Shown one piece after another: positions 1 through 64,000 of a DNA stretch of 64,000 bases (position 1 is the first letter of the stretch; each line of letters starts with the position of its first letter). The notes under the pieces are model-generated. The model saw only the letters and a list, made by a program, of their open reading frames with translations. It made no database searches and was not told where the DNA came from. The stretch comes from Okamejei kenojei (taxonomy: Eukaryota). Where the stretch lies: the NCBI GenBank assembly GCA_035221665.1, contig CM069139.1, forward strand, positions 56,482,001-56,546,000, read 5' to 3'. The position numbers and the translations under genes were made by a program.

Positions 1-201
1 TACTGGAGGGTATAGCTTGGTGAGAGGGGAACAGTTTAAAGGAGATGTATGAAGCAAGGTTTATCCACAGGGGGTGATGAGTGCCTGCAATGTGCTGTCG
101 GGGGTGGTGGTTGAAGCAGATATGTTAGTGGTATTTAAGAGGCTTTTGGATAGGCATTTGGATATGCAGAGGATGGATGGACATGGGTTGATGTGTAGGT
201 A
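1..201 (+). mobile_element. CR1-type LINE 3' fragment, left part (split by the Tc1 insertion; continues at 1821-1885)
   Basis: Matches the 3' ORF2/UTR of other CR1 copies here (e.g. 35930-36215). Sequence resumes after the Tc1 element as 'tagataagtg...gtgctgtactgttcta'. Confidence 0.75.
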
Positions 202-414
202 CAGTGGCTTGCAAAAGTACTCATACCCCTTGAACTTTTCCACATTTTGTCACGTTACAACCACAAATATAAATGTATTTTATTGGGATTTTATGTGATA
301 GACCAACACAAAGTGGCGCATAATTGTGAAGTGGAAGGAAAATGATACATGGTTTTCAAATTTTTTTCCAAATAAAAAACTGAAAGGTGTGGCGTGCAAA
401 AGTATTCAGCGCCC
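202..414 (+). repeat. Left terminal inverted repeat of the Tc1 element
   Basis: Reverse complement of 1608-1820. Outer DR tgcaaaagtactcatacccc, inner DR tgcaaaagtattcagcgccc. Confidence 0.92.
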
Positions 415-590
415 TTTACTCTGATACCCCTAAATAAAATCCAGTGCAAGCAATTGCCTTCAGAAGTCACCTAATTAGTAAATAAAGTCCACTTGTGTGT
501 AATCTAATCTCAGTATAAATATAGCTGTTCTGTGAAGGCCTCAGAGGTTTGTTAGAGAACATTATTGACAAACAATGTTCCTTGGGCATC

Positions 591-1602
591 ATGAAGCTCA
601 AGGAACACACCAGACAGGTCAGGGATAAAGTTGTGGAGAGGTTTAAAGCAGGGTTAGGTTATAAAAAAAAACCCAAGCTTTGAACATCTCATGGAGCACT
701 ATTCAATCCAACATCTGAAAATGGAAAGAGTATGGCACAACTGCAAACCTACCAAGACATGGCCATCCACCTAAACTGACAGGTCGGGCAAGGAGAGCAT
801 TAATCAGAGAAGCAGCCAAGAGGCCCATGGTAACTCTGGAGGAGCTGCAGAGATCTACAGCTCAGGTGGGAGGATCTGCCCACAGGACAACTATTAGTCG
901 TGCACTCCACAAATCGGGCCTTTCTGGAAAAGTGGCAAGAAGAAAGCCATTGTTGAAACAAAGCCATAAGATGTCCCATTTGCAGTTTGCCACGTGGGGG
1001 ACACATAAAACATGTGGAGGAAGGTGCTCAGGTCTGGTGAGACCAAAATTGAAGTTTTTGGCCTAAATGCAAAACGCTATGTGTGGCGGAAAACTAACAC
1101 TGCACATCACCCTGAACACACCATCCCCACTGTGAAACATGGTGGTGGCAGCATCATGCTGTGGGGATGCTTTTCTTCAGCAGGGACAGGGAAGTTGGTC
1201 AGAGTTGATGGGAAGATGGATGGAGCCAAATACAGGGCAAATTTGGAAGAAAACCTGTTAGAGTCTGCAAAAGACTTGAGACTGGGGCGGAGGTTCACCT
1301 TCCAGCAGGACAACGACCCTAAACATACAGCCAGAGCTGCAATGGAATGGTTTATATCAAAGCATATTCATGTGTTAGAATGGCCCAGTCAAAGTCCAGA
1401 CCTAAATCCAATTGAGAATCTCTGGCAAGACTTGAAAATTGCTGTTCACAGACGCTCTCCATCCAATCTGACTGAGCTTGAGCTATTTTGCAAAGAAGAA
1501 TGGGCAAAGATTTCAGACTCTAGATGTGCAAAGCTGGTAGAGAGATACCCCAAAAGACTTGCAGCTGTAATTGCAGCGAAAGGTGGTTCTACAAAGTATT
1601 GA
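591..1602 (+). pseudogene. Tc1 transposase (DD34E), frameshifted
   Basis: ATG at 591 (MKLKEHTRQVRDKVVERFKAGLGYKK), GHPPKL (GRPxK-like), ARRKPLL, TVKHGGGSIMLWGCF, QQDND...SPDLNPIE with 34-aa spacing, ends AKGGSTKY*. Frameshifts near 665 and 990. First catalytic motif is SGE instead of SDE. Confidence 0.95.
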
Positions 1603-1607
1603 CTCAG

Positions 1608-1820
1608 GGGGGCTGAATACTTTTGCACGCCACGCTTTTCAGTTTTTTATTTGTAATAAAATTTGGAAACCATGTATCATTTTCCTTCCACTTCATAATT
1701 ATGCACCACTTTGTGTTGGTCTATCACATACAATCCCAATAAAATACATTTACGTTTGTGGTTGTAACGTGACAAAATTTGGAAAAGTTCAAGGGGTATG
1801 AATACTTTTGCAAGCCACTG
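1608..1820 (-). repeat. Right terminal inverted repeat of the Tc1 element
   Basis: Reverse complement of 202-414. Confidence 0.92.
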
Positions 1821-2119
1821 TAGATAAGTGATGATCTTCGCATGATGTTCAGCCGAGACATTGTGGTTGTGCTGTACTGTTCTAAAATGGAGAACAAAAA
1901 TGGCTGCAGATACTGGAATCTGACAGGAAAAGGTGGCGAAGAATGGAATGAGTAAGGGATGGTAGCAAATGGCAACAGTAGCGAGGGAAGATTTGAGCAG
2001 GAGGGTGGGGGGAAGAGGATCTAGTGGGAGAAGTGGGCGGTGGGGATTAGGGCTAGGGTGAGATGACTCCTCCTTCATAAGTCTCAGAAGAGCTGAGCCT
2101 CTGAGTGCAGAATTGTGGA

Positions 2120-2406
2120 GGGTGGCACTGCTGGTAGACGTGCTGCCTCACAGCACCAGAGACCTGGGTTTGATCCTGACCTCGGGTGCTGTCGGTGTGA
2201 AGTTTGCCCATTCTCCTTTTGACTGCATGGGTTTCCTTTGGAAGCTCTGTTACCTCCCACATCGCAAAGACATGCAGGTTAGTAGAATAATTGGCCTCTG
2301 TGAAGTGCCCCTAGTATGCAGGGAGCGGCAAGTTCAATGAACTAATGCAAACGGGTGATCTGTGGGCCTAAAAGCCTATTTCTGTGCTGGATCTCTAAAC
2401 TAAACT
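2120..2406 (+). mobile_element. tRNA-derived V-SINE (HE1-like)
   Basis: tRNA-like head (ggtggcac..., gggtttgatcct B box), V-domain-like core, CR1-like tail ending (ctaaa)n. Confidence 0.8.
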
Positions 2407-2559
2407 GTTCTGAGGCTTACGAGGAGGAGGCATCTTTGTAAGATGCGAAGATGGGAGAGTGTGAAAGTGTAGATGGTAGGAAAGAGAGACTGAGGGAATG
2501 TGAGAGAGAGAGAGAAAGAGAGACTGAGGGGATGTTCATACCATTGGGTTGTAGAATAC

Positions 2560-2830
2560 CCAGGCAGAATATTAGGAGTTGTTTCTCTAGCTTACCAGTG
2601 GAGGAGGCTAATGACAGACAAATCGATATGGGAATGGGAAGGGTGTGTAAAATGGCCTGCAACCATGAGATCCCGACGGCCACAGCAACACAGCGCAGGT
2701 ACTCAGTAAAGTGCTCGCCTACTCTGCGCTTCATCTCACAGATGCAAAGGGGGCCACAACGAGAGCACCAAATGCAGGAGATGAGAGTGGAGGATGTGCA
2801 GATGAATCAGTGCCTCATCTGAAAGGTTGT
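2560..2830 (-). mobile_element. Penelope-like element GIY-YIG fragment
   Basis: MKRRVGEHFTEYLR...KLEKQLLIFCLGILQPNGMNI resembles the cleaner copy at 8343-8598. Confidence 0.75.
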
Positions 2831-2871
2831 TTAGGTTCCTGGATGGAAGTGTTGGAGAAGGTTTAGTTTTG

Positions 2872-3002
2872 AGTCTGAAGAAAGGTCTTGACCTGAAATG
2901 TCACCAATTCCTTTTCTCCAGAGATGCTGCCCGGCCCACTGTTACTCCAGCATTTTGCGTCTATCTTCGGTGTAAACCAGCATCTGCAGTTCTTTCTTAC
3001 AC
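2872..3002 (+). mobile_element. Penelope-derived terminal repeat with hammerhead-like motif (2875-2902)
   Basis: CTGAAGA-A-AGGT-CTTG-ACCT-GAAA-TGTC followed by the family tail ccagagatgctgcc...gttactccagca...ccagcatctgcag. Confidence 0.75.
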
Positions 3003-3004
3003 AA

Positions 3005-3310
3005 GTTTAGCTTTAGTTTGGTTTAGTTTAGAGTTACAGCGCAGATAGGGGCCCTTCGGCCCACCGAGTCCGTACCGACGCTCGATCCCCATCCGCAAGC
3101 ACTATCCCACACACGAGGGACAATTTATAATTTTTATCGAAGCCAATTAACCTACAAACCTTTGGAATGTGGGAAGAAACCAGAGCACCCGGAGAAACCC
3201 AACATGGTCACGGGGTAAACATACGAACTGCATTCAGGCAGCACCCATAGGCAGGATCAAACCCGAGTCTCCGGGGCTTTAAGGCAACCCTACCGCCATG
3301 CCACGTGCCA
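3005..3310 (-). mobile_element. V-SINE (HE1-like)
   Basis: Reverse-complement SINE: (tttag)n tail, gcccttcggcccaccgagtcc, aagccaattaacctacaaacc, caggatcaaacccg. Confidence 0.8.
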
Positions 3311-3966
3311 CATAATGATAGGTGTTACACCTCCTATGATTGCAGGGAAAATTGCCCGGAGAGGGGGAAGCATGAGTGGGGAGGGATGAGTAAACCAGGG
3401 AGTCAGAGGGAGTGAGAGGTTCTTGACTCCCTAGTTCACTCATCCCTCCCTTTCGCCACATACTTTCTCCTGAAATCCCTCCTACAATTTAGTTTAGAGA
3501 TGTTATCAGGCAACAGTACCATCCTATCAACAATTAGAGAGCCGTCCTGCATTATCATCTACCTCATTGGAGACCCTTGGACGATTATTAATCAGACTTT
3601 AGTGGACTTTATCTTGCACTAAACGTTATTCCCTTTATCCTGCATCTGTACACTGTGCATGGCTTGATTGCAATCTTGTATAGTCTTTCAGTTGACTGGA
3701 TAGCACACAACAAAATAATTTTTCACAGTACCTCAGTACACGTGTCAATAAACTAAACTAAACTGTCTGTCCACGGCTTCCCCCACTGAGAGGGTGAAGT
3801 CAAATGCAAACTAGAGGAACAGCTTCTCATATTCTGCTTGGACCATCTACTACCTAACGCCATGAATATTGAATTCTCTAATTTTAGGGAACCTCCACCC
3901 TCTTTAAACCTTCCTCTCTTTTCCTATTTGCCATGTCCTCTCACATACACCCCTTTCTCACCTTAC

Positions 3967-3967
<1 letters not shown>

Positions 3968-4031
<64 letters not shown>
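3968..4031. repeat. 64-nt poly(C) tract
   Basis: Homopolymer seen directly. It produces the poly-Pro ORF at 3838-4047. Confidence 0.95.
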
Positions 4032-4033
<2 letters not shown>

Positions 4034-4079
4034 CCTCTATCACTTAGTTTCTATTACTACCTCCTCCACTCACTACGCC

Positions 4080-5075
4080 TAATAGATTATAATGCCGAGG
4101 CTCTATAAGGCACTGGTCAGACCACATTTGGAATATTGTGAGTGGATTTGGGCCCCAGATCGGAGGAAGGATGTGCTGGTGTGGGAGAGGGTGCCAGAGG
4201 ATGGAGCCAGTAATGAGCGAGGAGCAGGGCCAGTCGGCGAGGGAACCGGGGTCTGGCCTTGAGATCTGCTGCGGGAGACGCTCCCAGGGCATAAAGGTGG
4301 ACGGACGGGCAAGGAGAGGAATGCCGTGTCCAAGGAAGGCGATGGCTGGAGGCCTGCTTTAGCCTGGGGCTTGCCTAGATTTGGCACTGCTCATAAGAAC
4401 TAGAGTGCGGAAGGCACTGTGAAAATAGCACCCAAAAATGGCGCCTCTTGCATGTGGGCTGAGTAGACTATTTTTGCACACTTACTGATCAGGGATCTGC
4501 TTGGGTACGGGAATATTGTACTAGACTATATGTAAGAAAATACCTTCACTGTGCATTTGTACATGTGACAATAAAACCCATCATTGAACCATTGAGTAGG
4601 TTTACAAGAATGATCCCTGGGATCTTTGGGTTAAGCTATTAATTAAGCGATTGATGACTCTGGGCCTGCACTCGCAAGAGTTTAGAAAGATGAGGAGGGA
4701 CCTCATTGAAACTTACAGAATAGTGAAATGTCTGGATAGAATGGATATGGAGAGGATGTTTCCACCAGAGGGAGATTCTAGGACGAGCGGCCACAGCCTC
4801 AGAAGAAAAGGACGTACCTTTGGGAAGGAGATATACAGGAATTTCTTTAGCCCAAAGGTGGTGATTCTGTGGAATTCATTGCCACGGATAGCTGTGGGGG
4901 TCAAGATATTATTATTTTTTTTAATGGAGATTGATAATATTATTGATTGGTAGGGGTGTCAAAGGTAATGGGGAGAAGGCAGGAGAATAGGGTTGAGATG
5001 GAAAAATAGATCAGCCATGATGGAATGGCGGAGCAGACTTGATGGGCCGAATGGCCTAATTCTGCTCATGTCTTA
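4080..5075 (+). mobile_element. CR1-type LINE 3' fragment interrupted by a ~400-bp insert (4201-4597)
   Basis: LYKALVRPHLEYCEWIWAP, then LGLHSQEFRKMRRDLIETYRIVK...NFFSPKVVILWNSLP. CR1 sequence 'ccagagg|aggtttacaag' is split by the insert. Confidence 0.85.
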
Positions 5076-7419
5076 TTACCTTTTTCCTACCTCTCCTACT
5101 GCTCATCCATGTTCTCCCTGTTTTCCCCACCTGCTCCAACCTCTCATTCAGGACCATTCTTCACCTTCCTTTCCTATCAAATTCCAGAATCTGCAGCCTT
5201 TTATTCTGCATTCATCATCTCCCAGTCTCTGTCGCTATCTCCATCCTTCCTTCCCCCACCTGACTGTCATGTGTTAATCAACCCCTCATCACCTGTGTCT
5301 ACATATCACTTGGAGAAGAAAGGAATTGCAGATGCTCGAAAAAAAAGACACAAAGTGCAGGAGGAAGCGTCCTATCATGGAACGTCACCTATCCATGCTT
5401 TCTGGGAATGCTGCCTGATCCGCTGTTACATTTGTGTATTTTTTTCAACGTATCGCTTGTTAGCTCTAGGCCCTCCCCCTTTCCTCACCTCTTTATATAG
5501 GCAATTTCCCTTCTAATCATTCATTCTAGGTCTGAAACGTGTCTGTCCATTTCCCTCCACAGATGCTGCCTGACCTGTTGAGTTCTTCTGGGTGCTCTCT
5601 TTTATTTTTGCATGTTGTTATTCCAATTCTCTACACTGGGTGGCAGCAACATCCATTGAATGAAAAAGCCTCTGATCACTGATCATAAACCTGTTTTGAT
5701 TTTAGTGTCTTGGGAGATAAGATAACACATCTTCTTTCTAAATATAGACATAGATGCTGTACATTGTTTCTTTCATATACAATTCTGAGCCTGAGATAAG
5801 CAACTGGATAGGAGCAACTAAAAAAAATCTTTTTAAATGAACACAAATAGAGATATTATTTTGTTCCCAAAGGAAAAACTGTATTGTACAAACAGTGGAA
5901 TCTTTGCAGGGGAAAATAAACCAATTTGCTCTCGGCTCTTTAAGAGAGCAATTCCTCTCCCCTCAAACAGTTGTGACTCAAAAGAAACCTGACAGAATAT
6001 CAATTTTATTAATCATAATTGTTACCAGGTGTATAAATGTCATGGTTGCCTTATTTAGCAAATTACTTTAATTATTTATAGCCAACCACAATTGCTTTTG
6101 TTCTAATTCTTGCACTTCTATATTATAAACTATTCTTGATAATGTTCAATTGTTTCCTGCAGTTAAGAAGAACTAAATTATCCAATTAAGTGAAATTAGT
6201 TACATCAGACAATAAACTAGGAATTTATTAATAATATATTTTATTGCTTGAAAATGCAAATTCAGCGGCTTTGACACCATCTGCATTAGAAACCTAAATT
6301 ACATTTGTTTCACTGATCGGAAAAAGACCTAAAAATATAGTGCCATAAATCTCACCAAGGCAGTAATTATAGTGTAATTAGTTTTTGGCACAAGATGGGT
6401 TAATTCTACACTGACATTACTGCCTTAACGTAAATACAGTCTGAATCCAGAGACAAGTCTTTACCCAAGTAAAGCAATGTGTGACTCATGCAAAGAAAAT
6501 AATCCTCTGGCGACTTTGTTCCTGAGTGAAATAGTATTGAACTCTGGATTTATAAACTAAAATGCGGCCTGGCAGTGTAGAATTCCATGCAAAGAGAGAT
6601 CAAAAATGCTATAGCAACTTGGTGGGTCAGGTGGAGAACATGGATAGGTAATGTTTCGGGTCGGGACCCTTCTCAATTAAGTAACTTCTCAATATGTTTC
6701 CACTTTGTGCTGATTTTTGCAAAACATAAGTTAATATAAAAACCTGTGAACTAGAAACTTGATCAGGGCATTGAGCACCACTTATCCACTCCACTCGTCA
6801 GTAAGATCTAGTCAGTAAGTGTCACATTCTTGTACTAACTCCAAAACCTTTTGCATCTTAATACCCAATTATGCAAACAATTACTTAAGAATTCCACAGA
6901 TTCTGCCCACATGGTGTAAAACTTCTGTTGTGGCGAAAATTTGGTCTCTTTGCTAAACTGTGCAGATCTCTTGGGTCCTCATTCATTCCAACTTTGAACA
7001 ACAATTTCAGTTTTACATCCAGGAGTCAAACGATTTTTAGAGATTCAGTACCTGCATTGAATTAGTAACTGGCACACAAATCTGAATGCAAATGTAAAGC
7101 TTAAAGCTATTAAGACTTTACTAGCACATCAATATATTTGTAATTGTTAAACTCTAACAAGAAGATTTCCCCAAATTAATTAGTCCTGTCCTCAACTCAG
7201 TCCCATCCATCACCAGCTACCCACATCAAAGCCCTACTTTCAACTCGAAAACCGAGCCCTCATATTTGGCACATTTGAGGAATTGTGTTGCTTGAATTGC
7301 AGTGACATATTCCCTAGTTACTCTGTTGATTTACTTCACCATTTGCAAGGGAGCAGTCCACGTTATGTTAGGTGTGGCTTTTGGAATATTGGATTTCACT
7401 GAGTAGATGGGCGGGACAC

Positions 7420-7800
7420 AAGTGAGGCATTTGCTTTTCAGTCTCGAGCCTGTTGGTTCAGATCCCACTCAAAACATGAGCACAACATCTATGTTGGTGC
7501 TGCAGGGCAGGACTGAGCACTGCAGCTTTGGAAAGTACTGTGTTAGAGATGAAATATGAACTTGGCACCTTCTCAGGTGAATGAATGTACAACAGCCCAT
7601 GGCACTATTCAGTGCTGATCAGGAGAGCTTTCCTGGCCAGTATGTATACTTCTGCAAATATATGCTGTTTATGGAAACCTAATGTTTGGAAAACACAGCC
7701 ACCTTTTCTACGTTATGACATAGCTTGCACTTGAATAGTAATTTATTGAGTACATTGGGATGACTTAAGTTTGTGATCGATGCGATACCAATGCGGTTGT
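7420..7800 (+). mobile_element. Degenerate Deu-domain SINE (SacSINE1/AmnSINE-like)
   Basis: Contains ctcaggtgaatg...cccatggcactattc...tcctggccagtat, resembling the Deu core from memory. tRNA-like ggttcagatccc near the 5' end. Confidence 0.6.
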
Positions 7801-8009
7801 GCATCTAAATGCTACAGAAATGTAGCTGTGCATCTAAATGCTGTGCAAATGCAGATGTGCATGAGGCTAAAATCAAATTATTTTTTTCAAGTCCAATTAA
7901 CAGGGATCAACAAAGATTTTTGCTTTGTTTCCAGTTTGGTTTGAAAGGACACAAAGTGCTGGAGTAACTCACCAGGTCAAGAAACGTCTCTGGAGAACAT
8001 GGATAGGTG

Positions 8010-8598
8010 GTGGGGTTACACAAAAAGCTGGAGAAACTCAGCGGGTGCAGCAGCATCTAAGGAGCGAAGGAGATAGGCGATGTTTCGGGTCGAGACCCTT
8101 CTTCAGACTGGTCAGGGATCAGGGAAACGAGAGATATAGACGGTGATGTGGAGAGATAAAGAACAATGAGTGAAAGATATGCAAAAAAGTATCGATGATA
8201 AAGGGAACAAGCCATTGTAAGCTGTTTGTGGTGTGAAAATTAGAAGCTAGTGCGACTAGGGTGGGGGAGGGAGATAGAGATAGAGGGAATGCCAGGGCCC
8301 GAGGGCTGAGGGAGAGGTGGGAGGGGGAGGAGACAGCAGGGGTTAACAGAATTGAGAAAATTCAATGTTCAAGCCCAAAGGATGCAGACTCCCCAAGCGG
8401 AATATGAGGTGCTGTTCCTCCAACTTGCGGTGTTGCTCACTCTGGCTATGGAGGAGGCCCAGGACCGAGAGGTCGGATACGGAATGGGAGGGGGAGTTGA
8501 AGTGCTGAGCGACCGGGAGGTCGGGTTGGTTTTTGCGGACCGAGCGGAGGTGTTCGGCGAAACGATCGCCAAGCCTCCGCTTGGTCTCACCGATATAT
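8010..8598 (-). mobile_element. Penelope-like retroelement 3' fragment: GIY-YIG endonuclease C-terminus plus pseudo-LTR with hammerhead motif
   Basis: IYIGETKRRLGDRFAEHLRSV...PVAQHFNS...EEQHLIFRLGSLHPLGLNIEF* (8343-8598), followed by CTGAAGAAGGGTCTCGACCCGAAACATC (8106-8079). Confidence 0.9.
8079..8106 (-). ncRNA. Putative minimal hammerhead ribozyme core (PLE-associated)
   Basis: CUGAAGA-A-GGGU(CUCG)ACCC-GAAA-CAUC. Stem II is perfect. The ACGU palindrome has decayed to ACAU, consistent with CpG loss. Confidence 0.6.
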
Positions 8599-9184
8599 AT
8601 GATGGTTCGGGTCAGGACTTCTCCAGACCCCAAATCAGACGGTTTCTATGATATTTGTAATTTTTTTTGCAAAACATAAGAATATAAAAAGCTCTGGAAC
8701 ACAGGCATAATCAGGCCATTAGGCACCACTTATCTATTCCACTAGTCATTAAGATCAAGGATGATCTTTTACCTCAGTGTTAAATTCTTATCCAACATTC
8801 TTATCTAACTCCAACACCATTTGCATCTATAAACTCAATATTATTTTCATTCACATTACTGCTTCCATAACATTCGCCAAACATACTGGGAGCATTTTAA
8901 TAAAACCCCAAACATAGAGAAGTCATGACATAATGGTTACAAATTGTTGTTTTTTTCATCACACAGATAAATATACACCTTTATGTTTCCAATCCATTGG
9001 AAATCTTTCATCCCAACCTTCCTTAATTTCAATTAACTGCATCACAGCGAATCTCTATGCAGAGTTTATAAATGTAGACTGTTCTTATATGTCAGGATAC
9101 AGTCAATGCCCACAGTGAACAGAAAGATAGAAATTGTTGTGTTGTTGTTCAGTCTGCACATTTACATTTTCCATATCGTACATC

Positions 9185-9780
9185 GTTAGTTTAGTTGTGA
9201 GATACAGCGTGGAATCACTCCCTTCGGCCCACCAAGTCCATGCCGATCATCGATCATCTGTTCACACTAGTTCTATGCTGACCCCATTCCGCGTCCACTC
9301 CCCGCACACTAGGGGCAATTTACAGAGGGCCAATTAACCTACAAACCTACACGTCTTTGAGATGTTGGAGGAAACCGGAGCACCCGTAGGAAACAATCGC
9401 AGTCACATTGAGAAGGTACAAACTCCAATACAGACAGCACCTGAGGTCTGGATCAAACCCATGTCTCTGGTGCTGTGAGGCAGCAGCTCTACCAGTTGCG
9501 CCACTGTGCCATCTAAAACCTGCGTGGTTTCATAACTTTAGACTTCAGAGATAAGCACGGAAACAGGCCCTTCAGCCCTCCGAGTCCACGCCGACCACTA
9601 GCACTATCCTACACACTAGGGACAATTTACAATTTTACCTAGGCCAATTAACCTACAAATTTGCCTGTCTTTGGGGCGGGGAAGGAAATCGGAGTACTCC
9701 ATACAGACCGCACCTGAGGCCTGGATCAAACCCGAGTCTCTGCTGCTGTGAGGGCAGCAGCTCTACCAGCTGTGCCACCC
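9185..9780 (-). mobile_element. Two tandem V-SINE copies (9185-9510, 9535-9780)
   Basis: Both carry the reverse-complement SINE tail, core and tRNA head. Confidence 0.8.
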
Positions 9781-9883
9781 AATCTCTGCATGGCTTTCGT
9801 GAGTGTATCTCAACCAAAAGAACCTTGACTAAGTAACAGAGACCATGATAAAGTGAAAACACAAATTAAAAAACACACTTAAA

Positions 9884-10503
9884 TAACCATATAATCATAT
9901 AACAATTACAGCACGGAAACAGGCCCTCTCGGCCCTTCCAGTCCGTGCCGACCATTTGTTTTCCCCTAGTCCCATCTACCTGCACTCAGACCATACCCCT
10001 CCATTCCCTTCACGTCCATATACCTATCCACTTTACTCTTAAATGTTAAAATCGATCCTGCCTCCACCACTTCTGCTGGAAGCTCATTCCACACAGCCAC
10101 CACCCTCTGAGTAAAGAGGTTCCCCCTCACGTTACCCCTAAACCTCTGTCCCTTAATTCTCATGTCATGCCCTCTTGTTTGAATCTTCCCTACCCTCAAT
10201 GGGAAAAGCTTCTCCACGTCAAATCTGTCTGTCTCTTTCATCATTTTAAAAACCTCAATCAAGTCCCCCCTTAACCTTCTGCGCTCCAAAGAATAAAGAC
10301 CTAACTTGTTCAACCTTTCTCTGTAACATAGTTGCTGGAACCCTGGCAACATTCTAGTAAATCTCCTCTGTACTCTCTCTATTTTGTTGACATCCTTCCT
10401 ATAATTAGGCGACCAAAATTGTACACCATACTCCAGAATTGGTCGTACCAATGCCTTGTACAATTTTAACATTACTTCCCTACTCCTATATTCAATGCTC
10501 TGA
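9884..10503 (-). mobile_element. Young CR1/HER1-type LINE, 5'-truncated
   Basis: Open 168-aa ORF2 C-terminus (LYKALVRPILEYGVQFWSP...LERRRLRGDLIEVFK...WNELP) and (TTATATGG)n-like tail. Confidence 0.93.
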
Positions 10504-12834
10504 TTTAATAAATATAATCATTCTACTCAGTTTGTATATACATTCACTCATCCAGGCAATATCAAGCCTTCCCTAGTCTGCTATATATGCTAGGAAATTC
10601 ATAATAAGAGTATGGTGATATTGGACAAGATCCAATGGTTTGTAGTCAAACTCTGCTGCCAGCTCCTGCACTTGATGACCATTACATATTTCCAGTTAAA
10701 AGCCACTTAAAACCCATTATTTATTTCCAGTCCAAATAACTGGGGATCTTTGGTTTGGATATCCACAGGGAACATTCAGCACAATTATTTAATTTTCTAT
10801 CATCAAAGGAATAAAACGTTTACCTGGAATAAAATGAAGAACATTTCCAGCAGGGTCATTTCAAAGGCTAATTTTAAGGAAGAAACACAGGTTGATGCCC
10901 TCGAGTGGGAACGGCTGCCTCAGCTCACTGCTTTCTCTCACCCAGGAGACATCCCACAGTCCACTGCTATTGTCCTCCACACTTCGCAATAGTCCAATGG
11001 TGCATCATGCTTTCACAGCACGGGGAAAATCCTCTGATTTGTCAGGGAGGCACGGAGGCGCAGTGATAGAGTTGTTGCCTTACAGCGCATGCAGCGCCAG
11101 AGACGCGGGTTCGATCCTCACTAGTTCTAAGATAGGACTAGGGACAATTTACGGAAGCCAGTTAACCTACAAACCTGCACGTCGTTGGAATGTGAGAGGA
11201 AACCGGAGCACCTGGTGGAAACCCACAGGCGGAACGTACAAACGTAATTGCTTTCTCTTTCCAAAGATGCCGCTTGACTGGTTGAGTTCTTCCAGCAGTT
11301 CTGTTTGTACTTCAGATACCATTTACTGCAGCTTTATTTGTTTTCAATTAATAAACTTACATTTCTAAATATCTACTGCAATCATGGCAAGCAGGGGCAA
11401 GATTAAAAAGGGTGAAGAGGAGAACACATTGCCTGTAATTGCTTGAAAATGCCATAGACAAGCATTCACCACCCAGATTGATCTGTAAGTCCCACTGTAC
11501 CTAAGGGAACTTTTTTTTAAAAATTGTGTGGAAAAAAAAGCCTTACAAGAATACACACCCACTGAATAAGCAAAGTTTAAAAGCTCTGGCTATGTGGCAA
11601 CACTAAAGAGCAGCATTATTCATCAATACCTGGTGATTTTTTTAACCATTTCAAAAGCCATAAGAATCGTTCAGAATCACTTATGGATTAATCAAGGTAG
11701 AAGCAGTACATTTCTTTCCCCAGAACATATCAATGAACCAGACAGGCTTTTGACAAGTGAGCAGCTTTCATGTGCTTATATATTTTGCTGTTAGCTTACA
11801 AAATGACTAGTTATTGCCTTCAATTGAACATAAGCTCTGTGTTGTTGTGTCATAACTTCTGCAATTTCGAACATTTTTAATGATGATAGCGAATGTCAGC
11901 TGTTTTCTTATTGTTTTAAAGAACAATCTTATCGGTATTTCACACTCAAAAGAAGAACATCAATAATTCATCTTTATCAGAGATGCCTTCAGTTACCTCA
12001 GTATCGGGTTGCCCAACCTGTGCGGTAAGTTGTGCAAATTTATTGTACCACGTACAAAGCTTGTGGAAATGAATCTCATCCCAAACAGGCTCTAAAGCGT
12101 ACTTCATAACACTTTCAAGTCCCAGATCAAAATGACTCACCAGGGAGAAGGAGCTTTAATCGGTAAGTACCTTGCTATTTTATACAAATACTGAATTGAG
12201 GGAAAGAACAAAGGTCATTATTTGCAACAAGTCTCTATTCATGTGGCGCTGGGCTCAGTGTTTCAGGTATTAATCTCAGATGACACAGTAAATTCATCCA
12301 GTAGCTATAAGATGGTCGCACTTCAGGGCTGACCCTGGGCGGGATGATTGCTGCCATGACTTTACGACCACAGAAAGTGAGCCTGCATCTGAAGAAGGAT
12401 CCCGACCCAAAACATCACCCGTCCATGTTCTCCTGAGATGTTGCCTGATCTGTTGAGTTACTCCAGCAAGTTGTGTCTTTTTTTCTGCATTTCCCACAGC
12501 TACCTGGCAACCACAGTAGGAAGATGTTGAACATTGACAACACTGGCTTCAGAGTTGGCACATTCTGTCAAAGCTTATCGAAGTGGAATGGCCATTGTGA
12601 CATGGTGTGCAATGCAACAGAAAATTCAAGTTTACTATTATATTTATTTGCAGCTGATAAAAGAGCAGAGAGCAAAGGTGTTGCATATTCCAGCATCTGC
12701 TATTGAATTTAGTCTATAAACTCAATCAAGTGAGAATCAAATATGTTTTTAGAATCTGGGCATAAACTATTATGGTACATGCATTCTTTTATTAAAGTTA
12801 TCATGGGCAAAATCAGAAAGTCATTTTTACAATA

Positions 12835-13590
12835 CAATTAGTTTAGTTTAGTTATTTTATTGTCACGTGTACTGAGGTACAGTGAAAAGTTTTTGTTTCG
12901 TGCTAACCAGTCAGCGGCAAGACAATCCACGATGAAGGGAATAATATGAATAGCGATTAGTGCAAGATAAAGCCAGTAAAGTATGATCAAAATTAGTCCG
13001 AGGGACTCCAATGAGGTAGATACTAGTTCAGCACTACTCTCTAGTAGTGGTAGGATGGTTCAGTTGCCTGATAACAGCTCAATAGAAACTGTCCCTGCAT
13101 ATGGAGGTGTGTGTTTTCACACTTCTATACCTTTTTACCTGATGGGAGAGGGGAGAAGAGGGAGTGGCTAGGGTGCGACTCGTCCTTGATTATGCTGCTG
13201 GCATTGCCGAGGCAGCGTAAGGTATAAATGGAGTCAAAGGAAGGGAGGCTGGTTTGCGTGATGGTGTGGGCTGCGTCCACAATTCTCTGCAATTTCTTGC
13301 GTTCCTGGACGGAGCTGTTCCCAAATCAAGCTGTGATGCATCTTGATAAATTGCTTTCCACGGTGCATTTGTAGAAGTTGGTGATATTTGTTGGGGACAA
13401 GCCGAACTTCCTAAGCCTTCTAAGGAAGTAGAGACGTTGGTGTGTTTTCCTGGTCGTTGCCCCAATATAGGTGGTCCAGGAGAAGTTCTTGGTGATATTT
13501 ACTCAAAGGAATTTGGAGTTTTCAACCAAATCTACTTTGGCACCGTCAATGCAAACTGGGGTATGTGTACCGCTTTGCTTCCTGAAGTCG
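12835..13590 (-). mobile_element. Rex1/Babar-type LINE 3' fragment
   Basis: Minus-strand translation RRLRKFG...NFYKCTVES...CITA*FGNS...KKLQRIVDAA...SIIKDESHPSHSLFSPLPSGKRYRS. Tail gtgacaataaa...(ctaaa)n. Confidence 0.8.
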
Positions 13591-14123
13591 ACCGTAAGGG
13601 GAAAGTGAGCAAGGTTGTTGAGAGTTGCAGTTGGGAATCAAGACTTAATTTCTGAACCACTCCACTGCCCTGTTCGTACTTCAGCCTCTCTTAATTGTTA
13701 GTACAATAATGTTTCTGTGAACAATGGTCATAACCTTAAAATGACTTTCGGATTTTGTCCATCGTGACTTTAATACAAGAAAGCGGGTACCATAATAGCT
13801 TATGCACAGATTCTAAAAACTGATTTGATTTTCACTTGACCGAGTTTATAGACTAAATTCAATAGCAGAGGCTGGAATATGCAACACCTTTTCTCTGTGT
13901 GCTTTTATCAGCTGCCAATAAATATAATAGTAAACCTGGCAGCCAACAAGAAATCCTTTGCGATTATTTAGACAGCAGTGTTATTCGTAATTCTTTCTTT
14001 GGTATCTTGGAACTGCTACGATAAACACAGGTGGGGATTTGCTTTTTGTTTCCTTTAATGAAAAGGGAGGAAATGGATTTACAGTAGCTACTAAACCATC
14101 ATTCTCCAGCCTGTCAGTCTTCC

Positions 14124-14242
14124 TCAGTTGGTCAGCCAACAAGCGACATGCAGTATTTCCAGGTCGGGCAAGTCTGCTGCAGGCACCAAAATAAGCAGCG
14201 GATTTTTTGAGCCGGGTAAGTCTTCTAGAGATCTTGCCAAAT
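14124..14242 (-). CDS. DPH6: DPH6 (diphthine-ammonia ligase) terminal coding exon
   Basis: Polypyrimidine acceptor ttttaattttgttatttttag. Phase-1 start matches the donor at 51004 (G+AT=Asp). Encodes (D)LARSLEDLPGSKNPLLILVPAADLPDLEILHVACWLTN*, resembling the C-terminus of long-form vertebrate DPH6. Too short for the ORF track. Confidence 0.85.
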
Positions 14243-15849
14243 CTAAAAATAACAAAATTAAAAGCATACCCTTTAATAACTAATTACACTCCTTCATGAA
14301 TTGATGCAAATAATAACCATTTTTAATATTACATAGAAAGGGAACATATACAGTTAAAACAAAATCCTGCTCCCTGAAAACACTGATTTCATTAACTTTC
14401 AACAGGGTGAGAAAGAACTCAATCGAAGAAGAAAGCTCTTTGTCTCAGCTGCTGCCACGAAAGAAAATATATTCAGTCTGCGAAGCCACGTTGTACTTAG
14501 TCAGCGGCATATGGCAAGCTGGGTTTCACAAACCTCACATCAAACATCTGAAGTACCCAAGGACTATCCCTCGGAGTATAAATTCCATACATGGCTTGTG
14601 CTGTGAACAGGGGTCCCAGTGGGATTGGATTCCTGGTATTAGGGTAAGAAGTGATGTCCCAAAAGATGTGCCCTATGGTCAGTGGAGCACTTAACCCATT
14701 GACCAGGCCCTATATGATTATTCAGAACTTATTGATGTCTCTTGTTCCCTAGCAGATTGTGGAATATTCACATCTCCTTACTGTCAAAGCATATGGCCAC
14801 TAATTGGACGCATTAGAAAGACAATAGCTTTGGCTTCATTGATGCCAAACTAAAGACCTACGGTGAATGACCCAAGACTGATTGTTTTTAATGCATGGTT
14901 TGCCTTCTAGCGAGTGATCATTAATTAGTTGCTACTTTTCTTTCCTAAGAACTTCGATTAAAAGCACGTAGCCACGGTTCCTCTCCTGAAAATTTGTTTT
15001 GAATATCAACAATAAACATAGAACTATAATGCAAAATTATAGCATATAAACTGCATAATTCTGTAAACAGTGAAATCTAACAGCAGAAAAATGACAAGAT
15101 TGCACTATTTGTAATGCAATTATTATTATGTACACAAAGCTATGAGAATGCAGCTTCAATATTAATTGTCTTGTGCTTTTGGCACAAACGGATCATTTAT
15201 AATGTATGAATCATACAAACGTATTGTTAGGGCATAATTGTTTACTATAGACATTTAAAAGCTGCATATATTCAAGATTCTTATCTTATCAGAAATGTTG
15301 ACCTTAAGCAAACTTTCATTGTAATAATAAAGACATTTAACAGTGTCCTTGCTGGCTGCCTTCAGGTAGGTTTGAAGCATGATTAACATTCAATAGCACA
15401 AAACTAATAGTATCAAGTACCTTGGCTACAATACCAAACAATCCCAAAATGAGCTTGCTTCTGGGGTTCCGGGAAGGGGGGGGGGGGTGATTTTAGTCGC
15501 ATAAACTGATGAGTTTGTAGTGTCCTCAATTTGCTCCTTGCATAACATACTAGTGTGCATGATTCAAATGTAAACTAGTTTTGTGGAAGGTTTTTGCAAA
15601 TGCAGTTCTCAGGAAAGAAGTCCTTGCCTAGAGTAAGTGAGAATGATCCTTACTTTCAAACTGTCCTCGTGAGCAAAAATAAATTAGAAAGGCCCAAGAT
15701 AAGGGGTATGAAGTTTGGAATGTCAACATTTTCTGTGTTCCGCATACCTAGAACATTTACTGAAATTCTGATGTTAGAAAAAATGTTAAGGTGGAATTTA
15801 AATACTGAGCCTTTCACAGTCATGAAGTGAAATTTTGTCTGAATATGAC

Positions 15850-16150
15850 TTTAGACTGTAGCGATGCAGCATGGAAACATGCCATTCGACCCACCAAGTC
15901 CATACCAACCAGCGATCACCCGTACAGTAGCACTATCCTACACTCTAGGGCCAATTTACTATTTACACAAAGCCAATTAAGCTACAAACCCGTACGTCTT
16001 TGGAGTATGGGAGGAAACCTGGAAAAAACCCACGAGGTCACAGGGAGAGTGTACAAACTCTGTACAAACAGCACACATAATCAGGACCAAAGCCGGATCT
16101 TTGACTCTGGAAGGCAGCAGCAGCTCTACTGCTGCGCCACTGTGCCACCC
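15850..16150 (-). mobile_element. V-SINE (HE1-like)
   Basis: Reverse-complement SINE consensus through to ctgcgccactgtgccacccc. Confidence 0.8.
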
Positions 16151-16921
16151 CTAATTGTGTGGTGTATTACAATAACTTTACATACATGCTGAATGCATTT
16201 AGTCCTGGAATCCTGGCAAAGATAGTGCTCTCTCTTTACATTTTTACTGGGGAGGTATAAGTCAAGTTGATCTGAACACCAAGAACAAAGGAAGACTTCA
16301 GCTGAATAATAACCTTAGGGTAGTGGTATCTGAAATAATTGGATAAATCAGTTGGTAATGCTGCAAAAAAACAGCTCCTCTTTCACATTTGGTGACATGT
16401 TCTCTTATTTGTCATTGCACAGCTGGTATCAATGTATATTCAGTAAGAAGATACTGTGTGGAAGCCTTCATTTTACTCATCATGTTACTTCTGGCCAGGG
16501 GGCACATTTGGAATTTTGCCTTCTACTGTGGATTTGCAAGCTAATTAATTAACTAAAACTAGCAGATTAATACAAATCTTTTGGGGCTTGAATGCTTAAA
16601 TTATTAAACTTTCAATTATGCACTTGTCTCCATGGGGTATTTAAAAATTATATTATAAATGTAATTAAGTTTTGCTTCTTGGCAGCAATGATTTATGCAG
16701 GTTATTTTAAAAAGGTCACTTTTTGTTTTTATTCCATAATGGCTTCTAATATATTATTGGTCATGCCAGTGTTCCATTGCTACAATGATGGGGGCCACCC
16801 ATTTCAGAGACATCGTATCCAGTGGGTGTGTGGTTGCGGTGGTTAGAATGTAGAAAATCTGTTAGATCAGGAAAGAGAATATAAATAGCACAAACTTAAT
16901 GCAGATTAAGTCGGCCCAGTG

Positions 16922-17232
16922 GGGGTGGCACAGTGGCGCAGCGGTAGAGTTGCTGCCTTACAGCGCCAGAGACCCGGGTTTGATCCTGACCATGCGTGCT
17001 GTCTGTACAGAGTATGTACGTTCTCCCTGTGACCCCGTGAGTTTTCACCGGGTGCTGTGGCTTCCTCTCACACTCCAAAGACGCACAGGTTTGTAGGTTA
17101 ATGGGGGTCCCGTGAATTGTAAATTGTCACTAGTGTGTAGGATAGTGCATGTGTACGAGGTGAACGCTGGATGGCGCGGACTCCGTGGGCCGAAGGGCCT
17201 GTTTCCACGTTGTATCTCTAGAGTCTAGAGTC
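16922..17232 (+). mobile_element. Near-intact tRNA-derived V-SINE (HE1-like)
   Basis: A box TGGCGCAGCGG, B box GGTTTGATCC, core gctgtctgtacagagt..., tail gggccgaagggcctgtttccacgttgtatctcta shared with CR1 3' ends. Confidence 0.88.
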
Positions 17233-17254
17233 AATGCAGCACTGTGATGCCACA

Positions 17255-17995
17255 GGAATCAAGAATGTTTAATTATCATATGCACCAAGTCAGAACATTG
17301 AAATTCTTACTTGCGGAAGCGCAATAGTTTTGTAAACAAGAGTCAAGAGTGTTTAATTGTTATATGTCCCAAAATGGAACAATGACATTTTTACATGCAG
17401 CACAAGCACAACAGGTTTGTAAACACAGTACTCAATAGATAACCCAAAAAACTAAAAAAAAGTTCAATAAATGAAAAGCCCAATATAGTGCAAAACTGAA
17501 ACAAAGCCCACAGTCCCTAGTGCAACCCAGGCAGTTCATAGTTTGGAGTTTAGTTGGAGTTTGTAGTGTTCAATAGCCTGATGGTTGCACAATAGACAAC
17601 GTAATAAACAAAGAAAATAAAGTTCAATAAATGAAAAAGCAATATTATGCAAAACAAAACAAAGCCCACAGTCCCTAGTGCAACCATGCCAGTTCATCAT
17701 TCAACATTCAGTTGCCGTTTTGTATGTTGAATAGCCTGATGGTTGTTGAGTAGAAGTTGTTCTTTAACCTGGACCAGAGTAGAAGACCTCAAATGGCAAA
17801 TTGTTGGAAGAGATTTTTCGGTATCAGATTGATAGTAAGTAGAATTCATCTACACCAAAACGGATCCAGCTATATTTGGTTTTCAGACTCCTATACCTTC
17901 TTCCTGATGGCAGGAGTGAAATGAGAAAATGGCCAGGGTGGCGTGGGTCTTTGATGACACTGGCTGCCTATTTGAGACAGTGCCTCCTATACCCC
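17255..17995 (-). mobile_element. Rex1/Babar-type LINE 3' end with internally duplicated UTR segments
   Basis: Same family as 30870-31265 and 50155-50750. Segments 17260-17340/17345-17430 and 17440-17590/17590-17750 are tandem copies. Confidence 0.65.
17774..17877 (-). repeat. Near-perfect inverted copy of 19212-19316
   Basis: 104/105 bp, apparently differing by a single indel. Confidence 0.92.
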
Positions 17996-18624
17996 ATCAA
18001 ACAAAGCCCCATCAAAATAATGCACAGAGGTCATCTCTATAAGTGAGTGATGAAGTGCATGTGGGCATTGCAATGACTCAGGGAACACCGGATTATCTCT
18101 GAGAATAGATGAAGATATTAATTACAGTTAGATAGACAATTTGTTCAGCCACATCCTTATATAGGATTAGAGCCACCATGAAAATGAAGACTGGTGTTCT
18201 TTCCTCACAGCCTTGATATAAAACTCATTTCATTGTGCTTAAAAAAATTTGCCAGTGCCGCCCAGCATTATTGCTTGAGCTCCTGGATCAACAACTAATC
18301 CCCAAAAGGAATGATCGTTTGAAACTCCAGACTCAGCAAATACAGATGTTGAAATGCTGCAAATGACTTCATTTGGTCAAGGTGGGGGAAGAAAAATGAT
18401 CAGTACGTGTCTGAACCTCATACTTAGGCAGCTATAGTTTATTGTTTTAATATGATTTAACCTGACCGAATGACTGATTTCTGGAAATAATGTGGACAAC
18501 TGAAAACTGAAGTACTATTTACTTTATGTTTAGTGGCCTGACACAATACAGTGAATCAGGACAATACAGAATGTATGGATCGACTGCTTCCTTCTAAAGA
18601 GATAGATTTCCTGTAAATATTAGG

Positions 18625-18965
18625 GGGGCACAGTGGCACCGTTGCTGCCTTACAGTGCCAGAGACCACGAGTTCGACCTTGACTATGGGTGCTGTCTGTA
18701 CGAAATTTGTATGTTCATCTTGTGACCAGCGATCCCCGTTATACTACACTATAAACTTGGGACAATTTGCAATTTTTGCAAAGCCAATTAACATACAAAC
18801 CTGCATGTCTTTGGAATGTGGAAGGAAACTGGAACACCCGGAGAAATCCCATATGGACACGGGGACAACGTACACACTCCGTACAGACATCACCCGTAGT
18901 TAGGATCAAACCCGGGTGTCAAGCAATGTAAGGAAGTAGCTATACCACTGCGCCACCATGCCGCC
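18625..18965. mobile_element. Chimeric inverted V-SINE (plus-strand head fused to a minus-strand copy)
   Basis: Plus head 18625-18727 switches at 'gacc' into a reverse-complement SINE ending ccactgcgccaccatgccgcccc. Confidence 0.75.
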
Positions 18966-19046
18966 CCGCCTGTAATTCTATCCTTTTCCATGCCATTCCA
19001 TCATGCGCATACACCCTCGTGGGACTATCATCTAGAGAAACCGATC

Positions 19047-19220
19047 ATAGAAACATAGAAATTAGGTGCAGCGGTGGACCATTCGGCCCTTCGAGCCTGC
19101 ACCGCCATTCAATATGATCATGGCTGATCATCCAACTCACTATCCTGTACCTGCCTTCTCTCCATACCCTCTGATCCCCTTAGCCACAAGGGCCACATCT
19201 AACTCCCTCTTAAATATAGC
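19047..19220 (-). mobile_element. CR1-type 3' end with (TTTCTATG)n tail
   Basis: Reverse complement of 39187-39358. Confidence 0.8.
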
Positions 19221-21434
19221 TGGATCCGTTTTGGTGTAGATGAATTCTACTTACTTATCAATCTGATACCGAAAAATCTCTTCCAACAATTTGCCATTTG
19301 AGGTCTTCTACTCTGGATCAGCAGCCAGCTTTCTATGCTGTTATTGTGTATCCCATGCAAACTCTGCTGGTGTTATCTTAACCCATAACAAACAGGCAGA
19401 GAGTCACCGAGAGATATGGCACAAAAGCAGGCTCACTGAGTCGGCAGACTGTCAACCACCCATTTACATTAATCCTACTTTACTCTCCTCAAATTCTCAT
19501 CAACTCCCCCAAATTCTACCACTTATCCACACACATTAGGACTAATTAACCTACCAACCCGTCTTTGGGAGAACGTGCAAACTCCACCCAGGCAGCACAC
19601 GTGGTCAGGCATGAACCTGGGTCTCTGGTGCTCTATGTTGCTGCCCTCAAATATACACTTCATATATTCCCATCTCTCCTTATAAATATATATATCTATC
19701 AATATTTACATCAATATATCAGCACCACCGGTGCTGTATGTATGGTGGTCGTATTATTCCTCTGTGATATCCCACATCCCAAAGTCACGCAGATTGTTTG
19801 GTTAATGGGCCACTGTAGGTTGCCTCTGGTGTACAGCTAAGTGGTAGAATCTGGGTGGGAGTGGATGGCAATGTGGTGAGAAAGTAGATTTGGATAGGTG
19901 TGGTGTAATAGAAGGGTTGATGGTCGGCATGGACTCAGTTGACTGAAGGGCTTCTTTCTGGGCTGTGCATTTCCATGGGTCTATCCTTACTGAACTAGAT
20001 TGTTTTCCATGGGTCTATCCTTACTACTTAAATACCGTGCTTGTTCCTGGCCCAACAGGCACAACGTCTTTCACACCCATGACCCAACCAACTGTCATGA
20101 CTTGCACCATGGACTTTTGGCCTCGCCACCATTCTATTGGCATAGTGGATAAATGTCACTATTTATTATGAGCTATGATCACATCAGCAGAGTTTTGCTT
20201 GGACTACACAAGAACAGAATGGAAGGCAGGTCTGGAGAGCAATAGATTGAGTTAGGATAGGTTATATGATTTACAGTTAAACCCAACACTTCACCTCTTC
20301 TACAAAATTCCTTTAAACTACCAACTCTTGGTCACTTTTCTAAATATTTAATTATTGGGACAATGTCCATTTTTGTTTGATTACAAAAAATGGCACAAAG
20401 CGCTGAAGTAACTCAGCGAGTCAGGCAGCATCTCTGAATAACGTGGACAGGCGATGTTATGGTTCAGGTCCCTTACAATTCTGAGAAGCAGCATGGAAGA
20501 CTTTGCTATGTTAAAGGCACTGCTTACATGAAAGAAGGATATCAATCATGAGATTTTAACATTAGACAAACATGACATGATATTTTTGGCTACAACTAAT
20601 CCACTTGCAATGCAGAGTAAGCTCCTGGCTGCCTCAGCTATTGTAAAGGGATTGCAACAAGCAGCTTTACTGGATTTCTCCCCTCTCTTTTCCAAGTCCT
20701 TCCCTCTTTTATTATTTCTTATCATCTTAATTTCTCTGGTGTACAAGTGGGTGTGAGACTTCTGAGATTTTTTCCTTCCAAAAGACTTCAAAGCCAATTG
20801 AGGTTGTATTTTGGGTAATTGTCACTTTTGGAATTGCCAATTTTTATCTTAAAGACAGGCAACACCTGTGATTAACTTTACAGGTGGTTTCTTGCATGAA
20901 GAGCAGTTTTCTTTCCACAAAGGAGAAATTGAATAACCGCTTTTTGAGGTGATTTAAACATGGATGAAAGATAAATTAAAATCACAATGCTGTTTCTGAT
21001 TCAGTAATATTTATAATAGTCAAACAGATTTCTACTCTCATCATTAACAAAAAGTACATGACAACTCTGGTTTGTGTTAGAAAAAGACAAACATTGTTTG
21101 GGCAACAGATTAACTGTAGGTAAAATTCAAAAGTCAGTTTTATTTATTTATGGAAATAAACATTTTGGCATAGAAACAGGCCCTTCGGCCCAACTTGCCC
21201 ATGGCAACCAAGATCTACATTAGTCTCACCTGCCTGCATTTGGCCCATATCCCTCATTTAGTAGATTTATTTATGGAAATAAATCCACTAAAGACAGTGA
21301 AACAGTTGGCCGGGTGGTGCAGCGGTAGAGTTGCTGCCTTACAGCGCCAGAGACACAGGTCTGATCCTAACAAAGGGTGCTGTCTGTACAGAGTTTGTAC
21401 ATTTTCCCTGTGACCGCGTGGAATTTTTCCGGAT

Positions 21435-21900
21435 TCCACAGATTCACCAACCTCTAACTAAAGAAATTCCTCCTCATCTCCTTCCAGAAATTCCTCCTCA
21501 TGTCTATCCTCAAAGAAAGTCCTTTAATTCTGAGGCCATGACCTCTAATCCTAGACTCTCCCACTAGTGGGAACAACCTCTTCACATCCATTCTATCCAA
21601 ACCTTTCACTATTCTGTACATTTCAATGAGGTCCCCCCTCATTCTTCTAAACTCCAGCGAGTATAAGCCCAGTGCCGTCAAACACTCATCATATGTTAAC
21701 ATAGTAATTCCTGGGATCATTCTTGTAAACCTCCTTTGGACCCTTTCCAGGGCCAGCACATCCTTCCTCAGATATGGTGCCCAAAATTGATCACAAATTA
21801 TTCCAAATACAGCCTGACCAGCACCATAGAGCCTCAGCATTACCTCACTATTTTTGTATTCAAGCCCTCTCTAAATAAATGCCAGCATTGCGTTTGCTTT
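21435..21900 (-). mobile_element. CR1-type LINE 3' fragment
   Basis: QFWAPYLRKDVLALERVQRRFTRMIPG...LGLYSLEFRRMRGDLIE. Confidence 0.88.
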
Positions 21901-22109
21901 GCGAGGAAGTGATACAGGTGGGAGATGGAGAGGAGGGCCGGATTGTGAGAAAATGGTTGCACATCCAGATGGAGCACAGGGATGGGAGAGGGGAAGGGGG
22001 GGGGGAAGGGGAGGGGTTAGTTAATTACCAAAAAATGAAGAATTCTAGAGCAGGATGTCACCGGCATATCTGCCACTGGAATAATGGGAAAGAATGCAGA
22101 GGAGGTCTA

Positions 22110-22562
22110 TGAGGATGTTGCCCAGACATGAGGACTTGAGCTAGAGGGAGAGGCTAGACAGGCTAGGACTTTATTCCTTGGAGCGCAGAAGGATGAGAGG
22201 TAATCTTATAGAGGTGGCCAAGATCATGAGAAGATAGATAGGGAAAATGCACATAGTCTTTTACCCAGAGTTGACGAATCAACACTCAGAGCACAAAGGT
22301 TTAAGGTGAGAGCAGAAAGATTTAATAGGAACCTAAGGGGAAACGTTTTCACACAGGGTGGTGGGAATATGGAACCAGCTGTCAGAGGAGGCAGTTGAGG
22401 CAGGTACTATAACAATATTTAAAAGACCTGAACAGGTTCATAGTTAGGAAATGTTAAGAGGGAAATGGGCCAAATGCAGGCAGGTGGGACTAATGTAGAT
22501 GAGGCATCTTGGTTAGCATGGGCAAGTTGGGCCAAAGGACCTGTTTCTGTGCCGTATGACTT
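22110..22562 (+). mobile_element. CR1-type LINE 3' fragment
   Basis: Degenerate RERLDRLGLYSLERRRMRGNLIEV and 3' UTR gggccaaaggacctgtttctgtgccgtatgac. Confidence 0.8.
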
Positions 22563-23018
22563 GATAACCCTTAGCCGAAGCTCCATGAGGAGCCAAACAT
22601 TGTATGAAAGTTAAGCCATTTGAGGCTTCAATATTTGCACATTCTTTTGTGTAACTTTTCAACTTCTGAATGGTTAATGTTGGGAGTTGCCAGGAGCTCG
22701 GTGAAGAGCTGCTTGCACACCTCTGGAAGATTGAGCTTCGCCAGATTATTTTTTCTTTTGTTAAATATTTTTATTAGACGTAAGTACATATTAATAGAAT
22801 ATCCTTCTCACATACATTCGTAATATTATTAATATTAATAATGATGTCTTATATATTTCTATACTTTTTTTTGCAGGTAAGAAAAGATAGAGAAAAATAA
22901 AGTAAGAGTAGGAAATCAAAAATAAAGAAATGAATGGAGTATTAAAAAGTTATCCATCATTGGAGATATATCCATGATTTGTTATACGTGATTCTTCATC
23001 TATTCCATTATTCAGGCT

Positions 23019-26000
23019 TCAGTCAGGCTCTCGTACCGAGCCATTTTGACCCTTTAGATATTCAATAAATGGAGACCATATTCCTCTGAAAAGATCCAAC
23101 TTGTCCAATAGGACAAGCCTTATTCTTTCCAGATGAAGTGTCTCCGACATTCCTGTTATCCACATTTTGAGTGTGGGGGATGTAGGACCTTTCCAGAATT
23201 TCAATATTAATTTTTTCCCAATTATTAAACTGTAATCAATAAAAATTATTTGATTCGTTGTTATTAATTGATCTGTTTCTAATATTCCCAGTATTATTAA
23301 CTTTGAGTCAGGGATCAGATTCATATTAACAACATTCGAAATTATCTTAAATATTTCTGTCCAAAATGTAGTAATTTTTACACAATTAGTAAATGAGTGC
23401 ATTAAGTTAGCTTCTAAGTGCTGACATTTATCACATATGGCAGATACATTTGAAAAAAATACTATGTAGTTTATATTTTGAATAATGTAGTCTATGTAAT
23501 ATTTTAAATTGTATAAGAGAGTGTCTAGCATTTAACGAGCAGTGGTGTATATGTTGTAGACTTTCATCCCATATTTCAGGTCTAATAATTTGACCTAATT
23601 CGTTTTCCCATGATTGCCTATATATTTCTGTCATTGGGACGTCGTTTTCCAGTAGAATATTATAAATATATGATATCAATTTTTCTGTGTTCGGGTGTTT
23701 ATTTAGGCATTCATCTAAAATTTCTCTTTCTATTTCTAATTTCCTGTGTGTTTGCTTTTACATAGTCTCTAATTTGTAGATATCTAAAGTAATCTTTTGA
23801 ATGTAATCCATAAATTAGTTGTAATTCTTGAAATGAAAGGAAAGAATTTTCCCTGTAGAGATCTCCCATCTTATTAATTCCATAGTTTTTCCATTGTAAA
23901 AAACCTTTGTCCATCATTGAGGGTTTAAATGTAACGTTATTTACAATGGTAAGGGCGAGTGGTATACATTCCAATTTTAGTGTTTTCTTTATTTGTTTCC
24001 AGATACGTATTCCACTTTCTATTATAAGGTTTTCACTATAGGGTTTCTTACCTATTTTAATATTGGTGAATAAAATCGAACTAATTTCAAAAGGCGAACA
24101 ATCTTCTTTTTTTCCATTTTTAACCAGGTTGGTTGTTTATCTGTCTCTAATAACCAAAAATTCATATTTTTAATATTAACTGCCCAGTAATAAAACATAA
24201 CGTTTGGTAGTGCTAGACCACCATTTATTTTTGGTTTACATAAATGTTTTTTGTTATTCTAAGGCTCTTATAATCCCAGATAAAGTTGGTGACTATAGAA
24301 TCAACCTTCTTAAAAGATTTTTTAGGAAGATATATCGGAATCAATTGGAAAAGATATAGTAATTGCGGGAGAAAAATCATTTTTATTGCATTAATTCTAC
24401 CTAGCATTGAGATAGGTAATGTTTTCCAATATAAAATGTTCTTATTTAATTTATTCAATAAAAGTGGAAAATTAGATTTAAATAAAGAATCAAATCTTTT
24501 TGTTACATAAATTCCAAGATATTTGATTTTTTTTGTTTGCTATCTTAAAAGGAAATTGTTGTAGTATATGTAAGTTATTTACCATTATTGGCATAAGTTC
24601 ACTTTTATTCCAATTAATACTATATCCTGAAAATAATCCAAATTCAGATATTAATTTTAGTAAATTTGGGATACTAATTTCCGGCTTTGTAATATAAAGT
24701 AATACATCATCCGCATATAATGAAATTTTATTTTCAGTATCTCTGGTGTCATATCCATATATTTCAGGATGTAATCTCACCCGTTGAGCTAATGGTTCTA
24801 TTGCAAGTGCAAACAGTAGTGGGGATAATGGACAACCTTGTCTGCAGCCTCGATATAGATTACATTTAGTTGATAGCATTTGATTTGTTATTATTCTAGC
24901 TGTTGGATTAGTGTATAATAATTTAACCCAAGCAATAAACTTCTCTCCCAACTTAAAAGTTTCCATAACCGAAAACAAATAAGACCATTCCACCTGGTCA
25001 AAAACTTTCTCCGCATCTAACGAAATAATTACTAGGTCTTTAATAATACCTCTTTTTGAATATATAATATTGTATAAACATCTCAAGTTATATGAGGAAT
25101 ATCGTTTTAGTATAAATCCTGTTTGATCGGGGTGAATTAATTTATTAATAACTGTACTTAGTCTTTGTGCTAATATTTTGGTTAGTATCTTTTGATCAGT
25201 ATTTAAAAGAGCTATAGATCTATATGATCCTGGGTCATCCAGGTCTTTGTCTATTTTAGATATAAGTGTTATAATAGATTCATTTAACATTTCTGGTAGT
25301 TTCTGGTGAGTATAAATGTATTCATAGATTATCTTCAGACGTGGTGCAATCAGATTATAAAATGTTTTATAAAATTCCGGGCCTATACCATCTGGTCCCG
25401 GTGTTTTACCGTTTTTTAATGATCTGATAGATTCTTCAATTTCTTTTACTGAAATTTCAGCATTTAATGATTCTCTATTTTGTGAATCCAACCCATTCAG
25501 ATTACATTTTTTTTTAAATGCTTCTATTCCTATCCTGTTTTCTGTTGTTTAAACTGAATATAAATTTTTATAATATTGCAAAAATCTCTCATTAATATCT
25601 TTAGATTGGATTAATGGTTTGCCATTATATGATTTAATCCTATGGATTATTTTTTCTCCCTCCATCTTTCTTAGCAAATAGTTTTTGAGGTTTATCTCCA
25701 AATTCAAATTGTAATTGTTTAGTGTATTGGTAGAGTTTTACAACTTGATCTGAGTATATTTTATTTAATTTATATTTCAGTGCAGCGATTTTATTATGTG
25801 TTGATATGGATGGATTAGCAGCGTTCTCTGTGTCTAATTGTTTAATCTCCTTTTCCAATTCCTGTTGTTCCCTCCGATTCTTTTTATTATAAAATGCTTG
25901 AGAAGAAATCATAATTCCACTGGCATATGCTTTAAAAGTTTCCCATAATAGGGAAGAGGATATTTCCGGTTTATCATTTATTTCAAAGAAAATCTTGATA

Positions 26001-27502
26001 TGTTCTATAATATATTCCTGAGTTGCTTTGTTTTTTAAAATTTGTGGATTAAATCTCCATTGTCCCCGTTTTTCGGTTTTACCGTTTATTTTAATCATAA
26101 ATGTTAAAGGTGCATGATCTGAGATTATAATATTATGGTATTTTGAATTGTAAGTAAGTGAGATAAGTTTAGCGTCAACCAAAAAATAATCTATTCTTGA
26201 ATAGGTTTTATGTACAGGTGAATAAAATTAATATTCTCGTCCAGTTGGGTTTTCTACTCTCCAAACATCTTTAATGCTACTAGTATCCATATATGCATTT
26301 AATAACTCACTGGAATGGGATTTGGTTTTCCTTTGTCTTGCGGATCTGTCTAAATATGAATCTAATGTACAATTTAAATCTCCTCCAATTATTAAGTTAT
26401 AACCATATAACCATATAACAATTACAGCACAGAAACAGGCCCTCTCGGCCCTTCCAGTCCATGCCGACCATTTGTTTTCCCCTAGTTCCATCTACCTGCA
26501 CTCAGACCATACCCCTCCATTCCCTTCCCGTCCATATACCTATCCACTTTACTTTTAAATGTTAAAATCGATCCTGCCTCCACCACTTCTGCTGGAACCT
26601 CATTCCACATGGCCACCACCCTCTGAGTAAAGAAGTTCCCCCTCACGTTACCCCGAAACTTCTGTCCCTTAATTCTCATGTCATGCCCTCTTGTTTGAAT
26701 CTTCCCTACCCTCAATGGGAAAAGCTTATCCACGTCAACTCTGTCTATACCTTTCATCATTTTAAAGACCCCAATCAAGTCCCCCCTTAACCTTCGGTGC
26801 TCCAAAGAATAAAGACCTAACTTGTTCAACCTTTCTCTGTAACATAGTTACTGGAACCCAGGCAACATTCTATTAAATCTCTTCTGTACTCTCTCTATTT
26901 TTTAAAAATCCTTCCTATAATTAGGCGACCAAAATTGTACACCATACTCCAGAATTGGTCTTACCAATGCCTTGTACAATTTTAACATTACTTCCCTACA
27001 CCTATATTCAATGCTCTTATTTATAAAGGCCAGCACACCAAAGGCTTTCTTTACCACCCTATCTACATGCAATTCCACCTTCAGGGAACTATGCACAGTA
27101 TGTTGTGCTATTTCCGGGATGTTGTTAAATTTTTTTTTAAAAACTGTGGACTGATCCATATACATTGACAAGAATCATTTTTTGTGCATTTAATTCTCCT
27201 ACTACAATAATGTATCTGCCATCATTATCAGTTATAGTTGATGTATGTTTGAATAAAGTGCATTTACAAAATAATATTGCTACGCCTCTTGATTTGTGTG
27301 TAAAAGAAGAATGATACGTTTTATCTATCCATTTAGCTTTCAGCCTATGCTCGGCATCTTTTTTTAAATGTGTTTCTTGAATGAAAATCACATCAGCTTT
27401 AATTGCTTTTAAATGTGCTAATACTTTACCTCTCTTGATTGGTTCATTAATACCTTTAACGTTCCAGCTACAAAACGTTATTCCTTCATTCCCCAAATTC
27501 AT
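23019..27502 (-). pseudogene. L1 ORF2p (APE endonuclease + reverse transcriptase + Cys-rich tail), multiply frameshifted
   Basis: SWNVKGIN, IQETHL, GGDLN, SDHAP (EN). KTPGPDG, SLDAEKVFD, GCRQGCPLSPLLF, LYADD (RT). CDKC...HSFTNC (zinc-knuckle-like). Confidence 0.93.
26399..27099 (-). mobile_element. Young CR1/HER1-type LINE nested in the L1 endonuclease domain
   Basis: Very similar to 9884-10503 and 57326-57951. L1 frame NNIPEIAQH|YNLIIGGDLN is split around it. Confidence 0.93.
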
Positions 27503-28339
27503 TTTTAAATCTTGCATCTTTTGTCCATGGGGGTTTATAATAGAACCAATGGTTCAGTTCGACAGACCCGACCTTACACCCGAACTCCGAATAGACGAAT
27601 TTTAAGACCCTTGAATGTCTCTCACGTGTAAATCTCCTTTGATCCAATTTGTAACTCCATTCAAACTGAAAATAATAATGATAGTTTATAATAGAAAAGA
27701 AAAGAGGATAGGTTAAGAAATTAGTATTGTGCACAAAGAAGGAAAAAACTACATCTAGTATTAGTGTAGTTAGTGCTAGCCATACTAGCATGGCTAACCA
27801 TCTACCGACCTCCGTAGTTGATGTTGTGAACTTAACCAGCCCCTTTATTTCTTGGAATTTCTATTCCATAGCAATATTTTACCGGGGGTATTAAATTTTA
27901 AAATATTCGGGTTCCAATAGTCGGAAATGTGAGGTTACAAATATTTAAAACTTGTTTGAAAATCATATTAAAAAATAAAAAAAAATTAAAAAAAACGAAT
28001 AGAAAGGAAAAAATAAAATAAAAATGAAAATTACTAGTAAAAAAGAGTGAAGGTTTCCAAAGAGGACAAATGAAATCAAACTCTATATTTGACTCTAATC
28101 ATTCCATTATAAGTAAACATTAGTCATTAGTGATAATTATTAATTCTGATTAGTAAAGATACCACGGTATAATTTTAGTATTTATTAGTTATTTGTATTA
28201 GTAGTGCAGTTATACTAATTATTAGTATCCATGGGAGAATTTCCAATACACATCTTTCTCCAGCTGCCTTAGTCACTACGTCAATTCCATCCAGTCCTGC
28301 AAAGTCAATTTATTCAATGGTGAGAGATCAAGCATCCTC

Positions 28340-29458
28340 TCAAGCCTTAATCTTCTGAGCAAAGTCCAATGCTTCCACAGGATTGGTGAAACAATGTTCC
28401 TTCTTGTTGTAAGTGACTCTTAGGGTGGCTGGATAGCTCAGACCATATTTCAAATTCTCCACTCCCCTCAGGATACTTTTGGTCTCATTAAATGCTTTTT
28501 GTTTCCTGGAGACCTCTGCTGGATAGTCTCGATAAATACTGATCCTGTGTCCTTCAAATGCAAGACTTCTGTTTCTTGATGTTTTTTGCATTATCTCCTC
28601 CAAGACGTGGTCGTACTGTACTTTTATTATCATTTGTCTTGGGGGAGCGTTTGGTCTTGTCTGACGTCTCATCACTCTATGTGCTCGGGCTAGTAAAGGC
28701 TTTTGATCCAGAGATAAAACTTTTTGCAGTAAATTTGCAGTGAATTCTCGGGGATCTTGATCTTTCTCTTCCCCTTCTGGAATACCCGCAATTCTTAGGT
28801 TCTGTCTTCTCTGGCGACCTTCCAATTCAGTACATTTCTCGGTTATTTTGCCCAGTAATTCAGTTAGACATTGATTTTCTGTAATAAGCTTTGCTGTAAT
28901 CTGAGCACTTGTTTCGGCTAGTTCTTCAAGGTCTTTTATAACAATCGTCGGCTGGTTCAGTGCCTCTTCCGCAGGATTCAGCCTTTCTTCAAATTCAGTT
29001 TTCACATTTTTGATTTTATCATTCGTCTCCTTTGCCAGTCCAATCATTATTTCTGTGATTTCTTTCTTCAACTCATCCGATGTATTCTTAGTCGTGGTAT
29101 TAATGTTGGTATTAATTTCAAGCTTTAAGTCCATCATTTCCTCCTTGATTTTTTTTATTTCTTCACCAACATTCATCAGCTTTATTTCTTCCCTTAAACC
29201 AGCAATTTCACATGCAATAAAAGTTTTGAGTTCTTCACCTTCCGATTTTTTCGTCGTTTTTTTCGTCACATCTTCTTGGGATAATGTCCTACCTGAGCCC
29301 GAGGCTTCAGTCGGGCCTTCCCCCGGTTTTCGGTTTATCCGCGCGTGGGCTGCGCTGTGTAGACATAGTAAGTCGCGCGCCTGATGACGTCGCTCACAGC
29401 AATCGGTGCAGAGACAGCAGGCAGCAGGTAGGTCGGTTTCTCCCCCGATTTTTCCCAT
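28340..29458 (-). CDS. L1 ORF1p (coiled coil + RRM/CTD, Transposase_22 family), open frame
   Basis: 372-aa ORF with LEGRQRRQNLRIAGIPEGEE, ARAHRV, PRQMIIK, ISIYRDY, YPATLRVTY. True start codon uncertain. Confidence 0.9.
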   Translation of the reverse strand: MGKIGGETDLPAACCLCTDCCERRHQARDLLCLHSAAHARINRKPGEGPTEASGSGRTLSQEDVTKKTTKKSEGEELKTFIACEIAGLREEIKLMNVGEEIKKIKEEMMDLKLEINTNINTTTKNTSDELKKEITEIMIGLAKETNDKIKNVKTEFEERLNPAEEALNQPTIVIKDLEELAETSAQITAKLITENQCLTELLGKITEKCTELEGRQRRQNLRIAGIPEGEEKDQDPREFTANLLQKVLSLDQKPLLARAHRVMRRQTRPNAPPRQMIIKVQYDHVLEEIMQKTSRNRSLAFEGHRISIYRDYPAEVSRKQKAFNETKSILRGVENLKYGLSYPATLRVTYNKKEHCFTNPVEALDFAQKIKA

Positions 29459-29534
29459 TTTTTACAAGGAGCTGGCTGGCGTTACCCTCTAGCCCTCCAT
29501 AGCGCCACCGGATGCTCACCAGATTATTTTTTCA

Positions 29535-29796
29535 CCGGTATGGTAGCGTTGCTGCCTTACAGCACCAGAGACGTGGGTTCGAACTTGATCTGTTTGGAGT
29601 TTGTATGTTCTCCCCGTGACCTGCATGCTCTGTGTACTCCCACATTCCAAAGGCGTACAGGATAGTAGGCTAATTGGCTTGGTAAATTGTTCCTTGTGTG
29701 TGTAGGATAGTGCTGGCCTGCGGGGATCGCTAGTCGGCGCGGTCTTGATGGGCCAAAGGGCCTCATTCCGCGCTGTATCTTGAAACTAAACTAAAC
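29535..29796 (+). mobile_element. V-SINE (internally deleted)
   Basis: gttgctgccttacagc...gggttcgaac...gggccaaagggcc...(ctaaa)n. Confidence 0.78.
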
Positions 29797-30339
29797 ATTG
29801 TGCAGTTTTACATTGCTACCAATCAATACTCTGATTCAAGAACATGAAGTACATTGCACACGTACTCCAGTTTACTGCCAAGACACTATGACGGCGGATT
29901 GGCCTATTCAGAGGATCAGACATATTTCAACTAACTGTAGTTAACAGATTTTTGGAAAATTACAATTGAAATACTTTCAGAGCAATTATTTTTGACCAGA
30001 AACATCAAAGATAAACAAGTACAGTAAACATGAAACCACATAAATTAGGAGCACTGCAAATTTGATGTTGTTGAAAACTTCAGATTTCAACAGCGTGAAG
30101 TGTGAACACCTCACATGCATTCTTTAATTGGACGAAAGACTTACAGCGTTCCCTCCTTTCACACTTTGATCACATGTGGTAAACAATACCTCAATATCAC
30201 AGATCTAATTTCATCCATGCAGTAGTTAATGACTCCTCGGTTGGACATTAAACTGCACCAGAAAAATGGGAGGGAGCCCACATTTGGCCTGGTGGAAACC
30301 AAAGTGGAAATTAATGCTCAATACCTCGATTGTAGTGCA

Positions 30340-31265
30340 ACAAGTCTGGGCTCAATGCTAATCCTAAGCCACGCCGCAGTAAGCCAACAATACTTCTATC
30401 TACAGTTGTAAAAATGGTGGCATTCGGTGGCTGCAAGTAGGTGCTCAATGTCATTCTTGAGCTCAGAAAATACAGTGGCAGGACAACACCCAGCAATGAA
30501 GGAGGTGCCAAAGAGTGGTGGTGGACACTGCCCGGTCCATCATAAGTACCGACTTCCCCAACGTCAAAGGGATCCACAGCAGTTATTGCCTCAAAAAGGC
30601 AACATCAAGAACCCACACCACCTTGGCCACACTCTCATTTCACTCCTGCCATCATTATAGGGGTGAATGTTGTGGTTGTTGAAGTGAAGTCATTCCAGCC
30701 CCACTGCTGGAAAGGACACACAATTGCTGGAGTAACTCAGCGGGTTAGGCAGCATCTCTGGAGAACTTAGAGAGGTGAGGTTTCAGGTCGGAACCCTTCT
30801 TCAGTAACATCTATGGAGAACATGGATATGTGACGTTTCAGGTCTGGACCCTGAAAACTCCAGAGCCTAAAAACTGTAATGTCCGGGTTCAGGAACAGCT
30901 TCTACTCATCAACCATCAGACCATTGAACATTACAAACTACAGATTTTGATTGGGCTGCGTATGATGAGGCTATAAGATGCACTGCCTCAAAAAGGCTGC
31001 CAGCATCATCAGGGACACAAACATCCCGGGCCATGCTCTCAGTTCACTCTTGCTATCGAGAGGAAGGTACAGAAGCCTGAGAACTGTAACGTCCAGGTTC
31101 AGGAACAGCTTCTTCCCAACAACCATCAGGCTACAAGAGTGAACATTATCCTCGGCTCACCAAGAACTCTAGGGAGTAAGATGAAAGGATGTTGTCCAAG
31201 AGCACTCCAAATAAACTATGATCTACATAGACTTGGGTGCATTAGTTTTGTCATTTTGCACTATT
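30340..31265 (+). mobile_element. Rex1/Babar-type LINE fragments with an embedded Penelope-derived repeat (30712-30852)
   Basis: FTLAIERKVQKPEN region reads in another frame as SLLLSRGRYRSLRTVTSRFRNSFFPTTIRL, a Rex1-type C-terminal motif. Confidence 0.65.
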
Positions 31266-31269
31266 ATTG

Positions 31270-31452
31270 NNNNNNNNNNNNNNNNNNNNNNNNNNNNNNN
31301 NNNNNNNNNNNNNNNNNNNNNNNNNNNNNNNNNNNNNNNNNNNNNNNNNNNNNNNNNNNNNNNNNNNNNNNNNNNNNNNNNNNNNNNNNNNNNNNNNNNN
31401 NNNNNNNNNNNNNNNNNNNNNNNNNNNNNNNNNNNNNNNNNNNNNNNNNNNN
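31270..31452. other. Assembly gap (N run)
   Basis: Run of N. Confidence 1.
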
Positions 31453-31764
31453 AGACATATATACATTACTTTTTTTGTTTATTATGTTGTTTATAGACAA
31501 TAGAGAATAGGTGCAGGACTAGGCCATTCGGCCCTTTGAGCCAGCACTGCCATACAATGTGATCATGGCTGATCATCCCAATCAGTACCTCGTTCCTGCC
31601 TTCTTCCCATATCCCCTGACTCTGCTATCTTTAAGAGAGTAATATGTTTACATATTCTGCTGTGCTGCTGTAAGTAGGAATTTATTTGTTCTGTTTGTGA
31701 CATATGACAATAAGACATTTGAATTCTTGAGGTGCTGTAATTTGGTTGGGAAGAAAAATTACAG

Positions 31765-32165
31765 GACAGTCATTTAAATCCCATGCCATTCGTGTAAATG
31801 GTTTCATCTGCCTTCTTGAACCACTGCAGTGCTCATGTGAAGATGCACCTACATGTAGTTGTGTTGGCAGTTCCAGAGTTTAGTCCTAGTGACAATGAAG
31901 GACCAGGGATATCTTTCTTGGTCAGAATGGTGTGTGACCTTGAGGGAACCTGCAGGGAGTGGTGCTCCCATGGACCTACTATGCTCCTATTTCTTGGTGG
32001 TAGAGCTCTGGGGCTTGGGAGGTGTTTGAGGAGCCCAGGAGAATGCTTGCAATGCATTTTGCACATGATGTACTCAGTCGCCATGATATACCACTGATGG
32101 ACGGAGTGAATGTTTAGGCTCGTTGATGGGGTTCCAATCAATATGGCTGATTTGTCCTCGATAGC
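31765..32165 (-). mobile_element. Old L2/CR1-superfamily LINE 3' fragment
   Basis: NIHSVHQW...CKMHCKHSPGLLKHLPSPRALPPRNRS...WEHHSLQVPS, typical of an abundant chondrichthyan LINE C-terminus. Confidence 0.6.
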
Positions 32166-32214
32166 GTTGATTCCCGATAGTTATTTGGAAGACGCACAGA
32201 CCCAGGCATGGAAA

Positions 32215-32510
32215 GATACAGAATGGAAACAGCCCCTACGGCCCATCGAGTCCATGCCCACCATCGATACCCTGTTCACACAAATTCTATGTTATCCTAC
32301 TTTCTCATTCACTTCCCGCACGCTAGGGGAGTCCAATTAATCGACAAAACTGCACATCTTTGGGATATGGGAGGAAACCGGAGCACCGGGAGGAAACCCA
32401 TGCAGTCACAGGGAGAACATGCAAACTCCACACAGACAGCATCCGAGGTCAGGAACGAACCTGGATTTCTGGCGTTGAGAGGCATCAGCTCTACTACGGT
32501 GCCACTGTGT
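32215..32510 (-). mobile_element. V-SINE (HE1-like)
   Basis: Reverse-complement SINE consensus. Confidence 0.8.
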
Positions 32511-32744
32511 CTCATGTGTAGAGTACTCTACCACCGTCATGACCTGGCGTTTAGATGGTAAAAAGACATTGGTGTTGGAAGAAAACAAGTCCCGATGGGA
32601 TAACCAGCTTCTGACATGCTCCAGTAGGCACAATATTTAATGTGGCTGTTCCTGTTAACTGTCTGATCATTATTGACGCATTGGGGCGTATATGATAGGT
32701 TACACATGATAGTATTGCCACTGATGGAGGTTATTGTCTTCCTT

Positions 32745-33400
32745 TGCTACAGTGTTAACACCCCACGTGGGACACGAGACATGCAGATGGTATTTGGGCA
32801 GCACGTTCCTGAGTGATGTTTCTGGCGAAGATGAACCGGCTACGGAATTTGCTGTACTTAGAGAACTGACGATCGAGTATCATTCTTCCAGTGCCCACTT
32901 ACCTTGGGGGTCATACAAAAACCGCCAACAATTGTAGAGGTTAATTCACTCAGAAGATAAAGGGCAGCATTTCATGATCAGGTATTCCAGGTCAGAACAA
33001 AAGTGAGCTAAGGCCGACACACCAAGTGTACCACGAAGCACCGAACTTCAAGCAGACTCTGCCTTTTGCCTTGCAAGGATTTCTGTACGGTCCATGCGGT
33101 AAATGGAGAAACCCTCAGGCTGTATCGCAGGGTCAGGTTAGGCAGGCATGAGGCACGTTTCAGTGAAACAAAGAACACAGCAGTCTCTGATCTCTCTTTG
33201 AAACTGCAGCATGGCTCTAAGGTCTTCAAGCTTGTTCTCGAGTGATTGAATGTTAACTGGAAGCATGCTGGGGAGGTAGGTCCAGAATCCCCATCGTTTC
33301 AACCATACCAGGAACCCCTCTGATAGCCACTCTTTCTCGTTTTGTTTGTACTCACAGCTGTGCAGGAGCGTCAGCTCTAATAAACATCCACAGCTCCCAG
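32745..33400 (-). mobile_element. Rex1/Babar-type LINE endonuclease-domain fragment
   Basis: Minus translation DCCVLCFTETCL...PAIQPEGFSIYRMDRT...DLEYLIMKC...NVLPKYHLHVSCPTWGVNT (APE domain), frameshifted. Confidence 0.72.
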
Positions 33401-34590
33401 GGTTGCTTTGATTTAGTGATGATTGACAGGAACATTTCAGTGGAAACGAAAGAACTTCAGATGCTGGTTTATACCAAAGGTAGACACAAAGTGCTAGAGT
33501 AACTCAGCGAGTCAGGCAGCATCTCTGAGGAAAATGGAGGGCAGTTATTTTCTAGTTTCATGTGGAATGAATGTCACACAATAAAACATTGGGCCTCCTT
33601 CCCACCCCCATGGTGTGTTTCTGTCAGAACCTTTAATGGCTGATTGGGTGTGGGTCCCGAGGGTCACACATCCTTTTTCACCAGAGATGCTGCCTGACCC
33701 GCTGAGTTACTCCAGCACTTTGTGTCTATCGTCCGGAAATTTCAGCACTTTCTCAATGCTGGAAAGTATGGATAATATGGAAAAAGGATCATCCAAGGCT
33801 GTCTTAAGAGCAGCTTTAAGTGAAACGTCGCCTCTCATTGTTGCCATTTTGTCTAAGAATCAAAGGACGGCAGAAGATGGAAAGCTGAAATAAAAGCTGG
33901 AAATTCTTGAACACTCAGCAGATCAGGCTGCATCGTTGGAGAGAGAAAACAAGTTAATCTTCGAATGTAAGATCATATTCCTGAAATATTTTCATCTCTA
34001 GAGTTGCTGCCTGACTTGTTGAGTTTTTACAGAATGTTTTGTTGAATTCAGTGAGTTTGAACCCCTCTGAAAATAGTTTATTGACTGATAATTAAAGCAG
34101 TCCCACCACTGACCACCACTATCAGCTGTGTTCAGTGCAGTTCTTGTTGTATTCATAGCTTGATCATTCCATACACCAACCCAGGTTTTAAGTTCATCTG
34201 ATTTACCCACAATATTCTTTTCTTTCAATTTAACTGGAAGGACATTCCAGTTAAACCCCATTAGTTAAAAGTCATACAGCACGGAAACAGGCCCTTTGGT
34301 CCAACTGGTCCATGCTGGATAAGATGCCCCATCGAAGCGTGTCCTATTTGCCCATGTTTGGCCCATATCCCTCTAAACCTTTCCTATCCATGGACCTGTA
34401 CAAATGTCATTTTATCTAAGTTCTATTCACTTTAATATGCCTCTGGGTGTCCAGATTTCTCACATTTTCAAATTTACATCACAGGCTTTTCGTTCTATGA
34501 ATAGACAAAAGAAGGCTTCATTTTTCCTGGTAAACTAAAGTAAATAATCTGAATATGAATTTTGAAATATTCATTCATTAAATAGATAAC

Positions 34591-34788
34591 GCAGATAGAC
34601 ACTAAACGCTGGAGGAACTCAGCAGGACAGCCAGCATCTCCGGAGAGATGGAATGGGTGATGTTTCAGGTGGAGACCCTTAACATCACTCATTCCTTCTC
34701 TCCAGAGATGCTGCCTGTCCCGCTGAGTTACTCCAGCTTTTTGTGTCTATCTTCGGTTTAAACCAGCATCGACACTTTCTCCCTACAC
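34591..34788. mobile_element. Hairpin-shaped Penelope-derived mini-element with 11-bp TSD
   Basis: TSD AAATAGATAAC at 34580-34590 and 34789-34799. Two inverted copies of the PLE terminal repeat meet within the hammerhead motif. Confidence 0.85.
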
Positions 34789-35609
34789 AAATAGATAACT
34801 GCGGTGTTATTCTTGTATACGATTCCAGAAACCTTTAAACAAATCAGTCAGATAATCAAACAGTCCTACTAAATCTCCACGCGTGACTACATTAATGTCC
34901 TAATAACTCCTCACTCTCAGCCTTCCTTGAATGAAAATGTGATTATTAGGCCAAAAATTGCTGAAATGTTGTGAAGGCTGAATTGTGGCTGTTTGGATTA
35001 ATCGGGAGAGTCCTGAATCCTGAATCGTTTAAAGAAGATATTTTCTTCTTTAAACACATGCTGATAACAACATAGGTTATACAAAAACCATAAAACCCAT
35101 AATAGATGAGAATTAAGAAATGGGAAGTAAACGTGCGTAAGACCGAGGAGGAAGGTGAATTAGGGAGAGTGGTTAAAATTTAACATTTTGTAGGAAAATA
35201 TGGTAGAAAGAATGAGAAGCAGAAAGTTACAAAAATAAATAAGGATTTTAAATGAAAGTCCACATTTTAAAGACCTCCAGCAACTTACTACCTGAAGAAT
35301 ACAGATGCAGCAGTTTTAATTCTACATATTCAGGAGGGGGGGAGGGGGAGAGAGGAGGTTTATTGGTAGCCATTAACAGTGATGTAGTAATATTATTAAT
35401 AAGCGCAATGAACTTTCTGCTGTAAGTATAGTTGGTAACCAGCATACAAATGCACCAACTTTACAAAAACAACAGATATGCAGTTTAAATGCAGTCAATG
35501 GTGGAATGGTGCAAGTGGTACAAAGACTTGCAGGAATTTCTAATGCACAGAATAGTGCTTCTTTGCTACAAAACATTAATCACTTTGCAGAATAATAATG
35601 TCTTGTTCC

Positions 35610-36218
35610 ATATAGGTTGAATAAGAGTCAGGATGTCACGATGCCACATCATAAGAGTTTGGTTCGGTCACATTTGGAATATTTTATGCTGTTCTGGTTG
35701 CCCCATTACAGAAAAGATGTGGAGGCTTTAGAAAGAGTGCAGAGGAGGTTTATTAGAATCATGCCTGGATTTGGGGGAAATAGCTACGGGGAGGTTGGAT
35801 GCATTTGGATTGTTTTCTCTGGAACGCTGTAAGTTGCAGGGAGACCTGATAGAAGTATATAAAATTATGAGAGGCATAGATAGAATTGATGGTCAGAATC
35901 TTTTTCCCAGAATGGAAAAATCAAATTCTAGAGAGCATAGCTTTAACATGAAAGGGGCAAAGTTTAAAAGAAATGTGCGGGCCAACTTTTTTTACACAGA
36001 GCGTGCTGATTGCCTGGAACGTGCTGCCAGGGTGGGTGGTTAAGGCAGATATGATAGAGGACTTAAGAGGCTTTTGGAATGGCATATGGATATGCAGGGA
36101 ATGGAGGGGTACGGAGTATGTGCAAGTGGATAAGAGTTGATCTTGGCAAAATGCTTGGCACACACATCGTAGGCCTAAGGGCCTGTTCTTGTGCTGTACT
36201 GTTCTATGTTCTATGTAT
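35610..36218 (+). mobile_element. CR1-type LINE 3' fragment
   Basis: HKSLVRSHLEYFMLFWLPHYRKDVEALERVQRRF...LQGDLIEVYKIMRG. (gttctat)n tail. Confidence 0.85.
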
Positions 36219-38313
36219 GTTGTCATTCTTGTTGGCAGACTGGCAGAGTTGGCCCCAGTAACTTTAAAACATTAACTCTCTTACATGATTTATTGCATTA
36301 CATCATACTTTGGCTGAAAAAGGGGTCAGCTTCAAGTAACTTAAAAGCAACTTGTTTGTCTTTAATGACCATGTCTGACAAAAGTTCAACAAAATCTTTG
36401 CATCAATTGGAGCAACACAAATAGGATGAAGAAAAATGCATCCAGAACTATTATATATTGGAACATTTTCATTAAATTTACCACACAGGTAGGAAGTGTA
36501 ATACACGTGCTTTAACACACTCATGTTACACATGTGCCTCCTATAAATGCAGTCAAATAGCTGTCCTTGATAAGTGCACTTGAGTAGAAAGGCTAGATTA
36601 ACAACCATGAAGAACATTAAATCTGAACCCTGTATGTGATGGTGGATCCGTAATATTCTTTGCCTCGGAAGGCTGTGGAGGCCAAGTCAATGGATATTAT
36701 TAAAGCAGAGGTAGATACATTCTTGATTAGTACAGGTGTCAGGGGTTATGGGGAGAAGGCACGAGAATGGGGTTAGGAGGGAGAGGGAGTGATAGATCAG
36801 CCATGATTGAATAGTGGAGTTGATGGGCTGAATGGCCTAACTCTGCACCTATCACGTATGTCCTCATGATACCCATTAACCAAGCAGTAATCTGGGCCAA
36901 ATCAGAAGCGTTACTGATCCATAAACCCTTAAAAAATGGTAATGTAGATTGTTGAGAATTTTTCCTAATTTAAAGGCTCACATGCAAAAATCCTGGGGAA
37001 ATATAAGGAAGAGTCAAATTTTTAGATACAATATACTTAATAAATTATCAGCGCAATTTCCAATTTTGGAGGGGCTTATCGCATACTGAATGCTAGCAGA
37101 GAGCAAAAAGAATAATCTTACTATGTGATAGGAGCCAAAAAAATTTGCAATCTCTAGTTTCCACAATCTCTACAATTTACCTGCAGGCTACGATTTCAAA
37201 ATGTACTTACAGAAATCTGCAAATCCAATGAGCTGCAGAAATTTAAATTAGTTCCAATTTATAAAGTAGATCGAGCAATTTGGATGCCATTAATTTCTCA
37301 GAGCAAAGAAAAATATGCAAAGATGTTTGAAAAAAAAATTGAAGTAAACATTTTCTTTGTGGCACTATATTTTAGGTTCACTCAAACCACTCTTTTATAC
37401 ATATTTTTCAGAGTCAGCAAGTTCTGAGTTCATATCCAACTCTAGGACTGACCACATGATCTTAGTTGTCAATTCTCATTTTGGTCTCAAGCTTATCATG
37501 GTAACGTTAATAGATCTTCCTGTTTTGCAGTTTCAAGGGATTGCTGAACAGAAAGTTACACTTTCCAGAACAATATTCCTCTCTTTGGACTTTAGAGATA
37601 CAGTATGGAAACAGGCCCGTAGGCCCACTGAGTACGACCATTTTGTTTCTGATATCTTTCAATTTTTTTTTGTTCTGAGAAATTATTGGCATCCAACTTG
37701 GTCACTGAACTGTATAAATTGGGGCTAATTTAAATTTCTGCAACTCATTGGATTTGCAGATGTTTGTACGATGGGACACCTTGGTCGGCGTGGGCAAGCT
37801 GGTCTGAAGGGTCTGTTTCGATATTGTACGACTGACTCTCTATCTGCATAAAATACAAATAAGTTTCAACTAAGTTCATTTTATTTACTTTAAAAAACTC
37901 TTTGCCTTTAAACACAGAAAACTAAAGTATGGTTCAAAATATTTTCAATTTTGTGTTCGTTTTTAGTTTTACTGTTAAAGAGATGCAGCGTGGAAACAAG
38001 CCCTTCGGCCCACCGAGTCCACTCTGACCAATAATCACCCCATAGACTAGGTCTATTCTACACACAAGGGGCAATTTACAGAAGCCAATTAACTGCAAAC
38101 TCCATAGTGACAGCACTCAAAGTCAGGATCGAACCTGATTCTCCCAATGCTGTGAGGCAGCAACTCTACTGCTGCGTCACTTTAAACTACTAATTTTCTC
38201 CCACATGCTTAAACTCATCTGTTGGATGGAAAGAGATGAGTTTGCTTTCTGAGCACGCCGACTGTGACCGCGTGGGGTTGCTCCGGTTTCCTCCCACACT
38301 CCAAAGACATGTA

Positions 38314-39572
38314 CATGGGCCACAGAACCCGGGGGGGGCTGCAGCCCCCCCACTTTTTTAGCAATGTTTCCCTTGGGAGTTAGCGGCTAGCCCAGCGGAT
38401 GTACTTTAGTGACCGACACGGATGGTTCAGTGTCTGCAGGAAGCACCGACCTCATCGGTAACACACCGGGGAGGGGTCAGCAACTCACCGCGGTAGGGGT
38501 GGGCTGGCAGGCCGGTGAACGTGAAGGGTGGGGTGGAGGGAGGGAGAGTGGAGGCTTCCCACACTCACACACGGAGCCGTGTGGAAGCGAGCGACGGGAG
38601 GAGGGGCCCGGGGTATGAGGGCACAAGGTCAAGGGGTCAGACTAATAGAGAACGCTGCTGAATAACCCAACCTTCCTGCTCCTATTTATAGAGGAATCAG
38701 GAACAAAAAAAACAGAGAGCTGCCATGCCAAACATTGGCTAACCCCAGATAGATTCCAGGGTCAGCTCTGATCTCACACCTGGAAGGATGTCAAGAGTTC
38801 GTAGGGAAACCAGAATGGGTGAGCAATGAAAGGTCTCAGTCATGCGTAGACTCGGGCTATTTACGTTGCAGGGGAGTAGGAGAAGTTGTTCCAAGAGACG
38901 TACAACACGGGTGATCACACCAGAGGCATTCGGCAGAGAGTGGAGAGACCCTTCACAAAGAGGGCTGGGCCTAGCACTGAAGGGGAAACCTTGCAAATGT
39001 CTGGAAGGAAGGGCAAGGCAATAGGCAAGATGGACATAAAATGCTGGAATAACTCAGTAAGCCAGCATCTCTGGAGAAAATAAATGGGTGACATATTGTT
39101 TTGGGTCTAAAATAATAATCACCTGCTCCTATTTCTCATGTACCTCATGTTCTCATGTTCTCTGCCACTTGAGGCCAGTTCATATGCTATATTTAAGAGG
39201 GAGCTCGATGTGGCCCTTGTGGCTATAGGGATCAGAGGGTATGGAGAGGCAGGTACAGGATAGTGAGTTGGATGATCAGCCATGATCATATTGAATGGCG
39301 GTGCAGGCTCGAAGAGCCAAATGGCCTACTGCTGCACCTATTTTCTATGTTTCTATGTATCTTAAAAATACTTCAAACAAAAAAAAACATGAAATCATAC
39401 TTCTACAATGCACTAAAACATGATTTTAATACATCAAATTTCAAAAAGTCCCTACCGTGGGAGCACACCCTCCCACCGCTCGGTTGCTTTGCACGTTTGC
39501 CGTGTACCTCTGAGGCCGGTGATCAGTGATCCCTCAGCCCCCCCCACTTTCAAAAACGCTCAGCGGCCCCTG
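38314..39572. mobile_element. Non-autonomous DNA transposon (short TIR, 5-bp TSD) inserted in a SINE
   Basis: TSD ATGTA at 38309-38313 and 39573-39577. Ends CATGGGCC...GGCCCCTG. Subterminal cagcccccccacttt at both ends. Host SINE 'ccaaagac-atgta-ggtttgtagg' rejoins perfectly. Contains a nested CR1 3' end (39165-39358). Confidence 0.75.
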
Positions 39573-41209
39573 ATGTAGGTTTGTAGGTTAATTGGCTTCT
39601 GTAAATTGTCCCTAGTGTGTCAGATAGAACTAGTGACTGCAGGTCAGCATGGACTTGGTGGGCCAAAGGGCCTGTTTCCACGCTGCATCTTGAAAACTAA
39701 AATTAAAATATTTTGAATCATGCTTTAGTTTTCTGTGTTTAGAAGGCAATGGTTTGTATAAAGCAAAAAAATGCACTGTTGAAGCTCATTTGCATTTTAT
39801 GCAGGTATAGTCATAGAGAGCCATCGAGACAAGCAATGGTAAATGTTGCAGATGGGCTTCATCTCCCTTGAGAAAGCACATCTTGACGTTGATCCCAGAA
39901 ACACCCAACTGAGACAAAGAACAAACCGCAGAAAGAACTATTGTAATTTTCCTCTTCCTACTCTGAGGCATGGAGCATCAATATATGACCAAGCTGTGCC
40001 AGTAGGGCCACACAAATGTTCAACTTTGTTTTGATGCTGCATTTTTGACAGCTGCTTTCGATTTTCCCCTTATTACTTAGTGTGCAACTGGATTGTTTTT
40101 ACTATAGTTTGAGACAATTCCCAAGGCTAAAGAATGTAGCATAATGCATGACTAATCCACAGCAGGCAATGTAAATCTTTGCAATATAAAACATATTAAT
40201 TTATAGCACATATCAGTGCACTCCTAATACAGAGAAATTATAGTAATGAGATACTGCTGAATGTGTTTGTTTTTATACATGCATTACTCACTTTGTACTA
40301 TGTTGCCTGGGGCTATAAAATTAGTATTCAGCATAGCGCCAAGGAAACAGTACATGAAACAAAGACTGTTAGAGAAAATATTGATCTTTTATCAAATTTG
40401 CTACTGAAAGTTCTGCACAGATTCCCTGTTATTGGAATATAAAGAAAGAGAACAACTGTAGTGAATGGAGCAGTGACTGAGTGAGTGCAAACCTCCATCT
40501 GAAGTGCATTGGACTGTGGAGTTTTTGATTTCACATACTGTGGAGAGGGGAATAAAACAAGTTGTCATCAACATCAAGCATTACTTCTGTGAATCTTTAG
40601 TGGACAGTTTCTGTCAGATTCCAAGGTACCAGTCTACAAATGTTTGGTCCATCAGAAGTCAAACAAAGTTGCCAAGCAAACAATTTGAAAAGGTGCAGCA
40701 AACCCGAGTAGTGAAGCAGAAAATACATCCCAAAGACGTGCAGGTTTGTGGGTTAATTGGCCTCTGTGCAGCAAGTGGTGGAGAACATGGGATAATGTGG
40801 AGCCAGTTTGAATAGGTGATTAGTGGTCGGCGTGGTCTTGGTGGGTCGAAGGACCTGTTTCCACACTGTATCTCAAAAAAAGAATACATTTGACAAGAAA
40901 CTAGACACAAGGGATTGCAGATGCTGGTTTACAAAAAAAAGACACAAAGTGCTGGAGTAACTCAGCAGGTTGGACGACTCAAGTCAGCATTCAGCACATG
41001 TCTTTTGACAAGAAAGTGCTTGCAACAGAACAGCTTTAGTTACCGTAGCTTATATGAAGCAATGATGTGCACATGACGGAGGTTCCTACATTCACACAGA
41101 ATAAAGATCTCCATGGAAAAAGAACTGCATCTGATTCCCACAATCATGGAGACAGATGTTTTACTATTCAAATTATATTTATTGCAGTCCTGACCTGCCA
41201 TCTACCTCA

Positions 41210-42120
41210 TAGTCATACAGCATAGAAATAGACACTCGGTCCAACTTGCTCACGCTGACCAAAATGTCCGATCTACATGAGGCCCACCTGTATGTGTTTG
41301 TCCCATGACCCTCTAAACCTATCCTATCCATGTACCTGTCCAAATGTTTCTTAAACGTTGTGATAGCACCTGCATCCTCCAGCAGGATGCTCCGTAAAAC
41401 CAACACCTTTTCTGTAAAAAAGCTACCCCTCGGGTACCGGTTAAATCTTTCCCACCTCACCGTAAACCTCTGTCCTCTGGTTTCCAATTCCCTTACTCTG
41501 GGCTAGAGACTGTGTGTTTACCCGATCTATTCCTCTCATGATATTGTACACCTCTATAAGATCACACCTCATCCACCTGTGCTCCAAGGAATAGAGTCCT
41601 GGCCTGCTCAACCTCTCCCTAAAGCTCAGGCCCTCGAGTCCTGGCAACATCCTGGCCAGAGTGAGGCCCACCGTAAATTGGAGGAGCAGCACCTTATATT
41701 TCACTTGGGTAGTTCACACCCCAGTGGTATGAACATTGACTTCTCCAATTTCAGGTAGTCCCTGCTTTCTCCTTCTTTTCCCTCCCCTTCCCAGCTCTCC
41801 CACAGCCCACTGTCTCCACCACTTCCTTCCCGCCCCCCCAATCCCACATCAATCCGAAGAAGAGTCTCGACCCGAAACGTCGCCTATTCCCTTCGCTCCA
41901 TAGATGTTGCCTCGCCCGCTGAGTTTCTCCAGCATTTTTGTCTACCTCCTCATACGTGTTCTCTGCACCCTTTTCAGCTTGACATCTTGCCTATAACATG
42001 GTTTCCAAAACTGAGCACAATACTCTAAATGAGGCCTGACCAACATCCTATACAACTGTAACATGACTTCCCAACTTCTGTACTTAATACTCTAACAGAT
42101 GATGGTCAATGTGCCAAAAG
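41210..42120 (-). mobile_element. CR1-type LINE fragment interrupted by a Penelope fragment (41655-41950, plus strand)
   Basis: RMLPGLEGLSFRERLSRPGLYSLEH... on the minus strand. The insert encodes KLEEQHLIFHLGSSHPSGMNIDFSNFR* and carries a hammerhead-like motif at 41854-41881. Confidence 0.85.
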
Positions 42121-43024
42121 GATACCTTTGAACTATCTTTAATCAGATGTTATTGGACTACAAAGTTATATCTTTGCACTAAATGTTGTACCCTTTATCT
42201 GTACACCATGGATGGTTTTGTTATATTCATGTATAGTTGTTTCTTTGACTAGATAGCATGCAAACAAAAGCTTTTCACTGTACCACAGTACACGTGACAA
42301 TAATAAACTAAACTAAACCACTGCATAACATTGATAGAAAATCTGCCTTTGCAGTGAAGTTTCCAATACAATTTAACATGTTACAAAATGCCATGGCTTA
42401 CACAGTGACTTTTGTGCAACTCTAAGGAACACAACATTACTCATGGTTTGGTTACAGTATCTCTCCAATATTCACAATCAGTTGTAAAGCTGAATTGAAA
42501 GTATTGACTTACGAAGTAGTAAAAACAATGAAATACAGATGCTGGTTTTCAGAAAAAGACACAAAGTATTGGAGTAACTCAGCATGTGTGGCAGCATCTT
42601 GGGAGAACACGGATCAATGACGTTTTGGATCGGGAGCCTTCTTCAGATCGATTGTAGGGGATGCGAGGGGGGGGGGGGGGAGAGAAAACTGGAAGAGAGG
42701 AGGGGGCAGGACAAAGCGTGGCAGGTAATAGGTGAACACATTGTCCTGCCCCTCCCCTCCAGTTTTCCTCTCCTCCCAACACCTACAATCAGTTTGATGT
42801 GTCCCAACCCAAAAACGTCACCGCTCCAATATTCTCCAGAGATGCTGCCTAACGCGCTGAGTTACTCTGCCATTTTGTGTCTGCTTTTTACAGACTTACC
42901 AAAGCTTGCTGAAGTTGTCCTAGTCCACTGAGCTTTATTCCCCTGACATATGTCCAGGCACATGTTTATTTCTGTGAAGTAAGAGATAGCAACTCCACCC
43001 CAGTCAAAGTTCTTCCATCCAGCT

Positions 43025-43945
43025 AGTCTTTAGACTTTAAGACTTCAGAGATACAGCGCGGAAACAGGCCCTTTAGCCCACCGAGCCTGCCCCGACCAGC
43101 GATCACCCCGGACACTAACCTACGCACACTAGGGACAATCACACGCAATCACAGGGAGAATGTACAAACAGGGAGAATGTACAGATAGCACCCGTGGTCT
43201 GTGGCGCTGTAAGGCAGCAACTCCACTGCTGTGCCACTGTGTCCCACCCAGTGCTCCTAATCATGGCAAGTTCCATCAACCTCACAGCGGTCAGTTATCC
43301 CCAGAGTTTGGTTAAGAAGAGACCGCATACAAGTTCTCAATCAATAAATGAAAAACTCAATCACAGCAGGAAACCAAACTGTCAGTTGTTTCGAGTAGTT
43401 GGCAAGTCTAATGCAATAATCCTACATTACAACAGAGACTACACTTCAAAAGTGCTTCACCGGTTGAAAGGCTAGTTCTTTCTTTTTTCTATTATTCTAT
43501 GCAGTTGATAGTGACAGATTTCACATTGGGATGCACCAAACATCAAAGTCAGCATTGAGATAATGCAGCATATGTTGAATATCATTTTGAAAATTATCTC
43601 CACAGTTAGTGTTTCTATTTTTGTAACATTCATTGGACAGGATTTTCTCATGCACAAGGCACGAGTATTGCATTGATACTTTATCATGCACTTCTGGTCA
43701 GCAGGAGTATGCAAGAATTCACAGTGTTCACACTGTTAAATTACATTACAAAAATCTTTAGGCCGCACAGTGGGTGCAACAGCTGAGTTGCTGCCTTACA
43801 GCGCCAGAGACCAGGGTTCGAACCTGACTACGGGTGCTGTCTGTACGGAGTTTGTACATTCTCCCAGTGACAGCGAGGGTTTTCCGCAGGTGTTCCGGTT
43901 TCCTTCCACATTCCAAGGGTACTGGTCTGCAAATGGTTAATGACT
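43025..43945. mobile_element. Two V-SINE copies in opposite orientation (43025-43245 minus; 43760-43945 plus)
   Basis: SINE head, core and tail motifs as above. Confidence 0.75.
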
Positions 43946-44604
43946 CCAAATAACGAGAATTATATTTCCCACATGGGAATGGTAGACTTTAATGCCCTTA
44001 AGCACTCTCCTATTAAGCATTTTATAACAAATTGCATGATTGCAACATAAATGTAAGCATTTTCATTTCTCGTTATAACTGTACAAGATCTTGTTTGTCA
44101 TGTATGATTGATTGAACAAGCTCTTGTGATATTCCATTAATGAAGCTATCTGGGAATTTGAAGTAAATGATAATGGGCTAAAACCATGGTTGAAACCTTA
44201 AGTGGAATTTCTCTTTATGGAACAGATCTTAAAAATGAAATTCTCTTCCACCCAGAGAAGGGAATTGCTTTTGAATGTGCCAGATTTTGACCTAACGTAT
44301 AATTGGACTGGTTCACAAAATATTGAGTAGAAACATGGTATCAAATGGACATTTGACTCTGATCGATGACACCCCATGCTGATGGATTATATAATTCACT
44401 AAAGCACAAGCACACGATGGCAAAGTCATACAAGTTATTGAAGGAAGATATATAAACTATCTGCTGCTGTGGGAGGCAGCTGATATGAGATTGCTTCTAC
44501 AAATAGATTTAATTGTGAACAGAGTGAAATAGAGAAGAATGAGTCAGATCGTTTAATAAAGCTTTTCATTCTCGTGCTATCTTCAAAATGTACAATAAGC
44601 ATAC

Positions 44605-44855
44605 GGTGGCACGGTAGTGCATCGGTAGAGTTGCTGCCTCACAGCGCCAGAGCCCCGGGTTCCACCCTGATTATGGGTGCTGTCTGTACGAAGTTTGTAT
44701 GTTCTCCCCATGATCATGTGGATTTTCACCGGGTGCTCTGGTTTCCCTCACTCACTCCAAAGACGTGCAGGTTTGTAGGTTAATTGGCCTCGGTGAAAAC
44801 TGTTAATTGTCCCTAGTGTGTAGGATAGGTGCGAGTGTGCGGGGATCGCCGGTTG
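44605..44855 (+). mobile_element. V-SINE (HE1-like)
   Basis: ggtggcacggtagtgcatcggtagagttgctgcctcacagcgccagag...ccaaagacgtgcaggtttgtagg. Confidence 0.82.
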
Positions 44856-45745
44856 ACACTTCTTAAGAATTTTTTTTAAGAGCTGCATGTTTTGGTGGTG
44901 CATACAAAAAATTCTTCTTTTGTTTCAAATCCTGTGAGAATTGTTTTCAGGACATAAAACAAAGTAGCTTGATAATCATCATAGGTTTAGGTTTATTAAT
45001 GTCATGTGTACCGAGATGCAGTGAAAAGCTTTGTTTTGCATGCTATCCAGTCAGATCAGATAAAACTGGATATAAATGTAATTCGGTCAAACTCAAGTAC
45101 AAAATATATAGCAAAGGGGAAGACACAGAGTGCAGAATTTAGTACTAAGCATTGTTGCGATTCAGTTCCACAGACTAAGTCGAATGTCCACAATGGGCTA
45201 GAAATTAATTGGACAGTACCCTAGCTTAGGGAAGGACCATTATACAGTATAATTAAATTAAAAAATATGATTTAATTATCCTCGTGCTGCTGATGTTTTA
45301 AATTACACCAAGCAAGAAAATATCTTTAATCTTTCATCTACTGGATCTTTGCAACCTGAAGTAAAAATTCTTGTGAATAAATTTGACAATCTGTATAAAA
45401 AAATGTCATTTTTAATCCCTAGTTCTTCCCTCACATTTTGTTCCACATTGTACAGAAGCAATTTTAAATGAATTACGCTGAGCGGACTGTGAATTTTCAC
45501 AGCTCATTTGAAAATGTCTGAACTTTGCATAAAGACAACAGTGTCTCTTTCTACTATGTTCAAATTTGTCTTCAAAATGGAACAATATAATTCTCTGGCT
45601 CTGCCGCCGTCATTGATGCAAGGGCTATACCCTTAAACAATTCAGATACTCGAGTCAAACCACATTTTCTTCCCTTATCTACAATATACTTTTTCAGAGT
45701 ACATTTATCATGAGAAAAAAGGTCCACATGCACTTTTAAGAGATA

Positions 45746-46591
45746 CTAGACTAAGTGCAGATCCGTTGGGTCTGTTCCCCATTGGTGTGCGTTGGGGAGC
45801 TTATGAAGCTGTTTTTGAAATGAGGCCCTCCCCCTGTCGTCACTGGAAGGTGGTGGAATATTCTGTTTTACTGTACCGTTGGTGGAACGGGGGGGGGGGG
45901 GGGGGGGGAGAGAACCATTGGAAGTGGTGTTTTAAAAGGTGGTTTTGACTTTTTTTAAACTTTAATCATGAATAGCCGGGCTGGGGGGGTGGGGGGGGGG
46001 GGTGGTGTGGAAGGGGGCGGGAGAAGTGAATAACCCGGGGGGGCTGTGAATAACTCGGGAGGGGGGGTGAATAACCCGTGGTGGGTGGTGTAAATAACCT
46101 GGGGAGGGGGGAGGAGTGGGAGGGAGTTGTGAATAACCCGGGGGGGGGGGGGGGGCGGGGGGGGGGTGGCATGGTATTTGAGAGCCCATTGTGATTAATC
46201 ATCACTGGAAGTTCCTGGAAAAAAGGCTGTCTGCGAGAAGCTGCGGTTACCATTGGCAACGTCCCATCGTGATGTAATTGTGGCACTCGGCAGCTTGAGA
46301 GCCCATTGCGATTGGTGCACTGTGGCATTGTGACATCATAATTGGAAAGTTCTGGTAAAAAGGCTGTGTGTGAAAACCATTTTTTGCCTTTTTCTAAACG
46401 TGATTCGTCAATAACTTGTGAAATATAGGATGAAATCTTAAGTGAACCTGATTACTGCGTGGAGGGGAAAAATGCGTCAGAATATATAAAAATGTAAGCA
46501 TTACCATGTCGCATTTTGACGAAGATAGAAAAACATACACACATACAGACAGACATAGACACACATACAAGACGAGACTTTTAATAGTATC
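45746..46591 (-). mobile_element. Non-autonomous Helitron, unit 1
   Basis: Minus-strand 3' end: hairpin ACAGACCC-AAC-GGATCTGC, 7 nt, CTAG|T. 5' end ATACTATTAAAAG followed by (GT)/(CTGT) microsatellite. Internal gtgaataacccgggg repeats. Confidence 0.78.
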
Positions 46592-47906
46592 CTAGACCAA
46601 GTGCAGACCTATTGGGTCTGTTCATCCAATGCAATATTCCACCACTCACCCATTCCCCCAATGCAACCCATCCCATCCCCCAAAGGAATATTCCACCAAT
46701 CACGCATAGCCCCCACCTGCACTGGCGTGGCTCATTTCTCATCCCCCAGCACTCCTCCTCCACTTCACCCACCCATTTCAATCCCTAGAAAGGGAGGGGG
46801 GTAGAGAGGGAGGAGTGGTAGAGATGGGGGGTTGGAGAGGGAGGGGGAGGAGAGAAGGAGGGGGGTAGAGATGGAGAGGGAGGGGAGTAGAGGGAGGGTA
46901 GAGGGAGGGGGAGAGGGTAGAGAGGGAGAGGAGCAGAGAGAGGGGGTAGAGAGAGGGAGGGGGTATAGTGCGGGAGGGAGGGTGGAGAGGGCAAGGGAGC
47001 GGGGCCGAGAGGGAGGGGGGGTAGAGAGGGTGGGAGTGAGGGTAGATAGGGAGTGGGTAGAGAGGGAGAGGGAGGGTAGAGAGGGAGGGGGCAAGAGAGG
47101 GAGTGTGGACATGGCAACTACTCTCCCTACACCCTCCTCGCCTCTCCGGGATCTTTCCCCTTTCCTCCTCCCCTCCCCAATCCCTCCTTCGCCTCTCTTT
47201 CCCTCTCCTTTTCCCTTCCGCCGCCGCTGCTCCATCTCTGTGTGGCTTCACCACCGCCGCGACGACCCACTGCCGCCACAAGGCCCCAACGTCGCGTAGC
47301 CTCACCACCGCCGCGGCTCCATCGTTGCTAAGCCTCACCGCTGTGGTCACGATGTCTACTTCACTGCCTTGATGGCGGCGTAAAACCCCAGCCAGGGCGT
47401 TGCACGTAGAAGCCCGGGTCGGAAAACGTGGTAATTTAAATGTGGCCCTCCCCCTGATGTACCTGGAAACTGGTGGCCGCCCACTCCCCCCTGGTGGCCG
47501 CCCACCCCCCAACTTGAAGCCGGTTGAAGGACGCTTGCTGTTTAAAAACTTGGTTTCTGCTATTTTTAAAACATTATAAGTTGTGAAATATAGCATGAAA
47601 TGTGAAGTGAAATGAAGCAGTTTATTTTGTCGACGGGGATAATGTGATTAATAATCTGTAAAAATGTCTGCGCATTTTGACAAAGGTAGAAAGACACTCT
47701 GGATACTTTCAAGAGAGAGCTCTTAAAGATAACGGAGTCAGAGGATATGGGGAGAAGGCAGGAAAGGGGTATTGATTGTGGATGATTAGCCATGATCACA
47801 TTGAATGGCGGTGCTGACTCGAAGGGCCAAATGGCCTAATCCTGCACCTATTGTCTATTGACACATACACACACACACACACAAAGATGTGACTTTTACA
47901 GGTATA
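46592..47906 (-). mobile_element. Non-autonomous Helitron, unit 2 (GA-rich tract, CpG-rich segment, nested CR1 3' end at 47700-47860)
   Basis: CTAG at 46592-46595 with hairpin gcagacct-att-gggtctgt. 5' end TATACCTGTAAAAG plus (GT)n. Confidence 0.75.
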
Positions 47907-48658
47907 CTAGACCAATTGCAGACCCGTTGGGTCTGCTCCCCAACACACCCGTTCCCTACCCGTAGCCCCCAAGGGAGGCATGGCCCTCCAACTCAAGCCG
48001 TTCCCGAATGTAAGATTCCAGCACTCCCCTTGTCTCCCTCAGCAGTGCTCTTTAAACAAAATTCCAATTGCACTTGCCCTGCGTGTTGCAATAGCAATTC
48101 GCCCTCCCCCTGCTAGTCGAGCCATTGTGACATCATCAGTTGAAGCTGGTCGGTTTGAAATTTAAGGTATTTTGATTTTTTTAAACTTTAATCAGTAATG
48201 TCGAGAAATAAAGCATAAAATGTTCAGTGAAAGTGATCTCTGCCTAGAGGGGTAAAATGTGAATCAGAATGTGTAAAAATCTTGTGAAAGTTGGCATTTT
48301 TAAATAACATGTCAAATATAGGATGAAATCTTCAGTGAGGCTGATCATTGGCTAGCTGAGCCATGGTGACGTCATCAGTTGAAGCTGGTCATTTTAATTT
48401 CAAAGTCTTTTGAGTTTTTAAGACTTTTATTCAGTAGTGAGTCGAGAATAAGTGGAGAAATAAAGCATAAAATGTTCAGATAAGGTGATCCCGGCCTCGA
48501 CGGGAAAAATGTCAATTGGAATATGTAAAAATGTAATCGTTACCACGTAGCGTTTTCGCGAAGATATAAAGACAACCACATATACACATACACACGCACA
48601 CACATATACACACGTACAAGATCAGACTTTTAATAAGTGTATGATATAGATAGATAGA
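47907..48658 (-). mobile_element. Non-autonomous Helitron, unit 3
   Basis: Perfect hairpin GCAGACCC-GTT-GGGTCTGC (47918-47936), 7 nt from CTAG (47907-47910). 5' end A|TCTAT...CTTATTAAAAG plus (GT)n. Internal ~170-240 bp duplication. Confidence 0.8.
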
Positions 48659-48699
48659 TGACCAAAGTTTGAAGAAACTAAGTAAATAACGGAAGATAC

Positions 48700-49555
48700 G
48701 CACAAAAAGCTGCCTAACTCAGCAGGACAGGCAGCATTTCTGGAGAGAAGGAATAGGTGATGTTCCGGGTCTGAAGAAGGGTCTCGACCCAAAACATCAC
48801 TGGGTGGCCCTTCGATGGCAACCTTGTCTGTCCTTTTTGTCTTTTTTTTGTTATTTTTAGTGTGTTTAAAAAGTATGTGTTAATGTTCTCTGGTTTGTTT
48901 TATGTGGGGGATGTGCGAGGGAAACTTTTTTTCCATCTCCTACATTGCCGGAGATCCGATTGTTTTCCGGATTGTATTTCCGGTCGCTCTGCGGCCTAAC
49001 ATCATGGAGCTGGTGGCTTTGCTCTGGACTGACTTTGAGCCCCACCGCGGGGCATGGACTTATCATTGGAACCAATTCCTTGTCTGGGATCGACGCTCCA
49101 ACTGCGGCCTGCAGACTTTAACATCAAGGAACTCGCAGTCTCGGGTTGAGACTGACGTCAGGAAGCTCCAAAAGCCACACGACGTTCGACTAGCCCCGAC
49201 CCGGGGTATAATTGCCCGGCGCGGGGGAGTTTAGATTCCCCCCTGATGCAGGAGCTCGATCGCCCCGGTGGCTACGGGAGTAAGATCGTCCTGTCAACAG
49301 AAAGTTGGATGTCCCCAACCGCTGGAGGACAAAGAAGGGAGAGATTGAACTTTTTTTCGCTTTCTGTCACAGTGAGGAATATGGAGGAATCACTGTGGTG
49401 GATGTTCATGTTAAAATGTATTTTGTGTGTTTTGTTGCTTTTTTATTAGTATAACTGTATGACAAATCAAATTCCTCGTATGTTGTAAAACATACTTGGC
49501 TAATAAAGTATGATTATGATTTCTTCTTCCCAGAGATGCTGCCTGTCCCGCTGCG
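48700..49555. mobile_element. Inverted Penelope-derived pair split by a ~720-bp insertion (48801-49521)
   Basis: Hammerhead-like motif at 48771-48798. The insert ends AATAAAGTATGATTATGATT and the PLE tail resumes at 'ccagagatgctgcctgtcccgctg'. Confidence 0.7.
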
Positions 49556-49649
49556 TACAAGCTAAACACACATGAACACTATTTCTGCAGAATATCTTAA
49601 ATTACAGAGTAAAAAAGTATTGAAAAGTATTGTACCTTGTTGTCTGATT

Positions 49650-49910
49650 TGTTTAGTTTAGCTTAGTTTAGAGATAGCTGGACAAGGCCTTGCACCCCAT
49701 GCCGACCAGTGATCGCCTGTGATTAGTTCTATCATACACACCAGGGACAATTTGCAGAAGCCAATTAACTTACAAACCTGCACGTCTTTGGAATTTTGGA
49801 GGAATCCGAAGCATCCAGAGGACGCCCATACAGTCACAGGGAGAATGTACAAACCCCACACAGACAACACCCGTGGTCAAGATCGAACCCAGGTATCTGG
49901 CTCTGTAAGG
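49650..49910 (-). mobile_element. V-SINE (HE1-like)
   Basis: Reverse-complement SINE consensus. Confidence 0.8.
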
Positions 49911-50366
49911 CTTCAGATGGGCTTTTTCAGAAGGGTCTCGACCCGAAATGTCACCCATTCCTTCTCTCCAGAGATACTGCCTGTCCTGCTGAGTTACTCC
50001 AGGTTTTTGTGTCTATCTTTGGTTTAAACCAGCATCTACAGATCCTTCTTACACACTTAAATAATGGAAATTATACAAGCAGAATTAGTGCAGAGGGGAA
50101 TTCCAGGCCATTGTGGATGGCTGAAGGGATGGATACATGGTCAACCTTCAAAGGTCAAGTCAAGAGTGTTTCATTGTCATATGTCCTGAAAGGGAACACT
50201 GAAATTCTTACCTGCAGCAGCACAAAGGACAGATAAAACTTAGTACTCAGTAAACACAATAATAAACAAAAATAAATTAGTACATAGAGAAAAGATATAT
50301 ATACTATATATAGAAGCATATATATATATATATAAATATACAGAAATGTCCAGTGCATTTAAATAA

Positions 50367-50518
50367 NNNNNNNNNNNNNNNNNNNNNNNNNNNNNNNNNN
50401 NNNNNNNNNNNNNNNNNNNNNNNNNNNNNNNNNNNNNNNNNNNNNNNNNNNNNNNNNNNNNNNNNNNNNNNNNNNNNNNNNNNNNNNNNNNNNNNNNNNN
50501 NNNNNNNNNNNNNNNNNN
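50367..50518. other. Assembly gap (N run)
   Basis: Run of N. Confidence 1.
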
Positions 50519-51003
50519 TGTGTATGTATGCATCGAAGTGTGTGTGCGCGCATGGAGCTTAGTTGGAGGTTGGTGTTTAATAGCCTGATAGTTGTCGGAA
50601 GGAGCTGCTCTTGAACGTTACAGTTTGCAGGCTCCTGTACCATCTTCCCGATGGCAGGTGTTAAATGAGTGTGTGGCCAGGGTGTTGTGAGTCTCTGATA
50701 ATGCTGGTTGCCTTGCTGAGGCAGCATTTCCTGTAGATCCCTTTGATGGGGTGGGGGGGGGGGGGGGGGGGGGGGGGGGGAGGAGGAGAGAGCACACAAG
50801 AGGCCAGAAGGAAAGGAATGAATGGTTTGCGGAGATAGGTTGTTAGTATTTATGGCACTCACTGCTGGGAAAATTGCTCATCTCAAAATGTCAGGCAAGT
50901 CTGGGATTTAAACATCTATCTCTAAGTGACTAGTTCAACCTCCTGTCATTGGGCTTACACGTTTTCAACTAAACTATAACTTATAGCAAAGTGATGTCCT
51001 TAC

Positions 51004-51394
51004 CTCTTTGCACTAAGCTGGGATTTATGGCATCTTTGCAGTAAAAAATTTTGAAGCAGACAGGAATCACATCCCCGGGAAGCTTATCCATTGCTTGCTG
51101 GAAGACCACAGCTAGTTCTTGCAGTGCAGCCTTTAAACTCAATGAATTCACGGGTGAAAGCAGAAGACTCAGTGACAATGAGATAGCAGCACTAGATGGC
51201 GAACCTGACATCACCACTTTACAATTGATTTCATAAACTTCCAATTTCTTATTTAGGATGAAGGATTTTCTCTCCCGGACCTCGCGGGTCATGGCGATGG
51301 CGTGCCACTCCACTGCTGCACCTTTCGGTAAATGTGGGATGGCAACTACCACAAGTATTCCAGGGGTAGCTTCCATCATTCTGTAACCTTCATC
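51004..51394 (-). CDS. DPH6: DPH6 internal coding exon (C-terminal YjgF/Rid-like region)
   Basis: Acceptor tttatttttatcacag|GAT (phase 0), donor AG|gtaag (phase 1). Encodes DEGYRMMEATPGILVVVAIPHLPKGAAVEWHAIA...SLVQR. LPKGAAVEW is the Rid-family LPxxAxVE motif seen in Dph6 C-terminal domains. Confidence 0.88.
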
Positions 51395-51431
51395 CTGTGA
51401 TAAAAATAAATGAGGTCAATGAGCACAAGTC

Positions 51432-53808
51432 ACTTATTTCTGATCACTCTCCGCTGACTTTTACTTTAAAACTTGAGGGAATGCCAGGTATAAAATTATT
51501 TTGGAGATTTAACACACAAAACGTTTTCTAAATAAAAAAATCAGGACAGAACAATGGACGTTAGAAAAGGAAATTAAATTATTAGAATTAGGAAACACAA
51601 AAGACCCAACCATAGGCAAACATAATAAGATAACATTATTGAAATTTAAACTTAATCGAATATTATCGGCAAGAGTAATAAGATTATTTCAGATCACAAA
51701 ACAAGTACAGTTTGAATTTGGGGATAAACCACATAAACTTCTAGCACGACAATTGAAGAAGCAAGAAAAGGAAACAACAATTAGTAAAATTAAATCATAG
51801 AACAGGGAACTTTTAACTGTACCTATGGACATTAACAAAAGGTTTGCTCAATTCTATCAACATTTATATACATCTAAAACTAACATTGAAGACAATAAAA
51901 TTATAATTTTTTTAGATAAGTGTAACTTGTCAAAATTGGATATCTTAGAACAAGAGCAATTAGGAGCTCAGATTACAAGTGAAGAAATAAGAGAACCAAT
52001 AAAAGAACTGAAAAATGGGAAGATACCATGGCCTGATGGTTTTAATAATGAATTCTATAAAAGATTTCAGGAGTTAATGGTCCCACGATTACTTAAATTA
52101 TACAGTTATGCTTTTACCGAAAATAAATTACCAGAAACTTTAGCAGAATCTACAATTACGCTTATACCAAAAAAAGATAAAGATCTAGAAGATCCGGGCT
52201 CGTATAGAGCTATATCACTTTTAAATACAGATCAAAAAATTTTAGCAAGAAGATTGAGCAAATATATTAATAAATTGATAAACCAGGACCAAACGGGGTT
52301 TATACCCAAAAGACAATCATTTAACAATTTGAGACAACTTTTTAATATAATGTATTCACATAAAGGGGAAAAGGAAGACTTATCAGTTATATCGTTGGAT
52401 GCAGAGAAAGCATTGGATCAGGTAGTGTGGCAGTATTTATACATAGTACTCCAAAAATTTAATATGGGAGATAATTTTATTAGATGGGTAAAATTATTAT
52501 ATGATAAACCAACAGCAAGAATATTAACTAATAATATGTTGTCTCCAAAATTCCAATTATCACGGGGCAATACGCAGGGATGTGTTTTATCACCCTTGCT
52601 ATTTGCCCTTATAATAGAGCCACTGGCTGAAAGGATAAGAACACATCCGAATATTCAGGGATACAATACTAAGGACTCTAATAACAAAATTTCATTATAC
52701 GCGGATGATATACTTTTATATATTAGAAATTCAGAAACGAATATCCCGAATTTATTAAATATAATAGAGGAATTTGGCTCCTTTTCTGGATATAGAATAA
52801 ATTGGAATAAAAGTGAAATTATGTAATTACAGCCCCAGAAAGCGAATCATCTATTACAATTTCCATTTAAAATTGCAATGGAAAATTGTAAGTATTTAGG
52901 TATTCAAGTTACCAGAAGATATAAATCATTATTTAACGCTTATTTTAGTCTTTTGCTAAATAAATTGAATGCTCTATTTAAATTTTGGAAAACGCTCCCA
53001 CTATCATTAATTGGCAGAATAAATGCTATAAAAATGATAATGCTACCACAAATAATATATTTATTTCAATCAATACCAATATATATACCAAAATATTAAA
53101 AAAAAAACTAGACTCTAATATTAATAATTTTATATGGGACTACAAAGCACATAGAATTAAAATAAATCATTTGTGTAAACCTAAAGATGTAGGGGGACTT
53201 GCACTGCCTAATTCCTTACGATTTAGGAGCGATTCTCTTCTCCCCGATAAAATTGAATAATATATTATATAAGAAGAATCCAATCATACACAATATAATT
53301 CGAATTTGGAAACAAATAAAATTAAAATTAAGAAACTTATCATCATTAACACCAATAGTGAATAATCCGGTATTAAAACCATCTTTTATGGATAAAACAT
53401 AGACAATGGGAAAGATTGGGAATTAAAAAGTTGGGTGACATGTATGAAATGGGAAATTTATTATTATTTCAACAATTAAAATCAAAATTTATTCTGAATA
53501 ATAACCAATACTTTAAATATTTACAGATATGTGACTTTATAAAAAAAATATACCAAGATTACAGAATATAACGATAGACCCACTGGAAGAAGCAATGAAT
53601 ATTAAGGCGGACTCACAAAAATTAATATCATATATATAACAGTATCCTTAATAGAAAATTGCCATCAACAGAGGCAATTAGAGAAGACTGGGAAAAAGAT
53701 TTAATGATAAACATTTCTAAAGAAACATGGGAGAGGTATTTGATATATATACATAAATGTTCGATTAACAATAGACATAATTTAATTCAATTTAAAATAG
53801 TACACAGT
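51432..53808 (+). mobile_element. L1 ORF2 fragment, truncated at both ends, antisense to DPH6
   Basis: LISDHSPLTF, FEFGDKPHKLLARQL, SLDAEKALDQV, QGCVLSPLLF, LYADD, HKCSINNRHNLIQFKIVH. Related to but distinct from the L1 at 22756-29518. Confidence 0.92.
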
Positions 53809-54831
53809 TGTGTACTGACTCAATGAAGTCTAAAATTACAATACAATCATTACACTTTTGTACTTATCTATGATGGTATGCTTTTACTGGATTGTGTGCA
53901 AAACAAAGAATTACACTGTACCTAGGTGCATTGGTACATGTGACAATAAAGATTCATCATCACTCTAATTCCTTGCAAGGTCCCTGCAGCATGTGAACTG
54001 ATTTAAAAGCTGTCTCTTTGATTGCTGGCTATCACATCGTTCTATCCATGTGCCTGTCCAAATGTCTTTGAAATGTTGTTATAGTACCTGGCTCAACTAC
54101 CTCCTCTGGCAGCTCGTTGCATATACCCACCACCCTTTGGGTGAAAAAGTTGCCCCTCAGGTCCCTATTAAATCTTTGCCCTCTTGCCTTAAACCTATGT
54201 ACTTTCTCAGCAGTTTTCGGCATTTAGTGGATTATCTTTAACAGTCGTCTCATGTCTAAGGAAAGTAATGGATAGGAAAGGTTTAGAGGGAAATGGGCCA
54301 AATGCAGGTTGGTGGGATAAGTGTAGATGGTGTAACTTGGTTGGCATGGGGACATTTTCATGACTCTAAGACTCTATAACTCTAAATATGTCTGATCTTC
54401 CAACCTACTTCATTGTAGCCCTTGCACTTTTATCTGTACTTTCTCTGTGGGTGTAACACTACACTCTGCACTTTGTTTCCTTTCTCCTTTTGCACTACCT
54501 GTTGTGCTCATGCATGGTTTGATTTTCACATGTGGATGAATTTCCTGCTTTTTGGTGCAGGTTACTATAGTAAACCAATATCATTCCCAGGACCACACAT
54601 AAACAAATGTTAAGTGTGGTCTCACTCGCATGAGTGTGCAATCAAATGTGTGTGCAAGAGTTTAAAGCCTCACGGCGAAAACCATTTGTTGTTGTAATTG
54701 GTACAGCAGCCTGTTCCAGAGCATAAAGAAAAAGCCATCCTCATCCATACGGCAGCTGAAAGCTCACATGAAGAACACCCTTTGTGTTTGCAGTAACCCA
54801 CATTAAAACTAAAAACACATACAATACATCC

Positions 54832-55132
54832 TTTAGTTTAGTTTTAGTTTAGAGACACAGTGCGGAAGCAGGCCCTTCGGCCCACCGAGTCCGCGCTGAC
54901 CAGCGATCACCCCATACACTAGCACTATTATACACATTAGGGACAATTCACAATTTTACCAAAGCCAATTAACCTACAAACCTGCACGTCTTTGGAGTGT
55001 GGGAAGAAACCGGAGTACCCGGAGAAAACCCATGCTGTGAGAATGTACAAACATACTGTCAGCATCCGTAGTCAGGATCGAACCCAGGACTCTGGCACTG
55101 TATGGCAGCAACTCTACCGTTGCCCCACTGTG
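54832..55132 (-). mobile_element. V-SINE (HE1-like), well preserved
   Basis: (tttag)n tail, caggcccttcggcccaccgagtcc, core, gtcaggatcgaaccc B box. Confidence 0.87.
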
Positions 55133-57325
55133 TTGCTCAAGACTTCCCCTTTGTTTGGATAGAAATATGTTGCGATTATGCTTGTCATTAATTTAGTTGT
55201 CAAATTGGGAAATGGAGTATTTGTAACCTATTATTATGCACTGGTCCCGGGACTCACTTTGCTGTTGAATTCCCATAACATCCAATTCTTTTATGTGCCC
55301 CAGACTAGAAAATGTCTACATATCCCCAAAACTCCAAGGTAGAAAACTCAACAGATTGAACCAATGTGTCAATAATGTTTTTCTCCTCATAGTATTAAAT
55401 GGCCAATCTCAAAGAATGAGATGGCCATTTAATCTAAGCATCTTAGAATCTTACACATCCTTCTCAATGATCTGATTTGCAGAGAATGTAGATGAAGTTT
55501 AAGCTATATATCATGAAAAGAGAGAGGAATGGCTGAGACTAATGCCGTTGTTTGATAACATGTAGCATTTTAATCGCAATGACTGGTGCTGACCAGATAT
55601 ATAAGTTTACAGCACTTCCTGAACTACTGCATCTCGGTCCTCAGGTTAGACAGTGGCCTCCATGGCCATCTGTGCTCATCATTTTCTTAGGATACGTCTG
55701 GAGGGCTTCCGTCTCTTACTGCACCTACAACAACTGGAACTTGTAAATGGTGCCAAAACTGCCAACTTTGTATTCTGTCTCAGTGTGCTACTGCTATACA
55801 CTTGTACTGTATCCAGATGCTTATCTAAGATACATCTAAGTGCTTATGTATGGTGATACTTGTACTGAACTGTATACAACAATGAATTTTGTTGTACCTT
55901 GGTACATGAAAAATGAACTACTATTGCACCATTGAAACTAGTCAATTTTCTAAATGCCAAGTTTTAAAAGTTAACTAGTGATGCGTGCCAAATCTTTTCA
56001 TTACGTGCTAAGCAATAACACAATGAGATAAAAGATAAAATTGGTACATTCTTTTCATATCAAGGACACGCAATTTTATCTGGATGAGTAGTATTCAGAT
56101 CATTGCATTAACAGAAAAAACAAAAGTTTGTTACTTAAATATTCCTTAAATGCATTTTAGAACAATGGCAGTAACCCAAATGTCACATGTATACTGTAAC
56201 TCGGCCATGTTAGGTTTTCAAAAATCACAGGTAGGAATTTCACGACTGACCACAGCAAACTTCATGAAATTTTGCAAATCAAACTGCTCTTTCAATCTTT
56301 CTTTGCAAAAGCTTTAATCTAATAGTTGAGTAGTTCATAACAAGCTTTAGCCAGGGTGGCATTGCAGTAAGAGAATGCAATGCAACGCTCAATAAAAAAT
56401 GGACCTACCGTTGAAAATTATTTCTCACTTGCTGTTTGCTGGGGCAGAAATAAACTCCACAAATCACTAAGTGAAAAAAAAATCTGTATATGCATCAATA
56501 AGGGCAGAACACTTATCCCTCTTTCAATTTGCAGGATCAATTTTCACCCACTTGCACTTTCTGAGTGGACTATAATAATAGGTTACACATACTCCATTCC
56601 ACAACTAGGCTACAAAATTACTGCAAGGAATACCCAACAGCATTTTTCTGCAGTGAAACATATTGCTGCTTGATTGTAGTGTACAGGATAAATAAATGTT
56701 AGCAGAGACTAATTGTATATCAACAGCAAACAATCACACAAGTATCCTTCACTGTATGTGAAATGGCAAAAATAGAAATTATTTTACTTCAAATTGCTAG
56801 CACTTGAGACACAAAACGTTTCACAGAGAGCATTTGCTTTTGGTTTTAGGGTCGGCAGGAAAGCAGTGAAATGTTACCGACAGATAAATGTTGCATTAGC
56901 ATTTACACAGGCAAGCTATTCTCCTTCAGGAGACAAATTCTACCCCTGTCAATACTGATTCCACTCCAAGTGGTGGAAAACTGTTTGAAATGATAAAAAA
57001 TAGAGCTCTATGCTGGAAGAAGCCGAGGTCACTCAAGCTTAAAGGCCATTTCCTGGCCCAAGGTGCAGAGGTGCTGTTTGCGAACATTTCTACAACTTCC
57101 AGGTCAACCCATTCTTCGGCACTAACTTTTATTTTTTCTTGTTCAGCCTGTCATTGATTGTAATGTCAACCTTCCACTCAAAACACCTTAACAACGTGGA
57201 TTAGAGGTTGTAGAGATACAGCGTTGAAACTTCAGCCCTCCGAATCCACGCCGATCAGCAATCACCTGTACACTAGTTCCAAACTTACGCACTAGGGATA
57301 ATTTACACTTTAGAGATACAGAGCA

Positions 57326-57951
57326 TTTAGAGCATTGAATATAGGAGCAGGGAAGTAATGTTAAAATTGTACAAGGCATTGGTGAGACCAATTCTGGAGT
57401 ATGGTGTACAATTTTGGTTGCATAATTATACGAAGGATGTCAACAAAATAGAGAGAGTACAGAGGAGATTTACTAGAATATTGCCTGGGTTCCAGCAACT
57501 ATGTCACAGAGAAAGGTTGAACAAGTTAGGTATTTATTCTTTGGAGCGCAGAAGGTTAAGGGGGGACTTGATTGAGGTCTTTAAAATGATGAAAGGGATA
57601 GACAGAGTTGACGTGGATAAGCTTTTCCCATTGAGGATAGGGAAGATTCAAACAAGAGGGCATGACATAAGAATTAAGGGACAGAAGTTTAGGGTAACAT
57701 GAGGGGGAACTTCTTTACTCAGAGGGTGGTGGCTGTGTGGAATGAGCTTCCAGCAGAAGTGGTGGAGGCAGGATCGATTTTAACATTTAAAAGTAAAGTG
57801 GATAGATATATGGACGGGAAGGGAATGGAGGGGTATGGTCTGAGTGCAGGTAGATGGGACTAGGGGAAAACAAATGGTCGGCATGGACTGGAAGGGCCGA
57901 GAGGGCCTGTTTCTGTGCTGTAATTGTTATATGGTTATATGGTTATATGGT
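57326..57951 (+). mobile_element. Young CR1/HER1-type LINE with 9-bp TSD, inserted in a SINE tail
   Basis: TSD TACAGAGCA at 57317-57325 and 57952-57960. (TTATATGG)n tail. Host SINE continues to ~58230. Confidence 0.93.
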
Positions 57952-59094
57952 TACAGAGCAGAAACAGGCCATCAGCCCACCGAGTTCACGATGACCGATG
58001 GTCACTCGTACGCTAACACTATCCTAACTCTAGGGACAATTTACAATTTTACAGAAGCCAATTAATCAACAAATCTGCATGTCTTTGGGATGTGGGAAGG
58101 AACTGGAACACCTGGAGAAACCCTACGCAGTCACGGCGAGAACATACAAACTCTGCACAGGCAGCACCCATAGTCAGGATCAAACCCAGGACTTTGGTGC
58201 AATAGGCTCAACTGCTGCACCACTGTGTCACCCCTGATGCTTTATGTCCATGAGAACTGTGGAAAAATATTGCACAGCACTTTCATGGAAATTAATTAAA
58301 CTTTGTTAACATGTATGAGAACAAGTGTTACTTTAACAGAAATATAAACAAATATAGTATTTCAGAAATATCTTCGAAAGACAATTCTTATGACTGTGTC
58401 AGAAGTCAGAAAGAGTTTCTGATGTTTTCAATCATTAAATGTGTTATGTGATTATTTTACCTCATTTTTCTCCTTTGGGAAAATCAAACTGCAGTAGACA
58501 TACCTTCCAGTTAAAGTAACAAACCTGGCATGCGTAAAGACGGGTCTCAACCCGAAAATGTCACCTATTCCTTTTCTCTAGAGATGCTGCCTGACCCACT
58601 GAGTTACACCAGCTTTTTGTGCCTATCATGTTTATGTTGGATTTCACCAGTTTTCAGTGTGCTAAAATATCATTGTGTTCACATCCATATCAAAACGGGA
58701 TACCTCAAAAATTGTGAAATTGTGCAAAAAGGCATGAGAAACAGTGACAGACAACGAACAGAATGGGCAATGCATTGTAACCAACAGGACCAGGATCAAT
58801 TAGACACTGCAGGCCATGCTATGATATGCAGCAATCACAGTACAATGTCAGCCCTTAAAGAGACATTACCAATAATACATATAAGGCAAGAACAATAATG
58901 AATTCCTGTTGTATGACATATGTATTAGAAAAAATGTCGAGTATACCAGAGTGTAAAGTGGAAGGCAGGAGATCAAGCCTGCAAGAGGCAACAAAATTGT
59001 TTCCTCCAGCACAAAGAATACACACACTTGTAGTCAGACTAAAGGAAATTGAGTGATTGAGTTAAACAGCATGGAAACAGGCCTTGGAAACAGA

Positions 59095-59445
59095 CTGAAT
59101 AGTGAATGGCCTGGATAGAGTGGATGTGGAGAGGGTTTACCACTGGTGGGAGAGTCTAGGCCTAGAGGCCATTGCCTCAGAATAAAAGGACATACTTTTA
59201 GAAAGGAGATGAGGAGGAATTTCTTTAGTCGGGGTGGTGAATCTGTGGAATTCATTGCCGCAGGTGTGGAGGCCAGTCAATGGATATTTTTAAGGCAGAG
59301 ATTGGCAGATTCTTGATTAGTAAAGTTGTCGGGGATAATGGGGAGAAGGCAGAAGAATGCGGTTGAGGAAAAGAAAGATAATCCATGATTGAATGGCAGA
59401 CTTGATGGGCTGAATGGCCTAATTCTGATCCTACAACTTATGAAC
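59095..59445 (+). mobile_element. CR1-type LINE 3' fragment
   Basis: Same subfamily as 4700-5075 and 63340-63705. Confidence 0.8.
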
Positions 59446-59554
59446 GTGATACTTTATTGGATATACCTCACAAATTCTACCCCATGTGAGCCTTTGACAC
59501 TGAGCAAGTCCCAGTTAATATTGGGAAAGTTAAAGTCACCCACTAAGACCACAC

Positions 59555-60123
59555 TTGGCACCAAATGCTGGAGTAACTTAGCAGGACAGGCAGCATTTCT
59601 GGAGAGAAGGAATGAGTGACGTTTCAGGTCGAGACCCCTCTTTTGTCATTCTCTCTCACTCACCATTGTTAGAGTGAGGCCCAGCGGAAATTGGAGGAAC
59701 AGCACCTCATATTTCGCTTGGGCAGCTTATACCCCAGCATATGAACATTGACTTCCCTAACTTCAAGTAACCCTTGCTTTCCCTCTCTCTCCATTCCTCC
59801 CCCTTCGCCATTCTCCGACCAGTCTTACTGTCTCAAACTACTTTTTATCTTTGTTTGCCGTGAACAGAGATTTTTTTTAAGCAGCTAAATCCCAGCTAAC
59901 AATGATCTATTCTACATTTTCCTTGATCTCCATTCCCTTTGTCCTATTTTCACACTTTACACTTCCTTATCTATGTGTCTCCCCTGACATCCGTCTGAAG
60001 AAGGTTCTCGACCCGAAACGTCACCTATTTCTTCTACCCAGAGATGCTGCCTGTCCCGCTGAGTTACTCCAGCATTTTGTATCGATCTTCGGTTTAAACC
60101 AGCATCTGCAGTTGCTTCCTACA
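59555..60123 (+). mobile_element. Penelope-like element 3' end with an upstream inverted partial pseudo-LTR
   Basis: Inverted repeat copy at 59555-59640, then SEAQRKLEEQHLIFRLGSL, then pLTR with hammerhead core at 59995-60022 and terminal tail. This is the classic PLE architecture. Confidence 0.85.
59995..60022 (+). ncRNA. Putative minimal hammerhead ribozyme core (best-preserved catalytic core)
   Basis: CUGAAGA-A-GGUU(CUCG)ACCC-GAAA-CGUC. All core residues present, ACGU palindromic stem III, GUC triplet. One mismatch in stem II and only ~2 bp of obvious stem I. Confidence 0.62.
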
Positions 60124-60129
60124 CTGTTG

Positions 60130-60560
60130 CTTTGGCATCTTTTGATAATCTGACTACATATCTGTTCCTCTATCTCCTGCATGCTATAGGGGACCCTATA
60201 GTACAATCCTATTAGAGTGCCAGCACCTTTCTTATCTCTAAACTCTAACCATATCATCTCAGCAGTCTAACATGTCCTTTCTGGTGGCCACATGACTGTC
60301 TCCTTGATTAGTAGCACAACGCCTCCACCTCTTTTGCCTCCCTTCTCGATCACGTCTGAAACATCCAAACACTGAGGTGCCAGTCGTGTCCCTCTCGCAA
60401 CCACATTTCCACAATGGCCACAACATCATAATCCTAAGCACTGATCCAGTCTCTAAGTTCATCTGCTTTCTCCACACTGCTCCTGGCATTGAAATAAACA
60501 CACTTCAGCCCACCAGTGTCACCATATTCCTTCACCTCTGCCTGCATGTCCTTCTTTTGA
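60130..60560 (-). mobile_element. CR1 ORF2 N-terminal endonuclease fragment
   Basis: CVYFNARSSVEKADEL...FRRDR...IWLEFRDKKGAGTLIGLYYR...IEEQICSQI. Confidence 0.8.
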
Positions 60561-60679
60561 GAAGGTGACGAGCAGAGGGGAGGGAGTACCAAGAGCTCTG
60601 TAAGTAACAGTAGAGGAAACGTCACATCACAGGAAGAAGGAAGATATCTGAGAGGCATCTATGTCGAAAATCTTGCCAG

Positions 60680-61310
60680 TCATAGGGTCATACAACATGG
60701 AATCAGGCCCTTTGGCCCAACATGCTCATACTGACCAACATGCCTCATCTACACTTGTCCCTGCATTTGGCCCAGATCCCTCTAAACCAGTCCTATGTAC
60801 TATACACCTGTGTAAATGTTTCTTAAATGTTACGGTAGTACCTGCCTCAATTATCTCCCCCGTTCTATATACTCACCACCCTTCTTGTGAAAAAGTTACC
60901 CCTCAGGTTCCTATTAAATCTTTTTCTCCTCTAGTTCTTGATGCCTCTACTCTGGCAAGCGACTCTGTGTGATTACCTGATCTATTCCTCTCATGATTTT
61001 GTACACCTCTATATGATCACCCCTCATTCCCTTGCACTCCAAGGAATTGAGTCCTAACCTGCTCAACCTCTCCCTATAGCTCAGACACTCGAGTCCTGGC
61101 AACATCCTCGTAAATCTTCCCTGCACCCTTTCCAGCTTGACAACATCTATCCTATAACATGGTGCCCAGAACTGAACAGAATATTCTACATGCAGCCTTA
61201 CCAACGTCTTATACAACTCCAATATGACCTCACAACTTCTATACTCAATACTCTGACTGATGAAGGCCAATGTACCAAAATACGTTTTTAACCACTCTAT
61301 CTACCTGCGA
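60680..61310 (-). mobile_element. CR1-type LINE 3' fragment
   Basis: AFISQSIEYRSCEVILELYKTLVRLHVEYSVQFWAP...LERVQGRFTRMLPGL. Confidence 0.88.
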
Positions 61311-62145
61311 CGTGTTCAAGGAACTGAAGGAACTCAGTGGTGCAAACATGAGAGAGAGCAAACAGGGAGAATGATTACTTGCTCACTGGGAAACACCACC
61401 TCCTCAAACCCTGTCAGCAATGTAGCACTGTCTGGCCTCAGCCCACCCTGAACCTCTGAGCAGATCATTGCCCATGTGGTGAACTTGAAAGTGAGACCGA
61501 GATTTCTAAATGTGATTCAATTCACAAGTATAAGGTACAATTTATTTTTGATGAAAAATTGATTTTTGTTCTGGAAATTCTTCACTTTGATGTGGCGCTG
61601 GTCAATCTTTCTCTTACAAGCATATACATTTGGAGCAAAGGTACCACTCACTTCCTCCAGCTTCTTTTCCCATTCAATAAAATCACAGCCAATTGGATTG
61701 TAATCTCAATACCACATTTCTGCTACCCCAATTAAGCTTTCAGACCCTGCATTATCAAGAATGCACTTAGTGCGACCATAACACTTTAAAAAAATCCACT
61801 TCTACCGTCACTTGAAGAAGACAATTCACATGAAGTAGAAACACTCGTAACACCGAAAAAGAAAAGGTATGTGTCTTAAAGAAGTAAACCTTCACTGTTA
61901 AACTGTGACCCCAGTTCTAAATCCTCTCACAAGAGGAAACATTCTGACAAAGGATTGCAAACCCAAGATGTTACATTTCTCTTTCCACAAGTGCTGCCTG
62001 ACTTGCTGGGCTATGCCAGCATTTTGTGGTTTTGTTTCAGCTACTCAGAAACTCAGAGGGCCCTGCAATCTCAGATTGTAAGTAAACCTGTCAATGTTGC
62101 ACCACATTACTTCCAACTATGCCGAGATAAACAACCTCATTTTAA

Positions 62146-62314
62146 TGTTGGCACAAAGAACTGCAGATGCTGGTTTATACCTTGGATTGACACTAAGTAC
62201 TTCCCCCGCCTCCCCACTTTCAGTCTGAAGAACGTTCCCAACCCGAAATGTCACCTATCCCTTTTCTCCAGAGACGCTGCCCGACCCCCTGAGTTACTCC
62301 AGCACTTTGTGTCT
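62146..62314. mobile_element. Penelope-derived mini-element with 16-bp TSD
   Basis: TSD AACAACCTCATTTTAA at 62130-62145 and 62315-62330. Inverted terminal piece plus degenerate hammerhead motif at 62225-62252. Confidence 0.85.
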
Positions 62315-63029
62315 AACAACCTCATTTTAAAAACGATCGGCAACAAAACTAGACTTGACAAAGTTTCTGTGTTTCTGCCCCAAAAGAAAAGCAGTGTGCC
62401 TGAAGTTATTTTCATGAGGAAGCCTCTAGTTTCTTGCCCAATGGAACAAATTCTACAACAGTCTGTTTCCTTATGCTGTAAGCAGGAAGTCAAAATTTAC
62501 AAGCAATATATGTATAGACCTGGTAAATATCCACAGGATACATCTTTGAACCGCTCAACATTTAAATTTTCTGACAGCTGTTCCAGGATGGCATTATCAG
62601 ATACTGTCCAAGGGTCACATGGAGAAAGTCGGCTGTTTAATTTGTGGACTAATGACACCATTGGGTTAACGGCACTACTTTGGAAACTATATGGTTTAAC
62701 GGATGCTCTGGAATTCCTAACCCCGCTTTCCATTAGTTTGGCCAAATCTAATTTTGATTACTTTCCACCCAGCAGGAACGTTGTAAAATTGTCGAACAGG
62801 CAGTCAACACTTTGCTACTTTGCTATACTATCACCCACTATTGAGAGAATTTCCATCCTTCCTTGTTGAAAAAAACAGTTGCCTTTCTGAATTCCCTGAC
62901 ATAGGTTGATACATATCTTGATGGGTAAAACCTTTACATGATTTTTTTAAATGGTTTAATTATTGAGAAAAATAATGTTGTCAGAGGCAAAATAATGGAA
63001 TGGTCCCTGATTCATTATCTGAGCTCTCA

Positions 63030-63226
63030 AAATGTAGAAACGAGGAACTGCGGATGCTGGATAATATACAAAAGGACGCAAAGTGCTGGAGTAACTCAGC
63101 AGGTCAGGCAGCATCTCTGGAGAACATGGATAGGTGATGTTTCGGGTCTCGACTCAAAACGTCATCTATCTATGTTCTCCAGATATGCTGCCTGACCTGC
63201 TGAGTTACTCCAGCACTGTGTGTCCC
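63030..63226. mobile_element. Palindromic Penelope-derived mini-element with 12-bp TSD
   Basis: TSD TCTGAGCTCTCA at 63018-63029 and 63227-63238. 63074-63225 is a near-perfect palindrome centred on the hammerhead stem II (63144-63155). Confidence 0.87.
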
Positions 63227-63339
63227 TCTGAGCTCTCACTTGGAGTGATACATTGGACTCTATAAAAATCTAAAGACCTACATTATTTGCATCTCCTCAT
63301 CAAAATGCAGGAACAAACATTCCTCGACTGACCAAATAA

Positions 63340-63705
63340 AGTTCATAAGTTTATAGGAGTAGAATTAGGCCATTCGGTCCATCAAGTCTACTCCACCATT
63401 CAATCATGGCTGATCTATTTTACCCTCTCAACCCCATTCTCCAGCCTTCTCCCCATAACCCCTGACACCTGTACTAATCAAGAATCTGTCAATCTGCGCC
63501 TCAAAAATATAGAATGACTTTGCCTCCACAGCCATTTGTGACAATGAATTCCACAGATTCACCACCCTCTGACTAAAGAAATCCCTCCTCATCTCTTTTC
63601 TAAAGGTACATCCTTTTATTCTGAGGCTTTGGCCTATGGTCCCAGGCTCTCCCACTTGTGGAAACATCCTCTCCACATCCACTATCCAGGCTTTTCACTA
63701 TTCGG
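63340..63705 (-). mobile_element. CR1-type LINE 3' fragment
   Basis: DVERMFPQVGE...SLRIKG...RRDFFSQRVVNLWNSL. Confidence 0.85.
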
Positions 63706-64000
63706 AAAGTATTATTTTCTGTGAATACTTTTCTGGTTATTCCTGTGTACCCAGTTGCATTTTATTGTCTATTCTCTGTTGCCCTGAAGCAATTTAATAT
63801 GATGGAGGGTTTGCTAGGCTACACCATTCTTGGTTGGAAATCACAGATATGCCAGCAAGGTTAAAGCTAAGGATTTCTTCCCTAAAAAATCTTTGTGATC
63901 CAGTTGGGATTTAAATAATCTGAAATTTGCATAATTTCCAGATATAAAACTAAACTACATTCTATTTAACATGCTGACATGTTGGGTTTGAATATAACAT

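Follow-up and report, generated by a model that had tools for sequence, protein, structure and literature searches.

Penelope-type minimal hammerhead motifs in 5'-truncated repeats of a skate genome

The 64,000-nt stretch of Okamejei kenojei contig CM069139.1 analyzed in this work (hereafter the window) carries a short motif repeated on both strands, which raises the question of whether the motif is a genuine hammerhead ribozyme, which element it belongs to and whether its dispersed copies are still active. Minimal type I hammerheads located in the pseudo-LTRs (pLTRs) of metazoan Penelope-like elements were described in 2014 by Cervera and de la Pena, with low activity confined to dimers (PMC4209133), and the role of hammerheads in these elements is treated as still open (PMC8557442, PMC11167929). 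Table S1 and Fig S3 of PMC4209133 contain no cartilaginous fish; expansion of Penelope-like elements has been reported for whale shark introns (10.1101/443036). Our literature search, made on listings and the openings of abstracts, found no paper describing the present skate family, which the supplements of a preprint on animal non-LTR retrozymes (10.64898/2026.07.22.740005) may include. An initial annotation of the window proposed that a very large family of ribozyme-bearing repeats is dispersed in this genome.

Motif copies and their fit to the Penelope-type hammerhead

In a mismatch scan all nine copies named in the initial annotation proved real, in place and strand, with 0-5 mismatches to 59995-60022. 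At most 5 mismatches separated 11 sites in the window from this focal copy, as compared to 0 sites in each of 100 shuffles, and with at most 7 mismatches 12 sites were found against a shuffle maximum of 1 (100 shuffles). A profile HMM seeded with the nine copies detected 35 fragments, which together make up 3,245 of the 64,000 bases; the reversed window gave none. The focal copy and the other copies discussed below are:

59995..60022, plus strand: focal minimal hammerhead motif from C3 to C17, cleavage predicted between 60022 and 60023
59993..60024, plus strand: focal motif including the 2-bp stem I (59993-59994 pairs with 60023-60024)
2875..2902, plus strand: copy with A10.1-U11.1 whose palindrome has decayed; an inverted remnant of the endonuclease lies head-to-head before it
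7943..8009, minus strand: older decayed copy, 3' half, starting at the cleavage position
8079..8106, minus strand: copy with G1.1 and a CpG-decayed palindrome, downstream of the DPH6 stop codon
8600..8628, minus strand: older decayed copy, 5' half, which stops at the cleavage position (a weak match, E=0.013)
12389..12416, plus strand: copy with G12A and broken stem II
30777..30852, minus strand: partial tandem of two copies, neither complete, in the last DPH6 intron on the sense strand
34590..34770, both strands: head-to-head fold-back pair with the turn at stem II
41657..41881, plus strand: end of the endonuclease, a short 3' UTR and then a copy carrying U4C
42523..42882, both strands: head-to-head pair with copy 42619-42646 (G12A) on the minus arm
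48701..48800: head-to-head pair with 3-nt microhomology to the stem II 3' strand, with copy 48771 (G12A) on the plus arm
49929..50050, plus strand: copy cut off inside the CUGA box, with tail
58537..58627, plus strand: copy cut off inside the CUGA box
62225..62252, plus strand: copy whose stem II is broken; an inverted tail (62149-62201) lies head-to-head before it
63045..63230: fold-back palindrome, close to perfect, with the stem II loop at its centre and 80-nt arms that are 88% complementary

The hammerhead core CUGANGA ... GAAA ... UH is the majority state at every core column and is intact in the focal copy. The extra nucleotide between A9 and 10.1 is A in 14 of 16 rows, helix II has 4 bp in the majority sequence with the closing pair G10.1-C11.1 in 11 of 17 rows, and the palindrome ACGU (15.2-16.2, without loop 3) is likewise the majority state, 10 of the 11 copies broken at its CpG reading TG or CA. 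Helix I consists of 2 bp: in the seven rows with intact upstream sequence the first pair is always U-A or U.G, and the second is G-C in five and A-U in one. An A.C mismatch follows, and of the earlier estimate of 2-3 bp for stem I only the lower value stands. Position 1.1 is occupied by A (14 copies) or G (3 copies) in the 17 copies, both pairing with U2.1; G accounts for 13-39% of contig depth there. The motif was originally written in a form that corresponds to the family majority and not to the focal copy itself, in which T at 60005 gives a U.C mismatch and the loss of one stem II pair. Among contigs of 4 of 24 sequencing runs (X5, X11, X16 and X17; all rows assembled contigs), placed at 80% likeness on window positions 59655-60135, position 60005 is G in 91% (X5), 97% (X11), 91% (X16) and 98% (X17) of summed depth.

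The core, the extra A, G10.1-C11.1, the loopless ACGU and C17 fit the consensus presented in Fig S3 of PMC4209133, and the motif is almost certainly a Penelope-type minimal type I hammerhead, as the initial annotation had it. The published motifs share with it the CUGANGA box followed by an extra nucleotide, the G10.1-C11.1 pair, GAAA-C-G-U-C without loop 3 and the position after the GIY-YIG ORF, and they are also mostly single dispersed copies with some opposite-strand pairs 100-700 bp apart. They differ in helix II, which has 5-8 bp there and 4 bp here, and in helix I, of 2 bp closed by U-A or U.G here, whereas the published search required at least 3 bp. This minimum is a search setting undercut by that paper's own members, since helix I ranges from 2 to 5 bp in its Fig S3 and 2-bp members are listed, e.g. 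Culex; a 2-bp helix I therefore lies within the known range. The descriptor of Fig S7 in the same paper, re-implemented with helix I of 3-7 bp, gave 0 sites in the window at 3 bp or more because stem I has 2 bp, and when relaxed to a 2-bp stem I it gave three sites (2875, 8106 and 59995) against a mean of 0.01 in 100 shuffles. An Rfam search of the window yielded no hammerhead among 46 matches at E≤5. A strict DNA pattern scan of metagenomes returned 0 loci; the 76 loci obtained with a loose pattern in viral contigs were taken as chance, 0 of 76 matching the family profile.

Parent element and its relatives

Three window copies of the motif (8106 on the minus strand, 41854 and 59995 on the plus strand) sit in the pLTR after a GIY-YIG ORF, in agreement with the endonuclease ends originally noticed upstream of three copies. 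The distance from the last conserved endonuclease motif to C3 is 264, 123 and 252 nt, respectively. The element parts recognized in the window are:

8346..8603, minus strand: best GIY-YIG fragment, open, with YIGETKR; top match Leucoraja erinacea, 88% identity
59559..59642, minus strand: inverted, 5'-truncated arm of the focal insertion, without CUG
59664..59770, plus strand: frameshifted C-terminal GIY-YIG endonuclease remnant
59771..59992, plus strand: pyrimidine-rich 3' UTR from the endonuclease stop to the hammerhead, varying by subfamily
60025..60088, plus strand: pseudo-LTR body downstream of the hammerhead, the most abundant part, containing the pyrimidine tract that by prediction pairs with the CUGA box; the first common 3' end is near +87 to +97 from C3
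60089..60124, plus strand: optional tail of about 35-40 bp, whose end is the second common 3' end
2531..2842, minus strand: decayed linker end and GIY-YIG remnant
3321..3404, minus strand: decayed RT-to-endonuclease linker with the cysteine motif region
3760..3888, plus strand: C-terminal endonuclease remnant with no hammerhead after it

The anatomy of the repeat is an endonuclease end, a pyrimidine UTR, the hammerhead, a body of about 60 nt and an optional tail; in the focal insertion these parts follow an inverted truncated arm (59559-59642) and extend to 60124, the arrangement drawn for Penelope-like elements in PMC8557442.

In Pfam the piece at 8346-8642 (minus strand) gives a GIY-YIG match that is weak and falls short of the curated cut-off (E=0.053); it matches 66 of 243 longer candidate proteins, best that of Leucoraja erinacea (E=6e-41), then other skate, ray and shark proteins. 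The longest relatives (P0004, P0030) contain RT followed by GIY-YIG and group with or near the window endonuclease. A linker C-x4-C-x2-C occurs in the relatives, is present in the sister protein P0002 and is conserved across the alignment; a CX2-5CxxC linker between RT and endonuclease is a hallmark of Neptune or Nematis elements (PMC8557442). The endonuclease tree of 67 rows, midpoint-rooted and built from unlabelled relatives with no reference Neptune, Nematis or Poseidon sequences, places the window piece beside the little-skate protein (support 99/82) and inside a chondrichthyan group of 8 rows (support 100/98). The window repeats would accordingly seem to be truncated terminal repeats (pLTRs) of a Neptune-type Penelope-like element, the Neptune placement being drawn from motifs rather than from a reference tree. 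Features in common with the Neptune clade as presented in PMC8557442 are the C-terminal GIY-YIG after RT, the CX2-5CxxC-type linker (in the relatives), the endonuclease CxxC with two histidines, the inverted 5'-truncated arms and the optional 30-40-bp tail. In contrast to the clade, the window family is known from end fragments: the 64 kb hold endonuclease ends only, with no RT remnant and no full-length element, and the parent is therefore inferred from relatives. The ORF at 61880-62869 had no Pfam match, and its 179-codon second half no usable Atlas match.

The relatives analyzed were the best 80 of 539 related metagenome stretches, 46 of which reach the ORF end with at least 400 nt after it. 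The core was searched within this 400-nt region with no pairing required; 13 of the 46 eligible loci had it on the sense strand, and none of the 46 had it on the antisense strand. Among the remaining 33 loci, which lack the exact core, 15 carry a different hammerhead form further downstream and 18 none. The 12 distinct related motifs have a mean helix I of 3.0 bp, as compared to 1.22 bp when strands were swapped between elements (reached in 0 of 2000 swaps), and a mean helix II of 4.0 bp as compared to 3.13 bp (reached in 1 of 2000); since the loci are related, 4 of the 12 sharing one stem II-loop sequence, these statistics overstate independence. Nine of the 12 have a helix I of 3-5 bp, in contrast to 2 bp in the window family, and two relatives (L083, L097) share all four helix II pairs with the skate motif, their loops being different and their helix I strands 3-4 bp long. 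It is because related elements carry the same core with covarying stems that the motif is taken as a genuine minimal hammerhead. The read-through C-terminus of a zebra shark protein (P0005) is compatible with the same core, and the stem bases cannot be fixed from it.

Decay, number and genomic setting of the copies

Decay was scored in 17 aligned copies, i.e. those of the 35 fragments that cover the motif. The designation of the family as ribozyme-bearing is appropriate for the parent element but not for the copies, since complete copies with all seven scored features amount to 0 of 17. The CpG at C11.1-G12 is intact in 7 of 17 copies, that of the palindrome in just 6 of 17, in line with the CpG decay previously ascribed to most copies, that of loop II in 11 of 17 and the downstream one in 5 of 15. 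G12, the general base of hammerheads (PMC6155905), has gone from 5 of the 17. Compared without correction, the core seemed better preserved (2/133 against 51/607, p=0.003); this was rejected because of hand-set start columns and the A-rich core, and after base-matching no excess of core conservation remained (1/68 core against 8/210 downstream, p=0.69, with low power). Genomic copies decay neutrally, the core CpGs going like the downstream ones, and the dispersed copies are in all likelihood inert passengers. All core nucleotides, the extra A, G10.1-C11.1 and the palindrome are nevertheless the majority in each of the three window subfamilies, which differ in loop II and downstream.

The copy at 2875 indeed reads AGGT/ACCT, the only two-sided change in helix II, and had been regarded as a sign that pairing of stem II was kept. 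Its value as covariation did not hold up: the score for helices I and II was reached by 133 of 500 shuffles, and C11.1, which lies within a CpG, has become T in 5 of 17 copies, and in 4 of these G10.1 has stayed as it was. For both reasons the pair is no evidence of covariation. RNAalifold predicted no consensus pairs from the window copies.

The family is very large, as had been proposed: apart from the 35 fragments in 64 kb, hundreds of thousands of contig records fall on 59655-60135 in two of the runs (X5, 216,032; X16, 204,902), with 22,106 in X11 and 16,072 in X17. The window density multiplied by 2.2 Gb, the size of the little skate assembly (10.1101/2022.03.21.485123), corresponds to 3.1-3.8x10^5 full-length motifs and 1.2x10^6 fragments, and the summed depth of X5 divided by about 35 (the typical depth of the 8 long pieces listed for it) to 2.8x10^5 motifs and 1.7x10^6 fragments. 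By extrapolation the copies number roughly 10^5-10^6, as an order of magnitude only, given that one window may be atypical and that summed depth is no copy number. For coelacanth and Xenopus, 4,000 and 9,000 descriptor matches, respectively, were reported in PMC4209133; the approximately 3x10^5 estimated here far exceed these numbers but include decayed motifs and are not comparable like for like.

DPH6 is encoded on the minus strand of the window, with the following exons as landmarks:

51005..51403, minus strand: penultimate DPH6 coding exon
14127..14237, minus strand: last DPH6 coding exon

The intronic fragments are equally divided with respect to the gene (13 sense, 13 antisense), and the focal copy is antisense. 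The minus-strand copies had been expected to be transcribed in the DPH6 pre-mRNA. This applies to two of them, 30777 and 42619, which are sense and intronic, and both are broken: the former has lost stem I and the palindrome, and the latter has G12A and a broken stem II. The third, 8079, lies about 6 kb past the DPH6 stop codon with six AATAAA sites in between, and for this reason is probably not part of the transcript. There is no sign that DPH6 or host gene regulation is affected, and the matter is of little weight.

Fragment boundaries, predicted folding and alternative explanations

Boundaries were refined by local alignment for 30 of the 35 fragments (score filter), and the counts of 5' starts are approximate because some starts are clipped by decay. 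The 3' ends, measured from C3, fall at +87 to +97 in 16 of 30 and at +112 to +132 in 9 of 30 fragments, the rest being shorter; in each of the 4 runs the top rows include loose contig ends behind 60080 and behind 60124, the former partly clipped by mismatches of the focal copy. Of the 5' starts, 25 are upstream of the cleavage site (helix I or earlier, 8; CUGA box, 8; helix II, 6; between GAAA and C17, 3), 1 is at this site and 4 are downstream. Four fragments start exactly at +16, the stem II 3' strand. Raw HMM starts (38-41) had suggested that many copies begin at the cleavage site; the refined boundaries leave 1 of 30, and this single start (8009, minus strand) belongs to the right-hand part of an older copy that a younger, nested insertion has divided.

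Three head-to-head pairs turn at helix II. The turn at 63144/63148 forms a near-perfect palindrome on the stem II loop, at 34674/34680 copying went on for two bases past helix II, and these stand in register in place of the two that follow it, and at 48769/48771 a three-base microhomology joins to the helix II 3' strand. Palindromes at inverted junctions have been ascribed to self-priming (PMC3846280). In our reading the helix II turns are what fold-back self-priming of cDNA would leave, the equation of the palindrome with helix II being drawn from three cases. Since 25 of 30 fragments cross the cleavage site and the three inverted pairs turn at stem II, the copies therefore appear to derive from uncleaved RNA.

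The explanation that best covers these observations, and which we consider probable, is that the repeats are 5'-truncated pLTR ends of a Penelope-like element whose parent carries the hammerhead, generated by the following route. The element protein would nick DNA and begin reverse transcription at an internal point of the RNA, some 90 or 130 nt 3' of C3. Reverse transcription would then run back through the uncleaved hammerhead and mostly stop within it, near -3 to +9, either because the RNA starts there or because its structure stalls the enzyme. The new cDNA may often fold on its own stem II complement and prime itself, giving head-to-head palindromes. A close parallel is Poseidon PAc of Anolis (Frangieh et al. 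2024, PMC11167929), for which protein-assisted cleavage, an uncleaved template and internal initiation at two sites on either side of an optional tail were reported. It shares with the skate family the pLTR hammerhead, two 3' ends bracketing the downstream tail and no sign of ends at the cleavage site. It differs in clade, Poseidon having no cysteine linker, and in that protein-assisted cleavage was demonstrated for it and is only surmised here.

Folding predictions bear on the activity of the parent. In these predictions the purine-rich CUGA box and the helix II 5' strand pair with the pyrimidine tract that directly follows the cleavage site. Helix II has a predicted probability of 0.004 in the window majority sequence and of no more than 0.06 in any of the nine copies; it ranges from 0.001 to 0.33 by subfamily (noisy subfamily majorities), while in 9 of 13 relatives the predicted stem II probability exceeds 0.6. 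In a thermodynamic cofold of two 40-nt majority fragments the double-hammerhead pairing (stems II and III) is predicted at -12.7 kcal/mol against an optimum of -21.1 kcal/mol. The downstream 8-bp hairpin pairs in 86.6% of alignment cells and has no two-sided change. On account of the 2-bp stem I and of the downstream pyrimidine tract predicted to sequester the CUGA box, we lean towards a parent ribozyme that cuts slowly only, as a dimer via ACGU or with the help of protein. A further-reaching version is doubtful, though worth stating: the parent hammerhead may be held off by the downstream anti-ribozyme hairpin and serve mainly, independently of cleavage, in setting the RT end and in stem II fold-back priming; the skate motifs, about 10^5 full ones and 10^6 fragments, would have been missed by the usual descriptor on account of a helix I reduced to 2 bp.

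The alternatives differ in what they make of the parent and of the copies. That the hammerhead likeness arose by chance within an ordinary repeat might draw on the missing Rfam match and on the absence of covariation inside the window, but it is effectively refuted by the related elements with the same core in the same place and different but pairing stems; the exact fit to the published consensus (PMC4209133) and the excess of 2-bp descriptor sites over shuffles also count against it. Active ribozymes among the dispersed copies, cutting host pre-mRNAs such as that of DPH6 either alone or as neighbour dimers, are suggested by the density of fragments, by the 13 sense ones in DPH6 introns and by the three copies that pass the descriptor if stem I may have 2 bp. 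Each of these three, however, is either antisense to DPH6 or lies downstream of the gene, the two named sense copies in introns that have a CUGA box are both broken, there is no strand bias and G12 is lost at the neutral CpG rate, all of which renders the idea very improbable.

The short copies might instead form a separate non-autonomous family of SINE- or retrozyme-like type, whose own transcripts the Penelope protein would mobilise in trans. The ratio of 5 endonuclease ends to 35 fragments in the window and a similar ratio in X5 contig depth (7.9M against 59M) would agree with that, and retrozymes, which derive from pLTRs, are present in one chondrichthyan genome (10.64898/2026.07.22.740005); yet the 5' ends are ragged instead of fixed, three copies are continuous with the endonuclease ORF and the unit forms no tandem array, the partial tandem at 30777-30852 being the one exception, so that we judge such a family improbable. 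More serious, but still unlikely, is that the hammerhead is vestigial even in the parent, which would not cleave under any condition and would keep the motif in the role of a promoter or structural signal (an RT stop, a fold-back primer or a protein-binding site). The shortness of stem I relative to most related motifs, the dominance of the alternative hairpin in the predicted ensemble, the copying of uncleaved RNA with turns at stem II and the finding that cleavage is dispensable for insertion of the anole element in vitro (PMC11167929) all speak for it. Against it, core, extra A, G10.1-C11.1 and palindrome are kept in the majority of three subfamilies, position 1.1 is only A or G, both pairing with U2.1, and members with a 2-bp helix I are present in Fig S3 of PMC4209133.

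The skate family works like the Penelope-type minimal hammerheads and belongs to them, being notable mainly for its abundance. With animal non-LTR retrozymes it shares the type I hammerhead and the Penelope pLTR origin (10.64898/2026.07.22.740005); those carry tandem hammerhead units, whereas the copies here are solo or inverted and truncated, and none of the 20 tandem-repeat rows of the window consists of units each with a complete hammerhead. So many copies are a natural read-out of the transposition reaction, and a genome-wide map of 5' ends and inversions relative to C17 and stem II would tell whether cleaved RNA is ever copied and whether second-strand synthesis is primed by helix II. Such a map would also show that ribozyme censuses relying on a descriptor count too few members of families whose helix I has 2 bp. 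If the cleavage-independent reading is true, the inverted ends of Penelope-like elements would be tied to the ribozyme helix II, the hammerhead would have a role in transposition that needs no cleavage, and skates would hold one of the largest populations of hammerhead motifs in any genome. The miRNA-like Rfam matches in the window correspond to fold-back palindromes and G/C runs.

Apparent insertion and contig joints at hammerhead copies

A younger element, at 8600-8016 (-), apparently sits inside an older hammerhead copy (7943-8628, -). The insertion point lies no more than 1 nt from the site of hammerhead cleavage. Of the older copy, the left half ends at +29 and the right half starts at +28, as counted from C3 of the hammerhead, with cleavage predicted after C17 at about +28/+29. 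This nested arrangement is one case, in which the left half of the older copy is weakly matched (E = 0.013). Among the joints listed for contigs assembled from sequencing runs, the commonest opposite-strand ones near the focal copy bring together the two 3′ ends, 60080 with 60113-60124 (region 60079-60124), and the 60080/60124 joint was recorded in 43 contigs of run X5 and 46 of run X16. Such joints suggest either that existing copies received tail-to-tail insertions or that an internal hairpin produced an artefact.

Related elements and host gene models

Among the related Penelope-like elements, a second clade, the 23-row group of the endonuclease tree, is also hammerhead-bearing. Its hammerheads have been found without the extra A, with a longer helix III and at a greater distance from the ORF, being located 236-446 nt past it in the metagenome loci L123, L124, L126, L135, L136, L139, L141, L146-L149, L152-L154 and L156. 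The endonuclease of the element studied here also forms the C-terminal part of five skate or ray gene models (P0001, P0002, P0003, P0008 and P0011), fused to unrelated N-termini such as a receptor-transporting protein 3-like sequence or a kinase-domain isoform; these models are either annotation chimeras or products of exonisation.

DPH6 and the other repeats of the window

DPH6 is encoded here in its long form, whose protein carries two RidA-like (Ribonuc_L-PSP) domains, and the last intron of the gene spans about 37 kb (14238-51004). Two fold-back pairs within DPH6 introns, 34590-34755 and 63069-63230, correspond to hairpins of 75-80 bp, 88% complementary, which a transcript of either strand would contain and which are possible double-stranded RNA substrates. 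A stop-free frame of 329 codons (61880-62869, +), antisense to DPH6, spans two repeat fragments; it gave no Pfam match, its 179-codon second half gave no usable Atlas match, and it is probably due to chance. The remaining repeats and the assembly gaps are as follows.

Other repeats and gaps in the window
200-1822: Tc1/mariner-like transposon; inverted ends of 215 bp, 94%; DDE_3 frame 1009-1602
23019-29461 (-) and 51524-53211 (+): LINE remnants; RVT_1 24493-25548; ORF1-like 373-codon frame 28340-29461
9883-10512, 26399-27027 and 57329-57946: three fragments of LINE 3′ ends, each about 620 bp long
2120-2328, 3011-3295, 9186-9778, 15846-16155, 16917-17233, 44605-44855, 54831-55132 and others: second abundant dispersed family, about 300 bp, SINE-like in size
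31270-31452 and 50367-50518: two assembly gaps (N runs)

The LINE remnants are presumably L1-like, judging by sequence type. The three 3′ fragments, which we take to be CR1-like, share 95-96% mutual identity and were therefore recently active. A run of 64 C bases (3968-4031) cuts short the UTR of an endonuclease remnant.
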